Source: an uncultured Planctomycetia bacterium (GTDB lineage: Bacteria; Omnitrophota; Gorgyraeia; Tantalellales; Tantalellaceae). From it: 64,000 bases of DNA. Below are positions 1 to 64,000 of this stretch, piece after piece. A program made the position numbers and the translations under genes. Under the pieces are notes generated by a model. The model did no database searches. It was not told where the DNA came from and saw only the letters and a list, made by a program, of their open reading frames with translations. Every line of letters starts with the position of its first letter. The first letter of the stretch is position 1. Location of the stretch: positions 75,366 through 139,365 of the forward strand of contig CAZGQR010000003.1 in NCBI GenBank assembly GCA_964527765.1, in the 5' to 3' direction.

Positions 1-1
1 C

Positions 2-430
2 CTGGAAAAGGCCGGCTATGATTTTTCCCTGGTCTGGTCATACTCGGGGCATGACGGGCATAATGCCAAGCCGGTCATGGATGAGATAGCGCAATATCAG
101 GTGGGAAATTACAAGTTCGCCAAACTGAAAAAAATGCCTCGTGAATATGTCAGGCACGCCTTCCTTTACATCCTTACGGCAAGGGAGCTTTTCATCGCGC
201 AAAGAAATACCAAGGCGGGCTCCGCGGGAAATGACCCCACGGATCCGGATTCCGAATTCTTTTCTTACCTTTCCGGGCGCGCGAAAAACATATCCGATGA
301 AAAGCTGCGTTATGCGGTCGAGGAGATACTTCTGATATCCATGCTCAAAGGCATACCGCTGAACCGCGGAAACATCAAATTCCTCCTGCTGGACGCCGTC
401 AGCGGCAGACAGCCCCGATCGCGCCAGTGA
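2..430 (+). CDS. hypothetical protein, 5'-truncated at window edge
   Basis: Reading frame is open from nt 2 (LEKAGYDFSLVW...) into the listed 77..430 ORF; no recognisable motif; converges on the PilZ gene. Confidence 0.4.
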   Translation: MEKAGYDFSLVWSYSGHDGHNAKPVMDEIAQYQVGNYKFAKLKKMPREYVRHAFLYILTARELFIAQRNTKAGSAGNDPTDPDSEFFSYLSGRAKNISDEKLRYAVEEILLISMLKGIPLNRGNIKFLLLDAVSGRQPRSRQ

Positions 431-460
431 TCAATAGGGTACGGTTTATCGCGCTAAGCG

Positions 461-871
461 TTATACTTTTGACGGCGGGGTGTTTTTCAGGTATTCCGTG
501 GAGGCTTTCCTGAAAGAAAGGCTTTTGCGGTTGTATAGGTTGCATTCTCTCCGGAACTGCGTGATCTCTCCGATCTCTTTTTCAAGCGTTAGGGGAAAGT
601 CTTTCGGAACATTAAAGAACTTGGCGCCGATGTTATAGATATTCTTCCCGAGCTGCCTGACATAGACGATGATCGCCTTCAGGCGGAACATCTTGTTCTT
701 AAGGAAGACGTGGACATGTACCTTGTCATTTTTGCGCACTTCTTCCGTGGCAGTGAACGCAATGCCCCCTCCGCTTACATCTACCAGATCAAGGGGCCCG
801 TTCACGTGCTTTTCATCCCCTTCGATCGGGTAAGCGGCCATATAACGCTTCCATTTTCTTCTTTCTACCAT
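461..871 (-). CDS. stand-alone PilZ-domain (c-di-GMP binding) protein, about 136 aa
   Basis: The C-terminal 136 aa of the 263-aa ORF carry the PilZ signatures RRKWKRY (RxxxR) and DVSGGGIAF (DxSxxG); internal ATG at 869-871; upstream part of the ORF looks like non-coding read-through. Confidence 0.6.
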   Translation of the reverse strand: MVERRKWKRYMAAYPIEGDEKHVNGPLDLVDVSGGGIAFTATEEVRKNDKVHVHVFLKNKMFRLKAIIVYVRQLGKNIYNIGAKFFNVPKDFPLTLEKEIGEITQFRRECNLYNRKSLSFRKASTEYLKNTPPSKV

Positions 872-975
872 AGCGTTTACAAGTATATCACAACAATTAA
901 AGCAAGTAAAGGTTAGTATATCAAAAAGTCGGATAGGCCGGAAAAATGCTGCTTTTTGCTTGCGGGACGCGAAAT

Positions 976-1608
976 TCAGCGGGCGGCATCGCCGTTTTCC
1001 GCTTCTTTGCCGACAAAAAGAAGAGGAAATATGATATCGCTTACGCAGCAGGGCACCCAAACGGCGAGAAATAAAAATAAAAAGACAGCCGCGTAGGAAA
1101 AGAAATTTAACGCTTTCCCTGCCGCCATGATAACATGAAAAAGCGACGCCCATGTGCTTACCAGAACATGTCCCGCGTGCGGAAACCGGGTCCTGGGCCA
1201 GAAATACGCAATGGTTATGCCGGCCACAGCGAGAGGGTTCACAAGCCACCATTCCTCGATAAAACCTATATGCGGTTCGGCGTGCGGCATCCCCAGGAGA
1301 AGTTCCCCGAGATAGGGTATGACCGAATCACTTAATGTCGCTATGCCGATCGATCCAACGTAGCCGACAATAAGCAGCGCCGCAATACTGCATCGTCCCC
1401 TGTCGGCCCTGCACTTATAATTTTTGTACATGGCGGCAGTAACCAGCGCGCTCAGGACAACGTGTATCGGATGAAGCGTGTAAAAAACATCGTAGGCGGT
1501 CCTGTAGGGCAGCTTGCAGAAAAACAGCATGATGACCACTCCTGTCAACGCGCCAAAAGCGGTAAACGGGGCATGCCTTCTCAGCTCGTACAGGATTGTG
1601 CTTTTCAT
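976..1608 (-). CDS. polytopic membrane protein with several His-rich motifs (possible metal-dependent membrane hydrolase)
   Basis: 210 aa, about 6 hydrophobic segments, motifs HPIHVV, HAEPH, HAGH, FHVIMA; no confident family assignment. Confidence 0.45.
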   Translation of the reverse strand: MKSTILYELRRHAPFTAFGALTGVVIMLFFCKLPYRTAYDVFYTLHPIHVVLSALVTAAMYKNYKCRADRGRCSIAALLIVGYVGSIGIATLSDSVIPYLGELLLGMPHAEPHIGFIEEWWLVNPLAVAGITIAYFWPRTRFPHAGHVLVSTWASLFHVIMAAGKALNFFSYAAVFLFLFLAVWVPCCVSDIIFPLLFVGKEAENGDAAR

Positions 1609-1621
1609 GTGCGGAAAGCTC

Positions 1622-2662
1622 TTACTCGCTCAGTAATCTCTCAAACAGGTCTATATACCGCCTGGCTATTCTTTTCGGTGAATGCGCTTCCACGAATTTA
1701 TCCGCGTCTTCTATAAGGTGTTTCCGCTTCTTCTCGCTGCCAAGCAGGTCGATGAGTCTCTTGTTCAGGGCGGTAATGTCCCTGTAGTGGATCACTTCGC
1801 TTGTCCAGTCATGAAAAAAATCCGACTGACTGGGGACGAATATCGGACAGCCGGCGCCCATCGCCTGATAGACGGTCGACGAGACAACAGCGTGGAACCG
1901 GCTCTGGAATTTATGAAGGATGACCGCGTCCGAGGCAAAAAGGTAATCATCGAATTCTTTCGTCGACAAAGCATTGCATTTTCGCACTATCCGCCAATCG
2001 GTGGGGGTCAGCTCCTCAAGCATCTGGTAATCTTTGGCAACAAGATGCAAAAGGACCGCCTTTCTTTTGAGCTTCGGGGGCAGATCCCTGTAATAGGAAT
2101 GATACCCGCGCATGCCGAACGAATAGATGATCTTCTTGTCCAGCGGAAGTTTCAGCCTTTTTCTGGCCGCGGTTTTTTTGCACCTCCTCAGCTCCCAGGC
2201 GGGAAACGGGATATATTCCGCATCCGGGTAGATCTTCCGCAGGAAGTCCTGCCTGTGATCGAAATAAACGATCTTATCCCAGTCTATCTCATAAAACCAC
2301 GAATGGTCGCATATCCTGTTCTCGTGGACAACGTGCACCAGTTTTGCCTTCTTCCTCAGCACGGGGATTATATTGGACAATTTTTCCACCGGCAGCATTC
2401 CCAGGTCTTCGACAAGAAGCACGTCAAAATCGGTTTCCAGGAACGGGCGGGCATCCAGAGCATAAGTCCCTGTCCTTGTCCCGAAACATCTTTTCACGTA
2501 ACTTTCGTCCTTGGCGGTGATACCCTCCCCGTGATAATCATGCCTCGAAAAGGTGAACACCGTTACCTTGTGCCCCATCTCCCTGAAGGCCCTGCCTATG
2601 GGCTCCGCGTGCATCGCGACTCCGCTATTTGTATTCCATGCAGCCATGATTCCTATTTTCAT
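1622..2662 (-). CDS. GT4-family (GT-B fold) glycosyltransferase
   Basis: Start MKIGIMAAW; Rossmann-like N-terminus, C-terminal region typical of retaining GT4 enzymes (SDAVIL...GAGCPIF); start moved to ATG 2662 from ORF 1622..2704. Confidence 0.55.
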   Translation of the reverse strand: MKIGIMAAWNTNSGVAMHAEPIGRAFREMGHKVTVFTFSRHDYHGEGITAKDESYVKRCFGTRTGTYALDARPFLETDFDVLLVEDLGMLPVEKLSNIIPVLRKKAKLVHVVHENRICDHSWFYEIDWDKIVYFDHRQDFLRKIYPDAEYIPFPAWELRRCKKTAARKRLKLPLDKKIIYSFGMRGYHSYYRDLPPKLKRKAVLLHLVAKDYQMLEELTPTDWRIVRKCNALSTKEFDDYLFASDAVILHKFQSRFHAVVSSTVYQAMGAGCPIFVPSQSDFFHDWTSEVIHYRDITALNKRLIDLLGSEKKRKHLIEDADKFVEAHSPKRIARRYIDLFERLLSE

Positions 2663-2710
2663 TCCGTATCCTCCTTCTGGCAGAACGTTTCTGCAGTCGC
2701 CCAAATATTA

Positions 2711-3778
2711 TCATGTAAACGGAACTTTTGCAAGGCGGTCCTCTTTTAAGATGTCCGAAACCGTTCCCTGCCACTCCGTGTCCCCGTAACGTATCTTCCG
2801 GAAATGCCAGTATTCGGCCCCCCAGAGCAAGATGGCGTCAACTCCAAGCTCCCGGAATTCCCTGAAAAGTTCCGCCATCATCTCGGGCGCACTCGTCAAT
2901 ACCGCCCCTTCCCCTTTATGGACCAGCTGGCCGGGCTCCCAGGGTTCCGCTTGAAGCTCCGCGATCCAGGCCTTTTTTCCCTTACTTTGCGCGAGCGCCA
3001 GGACTTTTGAAAAATATCTCTCCCGCTCCTTCCGGCTGGTGCGGAAATATAGATCCGCGTTCCAGAACTCTTTTCCTACGACCGGATAGACATTAAGCCC
3101 CAGGATATCGCCTATGGCCAGGCATTCCCTGACGGGGTCATGCCGGCTAAGAAGGCGGTTGAGAAAGCGAAGGATCCTGTTGGGATATGTTGCCGTCGTC
3201 AAAAGGATCGGGCGCTTTCTCCCGTCGAGGCTCCTTACAAGCTCCACTTCCTGCTCTAAAAAAGCCCTGCCTATAAACCAGTATTGCCTCCCGGTGCGGT
3301 TCAGCGGCTCGTTCTCAACCTGCCACCAATGTATGATGGAATCGTCCTTATAGCGATCTACGACTTTTCTTATGAATTGAAGCGTGCGTTTTCGCAGATA
3401 TTCGTCTCTTGAGACATCCGTGCCGAAGGAAAGAGAAGTTCTTTTCAAGACCCAGTCGGGGATAAAATATTCGGGCCACCGGGGAGCCTTCATGCCTACC
3501 GTCAGCGCAACAGGGACCTTCTTTTTCGCGGCTTCATGTATCTGCCAGTCAAGAGCGGAAAAGTCATAGACATTTTCTTCTTTCTCTATTTCGTCCCAGT
3601 AGGCTCCCAGGCGAATAAGGTCGAACCCGGCCTCGAGTATGGAAAGATAGGTTTTTTCCCGGTCCATCCCCAGGTATTCGCTCTGGCGCGGACTGTAGGT
3701 CGTTCCTATTTGCACCGGTCCCGCATACAGCGCCGAGCACTGGAAAACAAATAATACCGCGAGGGCAAGCGCCTTCAT
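2711..3778 (-). CDS. secreted TIM-barrel glycoside hydrolase (clan GH-A-like)
   Basis: N-terminal signal peptide MKALALAVLFVFQCSALYA; catalytic-acid-like motif WWQVENEP and nucleophile-like AELQAEPWE. Confidence 0.5.
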   Translation of the reverse strand: MKALALAVLFVFQCSALYAGPVQIGTTYSPRQSEYLGMDREKTYLSILEAGFDLIRLGAYWDEIEKEENVYDFSALDWQIHEAAKKKVPVALTVGMKAPRWPEYFIPDWVLKRTSLSFGTDVSRDEYLRKRTLQFIRKVVDRYKDDSIIHWWQVENEPLNRTGRQYWFIGRAFLEQEVELVRSLDGRKRPILLTTATYPNRILRFLNRLLSRHDPVRECLAIGDILGLNVYPVVGKEFWNADLYFRTSRKERERYFSKVLALAQSKGKKAWIAELQAEPWEPGQLVHKGEGAVLTSAPEMMAELFREFRELGVDAILLWGAEYWHFRKIRYGDTEWQGTVSDILKEDRLAKVPFT

Positions 3779-3785
3779 AGACTTG

Positions 3786-5423
3786 TTATTTCCGTTTTTT
3801 GTCGGTGACCCAGAACGTCATATACCTGCCGAACATGAGCCGCGTCTGGGCATCCAGCGCAGGCAATGCGCTCAAAAAGATGATCGTCAGCGGGACCAGC
3901 AGCCACTGCAAGGCGAACCCTATCCTTTTAAAAATAGGATGTTTTTCTTTCTTTTCGGGCAGCAGCAGCAGGCTCAGTATGATGCTTGTGATCAGCGAGA
4001 GTGTCGCGAGGTGAAATATGGTTCCTGTGATGCGCGGCGCGCTGTAATAAAAGACGGAGTGCGAAAAATCCCTTCCGGCGAAAATAGCCGGCAGCCACCC
4101 GATGATCGTAAGCAGAAAAGCCCAGGTCGTCCAGGAAATATGGCCTTCGAACAATTTATACCCGCACTTTATCCTGCTCATGAGGGGTATGCCGCTCTTT
4201 TTCAAAAAGGCCCTCATCACTATGGGAAAATTTTCCACTCCCCAGGCCCATCGTCTTTTCTGCTTGTAGACATTGACGACCGTCTGCCACCATGTATCTG
4301 CGACCACCGCATCCATGGAAAGCGTGGTATACATCGGGACCACATGATATTTTCCGTCATAATGGACAAATGCTTTCCAGAATATAGCCGAGTCGTCCGA
4401 GATCATATCCACCGGCCAGTACCCTACTTCGACCAACGCTTTAAAACTCATGCTGTGGCTTGAAAACGTGACCAGCGTCTGGGGGTTGGTCGCCTCGATG
4501 AGCTGAAAAAAGGAAGACCCCGCCTCAAGGACCCTGGTGATCCCCGGCGCATCCCAGATATTATTGTTGTACACCGGTACGGGCTGAAAGCTTGCGCGGG
4601 TCCTCCACGGACATATCAAGAAATAATAAGTAAGGCTTGCGAAATACATGGGGCTCACCACTGTATCCGCGTCAAAACAGGATGAGATCACATTATCAAA
4701 ATGGATCTTTCGCTCCGCGAAATATTCCGCTGCTCTCTTCGCCGCAAAGGTCGTGTTGGCTCCCTTGGCCCGGGCCTCGCCGACAATACCGTCGGGGTGA
4801 ACGACTATCAGTATATCGAAAAAAGAGTCCCGGTAAACGTCCCTGATCTGTTCTGCCCCCTTTTTGACTTCCCCGCTCGCTCTTTCTTCCAGGGCCAGGA
4901 TCACCACGATCTGCTTCGGGGGAAATGTTCCTGCGGCAAGGCTTGCGATGCCCGGCTCGACGACTTCACGCGTCTCCTTGGCTACCGGGATAATGACCAG
5001 ATGATAAATATCCGCTGAAAGCGGCTGGTCGCCCCCGGCCCCTTTCAGGGATTCGACCTCCCTGCGATGGCATAACAGCGAGACCTTCTCCCTCGCATCC
5101 CCCGTTAAGGGCCGTTTCTTGAGCTGCCCAAGATATTCATCAAGCCGGTCCAGGCCGCGCACTCTTTCCATCCAGTCGGTCTTCTTCTCGACAGAAAGCC
5201 TGAGATAGGAAAGAATAAGGAAAAGGGTCATGTATAACAACTTTAAAAGCCAGTAAAAATAAAAAGCGATTATTATCACGGCGGCGGCGAGGGGATGCAC
5301 AAAAGCCAGGATGGCCAGCCCTATGATGATGGTCCAGCTCGTTGCGCCGGGGACGATCTCAAAAAAACGCTGAAGTGTTCTTTCCCGTCCGGTCAGCTTA
5401 TTGCCGGTGAAGTCGAACCTCAT
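3786..5423 (-). CDS. integral-membrane processive GT2 glycan synthase (cellulose/chitin/hyaluronan-synthase-like)
   Basis: 2 N-terminal TM helices, DAD motif (CFDADTVVSP), QKRRWAWG (Q-x-x-R-W) motif, C-terminal TM bundle; 4-bp overlap with the upstream gene. Confidence 0.65.
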   Translation of the reverse strand: MRFDFTGNKLTGRERTLQRFFEIVPGATSWTIIIGLAILAFVHPLAAAVIIIAFYFYWLLKLLYMTLFLILSYLRLSVEKKTDWMERVRGLDRLDEYLGQLKKRPLTGDAREKVSLLCHRREVESLKGAGGDQPLSADIYHLVIIPVAKETREVVEPGIASLAAGTFPPKQIVVILALEERASGEVKKGAEQIRDVYRDSFFDILIVVHPDGIVGEARAKGANTTFAAKRAAEYFAERKIHFDNVISSCFDADTVVSPMYFASLTYYFLICPWRTRASFQPVPVYNNNIWDAPGITRVLEAGSSFFQLIEATNPQTLVTFSSHSMSFKALVEVGYWPVDMISDDSAIFWKAFVHYDGKYHVVPMYTTLSMDAVVADTWWQTVVNVYKQKRRWAWGVENFPIVMRAFLKKSGIPLMSRIKCGYKLFEGHISWTTWAFLLTIIGWLPAIFAGRDFSHSVFYYSAPRITGTIFHLATLSLITSIILSLLLLPEKKEKHPIFKRIGFALQWLLVPLTIIFLSALPALDAQTRLMFGRYMTFWVTDKKRK

Positions 5424-6886
5424 GATCCTCCTGTTTGTTCGGTTTTATTTTCTTCCGTTGCTGCGGGAAAAGGCGTCGGGACCATGCCCTTGCTGGGCAC
5501 TATCTCGACCGAAAGAAGGTTCTCCGTCCCGGGTTCAAGAAAATACATTTTCCCCGTCTGTTCCGCATAATAGACCGCGCTTTTATCTTTCACATGAAAA
5601 AGATGATCCAGCGTGAACTCGCCATATTCCTCTATCTCTATCAGGAAAACGTCATTACCGTCCCGAAACAGTATGTGCGACCCCTCGTATACCCAGAAAC
5701 ACTGTTCGATGTCCTTGCCCTCCCTGTAGGCCCACGAAAGGGTAGGGCCTTTTTCGAACTGCACATCCTGTGTTTCCTCGGTCGAGAAGTCCAGTATCCC
5801 GATCCTGTCTTTCTGCCATACAAGCGCGCGCTCGAGTTTCGGATCGAATTCGACTCCCCTTACGCCTTTTTCGATAAACCGGTACGGGAGGCGGTTCGCC
5901 AGAAGCTTTCCGTCCTCACCCAGAAAAAGCATATAATCTTCGGAAAGAACCCTTACGTGAAAAAACCCCTTTTGTCCGAAGATAGAGGCGCCCAGCGCCT
6001 GATCGTCCATCAGCACTTTTTTGCTTTTTGTGTCATAGCTCATTTTCAAAAAAATATTATCACCGTGCAGAACGTATACTTCGCCGTTGAGCAGGCCGTA
6101 CCCCCGGACGTTCGGAACGCACCTTGGGTAGACCGCGCCGGAATCTACCTCCACCCGGCTCAGATAGTCTTCCTGAAAGGCAAAAAGAGTTTTTTCCTGC
6201 CCGGGCAGCCATTTGACCGCGCTGGGCACAACAGGGAAAAGCCCCGTAATATCTTCAACTGCATCCTTGTCTTCTCCGAGCTCTACCCATAGAAATCTCT
6301 CCCCGCCCCGGGAAGCAAGGCGCAAAATGACAACACAACTTTCCCTCACCGTAAAATATGACGCCAGTTCAGCGCCCGCAAAAGGAGAGTCTTTTTCAAA
6401 CAGCGCATGCGCTTTTTCGTTATTGTAATCGTATACCAGGATATCCCCCGCCGCCGGCCCGCCTGCAGCGAGAAAAAAGCCGCTTCCGGGAACGGGGAGC
6501 AGGTCCTGTATCCTATCGGGAAGAAGGGTGCTGGTTTTCCACTGAAGCGGCAGCAGCAGGATCTTGTCCAAAACCGTTGCTTTTTCAACTTCTACGGGGA
6601 CCGTCTGAGACCAGGGTTTATGATCATCCAGGGTCAGCTTGACGGGATAATCGCCCGGGACGAGCCCGCGGACCACAGTCGGGGTATTCTCCGCGTACTG
6701 ACTGTCCTTCAGGTAAATGGCGGCACCGGTCGGAGCGGTCGATAAATAGATCACCCCTGTTTGCACAACGCTCTCCTCCGCCCCGGGCCTGTAAATGTAC
6801 CCGAACGCATACAGAAGAATAAGCGGGCACAAGATTATGTATATGGCGGCAAAAATGTAAAAGAAGATCCTTCTTAAAAGCTGCAT
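5420..6886 (-). CDS. membrane-anchored protein with PEGA-like beta-sandwich domain plus about 370 aa beta-rich domain
   Basis: N-terminal TM helix (IFFYIFAAIYIILCPLILL), PEGA-like segment (IYLKDSQYAENTPTVVRGLVPGDYPVKL), remainder without known motifs. Confidence 0.4.
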   Translation of the reverse strand: MQLLRRIFFYIFAAIYIILCPLILLYAFGYIYRPGAEESVVQTGVIYLSTAPTGAAIYLKDSQYAENTPTVVRGLVPGDYPVKLTLDDHKPWSQTVPVEVEKATVLDKILLLPLQWKTSTLLPDRIQDLLPVPGSGFFLAAGGPAAGDILVYDYNNEKAHALFEKDSPFAGAELASYFTVRESCVVILRLASRGGERFLWVELGEDKDAVEDITGLFPVVPSAVKWLPGQEKTLFAFQEDYLSRVEVDSGAVYPRCVPNVRGYGLLNGEVYVLHGDNIFLKMSYDTKSKKVLMDDQALGASIFGQKGFFHVRVLSEDYMLFLGEDGKLLANRLPYRFIEKGVRGVEFDPKLERALVWQKDRIGILDFSTEETQDVQFEKGPTLSWAYREGKDIEQCFWVYEGSHILFRDGNDVFLIEIEEYGEFTLDHLFHVKDKSAVYYAEQTGKMYFLEPGTENLLSVEIVPSKGMVPTPFPAATEENKTEQTGGS

Positions 6887-6895
6887 ATCTTCTCT

Positions 6896-8323
6896 CTACC
6901 TTTCCAGTCCTTCCCAGATAACTTCGAAACGCTTCTTAAGATCATCGGTGGAGAACGGCCAGACCGTGCGCCCGTAAAGAGCCTGGGTTACTTCCTTGTA
7001 GGAAAGCTTGTTCATCCTGAACTTAGGTATTTTATTGTCGATCTCAAGACAGTAGCGCATGAGCAGGAGCTGTTTCTGGACCATGTGGGGAAGCAAAAAG
7101 TGCTGCTGCACGGTCTCCCGGGCATGCTTGCTGAGAGTTTCCCGCAGCAGTTTATCTTCCAGGATAGACCTTATTGCCCGGAATATTTCGGCGCGCTCAT
7201 AAGGCTCGACCAGAAAACCGTTATGCCCGTTCACGACCTGCTTCTTTATCCCCCCGACCTTACTGCCTACCACGGGAGTCCCCTGCCACATCGCCTCAGA
7301 GACCACAAGACCGAACCCTTCCTTTGTGGAAACATGGACAAAGCAATCGGCGATCGTCAGAAGCGAGCCGATGATCTCGTCGTTATTTTCCACATTGAGC
7401 AAAAGGTGGATGTCCTCTTCTCCCTCGGCGGCTTTTTTCATCTCTTCGTACATCTTCATGCCCTCGGGGTCGTCGGTGGCGGAATTGCCGACCAGGATAA
7501 GGAGCGGGTGGGCCCCTTTTATGGGATTTTTTTTCAGAAGTTTAAACGCTTCTATGATAGCCCTCTGGTTCTTATGAATATCGTACCGTGATACCGCTGC
7601 CACTATCGGCCGTTCCGGATCTATATTATGCTTGTTGAACAATTGTTCCAGGGTCTTCAGGGCCTCCTTCCTGGAGCGGGGTTTATTCTTCGCCCGCAGG
7701 GGGTCGATCGAGGGGGTTATTTCGTAAGCGGGGATCTGTATGTTGTCCCTCATAAATTCCTTCGCCGTAAAGATAGCCCCTTCGTATTGGTTGATATAAG
7801 GAAGCAGAAAACGCCAGATCCTGCGGCTGGCGCTTGAAGTATCTATATGGCACCGCCAGAATATGTGGCCGTATACATTGCCGTTCATGATTATAGCGGC
7901 GGGCTGCGGGTCGTGGATAGTGACCATGTGCCCCACGACTTCTACCCCGCGGGTATTTTCATCGATCGTGTCAAGATAGGCGTGGAAGATCTCCCTGAGC
8001 GTGATGGTCTGGTCGACCCCCTGAAGCAGGTTGTGGAATTTCTTCGTCACCGTGAAAAATTCTTCGCTGCCCTCTATGACGAACCACCTTGCGTCGATGC
8101 CGAGCCCTCTCGCGAACGGTACCACGCTCTGGAGCATCTCCGCGACGCCGCCGCCGATAAAAGTGGAGTTTACGTTCGCCCATACTTTCTTCTCCAGGTC
8201 CCCGGCCAGGAACTTGATATTGTCCATCAATTCCTTCCCGACAAAAGGCTCATACAGATCGACATTAACGGGCTCAAGCGGAACATATTCGTTCCCGTAT
8301 TTTCTGCTCTTATCATCAAACAT
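6896..8323 (-). CDS. treT: trehalose glycosyltransferring synthase-like GT4 enzyme (TreT-like)
   Basis: NVNSTFIGGGVAEMLQSVVPFARGLGIDARWFVIEGSEEFF...HNLLQG closely matches the N-terminal signature of archaeal/bacterial TreT as recalled from memory. Confidence 0.55.
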   Translation of the reverse strand: MFDDKSRKYGNEYVPLEPVNVDLYEPFVGKELMDNIKFLAGDLEKKVWANVNSTFIGGGVAEMLQSVVPFARGLGIDARWFVIEGSEEFFTVTKKFHNLLQGVDQTITLREIFHAYLDTIDENTRGVEVVGHMVTIHDPQPAAIIMNGNVYGHIFWRCHIDTSSASRRIWRFLLPYINQYEGAIFTAKEFMRDNIQIPAYEITPSIDPLRAKNKPRSRKEALKTLEQLFNKHNIDPERPIVAAVSRYDIHKNQRAIIEAFKLLKKNPIKGAHPLLILVGNSATDDPEGMKMYEEMKKAAEGEEDIHLLLNVENNDEIIGSLLTIADCFVHVSTKEGFGLVVSEAMWQGTPVVGSKVGGIKKQVVNGHNGFLVEPYERAEIFRAIRSILEDKLLRETLSKHARETVQQHFLLPHMVQKQLLLMRYCLEIDNKIPKFRMNKLSYKEVTQALYGRTVWPFSTDDLKKRFEVIWEGLER

Positions 8324-9131
8324 GTCCTTCTAACCCCCTTTTCAGCGTAAAAAGCAACCCGAGGAATCTTCTTACTTCTCCCGTGTCGCTCAAATAATAA
8401 TCGGCAAAGCTGGACCGGCCGCCGCCCTTTCCTACTTTTATGGTATACCCGCGGCGCTTTAAAAGGCGGAACGCATCTTCATCCGTCCTGTCGTCGCCGA
8501 TATAGAATGGGACTATCCTGCCTTTTATTTGTTTCTGTTTTTCTCCAAGCAAATGCAGGGCTGTCTTCCCCTTGTCCCATTTTACCGGAGGCCGGATCTC
8601 CCACACCTTTTTGCCTTTCGTTATAACGACCCTTCCCCGGGCACTATACGGTCCCGCGATGCTCTTGAAGATGTTTTCGGCTTGTTTTACCCTGCGCTTA
8701 TCGACCATCCGGAAATGAACGCTCAAGGTCAAGGTCTTGTCCTCTATATAGATACCCCTGAAGGAACGGTACCTTTTTTTTAATTCTCTGCCTATCTTGC
8801 TGATCGTTCTCTTTGCCTTCAGGGCCTCCGGCACGACATGCCGCAGACCCGGGCCCCTGGCTTCCAGGCCGTGATTGCCGGCATAAACGATGCCTGAGAC
8901 GCCGACGCGCCTCCGGACATCCCGGAGCGCCCGGCCGCTTATGACCGCTACCGATATATTTTCCCGGGAAAGGAGTTTTTTCAATGCTTTCGCGGTGGCA
9001 CCGCTCAGTCTGACCTTTTTCGGGTGCCTCCTGATCAGGGTAAGAGTCCCGTCAAAATCAAGAAAAAGATAAAGATATTTATTCCTGACTTCATCCGCTA
9101 TTTCCGGCCACTTTTTAATCAAGTGTTCCAT
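8316..9131 (-). CDS. otsB: trehalose-6-phosphate phosphatase
   Basis: HAD motif I LFLDFDGTL, motif IV GDDRTDE; 8-bp overlap with treT. Confidence 0.7.
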   Translation of the reverse strand: MEHLIKKWPEIADEVRNKYLYLFLDFDGTLTLIRRHPKKVRLSGATAKALKKLLSRENISVAVISGRALRDVRRRVGVSGIVYAGNHGLEARGPGLRHVVPEALKAKRTISKIGRELKKRYRSFRGIYIEDKTLTLSVHFRMVDKRRVKQAENIFKSIAGPYSARGRVVITKGKKVWEIRPPVKWDKGKTALHLLGEKQKQIKGRIVPFYIGDDRTDEDAFRLLKRRGYTIKVGKGGGRSSFADYYLSDTGEVRRFLGLLFTLKRGLEGHV

Positions 9132-9137
9132 TCTCTT

Positions 9138-10622
9138 TTATTCTTCTCTGATCATGAAGGGCTTTTTTGCCTGCTCGAAATACCGCAGGCAGTTCTGAAG
9201 CCAGATCCCAATATTGTTGAATTTGATGTTTCTGCGCATCCTGCCCATCCTCCGCCTTCTTTCCTCCACCGGCATATGGAGAGCCTGATATATGGCATTG
9301 GCGATGTCTTCGATGCTGTACGGATTGACGGGAAGACAGTTCTTTATCTCGGCTATGGCCCCGGCGAACTTGGAAAGGACCAGAACGCCGTCATTGTCGG
9401 AATGGGCGGCAACGTATTCCTTGCACACAAGGTTCATCCCGTCCCTCAACGGGGTCACCAGGGCCACGTCCGACGCCAGATAAAGGGCTACCAGCTCCTC
9501 AAACGGGATCGTCCCGTAATTGTAATGGATGGGCGCCCACAGGCCTGTCGAGAACTTCCCGTTGACCCGCCCGATTATTTCATCGATCTCTTTCTTCAGC
9601 GTTTTGTAAGTCTCCACGTCTTCCCTGCTGGGGATCACCAGCTGATAATAAAAGAATTTTTCTGCCAGCTCGGGATGTTCGTTAAGAAGCTGCTCCAGGC
9701 CGAGCAGTCTTTCCTTTATGCCCTTGGAATAATCGATGCGGTCAATGCCGAGTATCAGTTTCGGGCACGCGGCCTGCTGAAGTATCTCCTCTTTTCTCGC
9801 GATCACTTCCGGCTTGCGCGATGTTCTGTCCAGCAGCTCGAAATCTATGCTTATGGGGTTGGCGAAAAAACGTGTTTTGATATTCTCCTCGATGGTTTTA
9901 TCCTTCGGGATGCTTTTTTCTTTAAGATAGACATCGACCGCTCCCAGGAAATTTTTCAAATACTGCCGGTGCTGAAAACCGACCGTATTGCAGCAAAGAA
10001 GGGACCTTAGTATCTGTCGCTGCCACGGCAAGATCGAAAAGATATCCATGTGCGGGAATGGTATGTGCAGGAAAAAGTGTATTTCCTGTTCCGGCCGCAG
10101 CTGCCTGAGGTAATAGGGCGCCAGGAACAGGTGGAAGTCCTGGATCCATACGATATCGTTTTCCGCGGCGACCCTGTCGATGCAGGCGGCAAAACGTTTA
10201 TTGACCGCAGCGTATGTTTCCCAGGCGGAATAATCAAGAAAGGATTTTTCGAAAAAATAATGAAAAAGCGCCCACAGGGTGCCGTTCGAAAAACGGTTAT
10301 AATATTCGTCCAGCTCGTTGTGGTTTATAGGCACGCAGCCGATGCGGTAGGATTTGCCCCGTTTCCGCCTGAGCTCCTCTTTGGATTCTACTTTCCCGAT
10401 GTCTATAAGTTTCAGTTTCTCTTTTTGCGGGCTTTCAGCGGGGTATCCGTCCCAGCCCAGCCATACCCCGTCGGCATCGAGCAGGATCGGCTCCATGGCG
10501 GTAATAAGCCCGCCCGCGGCTTTCCCCCAGGCAAAGTTGCCTTTTTCGTCCTTATACCTGTAAAAAGGAAGCCTGTTAGACACGACAACGAGGCCCCTGT
10601 CTTTGCCCTTAAAGCGGATCAT
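9138..10622 (-). CDS. otsA: alpha,alpha-trehalose-phosphate synthase (GT20)
   Basis: VVVSNRLP N-terminal motif, IWIQDFHL, 494 aa. Confidence 0.8.
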   Translation of the reverse strand: MIRFKGKDRGLVVVSNRLPFYRYKDEKGNFAWGKAAGGLITAMEPILLDADGVWLGWDGYPAESPQKEKLKLIDIGKVESKEELRRKRGKSYRIGCVPINHNELDEYYNRFSNGTLWALFHYFFEKSFLDYSAWETYAAVNKRFAACIDRVAAENDIVWIQDFHLFLAPYYLRQLRPEQEIHFFLHIPFPHMDIFSILPWQRQILRSLLCCNTVGFQHRQYLKNFLGAVDVYLKEKSIPKDKTIEENIKTRFFANPISIDFELLDRTSRKPEVIARKEEILQQAACPKLILGIDRIDYSKGIKERLLGLEQLLNEHPELAEKFFYYQLVIPSREDVETYKTLKKEIDEIIGRVNGKFSTGLWAPIHYNYGTIPFEELVALYLASDVALVTPLRDGMNLVCKEYVAAHSDNDGVLVLSKFAGAIAEIKNCLPVNPYSIEDIANAIYQALHMPVEERRRRMGRMRRNIKFNNIGIWLQNCLRYFEQAKKPFMIREE

Positions 10623-10751
10623 TTCCCCGTCCTTTTGCCTTCCGTATGAATATAGGTAGTATTATTATAATTTTTTATTATAACAATTAAGAAAGCTTAT
10701 TTCCAATGATTTCCTGTTCGAGTGATGTCGCGCGGGAAAACGGATATCAGA

Positions 10752-11780
10752 TCATTTTCGGCTGTAAGTCTCGGTGAATTTAATGATCATGTCCATCATC
10801 TTTACCGCCTCGACGGGATACCGACCGGCCGCCGATTCTTCCGAAAGCATCACGAAATCAGTGCCGTCGAGTATTGCATTGGCGACATCGGTGGTCTCGG
10901 CGCGCGTGGGCCGGCTGTGCTCGGTCATGTGCTCCAGCATCTGTGTCGCGGTGATCACGAACTTTTTCTTCTGGTTGCATTTTTTTATGATCATCTTCTG
11001 TATGATGGGGATCTCATAGATGGGCACCGCTACCCCCATGTCTCCTCTGGCCACCATTATGCCGTCCGAGGCATCAATGATCTCATCTATGTTCCTTATG
11101 GCCTCCCTGCTTTCTATCTTGGCCACGACAAGGCATTGAAAAGATCTCTGTTTTATGTGCTTCCTGATCGTATCGATGTCTTCCTTGCTGCGGACAAAAG
11201 ATTGAGAGACATAATCCACCTTGTGTTTTATCCCGAAATCAAGATCCTTTTTGTCTTTCGGCGTGACTCCGGCAAAGGGAATATGGACACCCGGCATGTT
11301 AATGCCCTTGCGCTCCTTCAGGATGCCCCCTTCGATCACTTCCGCTTTCACTTTCTTTTCTGATGTGCCCTTTGCTTTAAGGATTATATTGCCGTCATCT
11401 ATGTATATGAGCTGTCCCGCTTTTATCCCCTTCAGGTTTCCTTTGTAATCAAAGGGGATCACTCGCTCCTCCCCCGTATCCGGCTCTGCCGTAAGCCAGA
11501 CCGTTGCTTTTTTATCGAGCGTTTTGGTCTTTTTGCCCTTGAACCTGCATACCCGGATGCGAAATCCTTCCAGGTCCTGCATGATGCGGATATGCCGCCT
11601 GTATTTTTTGTTGATCTTTCTTATCAGTTCTATCCGCCCGAGGTGCTCTTTATGGCTCCCGTGTGAAAAATTGAGCCGGGCGACATTCAGCCCGGCCATG
11701 ACCATCTTGCGCAGCACGGTATAGCTGCTGCTGGCCGGTCCTATTGTCGCGATGATCTTTGTTCTGGCAAGTCTTTCCAT
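10752..11780 (-). CDS. pyk: pyruvate kinase, short form lacking C-terminal regulatory domain
   Basis: [25 protein letters not shown] motifs; ends after the A domain (about 342 aa). Confidence 0.75.
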
Positions 11781-11816
11781 TTTTTTTCTGGCCATGATTT
11801 GTCCTCCGCGTAGTTA

Positions 11817-12239
11817 TTATGAAATATCGTGCTTGCAGACCCGAAAGACCTGGATGTCGGGGGCATACCGCTTGAACATCTCAACGACATGCTCGTCGTC
11901 ATCGAAAAACATGCCCACATCGCTCTCCTTGCAGTACCTTACCTTCTGCCAGACGAATTTCTCATAGTCGCTGAGCCCGGCATGCGGGCAATCTTCCACC
12001 TCGCCTTCCTGTTTCGGAAGATGATATATTGTGTCATATGCGATGCTGCCCGCGCTTAGATCCCTCAGCGTTCTTTCCCTGTCCGCGTTCCGATCGGGCC
12101 TGGTAGTGACAACGTGCACTTCCCAGCCCTCTTTCCTGGCTGCATTTGAAAGAAGGCTGAAAAAATCGGGCTGTCTCATTATTGTGTCATCGACATCCAG
12201 CCCTATCTTTATTTTTTTCTTTTTTCCTTTTCGCGTCAT
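11817..12239 (-). CDS. small HAD-superfamily phosphatase (5'(3')-deoxyribonucleotidase-like)
   Basis: DVDDT motif I, TTR motif II, FFDDDE motif IV; 140 aa. Confidence 0.45.
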   Translation of the reverse strand: MTRKGKKKKIKIGLDVDDTIMRQPDFFSLLSNAARKEGWEVHVVTTRPDRNADRERTLRDLSAGSIAYDTIYHLPKQEGEVEDCPHAGLSDYEKFVWQKVRYCKESDVGMFFDDDEHVVEMFKRYAPDIQVFRVCKHDIS

Positions 12240-12248
12240 CTCTCCAGA

Positions 12249-12824
12249 TCATTTTTTCACGGCCGGCACTATTATTTTCCCTTCTTCGTCGTCCCCGTAA
12301 GCCGTGAAGTCTCCCTTCCTGTAATAATACGCCGTTACTGCGGCGCATACCGCGTCTAAAAGGTCCTGCCCGCCCTTCTTTGAAACGAAATGGATCGGCA
12401 GGTTAAAAAACAGCTTGCTGTCCTTGAAACAATTATACGAAGCTGTGGGGAAAACTTCTATCACGTTCGGCCGCCGGATCCCAAAAGCGTCGAATAAATA
12501 GAACCCCACCTGGAACCAATCATGTTTTTCGGAATCGAACGTCTCTCTTGTCGGGGTGAACTGCGGGTTTGCGAGCTTCCGGGATCTTATCTCTCTCTCG
12601 CACTGTCTGCCGTTTTTCGGCCCCTTAGAAAGATACCTCGAGGCGTCTATCGCGATGACGGAATCCTTTCCATACTTGTCATAGATCTTTCTGGCCAGCT
12701 TGATCGCGTCTTCCTTCGAAGAGACCTTCTCGGCCAGGATCTTCTCGATCTCAAGCCGATCGTTCAACACGGCGATAACCTGGTTTCTCTTGCTGCCCGC
12801 GACATCGATCCCTATATATCTCAC
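12249..12824 (-). CDS. DUF429-like predicted RNase H-fold protein
   Basis: N-terminus MRYIGIDVAGSKRNQV and VIAIDAS resemble RuvC/YqgF/DUF429-type RNase H-like cores. Confidence 0.4.
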   Translation of the reverse strand: MRYIGIDVAGSKRNQVIAVLNDRLEIEKILAEKVSSKEDAIKLARKIYDKYGKDSVIAIDASRYLSKGPKNGRQCEREIRSRKLANPQFTPTRETFDSEKHDWFQVGFYLFDAFGIRRPNVIEVFPTASYNCFKDSKLFFNLPIHFVSKKGGQDLLDAVCAAVTAYYYRKGDFTAYGDDEEGKIIVPAVKK

Positions 12825-12842
12825 GCCTGCTCTCCCGGATCC

Positions 12843-13127
12843 TTACTCCTCTTCGGTCTCTATTAATCTTTTCCGCTGTATATATTCTGTCTTTGTCAGT
12901 CCTCCGCGCTGATACTCCCGGTCAAGATCCCTCATCAGCCTGTCATGCCGCGGCCGGGGTCCGGATCCCGCCAGCGGCTCCGGAGGCGGATCCGCTTCAG
13001 AGCCTATCCGCTCCCCGGGTTCCGCCTTGTCCTCTCCGGCAAAAGCTGAGGCGGCAGTGCCGGACCCTTTCGGCGCTGCCGTCAAAAGAGCAATGATCGC
13101 CATACACAGAAAAAATTTTATCTTCAC
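12843..13127 (-). CDS. small secreted/lipo-protein with C-terminal SHOCT-like motif
   Basis: Likely GTG/ATG start giving signal peptide (V/M)KIKFFLCMAIIALLTAAPKGSG; Pro/Gly-rich linker; C-terminal GGLTKTEYIQRKRLI resembles a SHOCT domain. Confidence 0.4.
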   Translation of the reverse strand: MKIKFFLCMAIIALLTAAPKGSGTAASAFAGEDKAEPGERIGSEADPPPEPLAGSGPRPRHDRLMRDLDREYQRGGLTKTEYIQRKRLIETEEE

Positions 13128-13208
13128 GCGGGTCCCTCTCGTTATCCTGCTCCAAAGATACGCCTTTCCATCCTCTGTAATTATAGCGTATCTTGAATAA
13201 GGCGGGAA

Positions 13209-13245
13209 GAAATAAAAAGCCCGGCTTAAGATCAGCCGGGCTCCT
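13209..13245 (-). terminator. rho-independent terminator downstream of the tRNA-Val/tRNA-Asp pair
   Basis: GC hairpin GAGCCCGGCTGATCTTAAGCCGGGCT followed by TTTTTATTT on the minus strand. Confidence 0.45.
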
Positions 13246-13251
13246 AACATC

Positions 13252-13329
13252 TGGCGGGGCGGACGGGGCTCGAACCCGCGACCTTCGGATCGACAGTCCG
13301 ACGTTCTAAACCAACTGAACTACCGCCCC
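13252..13329 (-). tRNA. tRNA-Asp (GTC)
   Basis: Cloverleaf readable by eye: acceptor GGGGCGG/CCGCCCC, anticodon loop CTGTCGA, T-loop TTCGAGC, 3' CCA encoded. Confidence 0.8.
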
Positions 13330-13415
13330 TTTGAGCGTGTGTTTATTTATAACACAGAACACCTGGCGCGTCAATCGCTCCGTAACGCATCGGCCGAGAG
13401 TCCGAATTTCAATAG

Positions 13416-13494
13416 TGGTGGGCGATGTAGGATTCGAACCTACGACATCTACCTTGTAAGGGTAGCGCTCTAAACCAGCTGAGCTAATCGCCCG
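13416..13494 (-). tRNA. tRNA-Val (TAC)
   Basis: Acceptor GGGCGAT/ATCGCCC, anticodon loop CTTACAA, T-loop TTCGAAT, CCA encoded. Confidence 0.8.
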
Positions 13495-13554
13495 CGCCCG
13501 ATTCCCTGAAAAACGTATTATATATTGGCCCCGAAAATATGTCAAACCCGACCG

Positions 13555-15411
13555 CTATTCCACCGTGACCGATTTGGCGAGATTGCGCGGCTGATCTATA
13601 TCATACCCGAAGTCCTCAGCCACATGATACGCCAAGAGCTGCAGCGGGATGGCGACAAGGATCGGCGAGAACGTTTCCTTGATCCGCGGGATCTCGATAA
13701 TATCGTCTATACGGCCGTCCCGCAGCACCTTGTCGCCCTCAGAGATAATGGCGATAACGATGCCGCCTCTGGCCTTGATCTCCTGAATGTTCGATATCAT
13801 CTTGTCGTAGGTATCAGCCTGCGGCGCGATGCAGACCACCCACGGGTTTTCGTCTATAAGGGCGATCGGGCCGTGTTTCATCTCTCCCGCGGGATACCCT
13901 TCCGCGCTGATATAAGAGATCTCCTTGAGCTTTAATGCCCCTTCAAGCGCGTTGGGATAGTTTATGTTTCTCCCCAGATAAAGAAAACAGCTTTTGTTGT
14001 TTCGGGCCAGGTAATATTCATGGAAGTCCGCGGCGTATTTCGCAAGAACATTTCCCCGCGAACGGTATTTATCCAGCAGCCTGTCGGCGAGAGCCGGTAT
14101 CTTCTTGAGGTCTTTGAGAAATTGCGCCCTCTCCCTTGCGGGGCGTTTTTTTACCCGGGCAAGATAATAAGTTAAAAGATACAGCACGGCAAGCTGCGCA
14201 GTATATGCCTTGGTGGATGCCACGGCTATTTCCGGGCCGGCGTGCGTGTATATCACCCCGTCGGACTCCCTGGCGATGGAGCTGCCCAGAACGTTGCATA
14301 TGGCCAGGACGAGCGCGCCTCTTTTTTTTGCTTCCCGCAGCGCCGCCAGGGTGTCGGCCGTTTCGCCGGATTGCGATATGACGATCACCAGCGTATCCTT
14401 GCCCACCAGAGGGGCCCGATAGCGGAACTCGCTTGAGAAATCCACCCATACCGGGATCTTCGCATATCTTTCGATCATGTATTTACCGGTGACCCCTGCG
14501 TGATATGCCGTTCCGCAGGCAACGACCGCGATCCTTTGCGCTTTTCTGAACTGCGTTTCGGAAATCGCGAGTTCTTCGAATCTCACCCTGCCCGTCTTTA
14601 TTCTTTCCTTGAAAATATTGCGCAGCACTTCGGGCTGTTCAAAGATCTCCTTCAGCATAAAATGTTTGTATCCCGATTTCTCGGCCTGTGATATGTCCCA
14701 TTTTACCGCTGTCGGCCTTCTGCGGACCTTTTTTCCTTTTGCGCCCCAAATAACGCATCCCTTCGCCGAAAGATCCGCCACTTCGCCGCTTTCAAGATAA
14801 ATCGCCTTTTTAGTGTACTCGAGCACGGCAGGTATATCGCTGGCGATAAAATTCTCTTCCTCCCCCAGGCCGACGATCAGCGGGCTGTCCCTGCGCGCTC
14901 CGACGATCCTTCCCGGCTCCCCCTTGTGCACTACCGCTACCGCGAAAGAGCCTTTCAGTTTCTTTATCGCCGTCCTGACGGCCATGCAAAGATCCCCTTT
15001 ATAGTGCTGTGCGATCAGATGCGCGATGACCTCGCTGTCGGTGTCGGAAGAGAATGCATATCCTTTGTTCTGCAGTTTTTTCTTCAGTTCGAGGTAGTTC
15101 TCGATAATGCCGTTATGAACGATTGCGATATGCGTTCTGGGGTCGACGTGAGGGTGCGCGTTTATATCGTTGGGGGCTCCGTGCGTCGCCCATCGCGTGT
15201 GGCCTATGCCCGTCTTTCCCCTGAGCGGTGCGCGTTTAAGCTCGTCTATCAGAACGGACAGTTTGCCCTGTTTTTTCCTCACATGCAGTTCTCCCCCCCT
15301 TAAAACAGCGACTCCCGCTGAGTCGTACCCGCGGTATTCAAGGCGGGAAAGTCCCTTGATGAGAATTTTTGACGCGTCCTGATTTCCTGTGTATCCTATG
15401 ATCCCGCACAT
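13555..15411 (-). CDS. glmS: glutamine--fructose-6-phosphate aminotransferase
   Basis: MCGIIGY N-terminal nucleophile, 618 aa, two SIS domains, C-terminal KSVTVE. Confidence 0.9.
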   Translation of the reverse strand: MCGIIGYTGNQDASKILIKGLSRLEYRGYDSAGVAVLRGGELHVRKKQGKLSVLIDELKRAPLRGKTGIGHTRWATHGAPNDINAHPHVDPRTHIAIVHNGIIENYLELKKKLQNKGYAFSSDTDSEVIAHLIAQHYKGDLCMAVRTAIKKLKGSFAVAVVHKGEPGRIVGARRDSPLIVGLGEEENFIASDIPAVLEYTKKAIYLESGEVADLSAKGCVIWGAKGKKVRRRPTAVKWDISQAEKSGYKHFMLKEIFEQPEVLRNIFKERIKTGRVRFEELAISETQFRKAQRIAVVACGTAYHAGVTGKYMIERYAKIPVWVDFSSEFRYRAPLVGKDTLVIVISQSGETADTLAALREAKKRGALVLAICNVLGSSIARESDGVIYTHAGPEIAVASTKAYTAQLAVLYLLTYYLARVKKRPARERAQFLKDLKKIPALADRLLDKYRSRGNVLAKYAADFHEYYLARNNKSCFLYLGRNINYPNALEGALKLKEISYISAEGYPAGEMKHGPIALIDENPWVVCIAPQADTYDKMISNIQEIKARGGIVIAIISEGDKVLRDGRIDDIIEIPRIKETFSPILVAIPLQLLAYHVAEDFGYDIDQPRNLAKSVTVE

Positions 15412-15454
15412 GGTATGGCCGTTCTCCTAATGCCTCTTTTTGCACGCTCCGCGA

Positions 15455-15982
15455 TTATCGTTCCCGGAACTTTTCCATGAGATTCATAATGTCGTTCCTC
15501 GCACAGCGCCCTACCAGGGAAGCCATGTAAAGAAGAATGGACAGCTGCCAGCAATCTTCAGGGCCGAGGATAAGCGCCGTGTTAACGTTTTCCTCGCGCT
15601 CCAGTTCCTTTTTGTATTTTTCTACGCCTTTTGCCAGGGACAGTTCCTCAAGTTCCAGTTTCTCCACGGTGTTATTGTACTTAAGCGACGGAAACCTTAT
15701 CCCTCTCATCAGGAGAAACATCTGCATGGCGCCCTGTTCTATCTCGAGGTCCTGTTCAAAATCAAATCCCTCGAACTGCGGCAGATCTTCCGGAAGGAGT
15801 ATCATGGGTTTTTCTATGATTATCTTTCCTTTTCTTACTATTGTATGCCCTTCGTTCACGACGGACTCCGCCAGAAACATGTACGGCACCGCCGTGCTTG
15901 CGAACGTCGAGAGCCCTTTGGCGCGGCCTCTTATCACTTCGGTCTTTTCCTGTGCTTTCTCCCAAAGCTGTTCAATGTCCAT
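15455..15982 (-). CDS. hypothetical protein (175 aa, acidic, no recognised domain)
   Basis: Clean ORF between glmS and tRNA-Glu; no motif recognised. Confidence 0.45.
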   Translation of the reverse strand: MDIEQLWEKAQEKTEVIRGRAKGLSTFASTAVPYMFLAESVVNEGHTIVRKGKIIIEKPMILLPEDLPQFEGFDFEQDLEIEQGAMQMFLLMRGIRFPSLKYNNTVEKLELEELSLAKGVEKYKKELEREENVNTALILGPEDCWQLSILLYMASLVGRCARNDIMNLMEKFRER

Positions 15983-16097
15983 GCTCTCTCCTCAAAAATA
16001 CCCCCTCCCCATAAAGGAAGGGGAACAGCCGGGCCGGACCGGCCCTTTTCCCCGCTATTCGCTCGGCGCAAATCTCCCTTCGAATCCTTCAATAAGA

Positions 16098-16176
16098 TGG
16101 CGTCCCCAAGGGGATTCGAACCCCTGTCGACAGATCGAAAATCTGTTGTCCTAGGCCAGGCTAGACGATGGGGACG
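16098..16176 (-). tRNA. tRNA-Glu (TTC)
   Basis: Acceptor GTCCCCA/TGGGGAC, anticodon loop TTTTCGA, T-loop TTCGAAT, CCA encoded. Confidence 0.8.
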
Positions 16177-16224
16177 CAAACGCGGTTTATTGTACAAAAG
16201 CCTTTCTTTATTTGCAACTCTTTT

Positions 16225-18687
16225 TTACTCTTCGCTCTTACCTTCTTCCGCCGCCTCTTCCTCTTCTTTCGCCACAACGCTCGCGACGGAGGTCAGCCTG
16301 TCCGGAGACTTCAGGCTTATGACCCTTACCCCCTGTGTCGCTCTTCCGACCTTGCTTATTCCTTTAACGGCCGCCCTGACGACCATTCCCTTCTTTGAGA
16401 TCAGCATGATCTCATTTTCCTCCCGGACGGCCTTGACCCCCACGACCGAACCGTTCTTTGCGACAACCTTGAGGTTAATTATCCCGCTGCCGCCTCTTGA
16501 CTGCCGGCGATAAGCATCAAACTCGGTTCGCTTGCCGAATCCTCCTTCGGTCACGGTCAGAAGCGCCCCGGAGGGGTCCACTTTCGTCATGCCGACGACC
16601 CTGTCCTTCTTCTTCAGCGATATGCCCTTGACCCCTTGCGCGCCGCGCCCCATGGGTCTTATATCTTTTTCAGAAAATCGTATCGCTTTTCCGTTCGCGG
16701 TCGCCAGGCAGATCTCATCCTTGCCGCCGGAAAGAACCGATTCTATAAGCTGGTCTCCCTTCCCGAGGGTAACGGCAATGATGCCCCCCTTTCGGGGGTT
16801 GCTGAAAGCGGTCAGCGGTGTTTTCTTTATTTTGCCCTGCTCCGTGGCCATAACAACAAACTCGCCTTCGGTGAATTCCCGGACAGGGACAACGGATGTT
16901 ATCTTCTCGTCGCCGGAGACCCCGATAAGGTTGACGATGGGCCGCCCCTTGGTCCTGCGCCCGGCCTGGGGGATCTCGTGCACCTTGAGCCAGTGCAGTT
17001 TGCCCGCGCTGGTAAAAATGAGCATGTAGTCATGCGTCGAGGCGACGAAAAGGTGTTCGACGAAATCCTCTTCCCTGGTCTCGGCCCCCGTCACGCCTTT
17101 TCCTCCGCGCCGCTGTTTCTTGTAAGCGCTCACGGGGAACCTCTTTATATATCCCGCATGGCTCAGGGTGATCACCATGTCTTCTTCCGCGATAAGGTCT
17201 TCTATGTCTATGTCCTCCGCGGCCGCGGTAACCTCCGTCCTGCGGGGGTCTCCGAATTTTTCCTTGACCTCCAACGACTCTTCCTTGATAATGCCCAGGA
17301 CTTTTTTCTCGCTTGCCAGTATCCCCTTCAGTTTTTCTATGGTCTTCAAAAGCTCCAGGTATTCGTTCTGTATCTTTTCTGTCTCAAGGTTGGTCAGTTG
17401 CTGCAGCCTCATGGCCAGTATCGCCAGCGCCTGTTTCTCGGAAAGGCTGAATTTTTTCATGAGCCCCACTTTTGCCGCTTCCGGATCTTTTGACTTCTTG
17501 ATGAGCTTTATGACTTCATCCAGGTTCTTGATGGCGATCTTCAGGCCCTCGAGGATATGGGCCCTTTCCTCTGCCCTGGCAAGATCGAACCTTGTCCGTT
17601 TTATGATCACATCTTTGCGGTGCTTGACAAAAAGCTCCAGCATCTCCTTCAGGTTAAGGATCCTGGGCTGCATATCGACTATGGCGAGCATTATGACCCC
17701 GAAGGTGTCCCGCATCTGGGTGTGTTTATAAAGCTGGTTCATGAGGACTTCCGAGTTATACCCGCGCCGGACATCTATCACCACTCTCATGCCGTCCCGG
17801 TCGGATTCGTCCCTGATATCCGCGATGCCTTCGACTTTCTTGTTTTTGACAAGGCTGGCGATCGAAGTAATAAGGCGCGTCTTGTTGACCTGATAGGGGA
17901 TCTCCGTGATCACTATGCTCTCTTTCCCCTGTTTTTTCTGCTCCACATGCACCTTCGCGTGCAGGGTGAGGGACCCTCTGCCTGTCCGGTAAGCCCTGCG
18001 GATCTCGTCCTTCCCGCAGATAAGCGCCCCCGTCGGAAAATCCGGGCCCTTGACGATCTTCGCCAGGTCATCGACCGAACAATCCGGATTATCTATGAGA
18101 TAGCATGTCGCGTCCACGATCTCCGTGAGATTGTGCGGAGGTATGTTCGTGGCCATCCCGACGGCGATCCCGCTGGAACCGTTGAGCAGGAGGTTGGGCA
18201 ATACCGCCGGAAGGACTTCCGGCTCTGAAAGCGACCCGTCAAAATTGGGCTGGAAACCCACCGTCTCTTTTTCTATGTCCTTGAGCATCCATTCGGTTAT
18301 CTGCTGCAGTCTTGCTTCTGTATACCGCATCGCAGCTGCCGGGTCTCCGTCAACGGACCCGAAATTGCCCTGACCGTCGATGAGGGGATACCTGAGAGAG
18401 AAGTCCTGCACCATGCGCACGAGCGTGTCATAAACCGCCGCGTCCCCGTGCGGGTGGTATTTTCCAAGAACCTCGCCGACGATCCTCGCGCTTTTTTTGA
18501 ACGACTTGCTGTACACAAGTCCCATATCCTTCATCGCGTAAAGTATGCGTCGATGAACGGGCTTAAGCCCGTCCCGCACATCCGGCAGTGCGCGTCCGAC
18601 GATCACGCTCATGGCGTAATTTATGTACGAGTCCTTCATCTCTTCTTCGATATAGACCGGAATGATCTTCTCGTTTCTTGTATACAT
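16225..18687 (-). CDS. gyrA: DNA gyrase subunit A
   Basis: [28 protein letters not shown] with active-site Tyr region; 6-blade C-terminal domain; acidic tail. Confidence 0.95.
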
Positions 18688-18726
18688 TTTTTCTCCCGTT
18701 TATTCGCTCTTGCCTTTTGGTCCGCC

Positions 18727-21663
<2,937 letters not shown>

Positions 21664-21667
<4 letters not shown>

Positions 21668-22767
21668 GCCGCCAGCTGCATAGGCAGCACCACGTAGGTG
21701 TATTCCTCTCCGTGCCGCACTACTCCCGGCTTGTTGGAATCGTTGACCTCAAAAACAATTTTCTCGTCCGACAGGTTTTTCAGGACATCTATAAGGTATC
21801 GGGGGTTAAACCCTATTTCTACGTCCGGCCCCCCTTTATATTCCACGTCTATCTCCTCTTTTGCCTCTCCGAGATAAGGGGTGTTTTTGGAAATGGTCAT
21901 TTTCTTTTTCTTTATATTAAGCTTGATCGCCATGGAGTCCTGGTCCGTGAAAATACTGGCTCTTCGCGCGGCGGATAAGAACTCTTCTCTGGGTATTTGT
22001 ACTTCCTTCGGCGACCTTTCGGGGATGACGTTCCTGTAGTTGGGGTATTCCCCTTCTATCAGCCTGGACAGGACGAAGCTGTTCTCAAAAGAGAACAGGA
22101 CCTGGTTGTCGCTGAACTTGATCTGCACTTCACCTTCATCCCGCAGCATCCTTTTTACTTCCTGAACTGTTTTGGTCGGGATAATGGCGTCCCTGTCCAC
22201 AAGCGTCTTTTTTGAAAGACGTTTCTTGACCAGCGCCAGCCTTCTGCCGTCTGTCGCCACCACGGATATTTGATCTCCCTTTACGCTGAGCAGTACGCCG
22301 TTCAACACAAACCGGGTGTCGTCTTTACTGATGGCGAAATCCGTGAGGTTCAGCATTTCCCTTAAGATGCTCTGTTTGATGGTAATGGAATCTTTGTCTT
22401 TGAAGGCCGGTAGTTGGGGAAATTCCTCTTGAGGCAGGCCGATTATCTTGAAAAGGGCTTTTCCGCTTTTTATTATCACAAAGTTGTTTTTTTTCATAGA
22501 AAGGTCCACGTCGCTTCCGTCCGGAAGGGCTTTGATGATGTCAAAGAATTTTCTTGCCGGTATCGTTGTCGCTCCCGCCTGTTGGGTTGTAATAGGTATC
22601 GTCGCGCATATCCCTATATCAAGGTCCGTGGCCGTTAATTTTAGATTGTTGCCTTCCACCTCAAGCAAGACATTGTTTAAAATAGGAAGGCTGCTTTTGG
22701 GGGATATTGCGTTTTGGACGATCTGGATACCTTCCATTAAGGTGTCTTTTGTTGTTTTTATTTCCAT
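21664..22767 (-). CDS. dnaN: DNA polymerase III beta sliding clamp
   Basis: 367 aa; three-domain clamp; N-terminus MEIKTTKDTLMEGIQIVQNAISPKSSLPILNNVLLEV. Confidence 0.9.
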
Positions 22768-22931
22768 TTCTTCCTCCTATGTAACCACTGTTTTACTACA
22801 AGTAAGAATATATTAAATATTGTAGTCGTATTAGTAAAAGAGCCTGTAAGTTGTGTGATTTTACGATAACCCCCCGCCAGAAAAGAACTTGCATTATTAA
22901 CAACCTGTGGATAAGTACGGGATAACTTTAA
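22768..22931. promoter_or_regulatory. dnaA-dnaN intergenic region with DnaA box and AT-rich tract (possible second oriC module)
   Basis: TGTGGATAA (complement of TTATCCACA) at 22906-22914; AT-rich aagaatatattaaatattgtagtcgtattagtaaaag. Confidence 0.4.
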
Positions 22932-24341
22932 TTATTTTCTTATAAGCGCAGTAAGCTTTTCTATAACGCTTTTTGTTTTTTTGTTTTCTTCGATCTCCCT
23001 GCTTATTTTATCACAAGCATGGAGCACCGTTGTGTGGTCTCTCCCCCCGAAGAAACCACCGATATCCGGCAGGGAATAATCCGTCATTTCCCGCGAAAGG
23101 TACATGGCAAGCTGCCGGGGGTATACTATGGCGCGCGTCCTCTTTTTTGTTTTCATGTCAGGTTCTTTGATGTCAAAAAAGCCCGCGACGACCTTTTGTA
23201 TCAGATCAACGGTTATCTTCTTCTCCTCGGCCGCCAACATGCCCCGGAGGACCTCTTTAGCAAGGGCGACCGTTATTTCCTGTCCTGTAAGTTTTGCGTA
23301 CGCGACGACACGGATAAGGGCCCCCTCCATTTCCCGGATGTTTGTCCGTATGTTCTCCGCGAGAAAATACAGGACCTCCTTGGGAACCTTTACAGATTCA
23401 TTCTCGCTCTTTTTTTCCATGATGGCTATCCGCGTTTCAAAGTCAGGCAGCTGTATATCGGCGATCAGGCCCCAGGCGAACCTGGACACCAGGCGCTCCT
23501 CGAGACCCTGTATTTCCTGGGGGGACCGGTCGCTGGAAAGGACGATCTGTTTGTGCGCGTCATGCAGCGCGTTGAACGTATGAAAGAACTCCTCCTGCGT
23601 GGACTCCTTTCCGGCAATGAACTGGATATCGTCTATAAGAAGGATATCGACGTTTCTGTATCTGGCGCGGAACTTCGGCGTGGCCTTGGTCCGTATGGCG
23701 TGTATCAGCTGGTTGGTAAATTCCTCGCTTGACATGTACAAGACCCGGGCCTTTGGATGCCCTTTCAGGATCTCCTGTCCCATGGCCTGCATCAGGTGGG
23801 TCTTGCCCAGGCCGACCCCGCCGTACAGGAACAGCGGATTGTAAACCTTGGAAAGCTTTTCACAGACAGCCAGCGCCGCAGCGTGCGCGAAGCGGTTGCT
23901 CCCCCCGACAACAAAATTGTCGAAAGTGTAGTTGGGGTTGAGCCCCAGTTCCCGGTGGCGGCTTTCCGGCACCTGCCGCGTGCTGCTGAACACGGACTTC
24001 AACCATCCGACCGACTGTTCTTTATCCTTGGCTTCCGCGGGAACGGCCGGGGAGGAAGCGCGCCTTTCCCCGCCGCCGTCTTTTGCGTCGCTCTCGGAGG
24101 GCTCTTCAACGATCTCGAACTTTACCAGCAGACTTTTCCCGGAAGCCTGCTGAAGTGCCGTCTTTACCAGGCTTATATATTTTTCCCGGATCCAGCTCTC
24201 AAAGAATTTATTAGGGACTCCGAGGGTGATGGACTTGCTGTCCAGAGAAACCTGTGTTATAGGAAGGAACCAGGCATTAAAAATCTGGTCGTTCACTTCA
24301 GACTGAAGAATGGATAAGGCCTTTTTCCAGATATTTTCCAT
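22932..24341 (-). CDS. dnaA: chromosomal replication initiator protein DnaA
   Basis: AAA+ Walker A LFLYGGVGLGKTHLMQA; C-terminal DNA-binding domain; 469 aa. Confidence 0.95.
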   Translation of the reverse strand: MENIWKKALSILQSEVNDQIFNAWFLPITQVSLDSKSITLGVPNKFFESWIREKYISLVKTALQQASGKSLLVKFEIVEEPSESDAKDGGGERRASSPAVPAEAKDKEQSVGWLKSVFSSTRQVPESRHRELGLNPNYTFDNFVVGGSNRFAHAAALAVCEKLSKVYNPLFLYGGVGLGKTHLMQAMGQEILKGHPKARVLYMSSEEFTNQLIHAIRTKATPKFRARYRNVDILLIDDIQFIAGKESTQEEFFHTFNALHDAHKQIVLSSDRSPQEIQGLEERLVSRFAWGLIADIQLPDFETRIAIMEKKSENESVKVPKEVLYFLAENIRTNIREMEGALIRVVAYAKLTGQEITVALAKEVLRGMLAAEEKKITVDLIQKVVAGFFDIKEPDMKTKKRTRAIVYPRQLAMYLSREMTDYSLPDIGGFFGGRDHTTVLHACDKISREIEENKKTKSVIEKLTALIRK

Positions 24342-24550
24342 TGCTGCGGGGCAAATCTATAATAAATTGATCAACAGAACGCCGAAATTTTCCACAAAAA
24401 AGAAACGGGATATCAACAGGTTATCCACAGGCTGTGTGCAAGTGTTTTTCGAGATCCGGCAAACATTGAGATTCATTATATACGGTAGGCCCGCCCATTG
24501 CAAGCATTTTTTTTGAAAGAAAAAAGAGAATTTAAGCTCCCCAAAAAAAC
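24342..24550. promoter_or_regulatory. candidate oriC (DnaA boxes plus AT-rich unwinding element) at the strand switch
   Basis: Perfect TTATCCACA at 24420-24428; one-mismatch TTTTCCACA at 24387-24395; AT-rich cattttttttgaaagaaaaaagagaattt; divergent dnaA/rpmH. Confidence 0.5.
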
Positions 24551-24578
24551 TTGACTTAGCATTGGGTTGTGCTATAAT
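24551..24578 (+). promoter_or_regulatory. sigma70-type promoter of rpmH-rnpA-yidD-yidC
   Basis: TTGACT (24551-24556), 16-nt spacer, TATAAT (24573-24578). Confidence 0.55.
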
Positions 24579-24627
24579 CATAAAACTCATTTTCGGTTGA
24601 TTTATAGGAAGTAAAAGGAGCTTTTCC

Positions 24628-24765
24628 GTGAAGAAAACTCTAAGACCCAAGTCTAATCTGAAGCGTAAAAGGAAACACGGGTTCCGCAAGCGGAGCAAGT
24701 CTAAGGCGGGACGGGCGGTGTTAAGCCGGAGACGGAAAAAAGGCAAGAAAGTCCTGTCTGCGTGA
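24628..24765 (+). CDS. rpmH: 50S ribosomal protein L34
   Basis: GTG start after AAAGGAG RBS; translation [45 protein letters not shown]; ORF too short for the track. Confidence 0.8.
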
Positions 24766-25112
24766 AAATAAGGCACATTTTAAAAGCGAAGGATTTTGCT
24801 GATATCGTAAAGAGCGGCGAAAGAGCGCGCGGGCGGACACTCGCTCTGTATGTCAAGCATGGAAGCGGGGAAGAAAAAACATCAGTCGGGGTTGTTGTCT
24901 CCAAAGAGTTCGCGCCCTCGGCCGTGAAAAGGAATTATATAAAACGCCTGGTTTATTCGTACTTTCAGGACCGCGAACAGCCCCTGTCGCAAGGGATCAG
25001 GGTGGTTGTCAGGCTGATCAGGGACGTCAAGGAACTGAGAAGGAAGCCCCTGTCGCAAGGGATCAGGGGAGAGCTCGAGGCCCTGGCAAAGAAAATCGGG
25101 ATAAAAGCATGA
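24762..25112 (+). CDS. rnpA: ribonuclease P protein component
   Basis: RNR-like motif [10 protein letters not shown]; overlaps rpmH stop (GTGA); contains an internal 24-bp direct repeat. Confidence 0.75.
24979..25068 (+). repeat. perfect 24-bp direct repeat (AGCCCCTGTCGCAAGGGATCAGGG) x2 inside rnpA, 66 bp apart
   Basis: Copies at 24979-25002 and 25045-25068; encodes the repeated peptide PLSQGIR. Confidence 0.6.
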
Positions 25113-25324
25113 AGAGACTCATGATCGCGGCGATAAAAGGATACAAAAAATTCATAAGCCCTTACATTATAAGGAGTTGCAGATACGCGCCCACCTGTTC
25201 CGAATACGCCGTAGAGGCCCTGGAAAAATTTGGTTTTTTCCGGGGGATCATGATGGCCGCCTGGAGGATCCTGCGGTGTAATCCTTTCTCTCGCGGGGGT
25301 TTTGATCCCGTGACCAAGGAGTAG
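25109..25324 (+). CDS. yidD: membrane protein insertion efficiency factor YidD
   Basis: YAPTCSEYAVEA...CNPFSRGGFDPV consensus. Confidence 0.85.
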   Translation: MKRLMIAAIKGYKKFISPYIIRSCRYAPTCSEYAVEALEKFGFFRGIMMAAWRILRCNPFSRGGFDPVTKE

Positions 25325-25341
25325 CAAGAAGGAATTATTCG

Positions 25342-26964
25342 ATGGAAAAAAGGATGATCATAGCGATAGCGTTATCTTTGTTGGTCCTGCTGGGCTTTCA
25401 AGGGCTGGTCGCCAAAAGACACGCGCGTGTCCAGGTCGCGACCCCGGCTCCCTCCATGGGGGCGCCTGCCGGAACGGCTGAGAGGCCTCCCGCCGGCGAG
25501 ACCGCGATCCCGGCGGCAAAGTCCCGACAGGTTCCTGCCGGGGAAACCCTGGAAGAAAACATTACGGAGATCCGAACGGAGCTCTATGCGCTCGCCTTTT
25601 CCGATATGGGCGGGAGCCTGAGGAAACTGTCCTTGAACGAATATCGGAAACAGGACGAGGAAGAAGTTCTTTATGATGAGGAGAACCCGGCGGAAAGGCT
25701 CTTTGCCATGCGGAGCGAGCTTTCCCCGGGGTTAGAAAACAGGAAATTCGAATTGTTCAAAACAAGCGGGACGCTGGAATACAAGCTAACTGATCCGGGC
25801 TGGCTAGAGATAACGAAACGGTACACTTTTCACAAGTCTTTTGGTTATATCGACTTAGAGGTTTTCGCCAAAAACCTTTCGCCACGCAGAATCGTTTTTT
25901 CATATCAGATCGTAGGCCCTTCCGGGCTGGAAAGATCGGATCACATCGCCGGGAGAAGCTTTTTACAGGCGGATACGATGATAGACGGCAAGCTCTGGAA
26001 AATAAAATCTGTGAAGGGAGTGCAGGAGAGAACCGGGGACATATCCTGGACAGCGCTTAAGAACAGATACTTTGCGCTGATGCTCAAGCCATTCAACGCG
26101 CCCAGATCCGTGGCAATAACACAAACCGGGGACAAAAACTTTTTAATCGCCCTGAACAGCCGGACCTGCGAGCTGGAACCCGGGACGGAAACTGAAGACC
26201 GGTACCTGCTGTATGCGGGGCCTTTGGATGAGGAAAGAATCGCGGCAGCCGGCTATGATATGCAGAAGGTAGTGGATTACGGCTTTTTCGGGGGGGTCAG
26301 CAAGGCGCTGCTCTCTGTGTTACGCTTTTTCCACAAGTGGGCGCACAACTGGGGGGTGGCGATAATCCTTCTTACCATCCTGATCAATGCCGTCTTGTTC
26401 CCGCTCACGGTCAAGAGTTTTTCTTCGATGCAGCAAATGAAAACAATTCAGCCGCACATACAAAAACTGAAGGAGCTCCACAAAGATAACCCGCAGAAAC
26501 TCAACAAGGAGATGATGGAGCTATATAAGAAATACAACGTAAACCCTCTTGGCGGATGCCTGCCGCTGCTTTTGCAGATGCCCATATTTATAGCTCTTTA
26601 CCAGGGCCTCATGCGGTCCGTTGAGCTGAAAGGGGCGCAGTTTCTGTGGATAAAGGATCTGGCGAAGCCGGATGCGGTCCCCCTCCCGTTTTCTTTGCCG
26701 GTTATCGGCACGAATATAAACATTTTGCCGCTTCTTATGGTAGGCGTTATGATGTTACAGCAGAAGATCTCTCAGGGGGCTGCAGCCGGGACGATGACAA
26801 GCGAACAAGCCAGTCAGCAGAAAATGATGATGATGGCCATGCCTCTGCTTTTCGGCGTCCTTTTTTACAAGATGCCGGCGGGGTTGGTTCTTTACTGGCT
26901 GACGAACACGATCCTGATGACTGCGGAACAGAGTCTTATCAGCAAGCGCATAAGCAGAAATTAA
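25342..26964 (+). CDS. yidC: membrane protein insertase YidC
   Basis: 540 aa; N-terminal TM, periplasmic domain, conserved C-terminal TM core (NPLGGCLPLLLQMPIFIALY). Confidence 0.9.
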   Translation: MEKRMIIAIALSLLVLLGFQGLVAKRHARVQVATPAPSMGAPAGTAERPPAGETAIPAAKSRQVPAGETLEENITEIRTELYALAFSDMGGSLRKLSLNEYRKQDEEEVLYDEENPAERLFAMRSELSPGLENRKFELFKTSGTLEYKLTDPGWLEITKRYTFHKSFGYIDLEVFAKNLSPRRIVFSYQIVGPSGLERSDHIAGRSFLQADTMIDGKLWKIKSVKGVQERTGDISWTALKNRYFALMLKPFNAPRSVAITQTGDKNFLIALNSRTCELEPGTETEDRYLLYAGPLDEERIAAAGYDMQKVVDYGFFGGVSKALLSVLRFFHKWAHNWGVAIILLTILINAVLFPLTVKSFSSMQQMKTIQPHIQKLKELHKDNPQKLNKEMMELYKKYNVNPLGGCLPLLLQMPIFIALYQGLMRSVELKGAQFLWIKDLAKPDAVPLPFSLPVIGTNINILPLLMVGVMMLQQKISQGAAAGTMTSEQASQQKMMMMAMPLLFGVLFYKMPAGLVLYWLTNTILMTAEQSLISKRISRN

Positions 26965-26971
26965 GGCCGCC

Positions 26972-27172
26972 ATGAAAAAAGCAAAGCTCACTAAAACCAT
27001 AGAAGTAGAAGCTACCACCAGAGAAGAAGCTATTCGAAAAGCGCTCAAGACATTAGATGCCCACAGAGAAGATGTGACCATAAGGGTTATCCAGGAAGAA
27101 AGTAAAGGCCTTTTTGGCATGGAAGGCGCCAAACCCGCCAAAGTAAAAGTCACCCTCAAATCCCACAAATAA
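26972..27172 (+). CDS. jag: Jag N-terminal domain protein (truncated Jag/KhpB; KH and R3H domains absent)
   Basis: TIEVEATTREEAIRKALKTLDAHREDVTIRVIQEESKGLFGMEGAKPAKVKV matches the Jag_N pattern; only 66 aa. Confidence 0.55.
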   Translation: MKKAKLTKTIEVEATTREEAIRKALKTLDAHREDVTIRVIQEESKGLFGMEGAKPAKVKVTLKSHK

Positions 27173-27215
27173 GCAGATTCCAGGCAACCATTCAAGCGCT
27201 CAAAGTGCGACGCAA

Positions 27216-27292
27216 GGACCGTTTGTCATGCTCCTACCAGGGCCCCTCCGCCCGGTGTGGATCCTCCCTGTACGGAGCATGACAAACGGTCC
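27216..27292. repeat. long inverted repeat: perfect 19-bp stem with 39-nt loop that can form 5 further pairs
   Basis: GGACCGTTTGTCATGCTCC (27216-27234) and GGAGCATGACAAACGGTCC (27274-27292); inner CAGGG/CCCTG pairs; no T-tract on either strand. Confidence 0.6.
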
Positions 27293-27309
27293 AACCGCTG
27301 GCTACCTTG

Positions 27310-27325
27310 GTTTCCACGTGGAAAC
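27310..27325. promoter_or_regulatory. 16-bp perfect palindrome GTTTCCACGTGGAAAC, parS-like, upstream of the parAB promoter
   Basis: Differs from canonical parS TGTTTCACGTGAAACA by one extra C:G pair in each half. Confidence 0.45.
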
Positions 27326-27385
27326 TTTTACTTTAATGCACCATTATTCCGGACCGGAAAAACATCAACTATTTTGCCCCTGCCC

Positions 27386-27414
27386 TTGACTTTGTGAAAA
27401 TCATGTGCTATATT
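27386..27414 (+). promoter_or_regulatory. sigma70-type promoter for parA-parB
   Basis: TTGACT, 17-nt spacer, TGcTATATT extended -10. Confidence 0.5.
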
Positions 27415-27457
27415 TTTTGCAAATAAAAAGTTTCACCCGCACAGTTGATCAAAGATA

Positions 27458-27471
27458 TTTCCACGTGGAAA
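27458..27471. promoter_or_regulatory. second copy of palindrome TTTCCACGTGGAAA in the parA 5' leader
   Basis: 14-bp perfect palindrome about 25 nt upstream of parA ATG; adjacent GTTTCAC half-site at 27429-27435. Confidence 0.45.
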
Positions 27472-27496
27472 CCAAGAGGCGGACAGCGAAAACAGC

Positions 27497-28315
27497 ATGA
27501 AAAAAATAGCTTTCTGTAATCAAAAAGGCGGTGTGGCAAAAACGACGTCGGCCTTAAATATTGCTGCGTACCTCGCCTTGAATGGCAAAAAAACCCTTCT
27601 GATCGACCTGGACCCTCAGGCTAACGCCACCAGCGGACTCGGCATCAATAAAGACGAAATACGACACAGCATTTATAATGTTCTCCATGAACACATCGGG
27701 CTGGATGAGGCCATCAAACCTACCGAGATCGACCTCCTGTCAGTGCTCCCCTCAAACATAAATTTGACCGGGGCGGAAGTTGAATTGGTAAATGTTATGG
27801 GCAGAGAGTACCGTCTCAAAAAAGCCGTGCAGGAGGTGCAAGGGAGTTTCGAGTTTATAATCTTTGACTGCCCGCCCTCCTTGGGCCTTTTGACGATAAA
27901 CGGGCTGACCGCAGCGAATTCGGTGATCATCCCCATTCAGTGCGAATACTACGCGCTCGAGGGGTTGAGCCAATTGATCAAGACAGTAAATCTCGTCCGG
28001 GAGAATCTCAACGGAAAACTGGAGATAGAAGGTGTTTTAATGACGTTGGCGGACTACCGGACAAATTTGACGAAAGAAGTCATAGGTGAAGTCAAACAGT
28101 ATTTTGGCGACAAGGTATATAAGTCTATAATCCCGCGGACAATAAAGCTTACAGAAGCCCCGGGGTTTGGAAAACCGATAGCTCTTTATGCAAAAGATTC
28201 GGTTGGCGCAAAAAAATATGAGGAAGTGACCCGGGAGATCCTCAAGCTCCCACTAAAAACAGAACCCATTGAAAATGAAGGAGTTACAACAAATATGGAG
28301 GAAAGTTATGGATAA
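27497..28315 (+). CDS. parA: chromosome partitioning ATPase ParA/Soj
   Basis: Deviant Walker A KGGVAKTT; 272 aa. Confidence 0.9.
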   Translation: MKKIAFCNQKGGVAKTTSALNIAAYLALNGKKTLLIDLDPQANATSGLGINKDEIRHSIYNVLHEHIGLDEAIKPTEIDLLSVLPSNINLTGAEVELVNVMGREYRLKKAVQEVQGSFEFIIFDCPPSLGLLTINGLTAANSVIIPIQCEYYALEGLSQLIKTVNLVRENLNGKLEIEGVLMTLADYRTNLTKEVIGEVKQYFGDKVYKSIIPRTIKLTEAPGFGKPIALYAKDSVGAKKYEEVTREILKLPLKTEPIENEGVTTNMEESYG

Positions 28316-29141
28316 AAGACTGGGGAAAGGATTAGACGCTCTTATTTCGGAAGATGTCAGTAAAGGCAAAGAAAAGGTTGAAAAAATCAGAACATCAGAG
28401 ATCGCGCCCAATCCCCTTCAACCAAGAAAAAGGTTCAGCGAAGAAAAAATGGACGAACTTATTTGTTCCATACGGGAAAAAGGAGTCATCCAGCCGGTGT
28501 TGCTCAGGCCCACAGGAGGAGGATACGAGCTTGTTGCGGGGGAACGGCGCTGGCGGGCCGCGCAAAAACTGCAGATCGAAGAAGTTCCCGCCATAATAAG
28601 AGACGACATAGACGACGCCAACAGCCTGGAGATCTCGCTTATTGAAAACATCCAGAGAGAAGAGCTGAACCCCATAGAAGAAGCGAATGCTTATCAGGAA
28701 TTGATCGGCCAGTTTGAATATACGCTGGACAAGGTCGGGCAGATGATGGGAAAGGACAAAACAACGGTTTCCAACAGCCTGCGGCTGTTGACCCTCCCGG
28801 AGGAGATACAGAACTATGTTGAAGAGGGGAAGATCTCTGCCGGCCACGCTAAGGCCATCCTGTCCATCACCAGCGAACAGAAGAGGAAAAAAATCGCCAA
28901 AACAATAATGCGAAAAGGAATTTCCGTCCGGGAAACGGAACAGCTGGTGCGTAAGCTTACGGAATCGAAACCGAAGCTGAAAAGAACGAAGGAACCCGAA
29001 ATAGCGCAGATCGAAGAGGCCTTGCAGCACAAACTTGGCACAAAAGTGACCGTTCACAAAGGGCAAAAAAGGGGGCGCATCGAGATCCAGTATTTTTCCA
29101 ATGAAGACCTTCAGCGTTTATTGCGGCTGATCCTTCAGTAG
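28308..29141 (+). CDS. parB: chromosome partitioning protein ParB/Spo0J
   Basis: GERRWRAA ParB box, HTH region; start ATG 28308 after GGAGG (8-bp overlap with parA) chosen over ORF start 28269. Confidence 0.85.
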   Translation: MDKRLGKGLDALISEDVSKGKEKVEKIRTSEIAPNPLQPRKRFSEEKMDELICSIREKGVIQPVLLRPTGGGYELVAGERRWRAAQKLQIEEVPAIIRDDIDDANSLEISLIENIQREELNPIEEANAYQELIGQFEYTLDKVGQMMGKDKTTVSNSLRLLTLPEEIQNYVEEGKISAGHAKAILSITSEQKRKKIAKTIMRKGISVRETEQLVRKLTESKPKLKRTKEPEIAQIEEALQHKLGTKVTVHKGQKRGRIEIQYFSNEDLQRLLRLILQ

Positions 29142-29156
29142 GGGGGCGAATAGAGA

Positions 29157-29211
29157 GGGGCGGATCCGGCATTATCCAGCAGGAAAGCGGGCCCGCCCCG
29201 TTTTTTATTTT
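29157..29211 (+). terminator. rho-independent terminator after parB
   Basis: GGGGCGG...CCGCCCC GC-rich hairpin followed by GTTTTTTATTTT. Confidence 0.5.
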
Positions 29212-29224
29212 CCCGCGAAAACGC

Positions 29225-29253
29225 TTGACATTATACCGCTAAAGTAGTATTAT
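29225..29253 (+). promoter_or_regulatory. sigma70-type promoter of the pyr operon
   Basis: TTGACA, 17-nt spacer, TATTAT. Confidence 0.5.
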
Positions 29254-29274
29254 CCTTTGAGAGAAAAGACCTTT

Positions 29275-29367
29275 TAAACTGGTCCGGAGAGACCTGAAAA
29301 GGAGCAAAGAATGAATAAATTAAAGTTGATAAGCCTGCTTGTCTCGTGACAGGGAGGCTTTTTTTGT
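29275..29367 (+). promoter_or_regulatory. PyrR-responsive transcription attenuator (binding loop, 12-codon leader ORF, terminator)
   Basis: GGUCCGGAGAGACC at 29281-29294 matches the PyrR binding-loop consensus UCCNGAGAGG; leader [15 protein letters not shown] at 29311-29349; imperfect hairpin plus TTTTTTT at 29331-29367. Confidence 0.55.
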
Positions 29368-29407
29368 GTCTATGGACCGGGCCAGGGGAAAGAGACAGAG
29401 GGACGAG

Positions 29408-29947
29408 ATGGAACTTAAACTAAAGTCAAGGATACTGGATGCAGAGGGCATAAAAAGAACGCTACAGAGGATATCCCATGAAATACTGGAAAAGAACCAG
29501 GGCGGGGTCGAATTGGCCATAATCGGCATACGGTGCAGAGGAGCATATCTGGCCGAAAGAATAGCGGAGAACATAAAGACGATCGAAGGAAAAGAAACCC
29601 CGGTGGGAGCGCTGGACATCACCATGTACAGAGACGACCTTACGGAGATCGCGGAACAACCGGTGGTGCATTCGACGGAAATAGAGTTCGATATAACAGG
29701 CAAAAAGATCATTCTTGTGGATGATGTCCTGTTTTCCGGGCGGACAGTGAGATGCGCCCTGGATGAGCTTATCGATTTCGGCAGGCCGGCGAATATCCAG
29801 CTGGCGGTTCTTATAGACCGCGGGCACAGGGAATTGCCGATAAGGCCGGATTTTGTCGGGAAGAACATTCCGACGGCAAAGGAAGAAAGCGTCGAAGTGA
29901 GACTGAAAAATGTGGATGGAGTGGAGGAAGTGGTTGTCTTAGCATAA
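29408..29947 (+). CDS. pyrR: bifunctional pyrimidine operon regulator / uracil phosphoribosyltransferase PyrR
   Basis: PRTase motif [12 protein letters not shown]; start at ATG 29408 (GAGG RBS) rather than 29339, which lies inside the attenuator. Confidence 0.85.
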
Positions 29948-29963
29948 AACGGGGACTGAAGCC

Positions 29964-30962
29964 ATGAGCACGAAAAATACCGTAAAATGGACAAAGAAAC
30001 ATCTTCTGGGGATCGAAGACCTTTCCGCGGAAGAAATACAGCTTATACTTGATCATGCCGTGGGGTTCAAGGAAGTGCTGGAGAGGCCCATACCAAAAGT
30101 CCCCACCTTGAGAGGCAAGACCATCGTTAATATGTTCTGTGAGCCCTCCACAAGGACGCGCTCTTCGTTCGAGCTTGCGGCCAAGAGATTGAGCGCGGAC
30201 ACGCTGAATCTTGCGACGGCATCTTCCAGCTTCCTTAAAGGAGAAACCCTGAAAGATACGGCCAGGAACATCGAGGCGATGAAAGTGGACATGATCGTCA
30301 TGCGCCACGCGTGCCCCGGAGCGCCCCATTTTCTTTCCGGCTGTGTAGGGGCATCGGTGATCAACGCCGGGGACGGAGCCCACGAGCACCCCACCCAGGC
30401 CCTGCTTGACGTGTTCACGATCAGGGAAAAGCTGGGGAAGGTAAAGGGCCTTAAGGTCAGCATAATAGGGGATATTGCCCATTCGAGGGTCGCCCGGAGC
30501 AATATCTGGGCATTAACAAAATTGGGAGCAAAGGTTACGGTGTGCGGTCCCAAGACTTTGATCCCGGTCGAGATAGAAAAAATGGGGGTCAGAGCCACGT
30601 ATGACGTAAAAGAAGCGCTGAGTGGGGCGGATGTCCTGAACATGTTAAGGATACAGCTCGAAAGGCAGAAAAGGCCCCTTTTCCCCAGCATACGGGAGTA
30701 TGTAAGGGAGTTCGGCATAAACTCCCGCCTTTTAGAGAAACACGCTAAAAAAGAGGTGATGATAATGCATCCGGGGCCGATAAATAGAGGCGTTGAGCTC
30801 AGCCAGGATGTTGCGGACGGAGAGTATTCCGTTATACTCAACCAGGTAACGAACGGTGTTGCAGTAAGAATGGCGGTGTTATTTCTGCTGGGACACGTTA
30901 AAAAGGAACAAGTGGGGGAACAGCACAAGAAAATGATGAAAAACAAGCTGACAATCCCATAA
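29964..30962 (+). CDS. pyrB: aspartate carbamoyltransferase catalytic subunit
   Basis: STRTR motif ([11 protein letters not shown]), HPTQ; 332 aa. Confidence 0.9.
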
Positions 30963-30996
30963 ATATGCTTAAATAAAGGTCAAAAGTGGAGCAAAT

Positions 30997-32280
30997 ATGA
31001 AAATTTTGATAAAAAACGGAAGGATCATAGACCCGTCTCAAGGAATTGATAAGACAGGGGACATATTGGTCGAGAACGGGAAGATCGCACAGGCCGGCGG
31101 GTCCATAAAGGACAAAAACGCTAAAACGATTTTAGCCAAAGACAAGATCGTAGCTCCCGGTTTTGTGGACATGCATACCCATTTGAGGGAGCCCGGCCGG
31201 GAGGAAGTCGAGACGATAGAAACGGCCCTGAGCGCGGCGGTCAGCGGCGGTTTTACGACGGTCAGCGCCATGCCGAATACGGAACCCCCCTGCGACAGCC
31301 AGGCCCATGTGAAGTTTCTGCTTGAGAGGGCGGCTGAGGTCAAGCTGGCAAATATATTACCGGTAGGGACGATCACCAAGAACAGGGAAGGCCTCGAGAT
31401 GTCCGAGATGGGGGAATTAAGACAGGCAGGATGCCTTGCGGTTTCGGATGACGGGGATCCCGTGGCCGATCCGGGGCTTATGAGGATAGCCATGGAATAT
31501 GCGTCCATGGTCGATCTCCTCGTGATATCCCACTGCGAGGATAAGGCCCTTTCTGCCGAAGGCGTCATGCACGAGGGATACTGGTCAACGGTCCTTGGGC
31601 TGAAGCCCATACCGGCAGAGGCGGAGAGCACGATAGTCGAACGCGATATCCGTCTTGCGGGATTGGCCGGGGCCAGGCTGCACATCGCCCATGTCTCCAC
31701 GGCCGAGAGCGTGGAAATCATAAAAAACGCCAAGAAAGAAGGCGTGAAGGTAACCGCGGAAGTTACGCCGCATCATTTCACGCTCAGCGATGAAGCCCTT
31801 AAGACATTCGATACCAACATGAAGGTTTCGCCTCCGCTGCGGTCCGCAAAAGACGTACAGGCCTTAAAGGAGGGGATCAGAGACGGAACGATCGATGTCA
31901 TAGCCACGGATCATGCCCCGCACCTGGCGAACGAGAAAGAAAAGGAATTCGACTACGCGCCTTTCGGGATGATCGGCCTGGAAACGGCGCTCCCGCTGGC
32001 GGTCATGAAACTCGTTGATGAAGGATATCTGGATTGGCCCGGGCTTATCCGGAAACTGTCAACAAGGCCTTCGGAAATATTGAAATACAACAGGGGCTCG
32101 CTGGAAAAGGGAGCCCCTGCCGATATCGTGATAATCGACCCGGCCAAAGAATGGATTTATACCAGGGACAGGATCAGGTCGCGCTCGAGTAATTCTCCGT
32201 TCATCGGCTGGAGGATGAAGTCAGCGGTGACAGATGTCATTGTCGGGGGAAAGATCGTCCTGAAGACGGCGGGAATGTAG
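30997..32280 (+). CDS. pyrC: dihydroorotase
   Basis: DMHTHLREPG metal-binding motif; 427 aa. Confidence 0.9.
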   Translation: MKILIKNGRIIDPSQGIDKTGDILVENGKIAQAGGSIKDKNAKTILAKDKIVAPGFVDMHTHLREPGREEVETIETALSAAVSGGFTTVSAMPNTEPPCDSQAHVKFLLERAAEVKLANILPVGTITKNREGLEMSEMGELRQAGCLAVSDDGDPVADPGLMRIAMEYASMVDLLVISHCEDKALSAEGVMHEGYWSTVLGLKPIPAEAESTIVERDIRLAGLAGARLHIAHVSTAESVEIIKNAKKEGVKVTAEVTPHHFTLSDEALKTFDTNMKVSPPLRSAKDVQALKEGIRDGTIDVIATDHAPHLANEKEKEFDYAPFGMIGLETALPLAVMKLVDEGYLDWPGLIRKLSTRPSEILKYNRGSLEKGAPADIVIIDPAKEWIYTRDRIRSRSSNSPFIGWRMKSAVTDVIVGGKIVLKTAGM

Positions 32281-32297
32281 TTTGGCTGCGGGCTGAC

Positions 32298-32765
32298 ATG
32301 CATAAAGAGAGATTCATAGTTACCAAGGAGCTCGGGAAGCTGGCAAAGTGGCTGCGGATACTGGGGTATGACAGCGTGTATTATGACGGGAAAGAGACCG
32401 CCGGGCTTGTGATACAGGCGCTGAGGGACAAGAGGGTCCTCATCACGCGCAGTTCCGCGCTGACAAAATATACGGGGGTGCAGGTAGTGGTCGTAAGATC
32501 TGACCATGTGGAAGAACAGCTGGAGCAGGTCACGCGCGAACTCGGCCTGCTGCTGGATGAAGAGCTCCTGTTCCAGCGGTGCGTCGAATGCAATGCCCCG
32601 CTGGAAGATATCAGCAAAAAAAAGGTCGAAGGAAAGGTGCCGGAATATGTATTTGAGACGCAGGAGCGCTTCAAGCGGTGCCCGCAGTGCGACAAAGTAT
32701 TCTGGAAAGGGACACATTGGGACATGGTGAAAAAATGGCTGGCAAAAAAGCGTCAAAAAAAGTAA
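32298..32765 (+). CDS. Mut7-C RNase domain (DUF82) protein with C-terminal zinc ribbon
   Basis: LGKLAKWLRILGYDSVYY matches the Mut7-C signature; CVEC...CPQC zinc-ribbon pairs; lies between pyrC and pyrK. Confidence 0.55.
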   Translation: MHKERFIVTKELGKLAKWLRILGYDSVYYDGKETAGLVIQALRDKRVLITRSSALTKYTGVQVVVVRSDHVEEQLEQVTRELGLLLDEELLFQRCVECNAPLEDISKKKVEGKVPEYVFETQERFKRCPQCDKVFWKGTHWDMVKKWLAKKRQKK

Positions 32766-33547
32766 TAAAAGCGAAAATATGCCTCAATAAAAGCATCGCC
32801 CCGGATTATTTTGTGATGCGGATCGAATCGGGATGGCTGGCCCGAAACTCTTCTCCCGGCCAGTTCGTCACGGTCAAGATCCAGGAAAATGTGAAGGACC
32901 CCCTGCTCAGGATCCCTCTTGGCGTGCACGCGATCCGCGGAAAGGGGATCGACCTGCTGTACAAAGTCGTCGGGCCCGGGACCCGCTGCTTGAGCTCAAG
33001 GAACAAGGGCGAGAAGATCGATGTGCTGGGGCCGTTGGGAAACGGATTCGATCTTGCCCCGCTTGCACGCGGGCAAGACCCCAGGGTTGTCGTGGTCGCA
33101 GGCGGGCACGGCATCGCGCCGCTTTATGCTCTGGCCGAAGCCATTACGACAAAACGGAAAAAAGTAGATTTTTTCAACGGCGTATATACCAGAAAAAATA
33201 TCGTCTGCTCAAAAGAACTTAAGAAGCTCGGCGCAAGAGTTCGTATAGCGACAGAAGACGGGACGCAGGGGCACAAGGGATACGTGACGGATCTTCTGGA
33301 GAAGAAACTTAAAGCCGGCGCGTATGACCCGAAGAACACGGTCATATATGCCTGCGGCCCCAGGCCGATGCTTGCCGCTCTTGCAAAAATAGCCGAACGT
33401 TTCGGGGTGCCTGCCCAGGTCTCGCTTGATGCATACATGGCTTGCGGGATCGGCGCCTGCCTCGGCTGCTCTGTCATGACGACAGACGGGTATCGGCTCG
33501 TGTGCAAGGACGGCCCCGTGTTTGACGCCCGGGAGATCGTATGGTAA
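32735..33547 (+). CDS. pyrK: dihydroorotate dehydrogenase electron-transfer subunit (FAD/NAD, 2Fe-2S)
   Basis: FAD-binding beta barrel; C-terminal CGIGACLGC cluster motif; start ATG 32735 chosen (MAGKKASKK...), overlapping the Mut7-C gene 3' end. Confidence 0.8.
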   Translation: MAGKKASKKVIKAKICLNKSIAPDYFVMRIESGWLARNSSPGQFVTVKIQENVKDPLLRIPLGVHAIRGKGIDLLYKVVGPGTRCLSSRNKGEKIDVLGPLGNGFDLAPLARGQDPRVVVVAGGHGIAPLYALAEAITTKRKKVDFFNGVYTRKNIVCSKELKKLGARVRIATEDGTQGHKGYVTDLLEKKLKAGAYDPKNTVIYACGPRPMLAALAKIAERFGVPAQVSLDAYMACGIGACLGCSVMTTDGYRLVCKDGPVFDAREIVW

Positions 33548-33581
33548 AACATTATAACATAGGCGGGACAGGTCTGAAAAT

Positions 33582-34499
33582 ATGGACTTACAGGTAACAA
33601 TAGGGAAAATAAGGTTCAAGAACCCGATATGGGTGGCTTCGGGGACCTTTGGGTACGGAGAAGAGTTCCTGGATTTTGTTGACCTCGATAATATAGGCGC
33701 GATAGTCACAAAGACCCTGACGCCGGAGGCGCGGGAAGGCAACCCCCCGCCCAGGCTCGTGGAAACGCCCTCGGGGCTGCTTAACTCCATAGGGCTTGAG
33801 AATGAAGGCGTCGATCATTTTAAAGCGGAGCATTACCCATTCCTGAAAAAACTTAAGACAAGAATAATAGTAAGCATCGGGGGCCTGAGAAAAGAAGAAT
33901 TCGAAAGATGCGCGGAAAAACTTTCCGCGGAGGACCCTCCGGACGCTATTGAGATCAATCTTTCCTGTCCAAATGTCACCCATGCCGGGACGCGGCACGC
34001 CTATATATCCCAGGATCCCCGCGCAACGGAGAGAATAGTTTCAGCCTGCCGGAGGAAGGCCGGGTGCGCCGTCATAGCAAAACTTACGCCGGATGTAACG
34101 GATATCGCTGTCATAGCCGGGGCGGCAGAGGCCGGCGGCGCCGATGCCGTGTCCTTGATCAATACCTGCCCGGGGATAGCGGTGGATGCGGAAGAAATGA
34201 AGCCGGTACTCGGCAACATTGTCGGGGGCCTGAGCGGGCCGGCGATAAAGCCGATCGCCCTGAAAGCGGTCCGGGATGTGTACGGGAAGGTAAAGATCCC
34301 GGTGATAGGAATAGGCGGCGTGATGACGGGTATTGACGTTGCAGAGTTCATGTTGTGCGGTGCCTGTGCGGTACAGGTGGGAACGGCGAACCTTGCGGAC
34401 CCCGTCGCGTATGACAGGATCCTTGGAGAGTTCGAGACATATCTGAGACAAAAGAAAATAGAGAAAGCAAGCTCGCTGGTGGGCAGACTCAAAACTTAG
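33582..34499 (+). CDS. pyrD: dihydroorotate dehydrogenase 1B catalytic subunit
   Basis: NPIWVASGTFGYG; IEINLSCPN motif; 305 aa. Confidence 0.9.
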   Translation: MDLQVTIGKIRFKNPIWVASGTFGYGEEFLDFVDLDNIGAIVTKTLTPEAREGNPPPRLVETPSGLLNSIGLENEGVDHFKAEHYPFLKKLKTRIIVSIGGLRKEEFERCAEKLSAEDPPDAIEINLSCPNVTHAGTRHAYISQDPRATERIVSACRRKAGCAVIAKLTPDVTDIAVIAGAAEAGGADAVSLINTCPGIAVDAEEMKPVLGNIVGGLSGPAIKPIALKAVRDVYGKVKIPVIGIGGVMTGIDVAEFMLCGACAVQVGTANLADPVAYDRILGEFETYLRQKKIEKASSLVGRLKT

Positions 34500-34526
34500 A
34501 ATCTTTGACTTGCAGGCGGGAGGAAT

Positions 34527-35228
34527 ATGGCGGCGAAAGAAAAACTAATAGTGGCATTGGACGCGGAAAGCCCGGGCCAGGCCCTCAAGCTTATAGACAT
34601 TCTCTCCGATGAGGTCGAGATCTTCAAGGTAGGGATCGCACCGTTTACCGGGTTTGGGCAGAAAGTGCTGGAAAAGCTGCATTCGGCCGGGAAGAAAGTT
34701 TTTCTGGACCTTAAGTTCCATGATATCCCAAATACGGTCGCCGGCGCGGCGCGGGCCGCCGCGGAGAAAGGCGTGTTCATGATGAATTTTCACTGTCTTG
34801 GAGGCCGCAGCATGCTGGAAGCGGCGGCGAAAGGCGCAAGGGAAGCGAAAAGCGGGGGAAAGCCGATCCTGCTGGGCGTCACGATACTCACCAGCATGAA
34901 CAATGAGGATATGCGCTCCATAGGGATCGCGGGAGATCTGCAGGAGAAAGTGATCGAACTCGCCCGGCTTGCCGCTGACAGCGGGCTTGACGGCGTGGTA
35001 GCTTCGGCGAAGGAAGCTCGCGCCATCAAGGAGAAAATAGGAAAAGATTTTCTGGTCGTGACCCCGGGGGTCCGCCCGGAGTGGGCCGCCCGGGGCGATC
35101 AAAAAAGGATACTGACCCCGAAACAGGCGATGTCCGAAGGGGCGGACTATATCGTTGTCGGCAGGCCGATAATCCAGGCGGAGGATCCGGCTGCCGCGGC
35201 GAAAAAAATAATAGAGGAAATGGGTTAA
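34527..35228 (+). CDS. pyrF: orotidine 5'-phosphate decarboxylase
   Basis: LIVALD...KVG...FLDLKFHDIPNT catalytic motifs. Confidence 0.85.
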   Translation: MAAKEKLIVALDAESPGQALKLIDILSDEVEIFKVGIAPFTGFGQKVLEKLHSAGKKVFLDLKFHDIPNTVAGAARAAAEKGVFMMNFHCLGGRSMLEAAAKGAREAKSGGKPILLGVTILTSMNNEDMRSIGIAGDLQEKVIELARLAADSGLDGVVASAKEARAIKEKIGKDFLVVTPGVRPEWAARGDQKRILTPKQAMSEGADYIVVGRPIIQAEDPAAAAKKIIEEMG

Positions 35229-35265
35229 GGTATTAGTAAGGTCGCTTGTTAAAGGAGACGCGATT

Positions 35266-35841
35266 ATGCAAGAGATGGAAATAATGGATATTTTTACCAA
35301 GACGGGAGCTTACCAGCAGGGGCACTTTTTGCTGTCCAGCGGGTTACATTCGGGAGCGTATCTGCAATGCGCGCTGGTCCTGCAGGACCCGATCCTTGCT
35401 GCGAGACTATGCGGCGTCCTGGCGGCAAAATTCCGGACGGATGAACCCGATATCGTGATCGGACCGGCCATGGGCGGCATAGTCCTGGCCTATGAACTGG
35501 CCAGGAACTTGAATGCCCGGGCGATCTTTGCGGAAAGGGACAAAGAGGGGAAGATGGCGCTTCGCAGAGGGTTCAGGATCGTGCCGGGAAGCAAAGTGCT
35601 GGTCGCTGAAGACGTGCTTACGACCGGAGGCTCGGTCAAAGAGGTAGTATCCCTTATAGAGAAAGACGGCATAGCCCCGATAGGAATAGCATGCCTGGTG
35701 GACAGGAGCGCGAAGAAAATCGATTTTGGTGGAATAAAGCACGAAAGCCTGATAAAATTGGATATTCCCACTTTCACCAAAGAAACATGCCCTCTTTGCC
35801 AGGAAGGCATACCTGTCGTGAAGCCGGGATCCAGGGGCTGA
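35266..35841 (+). CDS. pyrE: orotate phosphoribosyltransferase
   Basis: PRPP-binding VLVAEDVLTTGGS; 191 aa. Confidence 0.85.
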   Translation: MQEMEIMDIFTKTGAYQQGHFLLSSGLHSGAYLQCALVLQDPILAARLCGVLAAKFRTDEPDIVIGPAMGGIVLAYELARNLNARAIFAERDKEGKMALRRGFRIVPGSKVLVAEDVLTTGGSVKEVVSLIEKDGIAPIGIACLVDRSAKKIDFGGIKHESLIKLDIPTFTKETCPLCQEGIPVVKPGSRG

Positions 35842-35856
35842 CAAAAGGAGAAGATC

Positions 35857-36474
35857 ATGGAAATGGAACTGAAAAGCATAATCGAAAAAATAAAAGAGGA
35901 AGGCGTCGAGGAAGGGCAGAAAAAAGCCACCGATATAATCGGCCAGGCCGAAAATAAGGCCAAGGAAACCATAGAAGCGGCCGAAAAGGAAAAGGAAGAT
36001 ACAGTAAAGAATGCCGCAAAAGAGGCCGAGAGGCTGCGGAAGAACGGGGAAGAAGCCTTGCGCCAGGCCTCGCGCGATGTTTTGCTTGGGCTGAAAGAAG
36101 AGATCACCGCGCTTTTTGACAGCGTGATAAAAGAGGAGGTGGCGAAGCAGCTCTCGCCGGAGGTTCTTAAAGATATGATAATTACCCTTGTGCAGAAGTT
36201 CAAAAGGGACGAAGAACCTGATATAGAGATCCTGCTGAGCGACAAGGATAAAAAAGCCCTGGAAAAGGTCCTTTTGGCCAGGTTCAAGGAAAAGATGGCA
36301 AAAGGCGTGACCTTAAAGGCGTCTCCCAAAGTGGAAAAGGGATTCCTGATGGGAGGCAAAGGAAAAGGGGCTTATTACGACTTCACGGACGAAGCGATAG
36401 CAGAAGTGTTTAAAGCGTTTCTGAACCCCAAAATAGCGGATCTCTTAAATCCCGGAAAAAAAGATGTCAAATAA
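35857..36474 (+). CDS. atpE: V-type ATPase subunit E
   Basis: Lys/Glu-rich coiled-coil N-terminus typical of V/A-ATPase stator subunit E; first gene of the V-ATPase operon. Confidence 0.55.
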   Translation: MEMELKSIIEKIKEEGVEEGQKKATDIIGQAENKAKETIEAAEKEKEDTVKNAAKEAERLRKNGEEALRQASRDVLLGLKEEITALFDSVIKEEVAKQLSPEVLKDMIITLVQKFKRDEEPDIEILLSDKDKKALEKVLLARFKEKMAKGVTLKASPKVEKGFLMGGKGKGAYYDFTDEAIAEVFKAFLNPKIADLLNPGKKDVK

Positions 36475-36967
36475 GTATTATTATCTTGGGGCGTCGCTCC
36501 CGTACGTCAGTTTCGGGGACGACCCTCCTTTCAGCAGGGAAGGGTTTATCGCGGAATGCGAAAAGTGGCTCTCGCCGGCCGACATGCAAGCGCTGCTCTC
36601 GGCGGACCTGCACTGCCGGGAGGAAAAATGCGAGGGCATTCCGCTCTTAAGAAGATGGAAGAGCTTTGACGCGGCCTTGAAGGCGGAGCTGGCGCGTATC
36701 AGGGCGGCGGCAAAAAAGGGCGAAGGATACAAGACCTCCGACATACTTAAGAACATCATGGGCAAGGAGACCCCTCTTCTCATGGAACGGGCTTTGGAAA
36801 AACTCAGGTGGATATTCATCGAAGAATGCAGCAAACAATATTTTTACGATATAAACGCGCTGGCCTCCTATTTTTTAAAGGTGCAGATCCTTGAAAGGCT
36901 GGCAACATTCAACAAAGACGAAGGCGAAAAATTCTTTTACAGTTTGTGCGAGGTAAAATATGAGTAA
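36464..36967 (+). CDS. V-ATPase-operon hypothetical protein (DUF2764-like position between E and A subunits)
   Basis: 167 aa, no motif; position matches the unnamed ORF found in Chlamydia/Bacteroidetes V-ATPase operons. Confidence 0.4.
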   Translation: MSNKYYYLGASLPYVSFGDDPPFSREGFIAECEKWLSPADMQALLSADLHCREEKCEGIPLLRRWKSFDAALKAELARIRAAAKKGEGYKTSDILKNIMGKETPLLMERALEKLRWIFIEECSKQYFYDINALASYFLKVQILERLATFNKDEGEKFFYSLCEVKYE

Positions 36968-38690
36968 ACAGTTGGGCAGAATAGCGGGCATTAACGGGAA
37001 CATGATAACGGTGAAATTCCCGAGCGATATCATCCAGAACGAGGTCGCGTACGTGCTGAGCCGGGGGAAAAGGCTGAAGGCTGAAGTCGTGAAGATCAGA
37101 GGCAATGACGCGTTCCTCCAGGTGTTCGAATACACGAAAGGCATAAAGGTCGGGGACGAAGTCGAATTTTCGGGAAAGATGCTTTCGGTGCAGCTGGGGC
37201 CGGGGCTCCTGACCCAGATCTATGACGGATTACAGAACCCGCTTCCGGAACTTGCCGAAAAATTCGGTTTTTTCCTGCCGGTGGGAGAAGAGCTTAACGC
37301 TCTTTCGTCCGAGAAGGAATGGAAATTTACCCCGATCGCCAAAAAGGGAGACAAGGTCACGAGAGGCTGTTTTCTCGGGGAAGTGCCGGAGGGGATCTTC
37401 AAGCATAAGATAATGGTGCCTTTCGATCTGCGGGAAGAGTATACGGTCGAGAAAATGGCGCCCCCGGGGGATTATACGATAGACAAGAAAATCGCGGAGC
37501 TGAAGGACTCGAAAGGAAACGCGATCGACGTGACCATGACATTCGACTGGCCGGTAAAAATACCCGTAAGGGCGTATGAAGATAAGATACAGCCCAAAGG
37601 TTCCCTTATAACGAAGGTCAGGATCATCGATACGCTCTTTCCGGTTGCCAGGGGCGGGACATACTGCATCCCCGGGCCCTTCGGTGCGGGCAAGACCGTG
37701 CTTCAGCAGCTGACCAGCCGTTATGCGGACGTCGACATCGTTATCATAGCGGCCTGCGGGGAAAGAGCCGGTGAAGTAGTCGAAACATTGAAAAATTTCC
37801 CCAAGCTTACGGATCCGCGGACGGGCAGATCCCTGATGGAAAGGACCGTAATTATCTGCAACACCTCCTCGATGCCGGTAGCCGCGAGAGAATCTTCCGT
37901 ATATACCGCCTCCGCGCTGGGGGAATATTACCGGCAGATGGGGCTCAACGTGCTGCTTCTGGCCGATTCGACTTCACGCTGGGCTCAGGCGATGAGGGAG
38001 ATCTCCGGAAGGCTTGAGGAGATCCCCGGCGAGGAAGCATATCCGGCTTATCTGGAATCCCGCATAGCCAGTTTTTATGAAAGGGCCGGCCTGGTGAAGC
38101 TTCATAACGGGGGGCTGGGAAGTCTTACCATAGGGGGCACGGTAAGCCCGGCGGGGGGCAATTTTGAAGAGCCGGTCACGCAGGGGACCCTTAAGGTCGT
38201 GGGGGCCTTTCACGGCCTGTCCCGGGAAAGGGCCGAAGCAAGAAAATATCCTTCGGTCGATCCTCTCGCGAGCTGGAGCAAGTACAAAAGCATCATACCG
38301 CAGGATCAGATCGATACGGCAAGGGAAGTGCTGTTCAAGGGCGAGCAGGTCAGCCAGATGATGAAAGTCGTGGGAGAGGAAGGGACGTCCCTGGAAGACT
38401 TCGTCGTCTATCTCAAGAGCGAATTCCTTGATAACGTGTATCTCCAGCAGAACGGTTTTGACGAGGTAGATGCCTCCACATCGGCCGACCGGCAGAAATA
38501 CGTTTTTGCGAAAGTGATCGGGGTGCTGAGACGCGAGTTTCCGTTTAAGGACAAGGGGCAGGCAAGGGATTTCTTCTACAATCTGCGGCACAAGTTCATA
38601 GACTGGAATTATAAGCAGTGGGGATCCGACGAGTTTAAGGATCAGGAAAAGGAAATAAACGATTTACTGGAAGGTGAGAAACAGCCATGA
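36960..38690 (+). CDS. atpA: V-type ATPase catalytic subunit A
   Basis: Walker [10 protein letters not shown]; 576 aa including a non-homologous-region insertion. Confidence 0.9.
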
Positions 38691-39979
38691 GGAAAGTTTG
38701 TACCAGGATATTGAATATCGCGGGAAACGTCGTGACCGTCAAAACGGACGGCGTGGCGAACGAAGAACTTGCGGACATTTCGACTTCAAGAGGAACCTCG
38801 TTCGCCCAGGTAATACGCCTTGACGGGGATATGGTCCATCTTCAGGTATTCGCCGGCGCGGGAGGCGTGTCCACGGGGGACGAGGTGCGGTTCCTCGGAC
38901 ACCCGATGCAGGTGGGGTTTTCCGACAATATGCTGGGGAGGATATTCAACGGAAGCGGCGAACCCAGGGATAACGGCCCGGCGATCACGGAAAACATGAT
39001 AGAGATAGCCGGCCCTGCCGCGAATCCGGCGAAGAGAATAATCCCCAAGAGAATGGTCAGGACAAATGTCCCGATGATAGACCTGTTCAATTCGCTGGTC
39101 GAATCCCAGAAGCTCCCGATATTTTCCGTTTCCGGCGAACCCTATAACGAGCTTCTGGCCAGGATAGCCCTTCAGGCCGAGGTGGATATCATCATCCTGG
39201 GGGGCATCGGGCTAAAGTATGACCAGTACATGTACTTTAAGGATACCCTTGAAGAGGGCGGGGCCTTAAGCAGGACGATATTTTTCATACATACGGCGGC
39301 AGACCCGACGGTCGAGGGGCTCATGATCCCGGACCTCGCCCTGGCGGTGGCCGAGAAGTTCGCTCTCGGGGGGAAAAGAGTCCTGGCGCTTCTTACGGAT
39401 ATGACGAATTTCGCCGATGCCTTGAAAGAAATAGCCATAACAATGGAACAAGTTCCCTCTAACAGGGGATATCCGGGCGATCTTTACAGCCAGCTTGCCT
39501 CGAGGTACGAAAAAGCGGTCGATTTTGAAGGAGCCGGGTCCATAACGATCCTGGCTGTCACCACCATGCCGGGGGACGATATCACCCATCCCATTCCCGA
39601 CAATACCGGTTATATCACCGAAGGACAATTTTATCTCAGGAACGGCAGGATAGAACCGTTCGGTTCCCTGAGCAGGCTCAAGCAGCAGGTCAACAAGGAT
39701 ACGCGGGAAGACCACAGGGCCGTCATGGACAACATGATACAGCTCTATGCGAAATACGGCGAAACGGAAGAGAAAAGGTCCATGGGGTTCAGGATGAGCG
39801 ATTGGGATAAAAAACTCCTGAAGTACGGCGATCTTTTTGAGAGCCAGATGATGGACCTGAAGGTGAACGTTCCCCTGGAAGAGGCGCTTGACAACGGCTG
39901 GAGGATCCTGGCGGAATGCTTTAAGCCCGAAGAAACCAATTTCCGGACGGAACTTATAGAGAAGTTCTGGCCGAAATAA
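38687..39979 (+). CDS. atpB: V-type ATPase subunit B
   Basis: 430 aa non-catalytic nucleotide-binding subunit; 4-bp overlap with atpA. Confidence 0.9.
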
Positions 39980-39993
39980 GACCGGCAAACCAT

Positions 39994-40608
39994 ATGGCAA
40001 AGATAAGACTGACCAAGAATGAGCTGAAAAAACAGAAAGACGCGCTGAAAAGGTACCGGCAGTATCTTCCCACCCTGATCCTGAAAAAACAACAGTTGCA
40101 GATGGAGATACTCAAACTGCACCATGCCATGGAAGACATAAAAAAAGAGAAAGCGTATGTCAAGGCTCAGACATATGAGTGGGCGGATGTTTTTACCGAG
40201 AAAGTGGGCATAGAAAAATTGGTCAGCCTGAAAGAGATCGTGACTACCACGGGGAACATTGCCGGCATCGATATACCCGTCTTCGATAAAGTGATCTTCG
40301 ACGAAAAAGAGTACGACTTTATCACTATGCCGCTGTGGATCGATTATGGCATAGAAGCGCTGAAGCGGGTCATGACGCTGAACGCGAAAATGGAAGTTCT
40401 GGAAAAACAGGATGCCCTTGTAAGGGAAGAGCTGAGGATCACGACCCAGAGAGTGAACCTTTTTGAAAAAGTGATGATCCCCGAAGCGCGCGAGAACATA
40501 AGAAAGATACAGATATATCTGGGCGATCAGGACACGGCGGCCGTTGTGACGGGGAAGATCGCCAAGGAGAAGATACAGAAAAAAGCGCAGGTGCAGGTGG
40601 GCGCATGA
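39994..40608 (+). CDS. atpD: V-type ATPase subunit D (central stalk)
   Basis: MAKIRLTKNELKKQKDALKRYRQYLPTL coiled-coil start typical of subunit D. Confidence 0.7.
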   Translation: MAKIRLTKNELKKQKDALKRYRQYLPTLILKKQQLQMEILKLHHAMEDIKKEKAYVKAQTYEWADVFTEKVGIEKLVSLKEIVTTTGNIAGIDIPVFDKVIFDEKEYDFITMPLWIDYGIEALKRVMTLNAKMEVLEKQDALVREELRITTQRVNLFEKVMIPEARENIRKIQIYLGDQDTAAVVTGKIAKEKIQKKAQVQVGA

Positions 40609-42392
40609 TAGAACGGATGAAAAAAGTCACGGTCCTGGTTTCCGAAAGGGAAAGAGAGAAGTTCATCTCCAGGCTGCGGAAAGCGGGTGTTTTGCATATC
40701 AGGCACGTCAAAGCGCCGGTCCACCATGAAATAAATTTCATCGAAGACAGGATCTCAAGGATCGGGCAGATGATCTCCGCGCTTGCTCCGTACGCGGAGA
40801 AAGAGACCCAGGACGGGAAAGCAAGCAGTCATGAGAGGGATGTGCTGGCCAGGGTGGACGCCGTTATGGAGGCGTGCAGGGAAAAGCAGGACCTGGTAGC
40901 GCATATACGGGAGATGCGCGGGCGGATAGAATGGTTCAAGCCGTGGGGCGAATTTGACCCCGAGGATCTGGAAACGCTGGGGGAAAAGAATGTGCGCATC
41001 AGGCTTTACCGTTTGAGGAAGGACGAATTCAGGAAGCTCGGGAAAGACAGGAAATATCACGTGGTCAAGAAAGAAAAGGGGCTCGTATATATCGCGACCG
41101 TAGCATGGAATTCGGAGGAGAAGTTGCCCTTCGAGGAAGTGGCCGTCCCGCCGCTCGGCCCGGAAAAAATGAGAGGACAGATAGACCAGCTTAACGGCAG
41201 AATAGCCGGAGTGGATGATTTCCTGAAACAGGAGGCCAGGGGCATATACGCGATGAAAAGATGCGAGGAGAAGCTGAAGAAAGAGCATGAGTCCATGGCC
41301 GTCATGTTCGGCATGCAGGAGGAAGGGAAGTTTTCATACCTGCAGGGCTTTTGCCCGATCAAAGCGGTAAAGAAGATCTCCGCGATGGTAAAACAGCACG
41401 GACTGGGCTATTTAGCGGAAGAACCGGATAACCCGGATGAAACGCCTACGCTCATCACAAACCCCAGGTGGGTCAGGATAATCAACCCGGTATTCCAGTT
41501 CATGAACACGCTTCCCGGCTACAATGAGTTCGACATCAGTTTTTATTTTCTGATCTTTTTCAGTTTGTTTTTCGCGATGCTGATAGGTGATGCGGGATAC
41601 GGGACCCTTTTTCTGGCAGTGACGTTCCTGGTCAGGCGCAAGTTGAGGGACCTGCCGTCCGAACCGTTCCTTTTGATGTATATTCTAAGCTGCGGAACGA
41701 TCGTGTGGGGCGCGATCACCGGAACATGGTTCGGAGTCGAAAGAATAGCCCAGCTGCCTTTTTTCAGCAGTCTGGTCATAGAGAAAATAGGCAGTTTCGC
41801 CGATAGCCAGAATTTCCTGATATTCCTGTGCTTCATAATAGGCGCCGTGCAGTTGACGGTTGCGCACGCGCTGAAGGGGATAAAGGTCATAAATTCCGTG
41901 TTGGCCCTGGCGGAGGCGGGATGGATCCTGATCCTGTGGGGCATGTTTTTCGCGGCGGGGAAGTTCGTTATCGCCAGGCCCTTTCCCCCGGCTGCCGGAT
42001 GGCTGCTTGTCGGGGGTATCGGTCTTGTTCTCCTGTTCTCTAATCCGCAGAAAGGTATTTTCAAGGGCATGCTTACCACTTTAGCGAACCTGCCCCTGAG
42101 CGTGATAAGTTCGTTTTCGGATATCATTTCTTATTTAAGGCTGTTCGCCGTGGGATATGCCACGGTCATCGTTGCGGAAAGTTTTAATAACATGGCTCTG
42201 GCAGGCGGGATCGGCAGCGTGATAAAAGGATTGGGCGCGGCGATGATCCTGTTCCTGGGGCATGCGCTGAACATCCTTCTGGGTTTTATGGCAGTTATCG
42301 TCCACGGGATAAGGCTGAACATGCTCGAGTTCTCCAGCCATCTGGGGATGCAATGGTCCGGCAAGAAGTATGAACCTTTTTGTGAAAAGTAG
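40605..42392 (+). CDS. atpI: V-type ATPase subunit I (a-subunit)
   Basis: Cytoplasmic coiled-coil N-domain plus about 7 C-terminal TM helices with conserved Arg region (LRLFAVGYA). Confidence 0.7.
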   Translation: MIERMKKVTVLVSEREREKFISRLRKAGVLHIRHVKAPVHHEINFIEDRISRIGQMISALAPYAEKETQDGKASSHERDVLARVDAVMEACREKQDLVAHIREMRGRIEWFKPWGEFDPEDLETLGEKNVRIRLYRLRKDEFRKLGKDRKYHVVKKEKGLVYIATVAWNSEEKLPFEEVAVPPLGPEKMRGQIDQLNGRIAGVDDFLKQEARGIYAMKRCEEKLKKEHESMAVMFGMQEEGKFSYLQGFCPIKAVKKISAMVKQHGLGYLAEEPDNPDETPTLITNPRWVRIINPVFQFMNTLPGYNEFDISFYFLIFFSLFFAMLIGDAGYGTLFLAVTFLVRRKLRDLPSEPFLLMYILSCGTIVWGAITGTWFGVERIAQLPFFSSLVIEKIGSFADSQNFLIFLCFIIGAVQLTVAHALKGIKVINSVLALAEAGWILILWGMFFAAGKFVIARPFPPAAGWLLVGGIGLVLLFSNPQKGIFKGMLTTLANLPLSVISSFSDIISYLRLFAVGYATVIVAESFNNMALAGGIGSVIKGLGAAMILFLGHALNILLGFMAVIVHGIRLNMLEFSSHLGMQWSGKKYEPFCEK

Positions 42393-42406
42393 TAAGGAGG
42401 TATATC

Positions 42407-42847
42407 ATGGTTTCAGGGTTAGGTGATATGGGGCTTTCGCTCGCTTTCTCCGCGATCGGTTCGGCGCTGGGAACGGGAGTCGCGGGCATGGCCGCTGTTG
42501 GGGCGTGGAAAAGAGCTTTTATGCAGAACAAGGCGGCACCTTTCATTCTTATCGCTTTTGTGGGAGCCCCTTTGTCGCAGACCATTTACGGGATGATCTT
42601 GAGGAACGCTATCCAGGGAGCTAACCTTGACCCCCAGACGTATCCTTTTCAGATGGCTCTGGGTATGGCCGCGGGCCTGGCGATGGGAGCCTCGGCATGG
42701 ATGCAGGGCAAGGCCGGCGCGAGCGCGGCAGACGCCCTGGCCGAGACCGGAAAGGGCTTCGGCAATTACATAATGGTCCTCGGGGTCATCGAAACGGTAG
42801 CCTTGTTTGTGATGGTGTTCGCCCTGACGGCTCTCCCGAAAGGATAA
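42407..42847 (+). CDS. atpK: V-type ATPase proteolipid subunit K
   Basis: Gly/Ala-rich 4-TM c-subunit, 146 aa. Confidence 0.7.
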   Translation: MVSGLGDMGLSLAFSAIGSALGTGVAGMAAVGAWKRAFMQNKAAPFILIAFVGAPLSQTIYGMILRNAIQGANLDPQTYPFQMALGMAAGLAMGASAWMQGKAGASAADALAETGKGFGNYIMVLGVIETVALFVMVFALTALPKG

Positions 42848-42878
42848 GAAGCCGCCGGGCCAAACCGGAAAAGACAGT

Positions 42879-43544
42879 ATGCCAGCCGGAACCCTCTATA
42901 TCGTCAGCACGCCGATAGGGAATCTTGAGGATATCACGCTGCGGGCCATACGGGTCCTGAAGGAAGCGGACCTTGTGGCGGCGGAGGACACCCGCAGGTC
43001 GAAGACCCTGTTTACGGCTTACGGGATAAAAAGCGCGCTCACCAGCTATCATTCATACAACCTGGAGAAGAAGACGCCTCAGCTTGTCAAGGCGCTGCTG
43101 GACGGCAAAAATATTGCGCTCATTTCCGATTCCGGCACACCGGGCATTTCCGATCCCGGTTCCGTGCTGATAAATGAGTGTGTGAAGAACGGCATACCCC
43201 TTACCGCGGTTCCCGGCCCCACGGCGCTTGTGACCGCGCTGGTCCTGTCCGGCAAGCCCACGCATAAATTCGCCTTTGAGGGCTTTCTTTCCAACAAAGC
43301 GGCTCGCAGGCGGAAGCAGCTGGAGGGGCTGAAGGAAGAAAAAAGGACCGTGATAATCTATGAATCCCCCCACAGGATAGTGAGATTCCTTGAGGATTTC
43401 ATAGATGTCGTGGGCGACCGCGAGATCGTCATCGCGCGGGAAATGACCAAGAGGTTCGAGGAGATCAGGAGGGGGAGGGCAAGCCGCCACCTGGAGCACT
43501 TTTCGGAACATAAGCCCCGCGGCGAATTTATAATCGTTTTCTGA
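42879..43544 (+). CDS. rsmI: 16S rRNA (cytidine1402-2'-O)-methyltransferase RsmI (short form)
   Basis: LYIVSTPIGNLEDITLRA and AEDTR motifs; 221 aa lacking the C-terminal tail of E. coli RsmI. Confidence 0.75.
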   Translation: MPAGTLYIVSTPIGNLEDITLRAIRVLKEADLVAAEDTRRSKTLFTAYGIKSALTSYHSYNLEKKTPQLVKALLDGKNIALISDSGTPGISDPGSVLINECVKNGIPLTAVPGPTALVTALVLSGKPTHKFAFEGFLSNKAARRRKQLEGLKEEKRTVIIYESPHRIVRFLEDFIDVVGDREIVIAREMTKRFEEIRRGRASRHLEHFSEHKPRGEFIIVF

Positions 43545-43595
43545 CGAAAAAGCGCTCCGAAAGGCCGCAAGTCCGCAGTCCGCGAACTGTAAGTA

Positions 43596-43623
43596 TTGAC
43601 TTTTTCCCGGCAGTTGCTACAAT
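43596..43623 (+). promoter_or_regulatory. sigma70-type promoter upstream of ndk
   Basis: TTGACT, 16-nt spacer, TACAAT. Confidence 0.45.
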
Positions 43624-43665
43624 AGTGACCTAAGTATTTCATTATATCTTAATAGCGGGGGCAAT

Positions 43666-44163
43666 ATGGTAGAGCAAACACTCGTGCTGATAAAGCCGGA
43701 CGGCCTGAAAAAATCTTTGACCGGGAACATCCTGACGAGACTCTCCGAGACAAAACTGGACATCGTAGGGGCAAAGATAGTAAGGGTCTCCCGGGAGCTC
43801 GCCAAAGAGCATTACAGGGCGATGGCGGACAAGCCTTTTTTTGAGGAACTCATCAGATATATCATGGGAGAATACCATAAGAAAAAGGTCATGGCCCTTA
43901 TATATTGGGGGGACAACGCCATCAGTAAAGTAAGAGAGATCTGCGGGGAGACCAATCCGGAGAGGGCGGACGCCGTTTCGATAAGAGGGGCCTACGGCAG
44001 GATCACTACGGCGGGAGTATATGAGAACGTCATTCACGCTTCCGAGAGCACCGGGGAAGCCGAAAGAGAAATAAAACTCTGGTTCGAGCCGGATGAAATC
44101 CTGCTCGACATATACCCCGTGACCGAAGTCGAAGTGAAGAAAAAGATCAGAAAATGGGCATGA
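43666..44163 (+). CDS. ndk: nucleoside diphosphate kinase (with about 25-aa C-terminal extension)
   Basis: LVLIKPDG, NVIHASES (NxxHxSD-like) motifs. Confidence 0.85.
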   Translation: MVEQTLVLIKPDGLKKSLTGNILTRLSETKLDIVGAKIVRVSRELAKEHYRAMADKPFFEELIRYIMGEYHKKKVMALIYWGDNAISKVREICGETNPERADAVSIRGAYGRITTAGVYENVIHASESTGEAEREIKLWFEPDEILLDIYPVTEVEVKKKIRKWA

Positions 44164-44203
44164 CCCTTCTCGCCAAGGGCGCAAATAAAGCATAAGGAAG
44201 ACC

Positions 44204-45088
44204 ATGATAAAATCAATGACAGGTTTCGGCAAAAGCACCGAAAAATCCCCGTACGGCACGATAACCGCCGAGATCAAAACACTGAACTACAAAAACCTGA
44301 GCGTCACCTGCAATCCGTTCAACGGGCTCTTCCTGCTGGAAGAGAAAATTAAAAAGCTCTTCGAAGGGAAGATATTCCGGGGAAAGGTCCTTGTCAGGAT
44401 AACGGCCGAAGGGAAGAGCGGGCAGAAAAGTCTCCAGAGGATAGAGGTAAACGAGAGTGTTGCCCGGGAATATCTCAGAAAGATCAGGAAAGCCCAGAAA
44501 AATCTGGGCGTCAAGGGCGAAATACAGATAAGAGATCTGATAGAATTTCCCGGAGTCGTGGAAAGCGGCGTCGATAAAAAGCAGGAGCAGGTCTGGCCGT
44601 ATGTCAGGAAAGCGCTGGAAAAAGCGCTGAATAAACTGATCGCATACCGCAGGAGCGAAGGGATACGGCTTGCCGGGGATTTTAATGGGCGCCTTCGCGA
44701 GATAAAAAAGAAATTGCGCGAGATCAGCGGGTACGGCAAGCAGAGCGTTGCCGGGTACCGCAAAAAACTGGTCCGGTCAATCCGGGACATCGCGGAAAAC
44801 GTGGAGCTGGACAAGAACAGACTGGAGACGGAAGTCGCTTTGTTTTCCAGGAACTGCGATATAGCGGAAGAGATCACGCGCCTGGAGGGGCATCTGGCGG
44901 CGTACAGGGATGCCATGAATAAAGTGAAAACGGATGTGGGCAAGAAGCTGGATTTTATAGCCCAGGAGATGCAAAGGGAAGCCAACACCATAGGGGCGAA
45001 ATCAAGCGATTTCAGGATATCCAAAGCCGTTATTGAGGTAAAGAGCGAAATAGAGAAAATGCGGGAACAGATCAAGAACATCGAATGA
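44204..45088 (+). CDS. yicC: YicC-family stress-induced protein
   Basis: MIKSMTGFG N-terminus; 294 aa; conserved yicC-gmk-rpoZ neighbourhood. Confidence 0.75.
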   Translation: MIKSMTGFGKSTEKSPYGTITAEIKTLNYKNLSVTCNPFNGLFLLEEKIKKLFEGKIFRGKVLVRITAEGKSGQKSLQRIEVNESVAREYLRKIRKAQKNLGVKGEIQIRDLIEFPGVVESGVDKKQEQVWPYVRKALEKALNKLIAYRRSEGIRLAGDFNGRLREIKKKLREISGYGKQSVAGYRKKLVRSIRDIAENVELDKNRLETEVALFSRNCDIAEEITRLEGHLAAYRDAMNKVKTDVGKKLDFIAQEMQREANTIGAKSSDFRISKAVIEVKSEIEKMREQIKNIE

Positions 45089-45687
45089 AAAAGAAAAGAG
45101 AACCTCTCATCATTATCGTTTCCGCGCCGAGCGGCAGCGGCAAGACAACTCTCATAAACCGTTTGCTGGAAAAGATACCCGAGATGCAGAGGTCTATTTC
45201 ATGTACGACGAGACAGCCGAGGGAAGGGGAGAAAGACAAGAGGGATTATTTGTTCATTCCCAGGGAAGAATTCAAGGAGAGGATAGAGAAAGGCGAATTT
45301 CTGGAGTGGGAGGAAAACTTCGGTCATTATTACGGCACCCCGAAAGAACAGTTCCAGGAAGCGGTGGAAAAGGGGGAAGACATAATCTTAAGCATAGACG
45401 TTAAGGGCGCCAGGGCCATCAAGAGAAACTTCCCCGAAAGCGTAAGCGTTTTCATAATGCCTCCATCCGCCGAAGAGCTTGCGACAAGACTTAGGAAGAG
45501 GAACACGGACCGGGAAAAAGACGTTTCTATGCGGCTGGAAGAGGCGCGGCGGGAGATCTCGGCCGCGGATGAGTATGATTACCTGGTCGTCAACAAAGAA
45601 CTGGGAGAAGCGGTAGAGGAGCTGAAATCCATCATAGAGACCGAGAGAAGGAACAGGACGGTCAATACGGAAGAAGACGAGAAATAA
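45085..45687 (+). CDS. gmk: guanylate kinase
   Basis: Walker A SAPSGSGKTT; 200 aa. Confidence 0.9.
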   Translation: MKKKREPLIIIVSAPSGSGKTTLINRLLEKIPEMQRSISCTTRQPREGEKDKRDYLFIPREEFKERIEKGEFLEWEENFGHYYGTPKEQFQEAVEKGEDIILSIDVKGARAIKRNFPESVSVFIMPPSAEELATRLRKRNTDREKDVSMRLEEARREISAADEYDYLVVNKELGEAVEELKSIIETERRNRTVNTEEDEK

Positions 45688-45887
45688 TGGAAAAAGCGCT
45701 GAGGGAAACATTGATACAAAAAACCGGCAGTATTTACAAACTCTGTAACCTGGCGGCGATGAGGGCCATGGAGCTTAATAGCGGGATGAAAAAGCTGGTC
45801 GAAGCGGAACCCAGCGAAAAAGTCACCACTTTGGCCATTAAAGAGATCGCCGCAGGAAAAGTCAAGCTGAAGGCGACCAAAGGATAA
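45687..45887 (+). CDS. rpoZ: DNA-directed RNA polymerase subunit omega
   Basis: 66 aa; position after gmk; YKLCNLAAMRAMEL core. Confidence 0.75.
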   Translation: MEKALRETLIQKTGSIYKLCNLAAMRAMELNSGMKKLVEAEPSEKVTTLAIKEIAAGKVKLKATKG

Positions 45888-45891
45888 AAAG

Positions 45892-46431
45892 GTGGGAAAG
45901 AACATTCTTTTGGGCGTGACCGGCAGTATCGCCAGCTTTAAGGCTTGCGATCTTATAGGCCTTCTTCGCAAGAAGGGGCATTCCGTGCGCTGTGTGATGT
46001 CTGCCGACGCCAAATGGTTCGTTACGCCGCTCGCGCTGGAGACGCTTACGGGCAAGAAGGTGATCGATGATATGTTCCGGCTGCCCGAGAGCAGGGACCC
46101 CGCGCATATCTCTCTGGCCGATGAAGCGGATATCATTCTGATAGCGCCCGCGACCGCCGATATGATCGCGAAAATAGCCGCGGGTCTCTGCGACGATATA
46201 CTGGCGTGTACCGTGTGCGCTTCTGATTGCCCGGTAGTTTTTGCTCCCGCCATGAACGATACAATGTTCAATAATCCTATTGTGCGGGAAAATATAGAGT
46301 ACCTTCGCGGGAAGGGATACCATTTCATCGATCCTGTAGTGGGGCACCTGGCGTGTGGACGTGAAGGCATGGGGCATCTGGCGCCGCTGGAGAAAATAGT
46401 CAAAGAAGCGGAAAAGATCTTAGCATTATGA
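45892..46431 (+). CDS. coaC: phosphopantothenoylcysteine decarboxylase (flavoprotein), stand-alone
   Basis: ILLGVTGSIASFKA flavin-binding start; PAMN motif. Confidence 0.8.
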   Translation: MGKNILLGVTGSIASFKACDLIGLLRKKGHSVRCVMSADAKWFVTPLALETLTGKKVIDDMFRLPESRDPAHISLADEADIILIAPATADMIAKIAAGLCDDILACTVCASDCPVVFAPAMNDTMFNNPIVRENIEYLRGKGYHFIDPVVGHLACGREGMGHLAPLEKIVKEAEKILAL

Positions 46432-47105
46432 CACAGGCGCGCGCGATGCATAGACCGGACAAAGACCCCGGATCTTCCAGGAGAATACTGGTAACCGCGG
46501 GACCTACCATAGAGCCTCTGGATCCTGTCAGATATATTTCTAATCGGTCCACCGGAACAATGGGCTATGAGATAGCGGCAGAAGGCCGGAGGCGCGGTTT
46601 CAAAGTGTGCCTTATAAGCGGGCCCGTGCATCTGCCGCCGCCGTCCGGCGTGGAAGTGCTGAGCGTGACAACGGCGCGGGAGATGAAGGACAAGGTGGCC
46701 GAACGCATCGGCGGATGCGATTGCGTGATCATGGCGGCGGCGGTCTGTGATTTTCGGCCGGAGAAAAGCGCAAAGCGGAAGATCAAGAAACGGGAAACCC
46801 TGGACATCAAGCTCGTTAAGAACCCTGACATACTTTTGGAAGCAGGGCAAAGAGAGGGTCTTGTAAAGGTGGGGTTCGCTCTTGAGACGGAAAACGCGCT
46901 CGAGAACGCGAAGGGTAAACTTGAGAAGAAAGGGCTGGACCTGATCGTGATCAACACGATAGACGAAAAATCCGATCCGTTCGGTCCGGGCGCGGCACGA
47001 TATATCCTGCTGGACAGAGACGGTAATATCCGGGAAGTCGAAAGCCTTACCAAGAAACAGATGGCGGGGATCATCGTGCGGGAGGTGGAAAGGCTGCTGC
47101 AATGA
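46428..47105 (+). CDS. coaB: phosphopantothenate--cysteine ligase, stand-alone
   Basis: ILVTAGPTIEPLDPVRYISNRSTGTMG motif; ATGA overlap with coaC. Confidence 0.8.
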   Translation: MTQARAMHRPDKDPGSSRRILVTAGPTIEPLDPVRYISNRSTGTMGYEIAAEGRRRGFKVCLISGPVHLPPPSGVEVLSVTTAREMKDKVAERIGGCDCVIMAAAVCDFRPEKSAKRKIKKRETLDIKLVKNPDILLEAGQREGLVKVGFALETENALENAKGKLEKKGLDLIVINTIDEKSDPFGPGAARYILLDRDGNIREVESLTKKQMAGIIVREVERLLQ

Positions 47106-47542
47106 AGAAATGGGATATAGGCAGTAAAGGATTCACGATAAGCGAACTGGTGCTTGTGTTGGTCATAGCGCTTGTTGTGGGAGGGCTGATGCTGCCGTTC
47201 ATCCGGTATAACGCCAGGAGAATGGATAAGACCGCGTGCGCGAACAACCTGCGCCAAGTGGGGCTGGCGCTGTACATTTACGCGAAGGAGCATGAAGGGA
47301 GATTCCCGCCCACTCTCAAGGCCCTTTATGACGAGCGCTATCTGGCCGACAGGCGGCTGATGGATTGTCCCGCGAGCAGGGACACGGGGACACCGGAATC
47401 CCCGGATTATATATACACCGCCGGTTTGTCCGTCAGGGATCCTTCATTGACCGCCCTCGTGCGGGATAAGGCCAGGAACCATCCGCGCGGAGGAAAGAAC
47501 ATACTTTATGTCAACGGCGCAGTGGTCTGGGAGGAAGAATAG
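47102..47542 (+). CDS. prepilin-type N-terminal cleavage/methylation domain protein (pseudopilin, DUF1559-like C-terminus)
   Basis: GFTISELVLVLVIALVV class III signal; C-terminal HPRGGKNILYVNG resembles the H-X9-DG motif. Confidence 0.55.
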   Translation: MKKWDIGSKGFTISELVLVLVIALVVGGLMLPFIRYNARRMDKTACANNLRQVGLALYIYAKEHEGRFPPTLKALYDERYLADRRLMDCPASRDTGTPESPDYIYTAGLSVRDPSLTALVRDKARNHPRGGKNILYVNGAVVWEEE

Positions 47543-47558
47543 GAAAGGCGGAAGCCGA

Positions 47559-47587
47559 TTGACATTTTTATTTTATTATGATAATTT
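47559..47587 (+). promoter_or_regulatory. candidate promoter of the tRNA-thrS-infC-rpmI-rplT transcription unit
   Basis: TTGACA, 17-nt AT-rich spacer, TAATTT, 13 nt before tRNA-Cys. Confidence 0.4.
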
Positions 47588-47600
47588 AACTCACGCTTCG

Positions 47601-47674
47601 GGCGCGGTGGCCGAGCAGATAGGCAGCGGTCTGCAAAACCGCGTACACCGGTGCGAATCCGGTCCGCGCCTCCA
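47601..47674 (+). tRNA. tRNA-Cys (GCA)
   Basis: Acceptor GGCGCGG/CCGCGCC, anticodon loop CTGCAAA, T-loop TGCGAAT, CCA encoded. Confidence 0.8.
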
Positions 47675-47743
47675 GATTCTTGCGAAGCAGTGTTTTTCCG
47701 CAGATGCGGCGAATAGGGGCCTCGGAGAGGATGCTTAAAAGGT

Positions 47744-47831
47744 GGGCGAGTGGCGGAATTGGCAGACGCAAAGGACTTAAAATCCTTCGGTTGAATAAAC
47801 CATGAGGGTTCGAGTCCCTCCTTGCCCACCA
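47744..47831 (+). tRNA. tRNA-Leu (TAA)
   Basis: Long variable arm, anticodon loop CTTAAAA, T-loop TTCGAGT, CCA encoded. Confidence 0.8.
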
Positions 47832-47911
47832 TGCCGATACTGGAAGGTTGCATAGGAACACAAAAGGTGTCATAATATAGATTAATATTTTAGCCGGAAG
47901 AATAATACGGT

Positions 47912-47988
47912 GGGCGGTTAGCTCAGATGGTTAGAGCGCCACGTTGACATCGTGGAGGTCACTGGTTCGATCCCAGTATCGCCCACCA
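47912..47988 (+). tRNA. tRNA-Val (GAC)
   Basis: Acceptor GGGCGGT/ATCGCCC, anticodon loop TTGACAT, T-loop TTCGATC, CCA encoded. Confidence 0.8.
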
Positions 47989-47999
47989 CTGCACGGGAT

Positions 48000-49766
48000 A
48001 TGGCAAAGAAAAAAGACGAAAATCTTGAAAAATTAAGGCACAGTGCGGCTCATGTCATGGCCGACGCGGTCAAGAGGCTGTTCCCCGGGGTGAAACTGGG
48101 CATAGGCCCGGCTATCGAGAACGGGTTTTACTATGATTTTGACTTCTCGGGATGCGACATGGGCTCTTCCGGCAGGCCCCAAGGTCATTTTCTGACCCCG
48201 GAAGATCTCCCGAAAATTGAAAAGGAGATGGCCCGGATAGTAAAGCAGAAGCTTCCTTTCGAGAAGAAAGTGGTGACAAAGGCGGAAGCCGTAAAGGCCT
48301 TTGAAGCCGAAGGCGAAGTGTATAAGCTTGAGCTGCTGAACGAATTGAGAGACGAGGAGATAACCCTTTACCGGCACGGCGATTTTACGGATCTTTGCAG
48401 GGGGCCGCATGTTGCCGATACGGGAAAGGTCGGCGTGTTTAAGCTTCTGTCGTTAGCCGGCGCGTACTGGAGGGGCGACGAGGCCAATCCCATGCTGCAG
48501 CGCATATACGGCACCGCGTTCAGCGATGAGAAGGACCTGGAGGAATTCCTGACGTTCAGGGAAGAGGCCCAGAAGAGGGACCACAGAAAGCTGGGCAAAG
48601 AGCTGGATCTTTACAGTTTCGATGAATCGATGGGAGCCGGCCTCGTGCTGTACCATCCCAAAGGGGCGATGCTCAGGCAGATCATCGTCGATTACATAAC
48701 GGAAAAACATATCGAAAAAGGGTATCAGCTGATCTCGAGCCCGCATATCCTTAAAAGCGATATCTGGATACGCTCCGGGCACTATGATTATTATAAGGAA
48801 TATATGTATACGTTTAAAAGCGATAACCAGGAATATGCCGTCAAACCGATGAACTGCCCCGGGCATATACTCGTATATTCGTCCAAAGTGCGCAGCTACA
48901 GGGAATTTCCCATAAGATACTTTGAGCTCGGCAGCGTTTACAGACACGAGAAATCCGGAGTGCTTCATGGCCTTCTGCGCGTGAGAGGTTTTACGCAGGA
49001 CGATGCCCATATATTCTGCCTGCAGGAACAGGCGGCGGAAGAGGTCGTGAATGTCATGGATTTCGTGGAAGAGACGCTGAAAGTGTTCGGGTTTCGGGAA
49101 TTTGAAGTGGAACTGAGCACCCGCCCCGAAAAATTTATAGGGGCAGAAGAAGATTGGAATAAAGCCACGGATGCGCTGAAAGACGCTCTCCGGAAGAAAG
49201 GGCTCGAGTATAAGATAAATGAGGGGGAAGGAGCTTTTTACGGGCCGAAGATAGACATCAAGCTGAAAGATGCCCTGGGGAGAGCCTGGCAGTGCGCGAC
49301 GATACAGTGTGATTTCGCTTTGCCTGAGCGGTTTGATCTGAAATATACCGACCAGAACGGAGCCGAGAAACGCCCCATCGTGCTGCACCGCGTGATCCTG
49401 GGCAGTCTGGAACGCTTTATCGGGGCGCTGGTCGAGCATTACGGAGGAGCGTTCCCGCTGTGGCTGGCTCCCGTCCAGGTAAAGGTCGTTCCCATCACGG
49501 AAGCTCATCTTGGCTACGGGAAGGAGATAGAACAGCAGCTTATGAAGCTCGGATTTCGCGCGGAAACAGACTCTCGGAACGAGAAGATGCAGAAAAAGAT
49601 AAGAGATGCCGAACTGGCAAAGATCCCATATATGGCTGTTGTAGGCAACAGGGAGGCGGAACAGGGGACAGTTGCCGTCAGGAGCAGAAGGCACGGAGAT
49701 ATAGGCGCGCTGGGGCGCGAAGATTTCCTGAAACGCCTGCAGCAAGAGGTCGCAAGCAGGGAATAG
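48000..49766 (+). CDS. thrS: threonine--tRNA ligase lacking the N-terminal TGS domain
   Basis: Starts MAKKKDENLEKLRHSAAHVMADAV in the editing domain (HxxxH...CRGPH); class II motifs; ORF portion upstream of 48000 overlaps tRNA-Val. Confidence 0.9.
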   Translation: MAKKKDENLEKLRHSAAHVMADAVKRLFPGVKLGIGPAIENGFYYDFDFSGCDMGSSGRPQGHFLTPEDLPKIEKEMARIVKQKLPFEKKVVTKAEAVKAFEAEGEVYKLELLNELRDEEITLYRHGDFTDLCRGPHVADTGKVGVFKLLSLAGAYWRGDEANPMLQRIYGTAFSDEKDLEEFLTFREEAQKRDHRKLGKELDLYSFDESMGAGLVLYHPKGAMLRQIIVDYITEKHIEKGYQLISSPHILKSDIWIRSGHYDYYKEYMYTFKSDNQEYAVKPMNCPGHILVYSSKVRSYREFPIRYFELGSVYRHEKSGVLHGLLRVRGFTQDDAHIFCLQEQAAEEVVNVMDFVEETLKVFGFREFEVELSTRPEKFIGAEEDWNKATDALKDALRKKGLEYKINEGEGAFYGPKIDIKLKDALGRAWQCATIQCDFALPERFDLKYTDQNGAEKRPIVLHRVILGSLERFIGALVEHYGGAFPLWLAPVQVKVVPITEAHLGYGKEIEQQLMKLGFRAETDSRNEKMQKKIRDAELAKIPYMAVVGNREAEQGTVAVRSRRHGDIGALGREDFLKRLQQEVASRE

Positions 49767-49807
49767 CCCTGCAGCAGCGCGAACCTGTTATTACAAAGGA
49801 GGTCGCC

Positions 49808-50356
49808 ATTTCCTACAGACCAGGATTTCAGAGAAGGGGCAGAAAGGTAACTGATAGCACCCGGGTCAATCAGCGGATACGGGTTCCGCGGGTAAGGTTG
49901 GTGGACGATGAAGGCAATCAGCTGGGGGTCGTGGACACCCGGGCGGCGCTTGAAAAGGCCGTGGAGAAAGGCCTGGACCTTGTGGAGGTAGCGCCCGGCT
50001 CGGATCCGCCTGTATGCCGGATAATGGATTACAGTAAATACAAGTATGAACAGAGGAAAAGGCAGAAACTGGCCAAAAAGAAGCAGCATATGACCCATGT
50101 AAAGGAAGTAAGGTTTAACCCGAAGATAGAAGAGCATGATTACCAGGTCAAACTGAAACATATAAAGGAATTTTTAAGCGACAAAGATAAGGTAAGGGTC
50201 TCGCTGCGTTTCAGGGGACGGGAAATGGCGCATCGGGAATTGGGAATGGAACTTCTGGATAAAATAGCCAAAGATGTGGCCGCTCTGGGGGAGATGGAAG
50301 CGGCGCCTAAGACCATGGGGAAGATCGTGGTGATGACTTTGGTCCCGAAGAGCTGA
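49808..50356 (+). CDS. infC: translation initiation factor IF-3 with AUU (ATT) start codon
   Basis: AAGGAGG then 5 nt then ATT at 49808; product IRVPRVRLVDDEGNQLGV...CRIMDY matches IF3; 182 aa. Confidence 0.8.
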   Translation: MSYRPGFQRRGRKVTDSTRVNQRIRVPRVRLVDDEGNQLGVVDTRAALEKAVEKGLDLVEVAPGSDPPVCRIMDYSKYKYEQRKRQKLAKKKQHMTHVKEVRFNPKIEEHDYQVKLKHIKEFLSDKDKVRVSLRFRGREMAHRELGMELLDKIAKDVAALGEMEAAPKTMGKIVVMTLVPKS

Positions 50357-50396
50357 CAAAAAGTGATTGCAGATAGAAAGGGGATGAGGATACGCG

Positions 50397-50594
50397 ATGC
50401 CAAAGCTGAAGACGAAAAAAGGAGTAAAAAAACGGTTTAGACTGACCAAGACCGGCAAGATAAAGAGAAGCAAGGCCGGCAAGAGACATATTCTCACGAA
50501 AAAAAGCAGAAAACGCAAACGTAAACTGGCGCAGTCGACAACGGTCAGTAAGACTTTCGAGAGAAAAGTAAAAAGACTGCTGCCCTATGGGTGA
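50397..50594 (+). CDS. rpmI: 50S ribosomal protein L35
   Basis: [24 protein letters not shown]. Confidence 0.85.
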
Positions 50595-50603
50595 GGAGAG
50601 GAC

Positions 50604-50951
50604 ATGACCAGAGTAAAGCATGCAGCGAGTTCGCTGAAACGAAGAAAAAGGACCCTTAAGGCCGTTAAAGGACAGCGCGGAGCAAGGTCCAAGTTGTACA
50701 GGACCGCAAAGGACGCCGCCAGAAGAAGCATGGTCTTCAACTATGCCGACAGGAAGCGCAAGAAAAGCGATTATCGCTCTCTGTGGATCGCCCGCATCAC
50801 GGCGGCATGCAGGGAGGAGGATATTTCCTACAGCAAGTTCATCGCTGGTCTGAAGAAAGCGAAAATAGAGCTTAACCGGAAGGTCCTGGCTTATATCGCG
50901 GCAAATGACAGCCGCGGGTTTAAGACACTTGTGAAAAAAGTTAAAACGTGA
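50604..50951 (+). CDS. rplT: 50S ribosomal protein L20
   Basis: MTRVKHAASSLKRRKRTLK...FNYADRKRKK. Confidence 0.9.
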   Translation: MTRVKHAASSLKRRKRTLKAVKGQRGARSKLYRTAKDAARRSMVFNYADRKRKKSDYRSLWIARITAACREEDISYSKFIAGLKKAKIELNRKVLAYIAANDSRGFKTLVKKVKT

Positions 50952-52306
50952 TCAAATCCATGGGCAGGCTGACTCCTCCACAGCTGGTGATAGTGAGTTT
51001 TCTATGCGCCATAATTCTCGGCACTATCATCCTGTCCCTGCCTTCCGCCACGCGGGATGAGGGCAGGATGTCCGTTGTGGACAGTCTTTTTACCGCGACC
51101 AGCGCCACCTGTGTCACGGGATTGACGGTCAAGGACACCGGGAGCTATTTTTCCACGTTCGGGAGATGGGTCATCTTTGTTTTATTCCAGGCCGGGGGGC
51201 TCGGGATAATGACCTTTTCCACGCTCTTTGCCGTTATGCTGGGCAGGAAGATCGGTTTTCATGAAACGGACGTCATAAGGAACACCCTGGACAAGCATAA
51301 CATCCTGGGGCTTAATAAACTGATCGGGTATATCCTCGGCATCACGGTCGCGGTCGAGGCGGTCGGCGCCTCCTTTTTGTTCTTACGGTGGAGGGCCATA
51401 ACGGACTGGGGCATCATTGAGACGCTTGAGAAGTCCGTCTTTCACGCGGTTTCAGCTTTTTGTAACGCGGGATTCTCGCTGTTCCGCAGCAGTTTCGTGC
51501 GGTTTGAATCCGATCCGTGCATAAATCTGACAATGATATTTCTCATATTTTTCGGGGGCATAGGGTTCATAGTCATCATGGATATCCTCGGGCTGTTTTA
51601 CCGGCGGGGAACGGCCAGGAGATTGAGCCTTCAGGCGAAGATCGCGCTTGCCGTATCGCTCATCCTGATAATAACCGGCGCCGTTTTGATACTTGTTTTC
51701 GAAAAAGATAATGTCATGCGGGCGATGTCCTGGCCCCAGCGCCTGTGGGGGTCGGTCTTTCAGGCGGTGACAGCCAGGACGGCGGGGTTCAATACGCTGC
51801 CGACAGGCAGCCTGGCCGTGCCTTCGCTGCTGTTTATCACATTCTTGATGTTTATAGGCGCATCCCCGGGGTCCACGGGGGGCGGCATTAAGACATGCAC
51901 GTTCGCGGTGATCATCGTGACCGTTATCGGCATGATGAAGAACAGGCGGCGGGCCATGCTTTTCGGCCGTTCGATCCCCCGCGCTGTCATCAGGGAATCC
52001 CTGGTTATTTTTTTCCTGGGCCTGACGTGGATATTTGCCTTTACGGTACTTCTTGCATATCTGGAAGGGCGCTATTCTCCGGGGAACACGTCGCTTGTGG
52101 GATATTTATTTGAAGTGGTATCTGCCTTTGGGACAGTAGGGCTATCGACCGGGATAACGGAAGGTTTAAGCAATGCCGGCAAGCTATGCATAGCTGCGAC
52201 GATGTTCGCCGGCAGGGTGGGGCCGCTGACGCTTGCCCTGGCCGTGGCGTACAGGGAGAGAAAAGACACTTACGTTTTTCCCGAAGAGACCGTCATGGTC
52301 GGGTGA
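50948..52306 (+). CDS. trkH: TrkH/KtrB-family potassium uptake membrane subunit
   Basis: 452 aa; repeated M-P-M pore motifs with selectivity-filter-like GLTV / GGGIKT; 4-bp overlap with rplT. Confidence 0.8.
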   Translation: MIKSMGRLTPPQLVIVSFLCAIILGTIILSLPSATRDEGRMSVVDSLFTATSATCVTGLTVKDTGSYFSTFGRWVIFVLFQAGGLGIMTFSTLFAVMLGRKIGFHETDVIRNTLDKHNILGLNKLIGYILGITVAVEAVGASFLFLRWRAITDWGIIETLEKSVFHAVSAFCNAGFSLFRSSFVRFESDPCINLTMIFLIFFGGIGFIVIMDILGLFYRRGTARRLSLQAKIALAVSLILIITGAVLILVFEKDNVMRAMSWPQRLWGSVFQAVTARTAGFNTLPTGSLAVPSLLFITFLMFIGASPGSTGGGIKTCTFAVIIVTVIGMMKNRRRAMLFGRSIPRAVIRESLVIFFLGLTWIFAFTVLLAYLEGRYSPGNTSLVGYLFEVVSAFGTVGLSTGITEGLSNAGKLCIAATMFAGRVGPLTLALAVAYRERKDTYVFPEETVMVG

Positions 52307-52376
52307 TCACCCATACGACAGCTCAGGGCCGATCCTGAGCAAGTAAGCGGGCGCGCAGAAGGACGGGAGGATACAG

Positions 52377-53108
52377 ATGAAACAGTTTGCGGTTATAGGC
52401 TTAGGACGGTTCGGATCGAGTGTGGCGGCCTCTCTTGCGGCGAGAGGGCAGCAGGTCATCGCCATAGACAAGAACGAAGAATTTGTGCACGATATCATGG
52501 ATAGCGTCACCAAGGCGGTATGTCTGGATGCTACCGATGAAAAGGCCGTGAAGTCGGTAGGTCTCCAGAATGTCGATGTAGCCATATGCGGCATCGGTAC
52601 GGACGTGGAAGCCAGCATCCTGATCGCTCTTCTTTTGAAGGATCTCGGCGTCCCGGAAATAGTATGCAAGGCGGTCAGTACGGCCCATAAGAAGGTGCTC
52701 GAGAAGATCGGGGCGACGAAAGTGATCCTTCCGGAAAAAGACATGGGAGAGAGGATCGCCGAGACCCTTGTTTCGGTATCGGATACGGTGCTGGATCATA
52801 TCGGCCTGTCGGGGGACTCGAGTATCATCGAGATCATCGCGCCTGAGGACTTTGTCGGGAAAAACCTGAGAGACCTGGACATAAGGACGCGATACCAAGT
52901 GAACGTGATCGCCGTAAAGAAAAAGACCAAAGTCGTGAAGAACGGAGAAACGATCGAGGAAGAAGAGGTCAATGTCACGCCGCAGGCGAACGATGTCGTG
53001 GCCAAGGATGATATACTCGTGGTTTTCGGCGCAAATGACAAGATAAAAGCCCTCAGGGATAAGGGCTGGTCCGTTGAAGGACAGTCCGGGAACAGGACAA
53101 AGGGATGA
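52377..53108 (+). CDS. trkA: TrkA/KtrA potassium uptake NAD-binding subunit
   Basis: GLGRFG Rossmann motif (TrkA-N) plus TrkA-C domain. Confidence 0.8.
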   Translation: MKQFAVIGLGRFGSSVAASLAARGQQVIAIDKNEEFVHDIMDSVTKAVCLDATDEKAVKSVGLQNVDVAICGIGTDVEASILIALLLKDLGVPEIVCKAVSTAHKKVLEKIGATKVILPEKDMGERIAETLVSVSDTVLDHIGLSGDSSIIEIIAPEDFVGKNLRDLDIRTRYQVNVIAVKKKTKVVKNGETIEEEEVNVTPQANDVVAKDDILVVFGANDKIKALRDKGWSVEGQSGNRTKG

Positions 53109-54124
53109 GCGTTACAAGCAAACTTGATGAAATAAAAAGAGATTTCGAAAAAGCGCTCGACAAGTGCAAGAACGCCCGGGAAGCGGAAGATGTGAGAGTA
53201 AAATACCTGGGACGAAAAGGCGAATTGACCGCGGTCCTGCGCTCTCTTTCGGGCCTGTCCGCCGACGAAAAGCGCAAAGCCGGGGAAAAGGCGAACGCGC
53301 TCAAGAATGAGTTCACCGCGGGGCTGCAGGCGCTAAAAGGGAAGCTGGAGGCAAAGAGCGCGGAAAAGAAAGACCAACTGGACGTTACCATGCCGGGAAT
53401 ACCGGCCAGGCTTGGGACGGTCCACCCCGTGACACGGACCATGAGGCGCATAAACGAGATATTTGTCTCGCTCGGGTTCAGCATCGCGGAAGGCCCGGAG
53501 ATAGAATCGGAATTCTATAATTTCGAAGCGCTCAATATCCCGCTGGAACATCCTTCCCGCGACGCGTTCGATACGTTCTATATCGACCGAAAAAACCTGC
53601 TCAGAAGCCATACGTCGAACGTGCAGATCCATGTGATGCAAAAACAGCTTCCCCCCATCCAGGTCATAATGCCCGGGAGAGTGTACAGGCCGGATGCGGT
53701 GGACGCGTCGCACTCTTTTATGTTCCATCAGGTCGAAGGGCTCATGGTGGATGAGGATATCAAGTTTTCCGACCTCAAGGGAGCGCTTTCCGTTTTTGCC
53801 AAAAGCATGTTCGGCGAGGACATCAAGATGAGATTCCGACCGCACTTTTTTCCTTTTACCGAGCCCAGCGCCGAAGTGGATATTTCCTGTATAATATGCG
53901 GCGGCCGGGGGTGCAGGGTATGTTCCGGCAACGGCTGGCTGGAAATACTGGGAGCCGGCATGGTGAATCCCAAGGTCTTCGAAGCCGTCGGGTATGACCC
54001 CGGGAAATATACCGGATATGCTTTCGGCATGGGCGTTGAAAGGATAGCTATGCTGCTCTACGGCATAGAGGATATACGCATTTTTTACGAGAATGATATA
54101 AGGTTCCTGAAACAGTTCGTGTAA
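53105..54124 (+). CDS. pheS: phenylalanine--tRNA ligase alpha subunit
   Basis: Class II core FRPHFFPFTEPSAEVD, GAGMVNP. Confidence 0.9.
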   Translation: MSVTSKLDEIKRDFEKALDKCKNAREAEDVRVKYLGRKGELTAVLRSLSGLSADEKRKAGEKANALKNEFTAGLQALKGKLEAKSAEKKDQLDVTMPGIPARLGTVHPVTRTMRRINEIFVSLGFSIAEGPEIESEFYNFEALNIPLEHPSRDAFDTFYIDRKNLLRSHTSNVQIHVMQKQLPPIQVIMPGRVYRPDAVDASHSFMFHQVEGLMVDEDIKFSDLKGALSVFAKSMFGEDIKMRFRPHFFPFTEPSAEVDISCIICGGRGCRVCSGNGWLEILGAGMVNPKVFEAVGYDPGKYTGYAFGMGVERIAMLLYGIEDIRIFYENDIRFLKQFV

Positions 54125-54129
54125 AAGCC

Positions 54130-56175
54130 ATGAAATTAAGCTATAGCTGGTTAAAAGAATACGTGGATATCAATGTTGCTCCCGGGAAACTCGCCGGGGG
54201 GCTGACCATGTCCGGTTCGGAAGTGGAAGCCGTGCATGACGCCGACGGCGACAAGGTCATGGACCTGGAGATAACCGCCAACAGGCCGGATTGTCTGAAT
54301 ATCATAGGCCTTGCCAGAGAGGTCTCCGCGGTGTTCGATAAAGATCTCTCCCTCCCCGCGATGGGGATCCCGGAAAAAGCGCCTCGCGGGAAAGGGCCCG
54401 GGATAGAATGCGCGATAAAGAGCAGGAAGCTATGCCCGCGCTACACGGCCAGGGTCATATCGGATGTTAATGTGAAAGAAACAAGCGGAGGAATAAGGAA
54501 AAAGCTGCTCGCCGAGGGCCTGCGCGCGGTCAACAATGTCGTGGATGTGACGAATTTTTGTCTGATGGAAACGGGACAGCCGTTGCACGCTTTCGATCTG
54601 GATAAGCTGCGCGGAGGAAAAGTGATCATCCGCGAAGCTGCCAAAGGAGAAAAGATAACCACCATTGACGGGGAACAGAGGGAACTTGGACCCGGCATGC
54701 TGGTCATTGCGGATTCGGACCGGCCGGTGGCCATTGCCGGTATCATGGGAGGCAAGGATACGGAAGTCACCGAGAGCACCAGGAACGTGCTCCTGGAAAG
54801 CGCTTATTTTGATCCCATCTCCGTAAGGCGGACGTCCCGGGTCCTGGGGATCTCAAGCGATTCCAGTTACCGCTTCGAACGCGGCGTGGACAAGGGCATG
54901 ATACAGGCGGCGTCCGACCGTGCCGCCGGCCTGATCTCCGCGGAGACCGGCGGAAAGATATGCGAGTTCCATGATGCCGGCACGCTTGTTCCCGATAATG
55001 TGACAATAGAGTTCAACGTGGGGGAAGCAGAGAAAATATTGGGCATCCCCCTGGAAAAGAAAAAGGTGGAACGTATATTCCGGAGACTGGGAATGGCGGT
55101 CTCCTCCGGCAAGGCCGGTAAATTGAAAGTAGGCATCCCGACCTTTCGGGAAGACTTGAGGGAAAGGATAGATCTGGTCGAAGAGGTTGCCAGGATATAC
55201 GGGTATGACAACATCCCCGCGACGATAACAAAATTTATCCCGCAGGTCAAAAGAAAAGAACGCTCCCGCAAGATTCTGGAAGAGCTGTATGAGATACTTC
55301 CCGCGCTGGGCTTGAGCGAGATCATGACATACAGCTTGGTAAGCGAGGAGGCGGCCGGAAAGTTCCCGGTCGTCACCGAGGATACGGTCAAACTCATCAA
55401 TCCTTTATCGGAAGATCACAAGGTGCTGACCCCGCAGCTATTGGACGGGATGTTGCGGGCCATTTCGTGGAACCTGAACAGGAAAAACGCGGATCTCGCT
55501 TTTTTTGAGATAGGGAAGATCTATTGTCGTCCGGGAGGAAAGGACAAATTTCAGGAGACCCCGGCGGTGTGTGTCGGGCTGACCGGGCTTCTGCGGAAAA
55601 ACTGGCGGGAAGGCGAACGCCCCGTGGATCTTTATGACCTCAAAGGGATCCTGGAAACGGTGTTTTCCAGGCTGAGGATCCCGGCGGCATTTCATGGGAC
55701 CAGGATCAGGGGACTGGAGAATTGCGGCGAGGCAAGGCTTCCGGACGGTGACGTGAATATCGGGTTCTTCGGCGAGGTGGGCGCAAAACTTCTGGATGAG
55801 TACGATATTTCGCAGCGCGTTTATGTCTGCCAGATCAAACTAGACGAGATCATAGAAAAAGCGGTCCTGGAAGACCATTATCATGCCGTTCCGCGCTTTC
55901 CTTCATCTTCGAGGGATATTTCCGTTCTTTGCGACCGGCCCCTTACCGCCGGAGAGATCAGCGCCGTCATAGCGGAGACCGGAGAGGAAATAATCCGCGG
56001 GATCGAGCTCACGGATGTTTATGAGGGCAAACAGATCCCGGCGGATAAGAAGAGCCTTTCTTACAGCATCAGATACGGACTGGACACGCGCACCCTGACG
56101 GACGAGGAAGTTGAAGCCGTGCATTCAAAGATCAAAGAGGCTCTTGAAAAGAAATTCGGCGTTACCTTCCGGTAA
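54130..56175 (+). CDS. pheT: phenylalanine--tRNA ligase beta subunit, short form without the N-terminal OB-fold tRNA-binding domain
   Basis: MKLSYSWLKEYVD B1 start goes almost directly into TANRPDCL; B3/4, B5 and FDX-ACB regions present; 681 aa. Confidence 0.85.
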   Translation: MKLSYSWLKEYVDINVAPGKLAGGLTMSGSEVEAVHDADGDKVMDLEITANRPDCLNIIGLAREVSAVFDKDLSLPAMGIPEKAPRGKGPGIECAIKSRKLCPRYTARVISDVNVKETSGGIRKKLLAEGLRAVNNVVDVTNFCLMETGQPLHAFDLDKLRGGKVIIREAAKGEKITTIDGEQRELGPGMLVIADSDRPVAIAGIMGGKDTEVTESTRNVLLESAYFDPISVRRTSRVLGISSDSSYRFERGVDKGMIQAASDRAAGLISAETGGKICEFHDAGTLVPDNVTIEFNVGEAEKILGIPLEKKKVERIFRRLGMAVSSGKAGKLKVGIPTFREDLRERIDLVEEVARIYGYDNIPATITKFIPQVKRKERSRKILEELYEILPALGLSEIMTYSLVSEEAAGKFPVVTEDTVKLINPLSEDHKVLTPQLLDGMLRAISWNLNRKNADLAFFEIGKIYCRPGGKDKFQETPAVCVGLTGLLRKNWREGERPVDLYDLKGILETVFSRLRIPAAFHGTRIRGLENCGEARLPDGDVNIGFFGEVGAKLLDEYDISQRVYVCQIKLDEIIEKAVLEDHYHAVPRFPSSSRDISVLCDRPLTAGEISAVIAETGEEIIRGIELTDVYEGKQIPADKKSLSYSIRYGLDTRTLTDEEVEAVHSKIKEALEKKFGVTFR

Positions 56176-56407
56176 AATTGTTCTTGATCCGGTTTTTATT
56201 GCAATGAATTCCATTGCGCCCGCCCCGCGGGTGGTGATATAATAAATCCGTTACGATCTGTTTGACTCGTGAAGCGGGTTTATCGAATTGGGCCAACACT
56301 ATAGAACTGGGAGCCTAGCTCTGGCATTCTCTCGGGATTGTCAGGAGGGCACCCACCTGGACTACCAGGACACCAATTCTTTTCCTGCGCACGGTCTGAC
56401 GGATTTG

Positions 56408-56440
56408 GGGCCGGATTCATATCCGGCCCTAATTTTTCTC
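56408..56440 (+). terminator. strong rho-independent terminator 20 nt upstream of rarA
   Basis: Perfect 9-bp stem GGGCCGGAT-tcat-ATCCGGCCC followed by TAATTTTTCT. Confidence 0.5.
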
Positions 56441-56461
56441 AAGCGGTTCAGAGAGGATAAT

Positions 56462-57790
56462 ATGGACCTGTTCGCAAAAAAGACGCATGAAGAAAAGACA
56501 GCTTCTCTCTCGGTCCGGATGTGCCCCGTGAAGCTTGCGGATTTTCTGGGGCAGGAACATATAGTCGGCGAGGGAAAGCTTCTGCGCAGGGCGATCGAGG
56601 CGGATCGGATAAGTTCCGTGATATTTTACGGCCCTCCCGGAGCGGGGAAGACCGCGCTTGCCATGGTGATATCCAAAAGAACGGGAGCGCGGTTCGTAAG
56701 AAGGAACGCCGTTTCCAGCAACGTGGCGGAGATCCGGAAGATAGTCGAGACCGCGAAAAAACAGAAAGAGCTCGACGGGCAAAGGACCATACTGCTTCTG
56801 GATGAGATACACCGGTTCAATAAAGCCCAGCAGGATGTCCTTTTGCCGGAAGTGGAAACGGGGCATATCATCCTCATAGGCACAACTACCGAGAACCCGT
56901 TTTTCACGGTCATATCCGCGCTCCTGTCACGGAGCCAGATCTTCGAATTCAAGCCTCTCAGCGAAGAGACGGTCCTCACGCTTCTGCGAAAGTCGCTGGA
57001 GGACAGGCACGGGGGCCTTGGAAACGAAAATGTCCGGGCGGATGAGAAAGCCCTGGAACACCTGGCAAGGATCTCTGACGGAGACGCGCGCAAAGCATTG
57101 AATGCCCTGGAAATAGCCGTTCTTACTACCGAACCCGGAAAAGACGGCATTATTCATGTCACGCTGAAAGAAGCGGAAGAGTCCATACAGAAAAAAGCCG
57201 TAGTGTATGATGCCGCCGGCGACGCGCACTATGACACGATAAGCGCTTACATAAAAAGCATGAGGGGTTCGGATCCCGACGCCGCGCTTTACTGGTTGGC
57301 CAAAATGATCATTGCGGGGGAGGATATCAGGTTTATCGCCAGACGCCTTGTGATATGCGCATCTGAAGATGTGGGCAACGCGGATCCCCAGGCGCTGGTA
57401 GTGGCGAATGCCGCGATGCAGGCCGCTGATTTTGTCGGTTTTCCGGAAGCAAAGATACCGCTGGCGCAGGCGACTATCTATGTTGCGTGCGCCCCGAAAA
57501 GCAACGCGTCTTACACGGCGATAGAAAAAGCCACGAGAGACCTGGAACTTGAGAGGACCCAGGAAGTGCCGGATCACCTGAAAGACGCCAGTTATCCGGG
57601 CGCCGAAAAACTCCGGCACGGCCGGGGATATAAATACGCTCATTCCTACAAGGGGCATTATGTGGAGCAGGAGCACATGCGCAAAAAGAGGAGTTACTAT
57701 ATTCCCACGGACCAGGGTTTTGAGAAAAAGATCAGGGAACGGATGGAGCGCTTGAAAAGATCCGAAGGGAAGACCGGGAACGATGAATAG
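56462..57790 (+). CDS. rarA: replication-associated recombination protein A (AAA+ ATPase)
   Basis: Walker A GPPGAGKTALA; start MDLFAKK at 56462; the listed ORF start 56288 would read through a terminator hairpin. Confidence 0.85.
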   Translation: MDLFAKKTHEEKTASLSVRMCPVKLADFLGQEHIVGEGKLLRRAIEADRISSVIFYGPPGAGKTALAMVISKRTGARFVRRNAVSSNVAEIRKIVETAKKQKELDGQRTILLLDEIHRFNKAQQDVLLPEVETGHIILIGTTTENPFFTVISALLSRSQIFEFKPLSEETVLTLLRKSLEDRHGGLGNENVRADEKALEHLARISDGDARKALNALEIAVLTTEPGKDGIIHVTLKEAEESIQKKAVVYDAAGDAHYDTISAYIKSMRGSDPDAALYWLAKMIIAGEDIRFIARRLVICASEDVGNADPQALVVANAAMQAADFVGFPEAKIPLAQATIYVACAPKSNASYTAIEKATRDLELERTQEVPDHLKDASYPGAEKLRHGRGYKYAHSYKGHYVEQEHMRKKRSYYIPTDQGFEKKIRERMERLKRSEGKTGNDE

Positions 57791-58778
57791 AAAAGCGATC
57801 GCGCTGATATCCGGGGGGCTTGACAGCCTGCTTGCGGCGAAAGTCATCATGGAACAGGGGATAGAGGTCCTTGGCGTGGCGTTCGTCATGCAGTTCGCTT
57901 CCCGGGACGTGCGCGCTTTCAGGGAACACGTGAATGAAGCTGCCGCCGATGCCGGGATCCCGACCAGGTTCGTCGATATTTCGGAAGAATTTCTGAAGAT
58001 CGTAAAAGACCCGCGGCACGGCTACGGGTCCAATCTCAATCCCTGCATCGATTGCAAGATCCTGATGCTGCGGTTCGCAAAAGATATCATGCGGGAAGAA
58101 AAGGCCGGTTTTGTCATTACCGGGGAAGTGCTGGGAGAGCGCCCCATGTCGCAGAGAAAGGACGCCCTGAACATGATCAGGAAAAGATCATCGCTTGAAG
58201 GGTACCTGCTCCGGCCGCTTTCGGCCAGACTTCTCGAAGAAACCGCTCCCGAAAAGGAAGGCGTTATCGACAGGGAAAAATTGCTTGATATAAGGGGGCG
58301 TTCGCGCGAGGCGCAGCTGGAGCTGGCGAAAAAGTATGATCTGCGCAAATTTTTTACCCCTGCCGGCGGATGCCTTCTGACGGATCCGATATTCGCCCGG
58401 AGATTGAAAGATCTCATTTCAAGGGATGACCTGAACACTGATAACGTGTCATTGCTCAAATGCGGCAGGCATTTCCGGCTGGATGACGAGACCAAGGCCG
58501 TTGTGGGGCGCGACGAAAAGGATAACAGGCGCGTGCGGGACCTTAAAAAAGGCAGCGATGTGATGATGCGGTTGAAAGGGCGCCCCGGTCCGTATGTCCT
58601 GCTCCGGGGGAACACAAGTTCCGAGAACGTGGAAAGGGCCGCATCTCTGGCGATAAGCCATTCCAAGGGCAAGAACGAGGAAAGCGCGGCTGTCGAGTTC
58701 TGGATGGCCGAGGAGAGCAGGAAAACCATAATGGTAGGGCCCATGGACGCGGGGGAAGTTGAACGATTAAGGGTATAA
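57783..58778 (+). CDS. PP-loop ATP pyrophosphatase, ThiI-like tRNA thiolation enzyme without THUMP domain
   Basis: SGGLDS PP-loop, ITGEVLGERPMSQ (ThiI-like GExxGQxxSQ), CIDC motif. Confidence 0.5.
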   Translation: MNRKAIALISGGLDSLLAAKVIMEQGIEVLGVAFVMQFASRDVRAFREHVNEAAADAGIPTRFVDISEEFLKIVKDPRHGYGSNLNPCIDCKILMLRFAKDIMREEKAGFVITGEVLGERPMSQRKDALNMIRKRSSLEGYLLRPLSARLLEETAPEKEGVIDREKLLDIRGRSREAQLELAKKYDLRKFFTPAGGCLLTDPIFARRLKDLISRDDLNTDNVSLLKCGRHFRLDDETKAVVGRDEKDNRRVRDLKKGSDVMMRLKGRPGPYVLLRGNTSSENVERAASLAISHSKGKNEESAAVEFWMAEESRKTIMVGPMDAGEVERLRV

Positions 58779-58815
58779 GATCAAAAGACGAGCAGGCTGA
58801 CTTACAGGATGAAAG

Positions 58816-59226
58816 ATGAAAGAGGAAGGAATAGTAATAACGGTTGAGAACGATGCGGCTGTGGTGGAAATACCGCCGCGAAAAGAATGTACCGGATGCT
58901 GTTCATGCAGGGCTTCCGGTCCGCGCCGTATAACGATCAGCGGAGAGAAAACAGAGCCCCTTAAGCCGGGGGACCATGTGGAGATAGACATAGACACGTC
59001 ATCGATGATGCAGGTGTACCTTCTTCTGTACGGCTTTCCCCTTGCGGCTTTTCTCGGGGGGCTGCTTATCCTGCACACGGTTTTGCGTTCCCCGATCGTA
59101 AGTTTTTTAGGGGCTATTGCGGCTACCATTGTTACTTACGCGCTGGTCGGCCGCTACATAAGAAGGAATCTCCGGTTTTCGCCCGAGGTTTGCGTGAAAA
59201 GAGGCACAGACCTCGACAAGCGGTAG
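58816..59226 (+). CDS. rseC: RseC/MucC-family Fe-S membrane protein
   Basis: N-terminal cysteine cluster CTGCCSC followed by two TM helices; 136 aa. Confidence 0.5.
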   Translation: MKEEGIVITVENDAAVVEIPPRKECTGCCSCRASGPRRITISGEKTEPLKPGDHVEIDIDTSSMMQVYLLLYGFPLAAFLGGLLILHTVLRSPIVSFLGAIAATIVTYALVGRYIRRNLRFSPEVCVKRGTDLDKR

Positions 59227-59278
59227 CATCTGTGTTAAAATCTACCGGCTATATGGAAATAATTCGCACGGTTTTGTT

Positions 59279-61111
59279 ATGAAGAATTACATTAGATTCA
59301 TCAAACTCATATTGCCGCATGGCGGCGTTTTTGCCATGGCGGTCCTGTGCATGATCCTGTCGTCAGCTTTCAGCGCGTCCCCGCTGGCGCTCATTATTCC
59401 TCTTGTGGACAGGGTCATATCGGGCAAGCAGATCGCGGTTCCCGCCGGGGTCGAGCTTCCGGAGATACTGGCGCGCATGGTGGATTGGGTCAACGGCCTG
59501 TCGTCCCTGCAGCTCCTTAACGTTATGACCGCGATGATAGTCGGGATCTTCCTGCTCAAGGGGCTTTTTGAATTCCTGAAGCAATATCTGATGAGCGATG
59601 TAAGCCAAAAGGTGGTCCGGGACGTAAAGAATGCGATCTACAAAAAACTCCAGGACCTTTCCATGGAGTTTTACAGTCACAATCCCACCGGGCAGCTGAT
59701 GTCGCGCATCACTTATGACGCGGACGTGATCCGCGACGCCATAAGCACCGGAGTGGCGGATTCGTTCTCCCAGCCCATTGAGCTGGTGTTCTATCTCGGC
59801 GTGCTCATCAGCCTTAAATTGTACGGCGGGATCCCCTGGAACCTGATAATCATAAGTTTCGTGATCTTTCCCCTCGTTCTTTATCCTGTCGTGAGAATAG
59901 GCAAGAGATTACGGAAGATCAGCAAGAGCTCCCAGGAGAAGATCGGTGATATCAATAACATGCTTTTTGAGACGATATCGGCCATCAAGCTCGTCAAGTC
60001 TTTCTGCATGCAGGACTATGAGTGGAAGCGGTTCAGGGAGCAAAACCTGAAATTTTACAAATTGAACATGAAGTCCGTTAAGAGGATGAAGATCGTAAGC
60101 CCCCTGACCGAGGTTATGGCTGTGGCCTGTGTCGCGGTGATATTGTGGTTAGCCGGAAAGAACATAGTCAGCGGAGAGCTCTCCGCCGGGGTATTCACCG
60201 CTTTCCTGGCAGCGGTATTTTCCATGCTGAAACCCGTGAAAAAAATAAGCGGTGTTTACGGCATTAACCAGCACGCGCTCGCTGCCGCGGAACGCATATT
60301 CCAGCTTCTGGACGAACCGGTTACCATAAAAGAGAAGCCGGATGCCGTGGAACTCAGGTCTTTTGAGAAAAACATAACCTTTGAGAACGTTTCTTTCAGG
60401 TATGACAAGGAAGAGATCCTGAATGATATAGACCTTCGGATCAATAAAGGGGAGATAGTGGCGCTTGTCGGACCTTCCGGCGGCGGCAAGAGCACCCTTG
60501 TCAACCTGATCCCCAGATTTTATGATCCCGTCCGGGGTACTGTCCGCATCGACGGAATAGAGGTAAAAGACATATCGATCAGGTCTCTCAGGGAGAAAAT
60601 AGGCCTGGTGACCCAGGAGACGCTTCTGTTCAATGATTCGGTAAAGGTCAATATCAGCTACGGGCATGAGGACATTGACCACGAGCAGCTTGTCCGCGTG
60701 GCCAAGGCGGCCAATGCCCATCGGTTCATCAGGGATTTCCCGGAAGGGTACGATACCGTGATCGGGGAAAGAGGGCTCAGGGTCTCGGGGGGACAGAGGC
60801 AGCGGATAGCCATCGCCCGGGCCGTTTATAAGAATCCGCCTATTCTGATATTTGATGAAGCGACCTCTCAGCTGGACACCGAAAGCGAAAAACTGGTACA
60901 GGAAGCGATCAACAATCTGATGAAGGGAAGGACGGTCATCGTCATCGCTCACAGGTTGAGCACGATCAAGCACGCTGACAAGATCGTGGTCATAGACAGG
61001 GGCAGGATCATAGATAAGGGGTCGCATGAAGAGCTGATCGACCGGAACCCCCTGTATAGAAGGCTTTATGAAATGCAATTCATGGATCAGAGTCCCGTAC
61101 AAAACACTTGA
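59279..61111 (+). CDS. ABC transporter permease/ATP-binding fusion (MsbA-like lipid exporter)
   Basis: 6-TM domain plus NBD with Walker A GPSGGGKST, signature LSGGQRQR, Walker B ILIFDEATS. Confidence 0.8.
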   Translation: MKNYIRFIKLILPHGGVFAMAVLCMILSSAFSASPLALIIPLVDRVISGKQIAVPAGVELPEILARMVDWVNGLSSLQLLNVMTAMIVGIFLLKGLFEFLKQYLMSDVSQKVVRDVKNAIYKKLQDLSMEFYSHNPTGQLMSRITYDADVIRDAISTGVADSFSQPIELVFYLGVLISLKLYGGIPWNLIIISFVIFPLVLYPVVRIGKRLRKISKSSQEKIGDINNMLFETISAIKLVKSFCMQDYEWKRFREQNLKFYKLNMKSVKRMKIVSPLTEVMAVACVAVILWLAGKNIVSGELSAGVFTAFLAAVFSMLKPVKKISGVYGINQHALAAAERIFQLLDEPVTIKEKPDAVELRSFEKNITFENVSFRYDKEEILNDIDLRINKGEIVALVGPSGGGKSTLVNLIPRFYDPVRGTVRIDGIEVKDISIRSLREKIGLVTQETLLFNDSVKVNISYGHEDIDHEQLVRVAKAANAHRFIRDFPEGYDTVIGERGLRVSGGQRQRIAIARAVYKNPPILIFDEATSQLDTESEKLVQEAINNLMKGRTVIVIAHRLSTIKHADKIVVIDRGRIIDKGSHEELIDRNPLYRRLYEMQFMDQSPVQNT

Positions 61112-61266
61112 AATTAGGTGCGTTTTCTATATAATAGTCGTTTAGTTGTATGATGTTCGGACATTAAAACAGTTAGGCCCGCAGGGCGCAATGAGTCGCT
61201 GGTAGAGGATTTTATAATTGCGCAATATGCTCGGGATTAGCTGGGAAAGAAGGAGGAATGCAAGCG

Positions 61267-62115
61267 ATGACTTTAGACTCGACGCTTATAAGAGAATTGC
61301 TGGAAAACGGTGTGCATTTTGGGCATCAGACCAATAAGTGGAACCCAAAAATGAAACCGTACATTTTCGGCGAAAAAAGCGGTATCTATATCATTGATCT
61401 GAAAAAAACGGAGGAAGCGCTGACCGAAGCGCTTGATTTTCTCTACGGCCTGGCCGCTTCAGGCAAAACGGTGCTTTTTGTGGGGACAAAAAAACAGGCC
61501 AAGCAGATCATCAGGGAAGAGGCCCAGCGTTGCGAAATGTTCTTTGTGGATGAACGCTGGCTCGGAGGATGCCTTACTAATTTCACAACCATAAGAAAAA
61601 GCGTGGAAAGGCTTAATCACCTTCAGGAGATGAAGGCAAGCGAGATCTACGGGTCTCTTGCCAAAAAGGAAAAAGCCCACATCGACAGGGAAGAGTACAA
61701 GCTGCTCAAGAATCTCGGGGGGATACGGGACATGAAGGAGCTTCCGGATTGCCTTGTCGTTGTCGACGCGGAAGCCGAGCACATAGCTATCAGGGAAGCG
61801 TATAAGATGGGGATACCCGTCATAGCGCTCGTGGACACCAATTGTGATCCCACCATGATCGAGTACACGATCCCGGGTAACGATGACGCCATCCGGTCCA
61901 TCAAGTACATTGTTTCCAAGCTGGCGGACGCCGTAGAAAAAGGGCACAATGAATCTACGGGCAAGAAGACGGTCGAGAAAAAACGGGAAACGGAAGAGGA
62001 AAAGGCGCCGGAGGAGCCGCGGGCCGAAGTCAAAGAGAAAGAAAAGGAACCGGAAGCGGAGAGCGCCGAGGAAGAGATCATAGAAGGCGATATAAAGCTG
62101 GATGACGCGCAATGA
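61267..62115 (+). CDS. rpsB: 30S ribosomal protein S2 (with acidic C-terminal extension)
   Basis: GVHFGHQTNKWNPKM; second ATG 61267 preferred over 61258 on RBS spacing. Confidence 0.85.
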   Translation: MTLDSTLIRELLENGVHFGHQTNKWNPKMKPYIFGEKSGIYIIDLKKTEEALTEALDFLYGLAASGKTVLFVGTKKQAKQIIREEAQRCEMFFVDERWLGGCLTNFTTIRKSVERLNHLQEMKASEIYGSLAKKEKAHIDREEYKLLKNLGGIRDMKELPDCLVVVDAEAEHIAIREAYKMGIPVIALVDTNCDPTMIEYTIPGNDDAIRSIKYIVSKLADAVEKGHNESTGKKTVEKKRETEEEKAPEEPRAEVKEKEKEPEAESAEEEIIEGDIKLDDAQ

Positions 62116-62154
62116 TCAAGGCGTGGATCATCATTAATACAGGGGAGAGAAAGA

Positions 62155-63475
<1,321 letters not shown>

Positions 63476-63487
63476 GAGGTGGTTTTT

Positions 63488-64000
63488 ATGATTCAGACAG
63501 AAGGCGAAAGGATCGGCAAGGAAGCTGAATCTAAAATGAGAGCGGCACTGGAAGCCGTGCAGAAACAATTCTCGACGATAAGGACGGGGAGAGCGCATCC
63601 AAGTCTTGTGGAAGGCATCAAGGTGGATTATTACGGCACGAAGACCCCCCTCAAGCAACTGGCCAGTATAGCTACTCCGGAACCGCGCCTTATAGTGATA
63701 CAGCCGTGGGATAAGAATTCCGCCTCTGAGATAGAGAAAGCGATCCTTGCTTCCGATGTCGGGATAACCCCCATGAATGACGGTAAGGTCATCCGCCTAT
63801 CCATGCCTCAGCTGACGCAGGAAAGGCGCGAGGAACTGATCAAGGTCCTTCACAGGATCACCGAGGAAGGGAAAGTCTCGGTCCGTAATGCCCGCCATCA
63901 TGCTAATGAAGAATCCGTCAAGCTCGAAAAAGAGAACAAGATGACGGAAGACGACAAGTTCCAGGCCAAGGAGAGAGTCCAGAAACTGACGGATAACTAC
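63488..64000 (+). CDS. frr: ribosome recycling factor, 3'-truncated by window end
   Basis: ATG 63488 after GAGGTGG; translation MIQTEGERIGKEAESKMRAALEAVQKQFSTIRTGRAHPSLVEGIKVDYYG; no stop before nt 64000, so it is missing from the ORF track. Confidence 0.8.
   Translation, partial: MIQTEGERIGKEAESKMRAALEAVQKQFSTIRTGRAHPSLVEGIKVDYYGTKTPLKQLASIATPEPRLIVIQPWDKNSASEIEKAILASDVGITPMNDGKVIRLSMPQLTQERREELIKVLHRITEEGKVSVRNARHHANEESVKLEKENKMTEDDKFQAKERVQKLTDNY

Follow-up and report, generated by a model that had tools for sequence, protein, structure and literature searches.

A membrane GT2 synthase gene and an adjacent PEGA-propeller gene form the conserved core of a nine-gene block and are retained across Omnitrophota

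The nine-gene block and its setting

The window analyzed here, a stretch of 64,000 nucleotides to whose first letter all positions refer, carries nine verified minus-strand open reading frames (ORFs) at positions 461 to 10622. Their Pfam and NCBIfam domains match the descriptions given in a first-pass annotation, and the identities are roughly as stated there. From otsA to the PilZ gene, the junctions measure, in order, +6, −8, +9, −4, +7, +48, +13, and +104 bp. The packing originally described, with overlaps or gaps of at most 50 bp, is therefore found at seven junctions and breaks down at the last one, between the genes for a polytopic membrane protein (Mem) and PilZ, where the gap is 104 bp. 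The window also contains a replication origin, with dnaA at 22932 to 24341 and a GC skew flip at about 24 kb, and all annotated genes from dnaA to position 461 lie on the minus strand. Co-orientation of the block is thus no evidence of an operon here and is explained by leading-strand bias beside oriC.

Three of the nine genes concern trehalose. The OtsA-like GT20 protein (9138 to 10622, minus strand), whose gene is preceded by a promoter-like site at 10706 to 10677, matches PF00982 at 4e-129 (431 bits) and scores 482.5 bits on TIGR02400, below the equivalog cut-off of 564.85; judged by its sequence, it is probably a trehalose-6-phosphate synthase. OtsB, the trehalose-6-phosphate phosphatase (8316 to 9131, minus strand), matches PF02358 at 7e-43 and TIGR00685 with 156.9 bits (cut-off, 68). 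A TreT-type trehalose glycosyltransferring synthase of family GT4 (475 aa; 6896 to 8323, minus strand), a recurrent neighbor of the core described below, combines the N-terminal TreT domain PF21269 (3e-47; 160 bits against a cut-off of 27) with a GT1 domain and shows full-length homology to solved TreT structures (6zj4 at 3e-88 over residues 21 to 425; 2x6q at 1e-79). Its score on the Thermococcales-specific equivalog is 303, below the cut-off of 775.

At the other end of the block lie three further genes. The protein GT4b (346 aa; 1622 to 2662, minus strand) is a divergent GT4-like GT-B protein with weak Pfam matches (Glyco_transf_4, 4e-5; Glyco_trans_1_2, 1.5e-3) and no PDB sequence match. 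Mem (210 aa; 976 to 1608, minus strand) has His motifs and no Pfam match; the earlier label “poly-His” does not suit it, as its 8 His residues are scattered and the longest run is 1. Homologues of Mem, named from several phyla, fill more than 7,000 clusters at 63 to 78% identity, and in two contigs outside Omnitrophota (L090 and L091) they directly follow a FUR-family gene. Because relatives in other phyla come after such a regulator, Mem is probably a metal-ion transporter and no part of a glycan system. The stand-alone PilZ protein (136 aa; 461 to 871, minus strand; PF07238 at 5e-8, 33.6 bits against a cut-off of 22.5) carries the canonical RxxxR (RKWKR) and DxSxxG (DVSGGG) motifs of PilZ receptors. 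A longer PilZ ORF (461 to 1252) overlaps Mem, and homologues support the start at 871. A promoter-like site lies at 910 to 882, within the Mem-PilZ gap, and the PilZ gene is probably a separate transcription unit.

The synthase, its partner, and the hydrolase

The center of the block encodes a membrane-integrated GT2 synthase (545 aa; 3786 to 5423, minus strand) with two N-terminal transmembrane (TM) helices, a cytosolic GT-A domain, and C-terminal TM helices. Its motifs KGAN (residues 220 to 223), FDADT (250 to 254), ISDDSA (341 to 346), and QKRRWAWG (388 to 395) include the DxD, TED-like, and QxxRW signatures of the processive superfamily (BcsA/HAS/CHS/PgaC); KGAN, FDADT, SDD, and QKRRWAWG are invariant in 27 homologues, and ALEERA stands where the usual DDG-type UDP-binding motif is expected. 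The TM regions are conserved to the same degree as the catalytic core (0.70 to 0.75), the C-terminal TM bundle highly so. Pfam returned Glyco_trans_2_3 alone and no fused PilZ domain. Confidence in the structural model is moderate (pLDDT, 71.7) and falls below 50 at residues 310 to 372, the region of the most conserved motifs. The overall fold, TM helices included, matches solved membrane-integrated processive GT2 synthases, and the longest alignments are to HAS and BcsA (334 to 345 residues, likewise including TM helices).

The only NCBIfam match was TIGR03937 (PgaC/IcaA) on residues 327 to 512, at E = 6.7e-7 and with 28.6 bits against a cut-off of 422; curated BcsA models gave no match at E ≤ 0.01, and a PDB search with the GT2 profile found no sequence match. 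Among the E. coli synthases compared by hhalign, PgaC alone was significant (probability 92.7%, E = 4e-7, 329 columns), in an alignment that holds a near-identical “ALxEVGYW..DMIxxD..I.WK” stretch, while the probabilities for BcsA and OpgH were 17.9% and 0.2%. To judge from these profiles, the remote homology to PgaC, which spans the catalytic and C-terminal TM regions, is kinship at the superfamily level only. GT2 thus falls outside the well-characterized PgaC, BcsA, and OpgH families and fits no other curated family, in keeping with the first-pass annotation, which had not recognized the architecture as a described exopolysaccharide system. It is a divergent, presumably processive synthase whose profile is remotely like that of PgaC and whose fold is like those of HAS and BcsA.

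The gene for the putative synthase partner (488 aa; 5420 to 6886, minus strand) lies directly upstream, its stop overlapping the GT2 start by 4 bp. Pfam gives PEGA alone (PF08308, 1e-7), with no BcsB or PilZ domain. In an AF2 model (pLDDT, 88), an N-terminal TM helix (residues 2 to 27), oriented N-in by the positive-inside rule, is followed by a PEGA beta-sandwich (44 to 110), a beta-propeller (118 to 461), and a disordered tail. Conservation is 0.64 in the TM helix and 0.62 in PEGA versus 0.50 in the propeller; the conserved TM-helix residues are Y16, C20, P21, Y26, and G29. Foldseek retrieved generic propellers only (Lp49, BamB, and WD40), with no galactose-oxidase or GlxA-type structure among the best 50 matches and no OpgG-like structure among the best matches. 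No recognizable catalytic signature was found in the partner.

A predicted secreted glycoside hydrolase of clan GH-A with a hydrophobic N terminus (355 aa; 2711 to 3778, minus strand) is encoded next to GT2. It matches GH42 (2.7e-10), GH10 (1.8e-5), and GH5 (5e-4) of Pfam in its N-terminal half only (strands 1 to 4) and is not assignable to a single CAZy family; among 21 orthologues, GH42 was matched in 21, GH10 in 18, and GH5 in 11, and the best hit of a PDB profile search was GH42/GH35 at 4e-8. The sequences WQVENEP and ELQAEPW are invariant, and WQVENEP is likely the acid/base motif and ITELQAEPW the nucleophile region of a predicted (beta/alpha)8 hydrolase. The combination noticed earlier, a membrane GT2 with a translationally coupled, anchored, beta-rich periplasmic partner and a secreted clan GH-A hydrolase alongside, is supported.

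Conservation across Omnitrophota loci

At least 594 species-representative genomes encode a GT2 homologue. Identity to the window protein over its full length is 54 to 79% for the best 80, which come from records named Omnitrophota or from third-party MAGs labeled “uncultured Planctomycetia,” “uncultured Planctomycetales,” or “uncultured bacterium”; “Ca. Velamenicoccus archaeovorus” is among them. Synteny was scored in 82 related Omnitrophota loci, with subsets of 72 for the hydrolase and 75 for codon overlap. In 81 of the 82, the gene immediately upstream of GT2 is the PEGA gene, the remaining contig being cut off. The PEGA stop codon overlaps the GT2 start codon in 53/75 loci, and in 37 of these the overlap is exactly 4 bp. 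The pair is present in all Omnitrophota relatives examined, and the literature searched yielded no account of it. In distant relatives, the partner is a small multi-TM ORF that recalls PgaD/IcaD.

The hydrolase gene was found in 23 of 72 loci, always directly downstream of GT2 and on the same strand; since two thirds of the loci are without it, the hydrolase cannot be essential to the system. Apart from the PEGA-GT2 pairing, no neighbor is conserved in more than roughly one locus in four. GT4b, Mem, PilZ, and a pyruvate kinase (PK) are syntenic only in the subclade of the window, which comprises 12 terminals of the GT2 tree (11 loci and the window); GT4b occurs in 10 loci, all of one subclade. 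Only seven loci, again all of this subclade, have PilZ at 10 kb or less from the pair. In relatives it lies anywhere from 4.5 to 11 kb from the GT2 start, and the intervening genes are unrelated; in the window, some 2.9 kb separate the end of the GT2 gene from the PilZ gene downstream. GT4b, Mem, and PilZ are lineage-specific neighbors, not demonstrated parts of a machine. Neighbors conserved in the 82 loci include no polysaccharide exporter, and in none of these loci is the pair accompanied by a linked outer-membrane exporter; exporters can be encoded elsewhere in a genome, so a missing linked exporter is weak evidence.

Trehalose genes lie near the core in about 10 loci, on either side and in at least four arrangements, none of which interrupts PEGA-GT2-GH; the majority of loci lack such genes in the vicinity. 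Within 10 kb, they accompany 9 of the 23 loci with the hydrolase versus 1 of the 49 without (Fisher p = 7.7e-5, ignoring phylogeny). These co-occurrences cluster in one main clade plus a single other locus (L037) and could partly reflect shared ancestry. The link of the core to trehalose genes pointed out in the first-pass annotation hence recurs in relatives, and no indication of the trehalose-containing product suggested with it was found.

The conserved unit is therefore two of the nine genes, GT2 and its partner, joined by the hydrolase in roughly one relative in three. Gene order is kept for this pair and not for the whole block, and the proposal that the nine genes form a single machine is not supported.

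Candidate mechanism, alternatives, and known systems

We propose, with a probability of about 0.65, that the PEGA-propeller protein and GT2 form a two-component inner-membrane glycan synthase, for which we infer processivity, the role of the partner, the product, and any coupling to trehalose. GT2 would polymerize a nucleotide-sugar at the cytosolic face and thread the chain through its own TM channel, like BcsA, HAS, and PgaC. The conserved TM helix of the partner may pack on the synthase, as in BcsB or PgaD, while its periplasmic PEGA and propeller domains would take up the chain or direct its path. The secreted clan GH-A retaining hydrolase, which about a third of lineages have, that of the window among them, would trim or release the polymer. 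The combination of a clan GH-A hydrolase with an inverting GT2 argues for a polymer of beta-linked neutral hexoses, of which a beta-glucan would be the simplest case; the best profile match, a GlcNAc polymerase (PgaC), argues against a simple glucan, and the product is probably beta-linked. With no linked outer-membrane exporter in 82 loci, the polymer may stay in the periplasm or envelope or exit by an unlinked route. In the lineage of the window, otsA, otsB, and treT would have been recruited beside the core. They may share a stress regulon and a UDP/ADP-glucose pool with it, or TreT may run in reverse and provide the synthase with NDP-glucose made from trehalose, a role like that of sucrose synthase toward plant cellulose synthase.

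It is tempting to go further and regard the pair as a near-universal, lineage-defining envelope-glycan synthase of Omnitrophota that makes an undescribed polymer with a new TM-PEGA-beta-propeller type of partner and is fed by TreT in some lineages; this extension is doubtful. If true, the polymer would be needed for the envelope or attachment biology of ultra-small, often host-dependent cells, and the flow from trehalose to the synthase through reversible TreT would parallel, in bacteria, the way sucrose synthase provides for plant cellulose synthase.

Other explanations were weighed against the same data. An N-acetylhexosamine glycan made by GT2 as a distant GlcNAc polymerase of the PgaC/IcaA/NodC type would agree with the PgaC profile and NCBIfam matches, the arrangement of TM helices, the PgaD-like ORF of distant relatives, and a GlmS gene 3 kb upstream in the window. 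The bit score far below the family cut-off speaks against it, as do the lack of a CE4 deacetylase or GH153/GH20 hydrolase in the nine genes or identified recurrent neighbors and the presence of a clan GH-A enzyme, which typically cleaves neutral beta-glycans; GlmS, found in one locus of relatives, is not syntenic. We consider such a synthase unlikely, and the same holds for a system resembling osmoregulated periplasmic glucans, in which a beta-glucan kept between the membranes is processed by the hydrolase and the partner within an osmoadaptation island with trehalose as the cytoplasmic compatible solute. OpgGH likewise pairs a GT2 with a periplasmic beta-rich protein, one with glucanase activity, and the predicted periplasmic location of partner and hydrolase, the recurring trehalose genes, and the absence of a linked outer-membrane export component from all 82 loci would fit. 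Against this stand the undetectable OpgH homology, the PEGA-propeller fold of the partner with no OpgG-like structure among its best matches, the weakness of a missing exporter as evidence, and the absence of trehalose genes near most loci.

Still less probable is a c-di-GMP-gated exopolysaccharide machine of all nine genes, with PilZ switching GT2 in trans, GT4b and Mem as subunits, and trehalose genes feeding the product. PilZ does carry receptor motifs and passes its Pfam threshold, GT4b, Mem, and PilZ follow the core on the same strand in the close relatives L003, L007, L001, and L006, and c-di-GMP receptors acting in trans or on a partner have precedent in Alg44 and PgaCD. The three genes are nevertheless missing around the pair in the other ~70 loci, Mem homologues of other phyla follow a Fur-family regulator rather than glycan genes, and leading-strand bias explains the co-orientation. 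Gating of the synthase by c-di-GMP through PilZ is a guess, given the 104-bp gap, the promoter-like site within it, and a gene that lies at variable distance and is mostly absent near the pair, and it is unsupported. It is very improbable that GT2 is non-processive, in the manner of GtrB, DPMS, or glycolipid synthases, and transfers a sugar to a membrane lipid or a lipid carrier, with the partner as a periplasmic acceptor or handling protein: the QKRRWAWG motif, the TED-like SDD, and the FxxSHS region are invariant hallmarks of the processive clade, the longest structural alignments (HAS and BcsA) include TM helices, the C-terminal TM bundle is strongly conserved, and a hydrolase gene directly downstream implies a polymeric substrate.

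A two-component synthase of this kind can be compared with several known systems. BcsA-BcsB-BcsZ differs in many respects: the window synthase has no fused PilZ and only a marginal hhalign probability to BcsA, whose models it does not match, BcsB and BcsC are missing, the partner is anchored N-terminally rather than C-terminally, and the hydrolase is GH-A rather than GH8. Class I HAS of Chlorella virus and vertebrates, unlike GT2, works without a partner protein; the two are 13% identical, and no sequence-level match was found. In Alg8/Alg44, PilZ resides on the partner, whereas the window partner has PEGA only and PilZ is a separate protein. OpgG-OpgH shares the pairing of GT2 with a periplasmic beta-rich protein, the lack of a dedicated outer-membrane exporter, and the link to osmoadaptation, but neither OpgH homology nor the partner fold agrees. 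PgaC-PgaD and IcaA-IcaD, which make poly-beta-1,6-GlcNAc (PNAG), are nearest to GT2 by sequence profile; PgaC/IcaA has the same order of two N-terminal TM helices, GT-A domain, and C-terminal TM bundle, and these loci also have a separately encoded membrane partner and a polymer-cleaving hydrolase. PgaD/IcaD, however, is a small 2-TM protein rather than an upstream 488-aa TM-PEGA-propeller, the PNAG hydrolase is GH153, and no PgaD domain, CE4 deacetylase (PgaB/IcaB), or PgaA-type porin was found in the nine genes or identified recurrent neighbors. Streptomyces CslA-GlxA-CslZ is a tip glycan system in which GlxA is an extracytoplasmic copper radical oxidase with a beta-propeller. Although the window partner has PEGA, shows no recognizable catalytic signature, and has no GlxA-type structure among its best 50 matches, and the hydrolase families differ, the two systems follow the same logic of a cellulose-synthase-like GT2, an N-terminally anchored beta-propeller protein, and a glycanase.

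A gene block beside the replication origin

ORF calling identified nine consecutive minus-strand ORFs at positions 461 to 10622 of the window, as the first-pass annotation had described, and most of the gene identities that it proposed were borne out by Pfam and NCBIfam. From otsA onward, the block encodes an OtsA-like GT20 enzyme (9138 to 10622; PF00982, 4e-129), a trehalose-phosphatase (8316 to 9131; TIGR00685, above the cut-off), a TreT-type GT4 (6896 to 8323; PF21269, 3e-47; solved TreT structures, 3e-88 and 1e-79), a PEGA-domain protein (5420 to 6886; PF08308, 1e-7), a membrane GT2 (3786 to 5423; motifs FDADT and QKRRWAWG), a clan GH-A hydrolase (2711 to 3778), a protein with only weak Pfam matches to GT4 (GT4b; 1622 to 2662), a polytopic membrane protein without a Pfam match (Mem; 976 to 1608), and a PilZ protein (461 to 871; motifs RKWKR and DVSGGG). 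The successive junctions measure +6, −8, +9, −4, +7, +48, +13, and +104 bp; the tight packing reported earlier (overlaps or gaps of at most 50 bp) thus holds for seven junctions and breaks down before PilZ. An Rfam scan of the block revealed no riboswitch or other Rfam element, and promoter and terminator scans performed at chance level overall and serve as weak hints only.

The co-orientation of the block carries little weight because the chromosomal replication origin falls within the window and all annotated genes on the block's side of it lie on the minus strand. The origin genes dnaA, dnaN, gyrB, and gyrA occupy 16.2 to 24.3 kb, and the GC skew of the window flips sign at ~24 kb. Within the origin region (16225 to 25342), these four genes are on the minus strand (dnaA, 22932 to 24341), and from 25342 onward the genes lie on the plus strand. 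Perfect DnaA boxes are found at 22906, 24421, and 26645, in a window-wide count that is not above chance. The window also contains a plus-strand 6S RNA gene (56252 to 56409; 51.8 bits) and six tRNA genes (13255 to 13493, 16101 to 16175, and 47601 to 47985), two of which are found a short distance upstream of the block, flanked by GlmS and a group of small ORFs.

These three small minus-strand ORFs (11817 to 13250) lie between GlmS and pyruvate kinase. One encodes a 140-aa protein whose gene is flanked by TreT and the PEGA gene in the related locus L008; the others encode a DUF429 protein and a 135-aa protein, the latter conserved in synteny in 5 relatives. The pyruvate kinase (10752 to 11795) has only 347 aa, with the barrel domain present and the C-terminal regulatory domain absent; in 7 close relatives, its gene keeps this syntenic position ahead of the glycan/trehalose genes. 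GlmS was ruled out as a conserved neighbor, a status that would have suggested a GlcNAc product: it was found near the pair of PEGA and GT2 genes in 1 relative only.

The predicted synthase and its upstream partner

The hallmarks of processive family-2 enzymes (KGAN, FDADT, SDD at the TED position, and QKRRWAWG) are all present in GT2 and invariant in 27 homologues; ALEERA stands in place of the usual DDG motif, and the transmembrane (TM) segments match the catalytic core in conservation. When checked with HMMs for membership in a well-characterized family, GT2 failed every curated one: Glyco_trans_2_3 scored 23 bits and did not reach its gathering threshold of 27, PgaC_IcaA scored 28.6 bits versus a cut-off of 422, and no NCBIfam BcsA model matched. 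Sequence and profile searches of all PDB sequences returned nothing at E ≤ 1. Profile-profile comparison with E. coli PgaC gave a probability of 92.7% (E = 4e-7, 329 columns). Membership in BcsA was ruled out by the lack of a model match and an hhalign probability of 17.9% with the E. coli protein, and kinship with OpgH by a probability of 0.2%. Together, the motifs, the failure of the curated families, and the profile comparison place GT2 in the membrane-integrated processive GT2 superfamily as a divergent member that is closest to the PgaC branch and outside every described family.

Databases contain more than 3,000 relatives of GT2, of which the best 120 are 58 to 100% identical over the full length, those with a named source coming almost entirely from “Candidatus Omnitrophota” MAGs. 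When GTDB species were scanned, each represented by one genome, GT2 was confirmed in at least 594 stretches. The best 80 of these loci (54 to 79% identity to the window protein) belong to records named Omnitrophota or to third-party MAGs labeled “uncultured Planctomycetia/Planctomycetales/bacterium,” and include the complete genome of “Ca. Velamenicoccus archaeovorus.” When 1.8 billion cluster representatives were searched exhaustively with HMMER, 1,723 clusters passed a threshold of E ≤ 1e-3 and 317 a threshold of E ≤ 1e-30, indicating a distinct, moderately sized family centered on Omnitrophota. The Omnitrophota-type pair is present at 55 to 77% identity in many MAGs labeled “uncultured Planctomycetia/Planctomycetales” (loci L006 to L008, L013, L016, L019, L021, L024, L026, and others), and these labels look too coarse or wrong.

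To compare gene neighborhoods, six-frame ORFs of 82 related Omnitrophota loci were searched with the window's proteins. The PEGA gene lies directly upstream of GT2 in 81 of them, and the remaining contig ends inside GT2. The 4-bp overlap of the two genes, noted earlier for the window, recurs at exactly this length in 37 of 75 measurable loci; the partner stop and GT2 start overlap in 53 and are at most 31 bp apart in 72, which suggests conserved translational coupling of the two proteins.

The AF2 model of the partner (pLDDT 88) consists of an N-terminal TM helix, a PEGA sandwich (residues 44 to 110), and a β-propeller (118 to 461). Foldseek retrieved generic propellers only, with no enzyme prominent: Lp49, in which an Ig-like domain is similarly combined with a propeller, ranked at the top, followed by BamB and WD40 proteins. 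Conservation is higher in the TM helix (Y16, C20, P21, Y26, and G29) and the PEGA domain than in the propeller, a pattern that would fit a specific contact with the synthase within the membrane, as with the BcsB anchor or PgaD. The PEGA partner is still present beside a GT2 relative of 49% identity and is missing from relatives of 29 to 37% identity. Two distant relatives (L083 and L086; GT2 identity, 29 to 33%) have instead a small three-TM ORF of 121 to 137 aa (L083, 7632 to 7997; L086, 5595 to 6008) that overlaps or abuts the GT2 start and recalls the small PgaD/IcaD-type partners. Hence, an upstream membrane partner seems to be a general feature of the GT2 family, and the PEGA-propeller protein would be the Omnitrophota form of that partner.

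The hydrolase and the less constant neighbors

The hydrolase HMM was positive in 23 of the 72 loci with enough downstream sequence, every time right behind GT2 and on the same strand. The clan GH-A assignment made at first reading fits the sequence evidence: the motifs WQVENEP and ELQAEPW are invariant, the N-terminus is hydrophobic, and the orthologues match Pfam models of GH42 (21/21), GH10 (18/21), and GH5 (11/21), with coverage of the first half of the barrel only. A profile search of the PDB gave GH42/GH35 β-galactosidases as the best matches (4e-8) and PslG at 4e-3. The protein is therefore best described as a predicted clan GH-A enzyme that is not assignable to one family. Enzymes of this clan are retaining and act mostly on β-linked neutral glycans, a preference that fits the β-linkage expected of an inverting GT2.

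The physical link between glycan and trehalose genes proposed for the window recurs among its relatives: about 10 loci carry OtsA, OtsB, or TreT homologues at most 10 kb from the pair, namely 9 of the 23 loci with the hydrolase versus 1 of the 49 without it (Fisher p = 7.7e-5, with no phylogenetic correction). In the window, L008, L006, and L001, they precede the PEGA gene; in L004, L009, L016, L020, and L025, they come after the hydrolase; and in L037, a locus placed elsewhere on the GT2 tree, they are found on both sides of the core. Since the trehalose genes vary in position and never interrupt the PEGA-GT2-hydrolase order, the three-gene core can be regarded as a unit, with the trehalose genes as its recurrent yet movable neighbor.

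In all-versus-all clustering of the neighboring ORFs of the 82 loci, nothing beyond the pair and the hydrolase was common to more than about one-quarter of the loci, and no linked outer-membrane or polysaccharide exporter was found. Recurrent extras (MarR-TolC-RND efflux genes, an ABC ATPase, CdaA, H+-PPase, and TerC) are each confined to a small subset. In 9 loci, a CdaA-type diadenylate cyclase, a c-di-AMP synthase, is encoded no more than 10 kb from the pair; one of these is L035, where it is directly downstream of GT2 (11677 to 12876). GT4b, Mem, PilZ, and the upstream pyruvate kinase are restricted to one subclade of the GT2 tree with 12 terminals (11 loci and the window), in which their shared order may simply be inherited. 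Across the phylum, conservation of gene order thus extends to the pair and, in part, to the hydrolase, and not to GT4b, Mem, and PilZ.

For GT4b, no relative was found in the PDB, and the protein reads YQAMGAGCP where the second Glu of the EX7E motif, usually within E-A-M-x-G-x-P in GT4 enzymes, is expected; it may be catalytically divergent or inactive. Mem, described at first as poly-His, has six TM segments and His motifs, with 8 scattered His residues and no His run. Its family is very large and strongly conserved, with more than 7,000 clusters at 63 to 78% identity named from several phyla and no Pfam model. In two loci outside Omnitrophota (L090, 5001 to 5624, and L091, 5001 to 5618), one of them on a WOR-3 contig, the Mem homologue directly follows a Fur-family regulator, and on the other, a metagenome contig, a NikR gene is also adjacent. 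On this basis, the most economical reading of Mem is a putative metal-ion transporter, perhaps of an uncharacterized family. PilZ has a canonical sequence, and nothing ties it specifically to GT2, as it is loosely placed and limited to one lineage. The 104-bp gap before it (871 to 976) contains a promoter-like TTTACT-17-TATACT with an extended TG, from the scan that was at chance level overall; the −10 element ends ~10 nt before the ATG with no obvious Shine-Dalgarno sequence, and the PilZ mRNA leader may be very short or absent.

Proposed function and comparison with known systems

We favor, with a probability of roughly 0.65, a two-component glycan synthase of the inner membrane, with a periplasmic hydrolase as an optional addition. 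Its product would probably be β-linked and possibly a glucan, and the trehalose genes would be either co-regulated stress genes or a means of NDP-glucose supply through reversible TreT. A periplasmic glucan function resembling that of the OPG system overlaps with this model in mechanism and not in homology, and is rather unlikely. About equally doubtful is a hexosamine polymer of the PNAG type, to which the proximity of GT2 to PgaC would point and with which the PgaC_IcaA score and the scarcity of GlmS near the pair agree poorly. The first-pass annotation had read all nine genes as one c-di-GMP-gated machine; the window does contain them side by side, PilZ included, and given the distribution of the last three genes this reading is quite improbable. 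A non-processive lipid glycosyltransferase, set against the invariant processive hallmarks of GT2, is very improbable.

The uncultivated Omnitrophota form a widespread phylum whose members are very small bacteria, in many cases dependent on a host, and to our knowledge essentially nothing is known of their envelope chemistry. With GT2 at 54 to 86% identity across hundreds of species and constantly paired with an unusual periplasmic partner, the pair is a strong candidate for a core envelope function of the phylum. The partner, synthase, and hydrolase form a concrete three-gene construct suited to heterologous expression, which could reveal the polymer and how a propeller-type partner replaces BcsB or PgaD. 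The recurrence of trehalose genes beside the core leads to a testable hypothesis, the coupling of a compatible-solute pool to glycan synthesis.

The earlier impression that this architecture is not a described exopolysaccharide system agrees with the literature searched (PEGA with synthases or exopolysaccharide, Omnitrophota glycosyltransferases, and TreT with cellulose synthase), which yielded nothing relevant and no description of a PEGA-GT2 pairing; the Omnitrophota genome surveys examined mention neither PEGA, trehalose genes, nor the pair. What is known in the PEGA-GT2 system is the synthase-dependent logic that it follows; it differs in its partner type, in having a GT2 outside all curated families, in its near-universal presence in the Omnitrophota loci examined, and in the recurrent link to trehalose genes.

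Follow-up and report, generated by a model that had tools for sequence, protein, structure and literature searches.

The two palindromes found upstream of the parA and parB genes in the window (the whole stretch of 64,000 nucleotides analyzed here) are very probably the parS sites of this Omnitrophota bacterium, in the form of a natural variant, GTTTCCACGTGGAAAC. The ParB/parS pair is the textbook centromere, and is almost unchanged across the bacteria. The sites of the window can be interpreted, with considerable confidence, as origin-proximal parS centromeres of a variant class, GTTTYCACGTGRAAAC, recognized by the ParB that is encoded downstream. Judged by its sequence, this protein is an ordinary chromosomal ParB in all but one respect, the presence of a lysine (K151) in place of the arginine R173 of the Caulobacter protein, the residue that contacts the outer guanine of the canonical site.

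The parS-like palindromes that an earlier, sequence-only reading of this DNA had placed at 27310-27325 and 27458-27471 are confirmed here. They share the 14-mer TTTCCACGTGGAAA, which is present in exactly two copies in the 64-kb window (27311-27324 and 27458-27471), with no further copy there even when two mismatches are allowed, the chance expectation for an exact copy, from the base composition, being approximately 2e-4. The canonical parS, TGTTNCACGTGNAACA, has no match in the 64-kb window at up to two mismatches, and the count that had been proposed, genome-wide, as a check of the reading is, within the window, two for the 14-mer and zero for the canonical site. Between the end of the first palindrome and the -35 hexamer of the predicted parAB promoter there are 60 nt, and the second begins 43 nt past the -10 and ends 24 nt ahead of the parA ATG (27497), in agreement with the earlier description of a TTGACT-17-TATATT promoter flanked by one site about 60 bp 5' of the -35 and another in the leader. 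The outer flanks CTTGG and CCAAG are also common to both sites, which extends them into 19-nt inverted repeats (27306-27324 and 27458-27476) around the promoter; these flanks are absent from the sites of the relatives. A solitary GTTTCAC half-site had also been described, at 27429-27435. The heptamer is located at 27430-27436, and occurs twice in the window, where approximately 7.8 copies would be expected, that is, it is rarer than chance. Given a frequency no higher than chance and the lack of conservation in the relatives, GTTTCAC was rejected as a half-site, and carries no signal.

Table 1. Features of the origin-proximal parAB locus, with coordinates in the 64-kb window.
Feature	Coordinates	Strand	Description
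dnaA	22932..24341	-	ORF list
Putative variant parS site 1	27310..27325	.	Perfect 16-bp palindrome GTTTCCACGTGGAAAC; same 16-mer 5' of parA in relatives
Predicted parAB promoter	27386..27414	+	TTGACT-17-TATATT, extended -10 TG; 10/12 match
Putative variant parS site 2	27457..27472	.	ATTTCCACGTGGAAAC, 15/16; inner 14 bp a perfect palindrome; parA leader
parA	27497..28315	+	Chromosomal-type Walker ATPase, 272 aa; Pfam AAA_31 5.5e-67, CbiA 6.3e-27
parB	28308..29141	+	277 aa; Pfam ParB_N 6.2e-33, HTH_ParB 5.9e-37, ParB_C 2.6e-10
ParB recognition-helix segment GKDKTTVSNSLRLLTL	28749..28796	+	Translation; K151 codon 28758-28760

The genes of the window are arranged in the order dnaA, rnpA, yidD, yidC, a Jag_N-only gene, an intergenic region of 324 bp, parA, parB, pyrR, and pyrB, and this parAB pair is the only one in the 64 kb. 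The sign of the GC skew switches at approximately 24 kb, at dnaA, which places the sites some 3 kb from the replication origin, and DnaA boxes are found at 22906, 24388, and 24421. The relatives present the synteny gyrB-dciA-dnaN-dnaA and rnpA-yidD-yidC-jag-parA-parB. As in the chromosomal ParABS systems, a parA without an N-terminal DNA-binding extension adjoins parB near oriC. The parAB promoter is predicted to be strong and sigma-70-like, and its TTGACT...TATATT or TATAGT module is present in eight relatives. The same intergenic region contains, between the jag stop codon and the first site, a near-perfect hairpin of 77 nt (27216-27292; -54 kcal/mol, z = -6.8 in RNA folding), which is single-copy in the window and belongs to no Rfam family, the Rfam scan of the intergenic region having returned nothing beyond a chance miRNA match. 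The 32-nt core of this hairpin is found, 100% identical and in the opposite orientation, in the relatives L082 (9009-9040) and L145 (657-688), and its arms vary between genomes, yet pair with each other within each one.

The parB product has the three parts of a chromosomal ParB, that is, an N-terminal CTP-binding domain with a GERRxR box, an HTH, and a C-terminal dimerization domain, with GERRWR at residues 78-83 and ENIQRE at residues 113-118. An identical protein (P0001) is present in the database, its close homologues are named Candidatus Omnitrophota, and its best solved relatives are the Thermus Spo0J (3.6e-56) and the Caulobacter ParB (1.4e-53). Several metagenome-assembled genomes (MAGs) labeled "uncultured Planctomycetia" also encode Omnitrophota-like YidC, ParA, and ParB, and such MAG labels are uncertain. 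The comparison of the HTH recognition residues that had been suggested in the sequence-only reading was made with the Caulobacter ParB (alignment to 6T1F), and reveals K151 at the position of R173, where the chromosomal ParABS systems have arginine. The residue R173 hydrogen-bonds guanine 1 of parS, is always kept in the parS-specific variants of a deep mutational scan, and has been described as absolutely conserved among the ParB orthologues (PMC7383237).

The conservation of the sites in relatives, the other check that had been called for, was assessed in 12 loci that had been selected only by their ParB protein, namely the window, L081-85 and L206-209 (Omnitrophota), and L210-211 (Elusimicrobiaceae), which total approximately 276 kb. 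The GTTTYCACGTGRAAAC motif lies 5' of parA in all 12 of these loci, from two phyla, in the form of 22 sites with zero to two mismatches. Neither this motif at any other position nor the canonical parS (at up to two mismatches) was found in the approximately 276 kb. The case that had been named as counting against these sites, 14-mers that are unique and unconserved with canonical parS elsewhere, was not seen in these loci. In the nine further Omnitrophota loci (ParB 65-87% identical, 12-21 kb covered in each), one or two copies of the motif are located within 470 bp upstream of parA, at least one of them an exact 16-mer in eight of the nine loci, and the other sites have one or two mismatches. 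The link between the motif and parA persists where the upstream synteny differs (L084, L210, and L211). In the two Elusimicrobiaceae loci, which are near dnaA, three (L210) and two (L211) perfect GTTTTCACGTGAAAAC palindromes were found at distances of 74 to 1634 bp 5' of parA, with some of them inside coding genes, and the canonical parS was not found in either locus. The GTTTTCACGTGAAAAC sequence differs from the canonical TGTTTCACGTGAAACA solely by the replacement of the outer TG with GT.

The lysine is as regular as the site. It occupies position 173 in all 116 classifiable close homologues of the window ParB and, among the matches listed in the genome scan, in every one of the at least 21 ParBs adjoining an exact 16-mer, some of which are only 40-46% identical to the window protein. 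The most divergent lysine-type ParB is that of L191 (Elusimicrobiaceae), and its classifiable homologues (119/119) all have K at this position, read GKSK, and keep Q162. The control ParBs of other lineages, which are distant proteins (39-49% identity) among the matches listed in a metagenome search with ParB alignment, have R at 173 in 61-62 cases, and Q in two Noc-like proteins. In the 80 control loci, CACGTG palindromes with G at position 2 were found in 31, and the variant site in none. The best 150 representatives of the 50%-identity clusters include 128 with R, five with K, and one with H at this position, and it is this rarity that accounts for the lysine-type ParBs having been missed by earlier surveys.

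Other substitutions are less consistent. The Q162L, A177S, and (mostly) R204K differences of the Omnitrophota branch are not universal among the lysine-type ParBs, in which G201, which faces position 6, is unchanged. The substitutions S172D and R204K were also considered as specificity determinants, and were rejected, both being common in the arginine-type ParBs. Among the proteins compared, then, lysine 173 is the sole feature that always accompanies the GT-type site. The claim that the palindromes are divergent centromere sites for the encoded ParB is thus supported by their conservation beside parAB in two phyla and by their co-variation with the recognition residue of this protein. In a neighbor-joining tree, the lysine-type ParBs form five groups, with deep nodes that do not resolve between one and several origins, and few evolutionary events may lie behind the co-variation of K173 with the variant site.

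Two further sets of loci are worth recording. The closest non-lysine relative, P0241, is 52% identical to the window ParB, comes from a locus with Omnitrophota-like synteny (L212), and has histidine at 173; the only CACGTG palindrome of this locus, TTTTTCACGTGAAGAA (8233-8248), overlaps the parA start codon, and this locus may represent an intermediate state. In addition, nine loci (L007, L012, L018, L019, L031, L037, L046, L059, and L060) encode a group of arginine-type ParBs ending in GHAK, several of which read GRSRAAVANAMRLLDL. Neither the canonical parS nor any other recurrent palindrome was found up to 12 kb around the parB genes of these nine loci, and their sites must be elsewhere or different.

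The relationship between the variant and the canonical site may be read in two ways. The sequence-only reading had placed an extra C:G pair beside the central CACGTG in each half, and had deduced from this an altered geometry of the ParB dimer. The inner 12 bp of the sites, TTCCACGTGGAA, are those of the Pseudomonas/Myxococcus form of parS, however, and among 102 half-sites from the lysine-type loci, only position 5 varies appreciably (C in 90, T in 11), this C/T variation at positions 5/12 being that of the N (wobble) position of the canonical TGTTNCACGTGNAACA. Given that both the inner 12 bp and the wobble position match the canonical parS, the difference is placed in the outer two base pairs, where TG is replaced by GT, and, with the inner 12 bp read in the canonical register, no new dimer geometry would be needed. 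The canonical chromosomal site has an essential G at position 2, and the variant has T. For the canonical ParBc1, surface plasmon resonance (SPR) imaging gave values of 10, 11, and 9 for the symmetric G2T, G2A, and G2C changes, where the wild type gave 55 and random DNA 9. The same protein tolerated changes at positions 1/16 and 5/12, with 43 vs 55 for a change at position 5 (PMC5450999 S1). The site can thus be assigned, with moderate confidence and from the alignment of the half-sites, to the same register, with the change limited to the two outermost base pairs, on which residue 173 acts. For K151, the partner may be the T:A pair of position 2, the guanine now found at position 1, or the backbone.

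The alternative, in which the insertion of one base pair in each half moves the canonical half-sites apart, with a change in the geometry of the dimer, is considered unlikely. The half-site can indeed be written as GTTTCAC plus one base (GTTT-C-CAC), and the guanine would be kept, one base pair further from the dyad, G being found at position 1 in 99 of the 102 half-sites. The inner 12 bp are, however, those of the TGTTCCACGTGGAACA-type parS, and the one variable position (C/T) is as far from the dyad as the canonical N. A guanine contact that had been kept would also predict that the arginine be kept, and it is lysine in every case, while G201, which faces position 6, is unchanged.

In the mechanism proposed for the variant parS sites, each ParB monomer would dock its HTH on one 8-bp arm in the canonical register, and the binding of the site would trigger the CTP-dependent closure of the clamp, the protein having both the GERRWR and the ENIQRE motif. 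Once closed, the clamps would slide over the promoter region of approximately 150 bp and the neighboring origin DNA, forming the partition complex on which, as presented by ParB, ParA would act. The occupancy by ParB would also damp parAB transcription, as a secondary effect that is probable because the promoter is flanked by the two loading sites, and some autorepression of parAB is likely. The promoter is flanked by one upstream site and one leader site in the window, L082, L206, L207, and L209, L081 has a leader site only (its contig ends approximately 15 bp upstream of the -10), and in L083, L084, L085, and L208 every site lies upstream of the promoter. The bracketing of the promoter that the sequence-only reading had described thus recurs in several relatives, but this geometry is not conserved. 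Given the variation in the spacing between sites and promoter, centromere function is taken as primary, and autoregulation can only be inferred. This variation, together with the intragenic position of sites in the Elusimicrobiaceae, points to loading, rather than operator action, as the conserved role.

It would be improbable, then, that the sites serve only as an operator for ParB self-repression, with the true centromeres located elsewhere. Flanking sites of this kind, and the ParB repression of parS-adjoining promoters documented in Pseudomonas (PMC5521831), are what such an arrangement would lead one to expect, but the position relative to the promoter shifts among the Omnitrophota, the Elusimicrobiaceae sites lie up to 1.6 kb upstream and partly within coding genes, and the 276 kb around the origins contain no other candidate centromere. 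A ParB loading site is, besides, inherently a centromere and a local silencer at once. The involvement of another CACGTG-binding regulator in place of ParB, as the sequence-only reading had also suggested, is very improbable, although in the Thermoleophilia the motif occurs in pairs flanked by a sensor kinase and an HtrA-like protease, with no ParB nearby. In two phyla, the motif tracks parAB despite changes in the neighboring genes, it tracks one DNA-reading residue of ParB without exception, and no regulator gene consistently adjoins it. The least credible of the alternatives is that the palindromes act as RNA hairpins, one as a terminator after jag and the other as a leader structure before parA. 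The first site, followed by TTTTACTTT, was flagged as terminator-like, and the 16-mer lies between an A-run and a T-run in one low-GC genome. The predicted folds are weak, however (-7.7 kcal/mol, z = -1.8, and -3.8 kcal/mol, z = 0), the T-runs that follow the sites are not kept in the relatives, and it is the exact sequence, rather than the pairing, that is conserved, with no compensatory changes.

A collection of genomes was also scanned for the exact 16-mer, which recovered at least 120 stretches, these loci being selected by the motif itself, and the genome of the window is not among the matches listed. The motif is not exclusive to ParB, because it also occurs without a nearby ParB in the Thermoleophilia, 5' of the HtrA-like protease, and in a genome with 26-29% GC. 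Pairs of GTTTYCACGTGRAAAC 23-46 bp apart were found in Thermoleophilia, Gaiellales, and "Actinomycetes" MAGs with 70% GC (L089, L092, L131, L136, L160, and L163), and it is in L131 that the pair separates the kinase from the protease. Longer GC-rich palindromes enclose the single copies of other MAGs of these groups (L132 and L189), as well as one of the two L092 copies, and no ParB was found near the loci of these three groups. The low-GC assembly CASFZN01 (26-29% GC) contains at least 18 exact 16-mers over several contigs (L088, L091, L102, L107, L110, L120, L135, L151, L158, L159, L166-168, L187, L188, L196, and L200), most of them after an A-run and before a T-run, which resemble bidirectional terminators or an uptake-type repeat.

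In the Lentisphaerae/Kiritimatiellae MAGs, one to six exact 16-mers are found in mnmG/gidA (L150 250-595, L152 35-50, L178 7299-7911, and L147 6409-6637), in frame (VSTWK), within an insertion that interrupts the GIDA domain of this origin-proximal gene. The arrangement resembles an array of centromere sites contained in a coding expansion. In a Planctomycetota contig (L130 5971-6277), a parA of plasmid type and a weakly ParB-like gene are immediately preceded by four exact 16-mers, with an integrase and a large methyltransferase-like gene as neighbors, and the locus is probably part of a mobile element with this same centromere sequence. In the Gemmatales and Frigoriglobus, a 30-bp palindrome, TGTAAAA...TTTTACA, has the 16-mer as its core (L134 485-500, L199 2833-2848, L133 4595-4610, and L173 4860-4875), with at least two loci per genome. 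Clusters of the exact 16-mer are also present in Burkholderia/Burkholderiales contigs (L195 250-785, with four copies in 520 bp, L155 590-4613, and L112 1453-2623), and probably represent the centromeres of secondary replicons of the Bsr3-like type. The comparison of the L195 array with plasmids returned no match.

K173 and GTTTYCACGTGRAAAC may tentatively be proposed as a third natural specificity class of the chromosomal ParB/Noc family, beside R173/parS and Q173/NBS, orthogonal to the canonical parS, and serving as the primary-chromosome centromere across the Omnitrophota and Elusimicrobiota, and perhaps also the Kiritimatiellota and Lentisphaerota, although the case for this broader proposal falls somewhat short of even. 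A deeply diverged lineage with lysine for arginine and a moved guanine would provide a natural test of a change in DNA-reading specificity, beside the ParB-to-Noc switch, and the annotation of parS and origins by motif will miss the phyla with GT-type sites. If the pair is orthogonal to the canonical ParB/parS, it would represent an extra tool for the labeling of DNA loci in living cells. Cultured members of Elusimicrobium exist, which makes the idea testable. A text search of the literature for the 14-mer and the 16-mers recovered nothing relevant in main texts and one occurrence, in a supplement, and no paper linking the Omnitrophota to ParB or parS was found in the literature searched.

In comparison with the canonical ParABS systems (Bacillus Spo0J, Caulobacter ParB, and Thermus Spo0J, with parS TGTTNCACGTGNAACA), the locus of the window has the same parA-parB operon near oriC, a ParB that is 40-50% identical to the solved ones and has the same ParB_N (GERR), HTH_ParB, and ParB_C domains, and a site with the same 16-bp palindromic form, inner 12 bp, and wobble position. 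It differs in the outer two base pairs, GT rather than TG, and in residue 173, K rather than R, to which the Omnitrophota branch adds its changes at residues 162, 177, and, mostly, 204. The Pseudomonas/Myxococcus variant of parS, TGTTCCACGTGGAAC(A/G), is identical to the window site over positions 3 to 14, but keeps G2 and R173 and is still bound by the canonical ParB (43 vs 55), whereas the window variant alters position 2.

The Noc protein of the Firmicutes, with its NBS site ATTTCCCGGGAAAT, provides a parallel for a coupled change of residue 173 and the outer base. Noc has Q173, which reads adenine at that position (PMC7383237); R173/G became Q173/A there and K173/T here, and the outer arm TTTCC is common to both. 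Noc also needs R201 and K179/K184, and reads a CCCGGG center, whereas the window ParB has G201, S/T at 179/184, and a site with a CACGTG center, and is encoded in the origin parAB operon rather than at a noc locus. Where Noc is defined by Q173, R201, K at 179 and/or 184, and ATTTCCCGGGAAAT, the corresponding residues of the window ParB are K, G, S, and T.

The sites themselves also resemble those of the Bsr3 systems of Burkholderiales secondary replicons (parS12J GTTGTCACGTGGAAAC, parS12D GTTTCAACGTTGAAAC, and parSc3 GTTGTCACGTGACAAC), all 16-bp palindromes that begin with GTT, and the window presents the same arrangement, more than one copy of a 16-bp GTT...AAC palindrome, with CG at its center, 5' of parAB. 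In the natural Ralstonia pickettii parS12J, GTTGTCACGTGGAAAC, one arm is GTTTCCAC, and GTTTCCACGTGGAAAC itself was bound by the Ralstonia plasmid ParB12J in SPR imaging (41, where the native site gave 54 and random DNA 11), weakly by ParB12D (17 vs 42), and not by ParBc3 (9) (PMC5450999 S1). The binding of the 16-mer by a ParB is thus demonstrated for a family of the plasmid type. The Bsr3 ParBs belong to plasmid and secondary-replicon families, as described for them (ParBc1 and ParBc3 are 26% identical; PMC5450999), whereas the window ParB is probably of the primary-chromosome type, as judged by its solved relatives and its origin locus. A review table gives only G2-type sites for primary chromosomes, and what appears to be new here is the use of this motif by the ParB of a primary chromosome.
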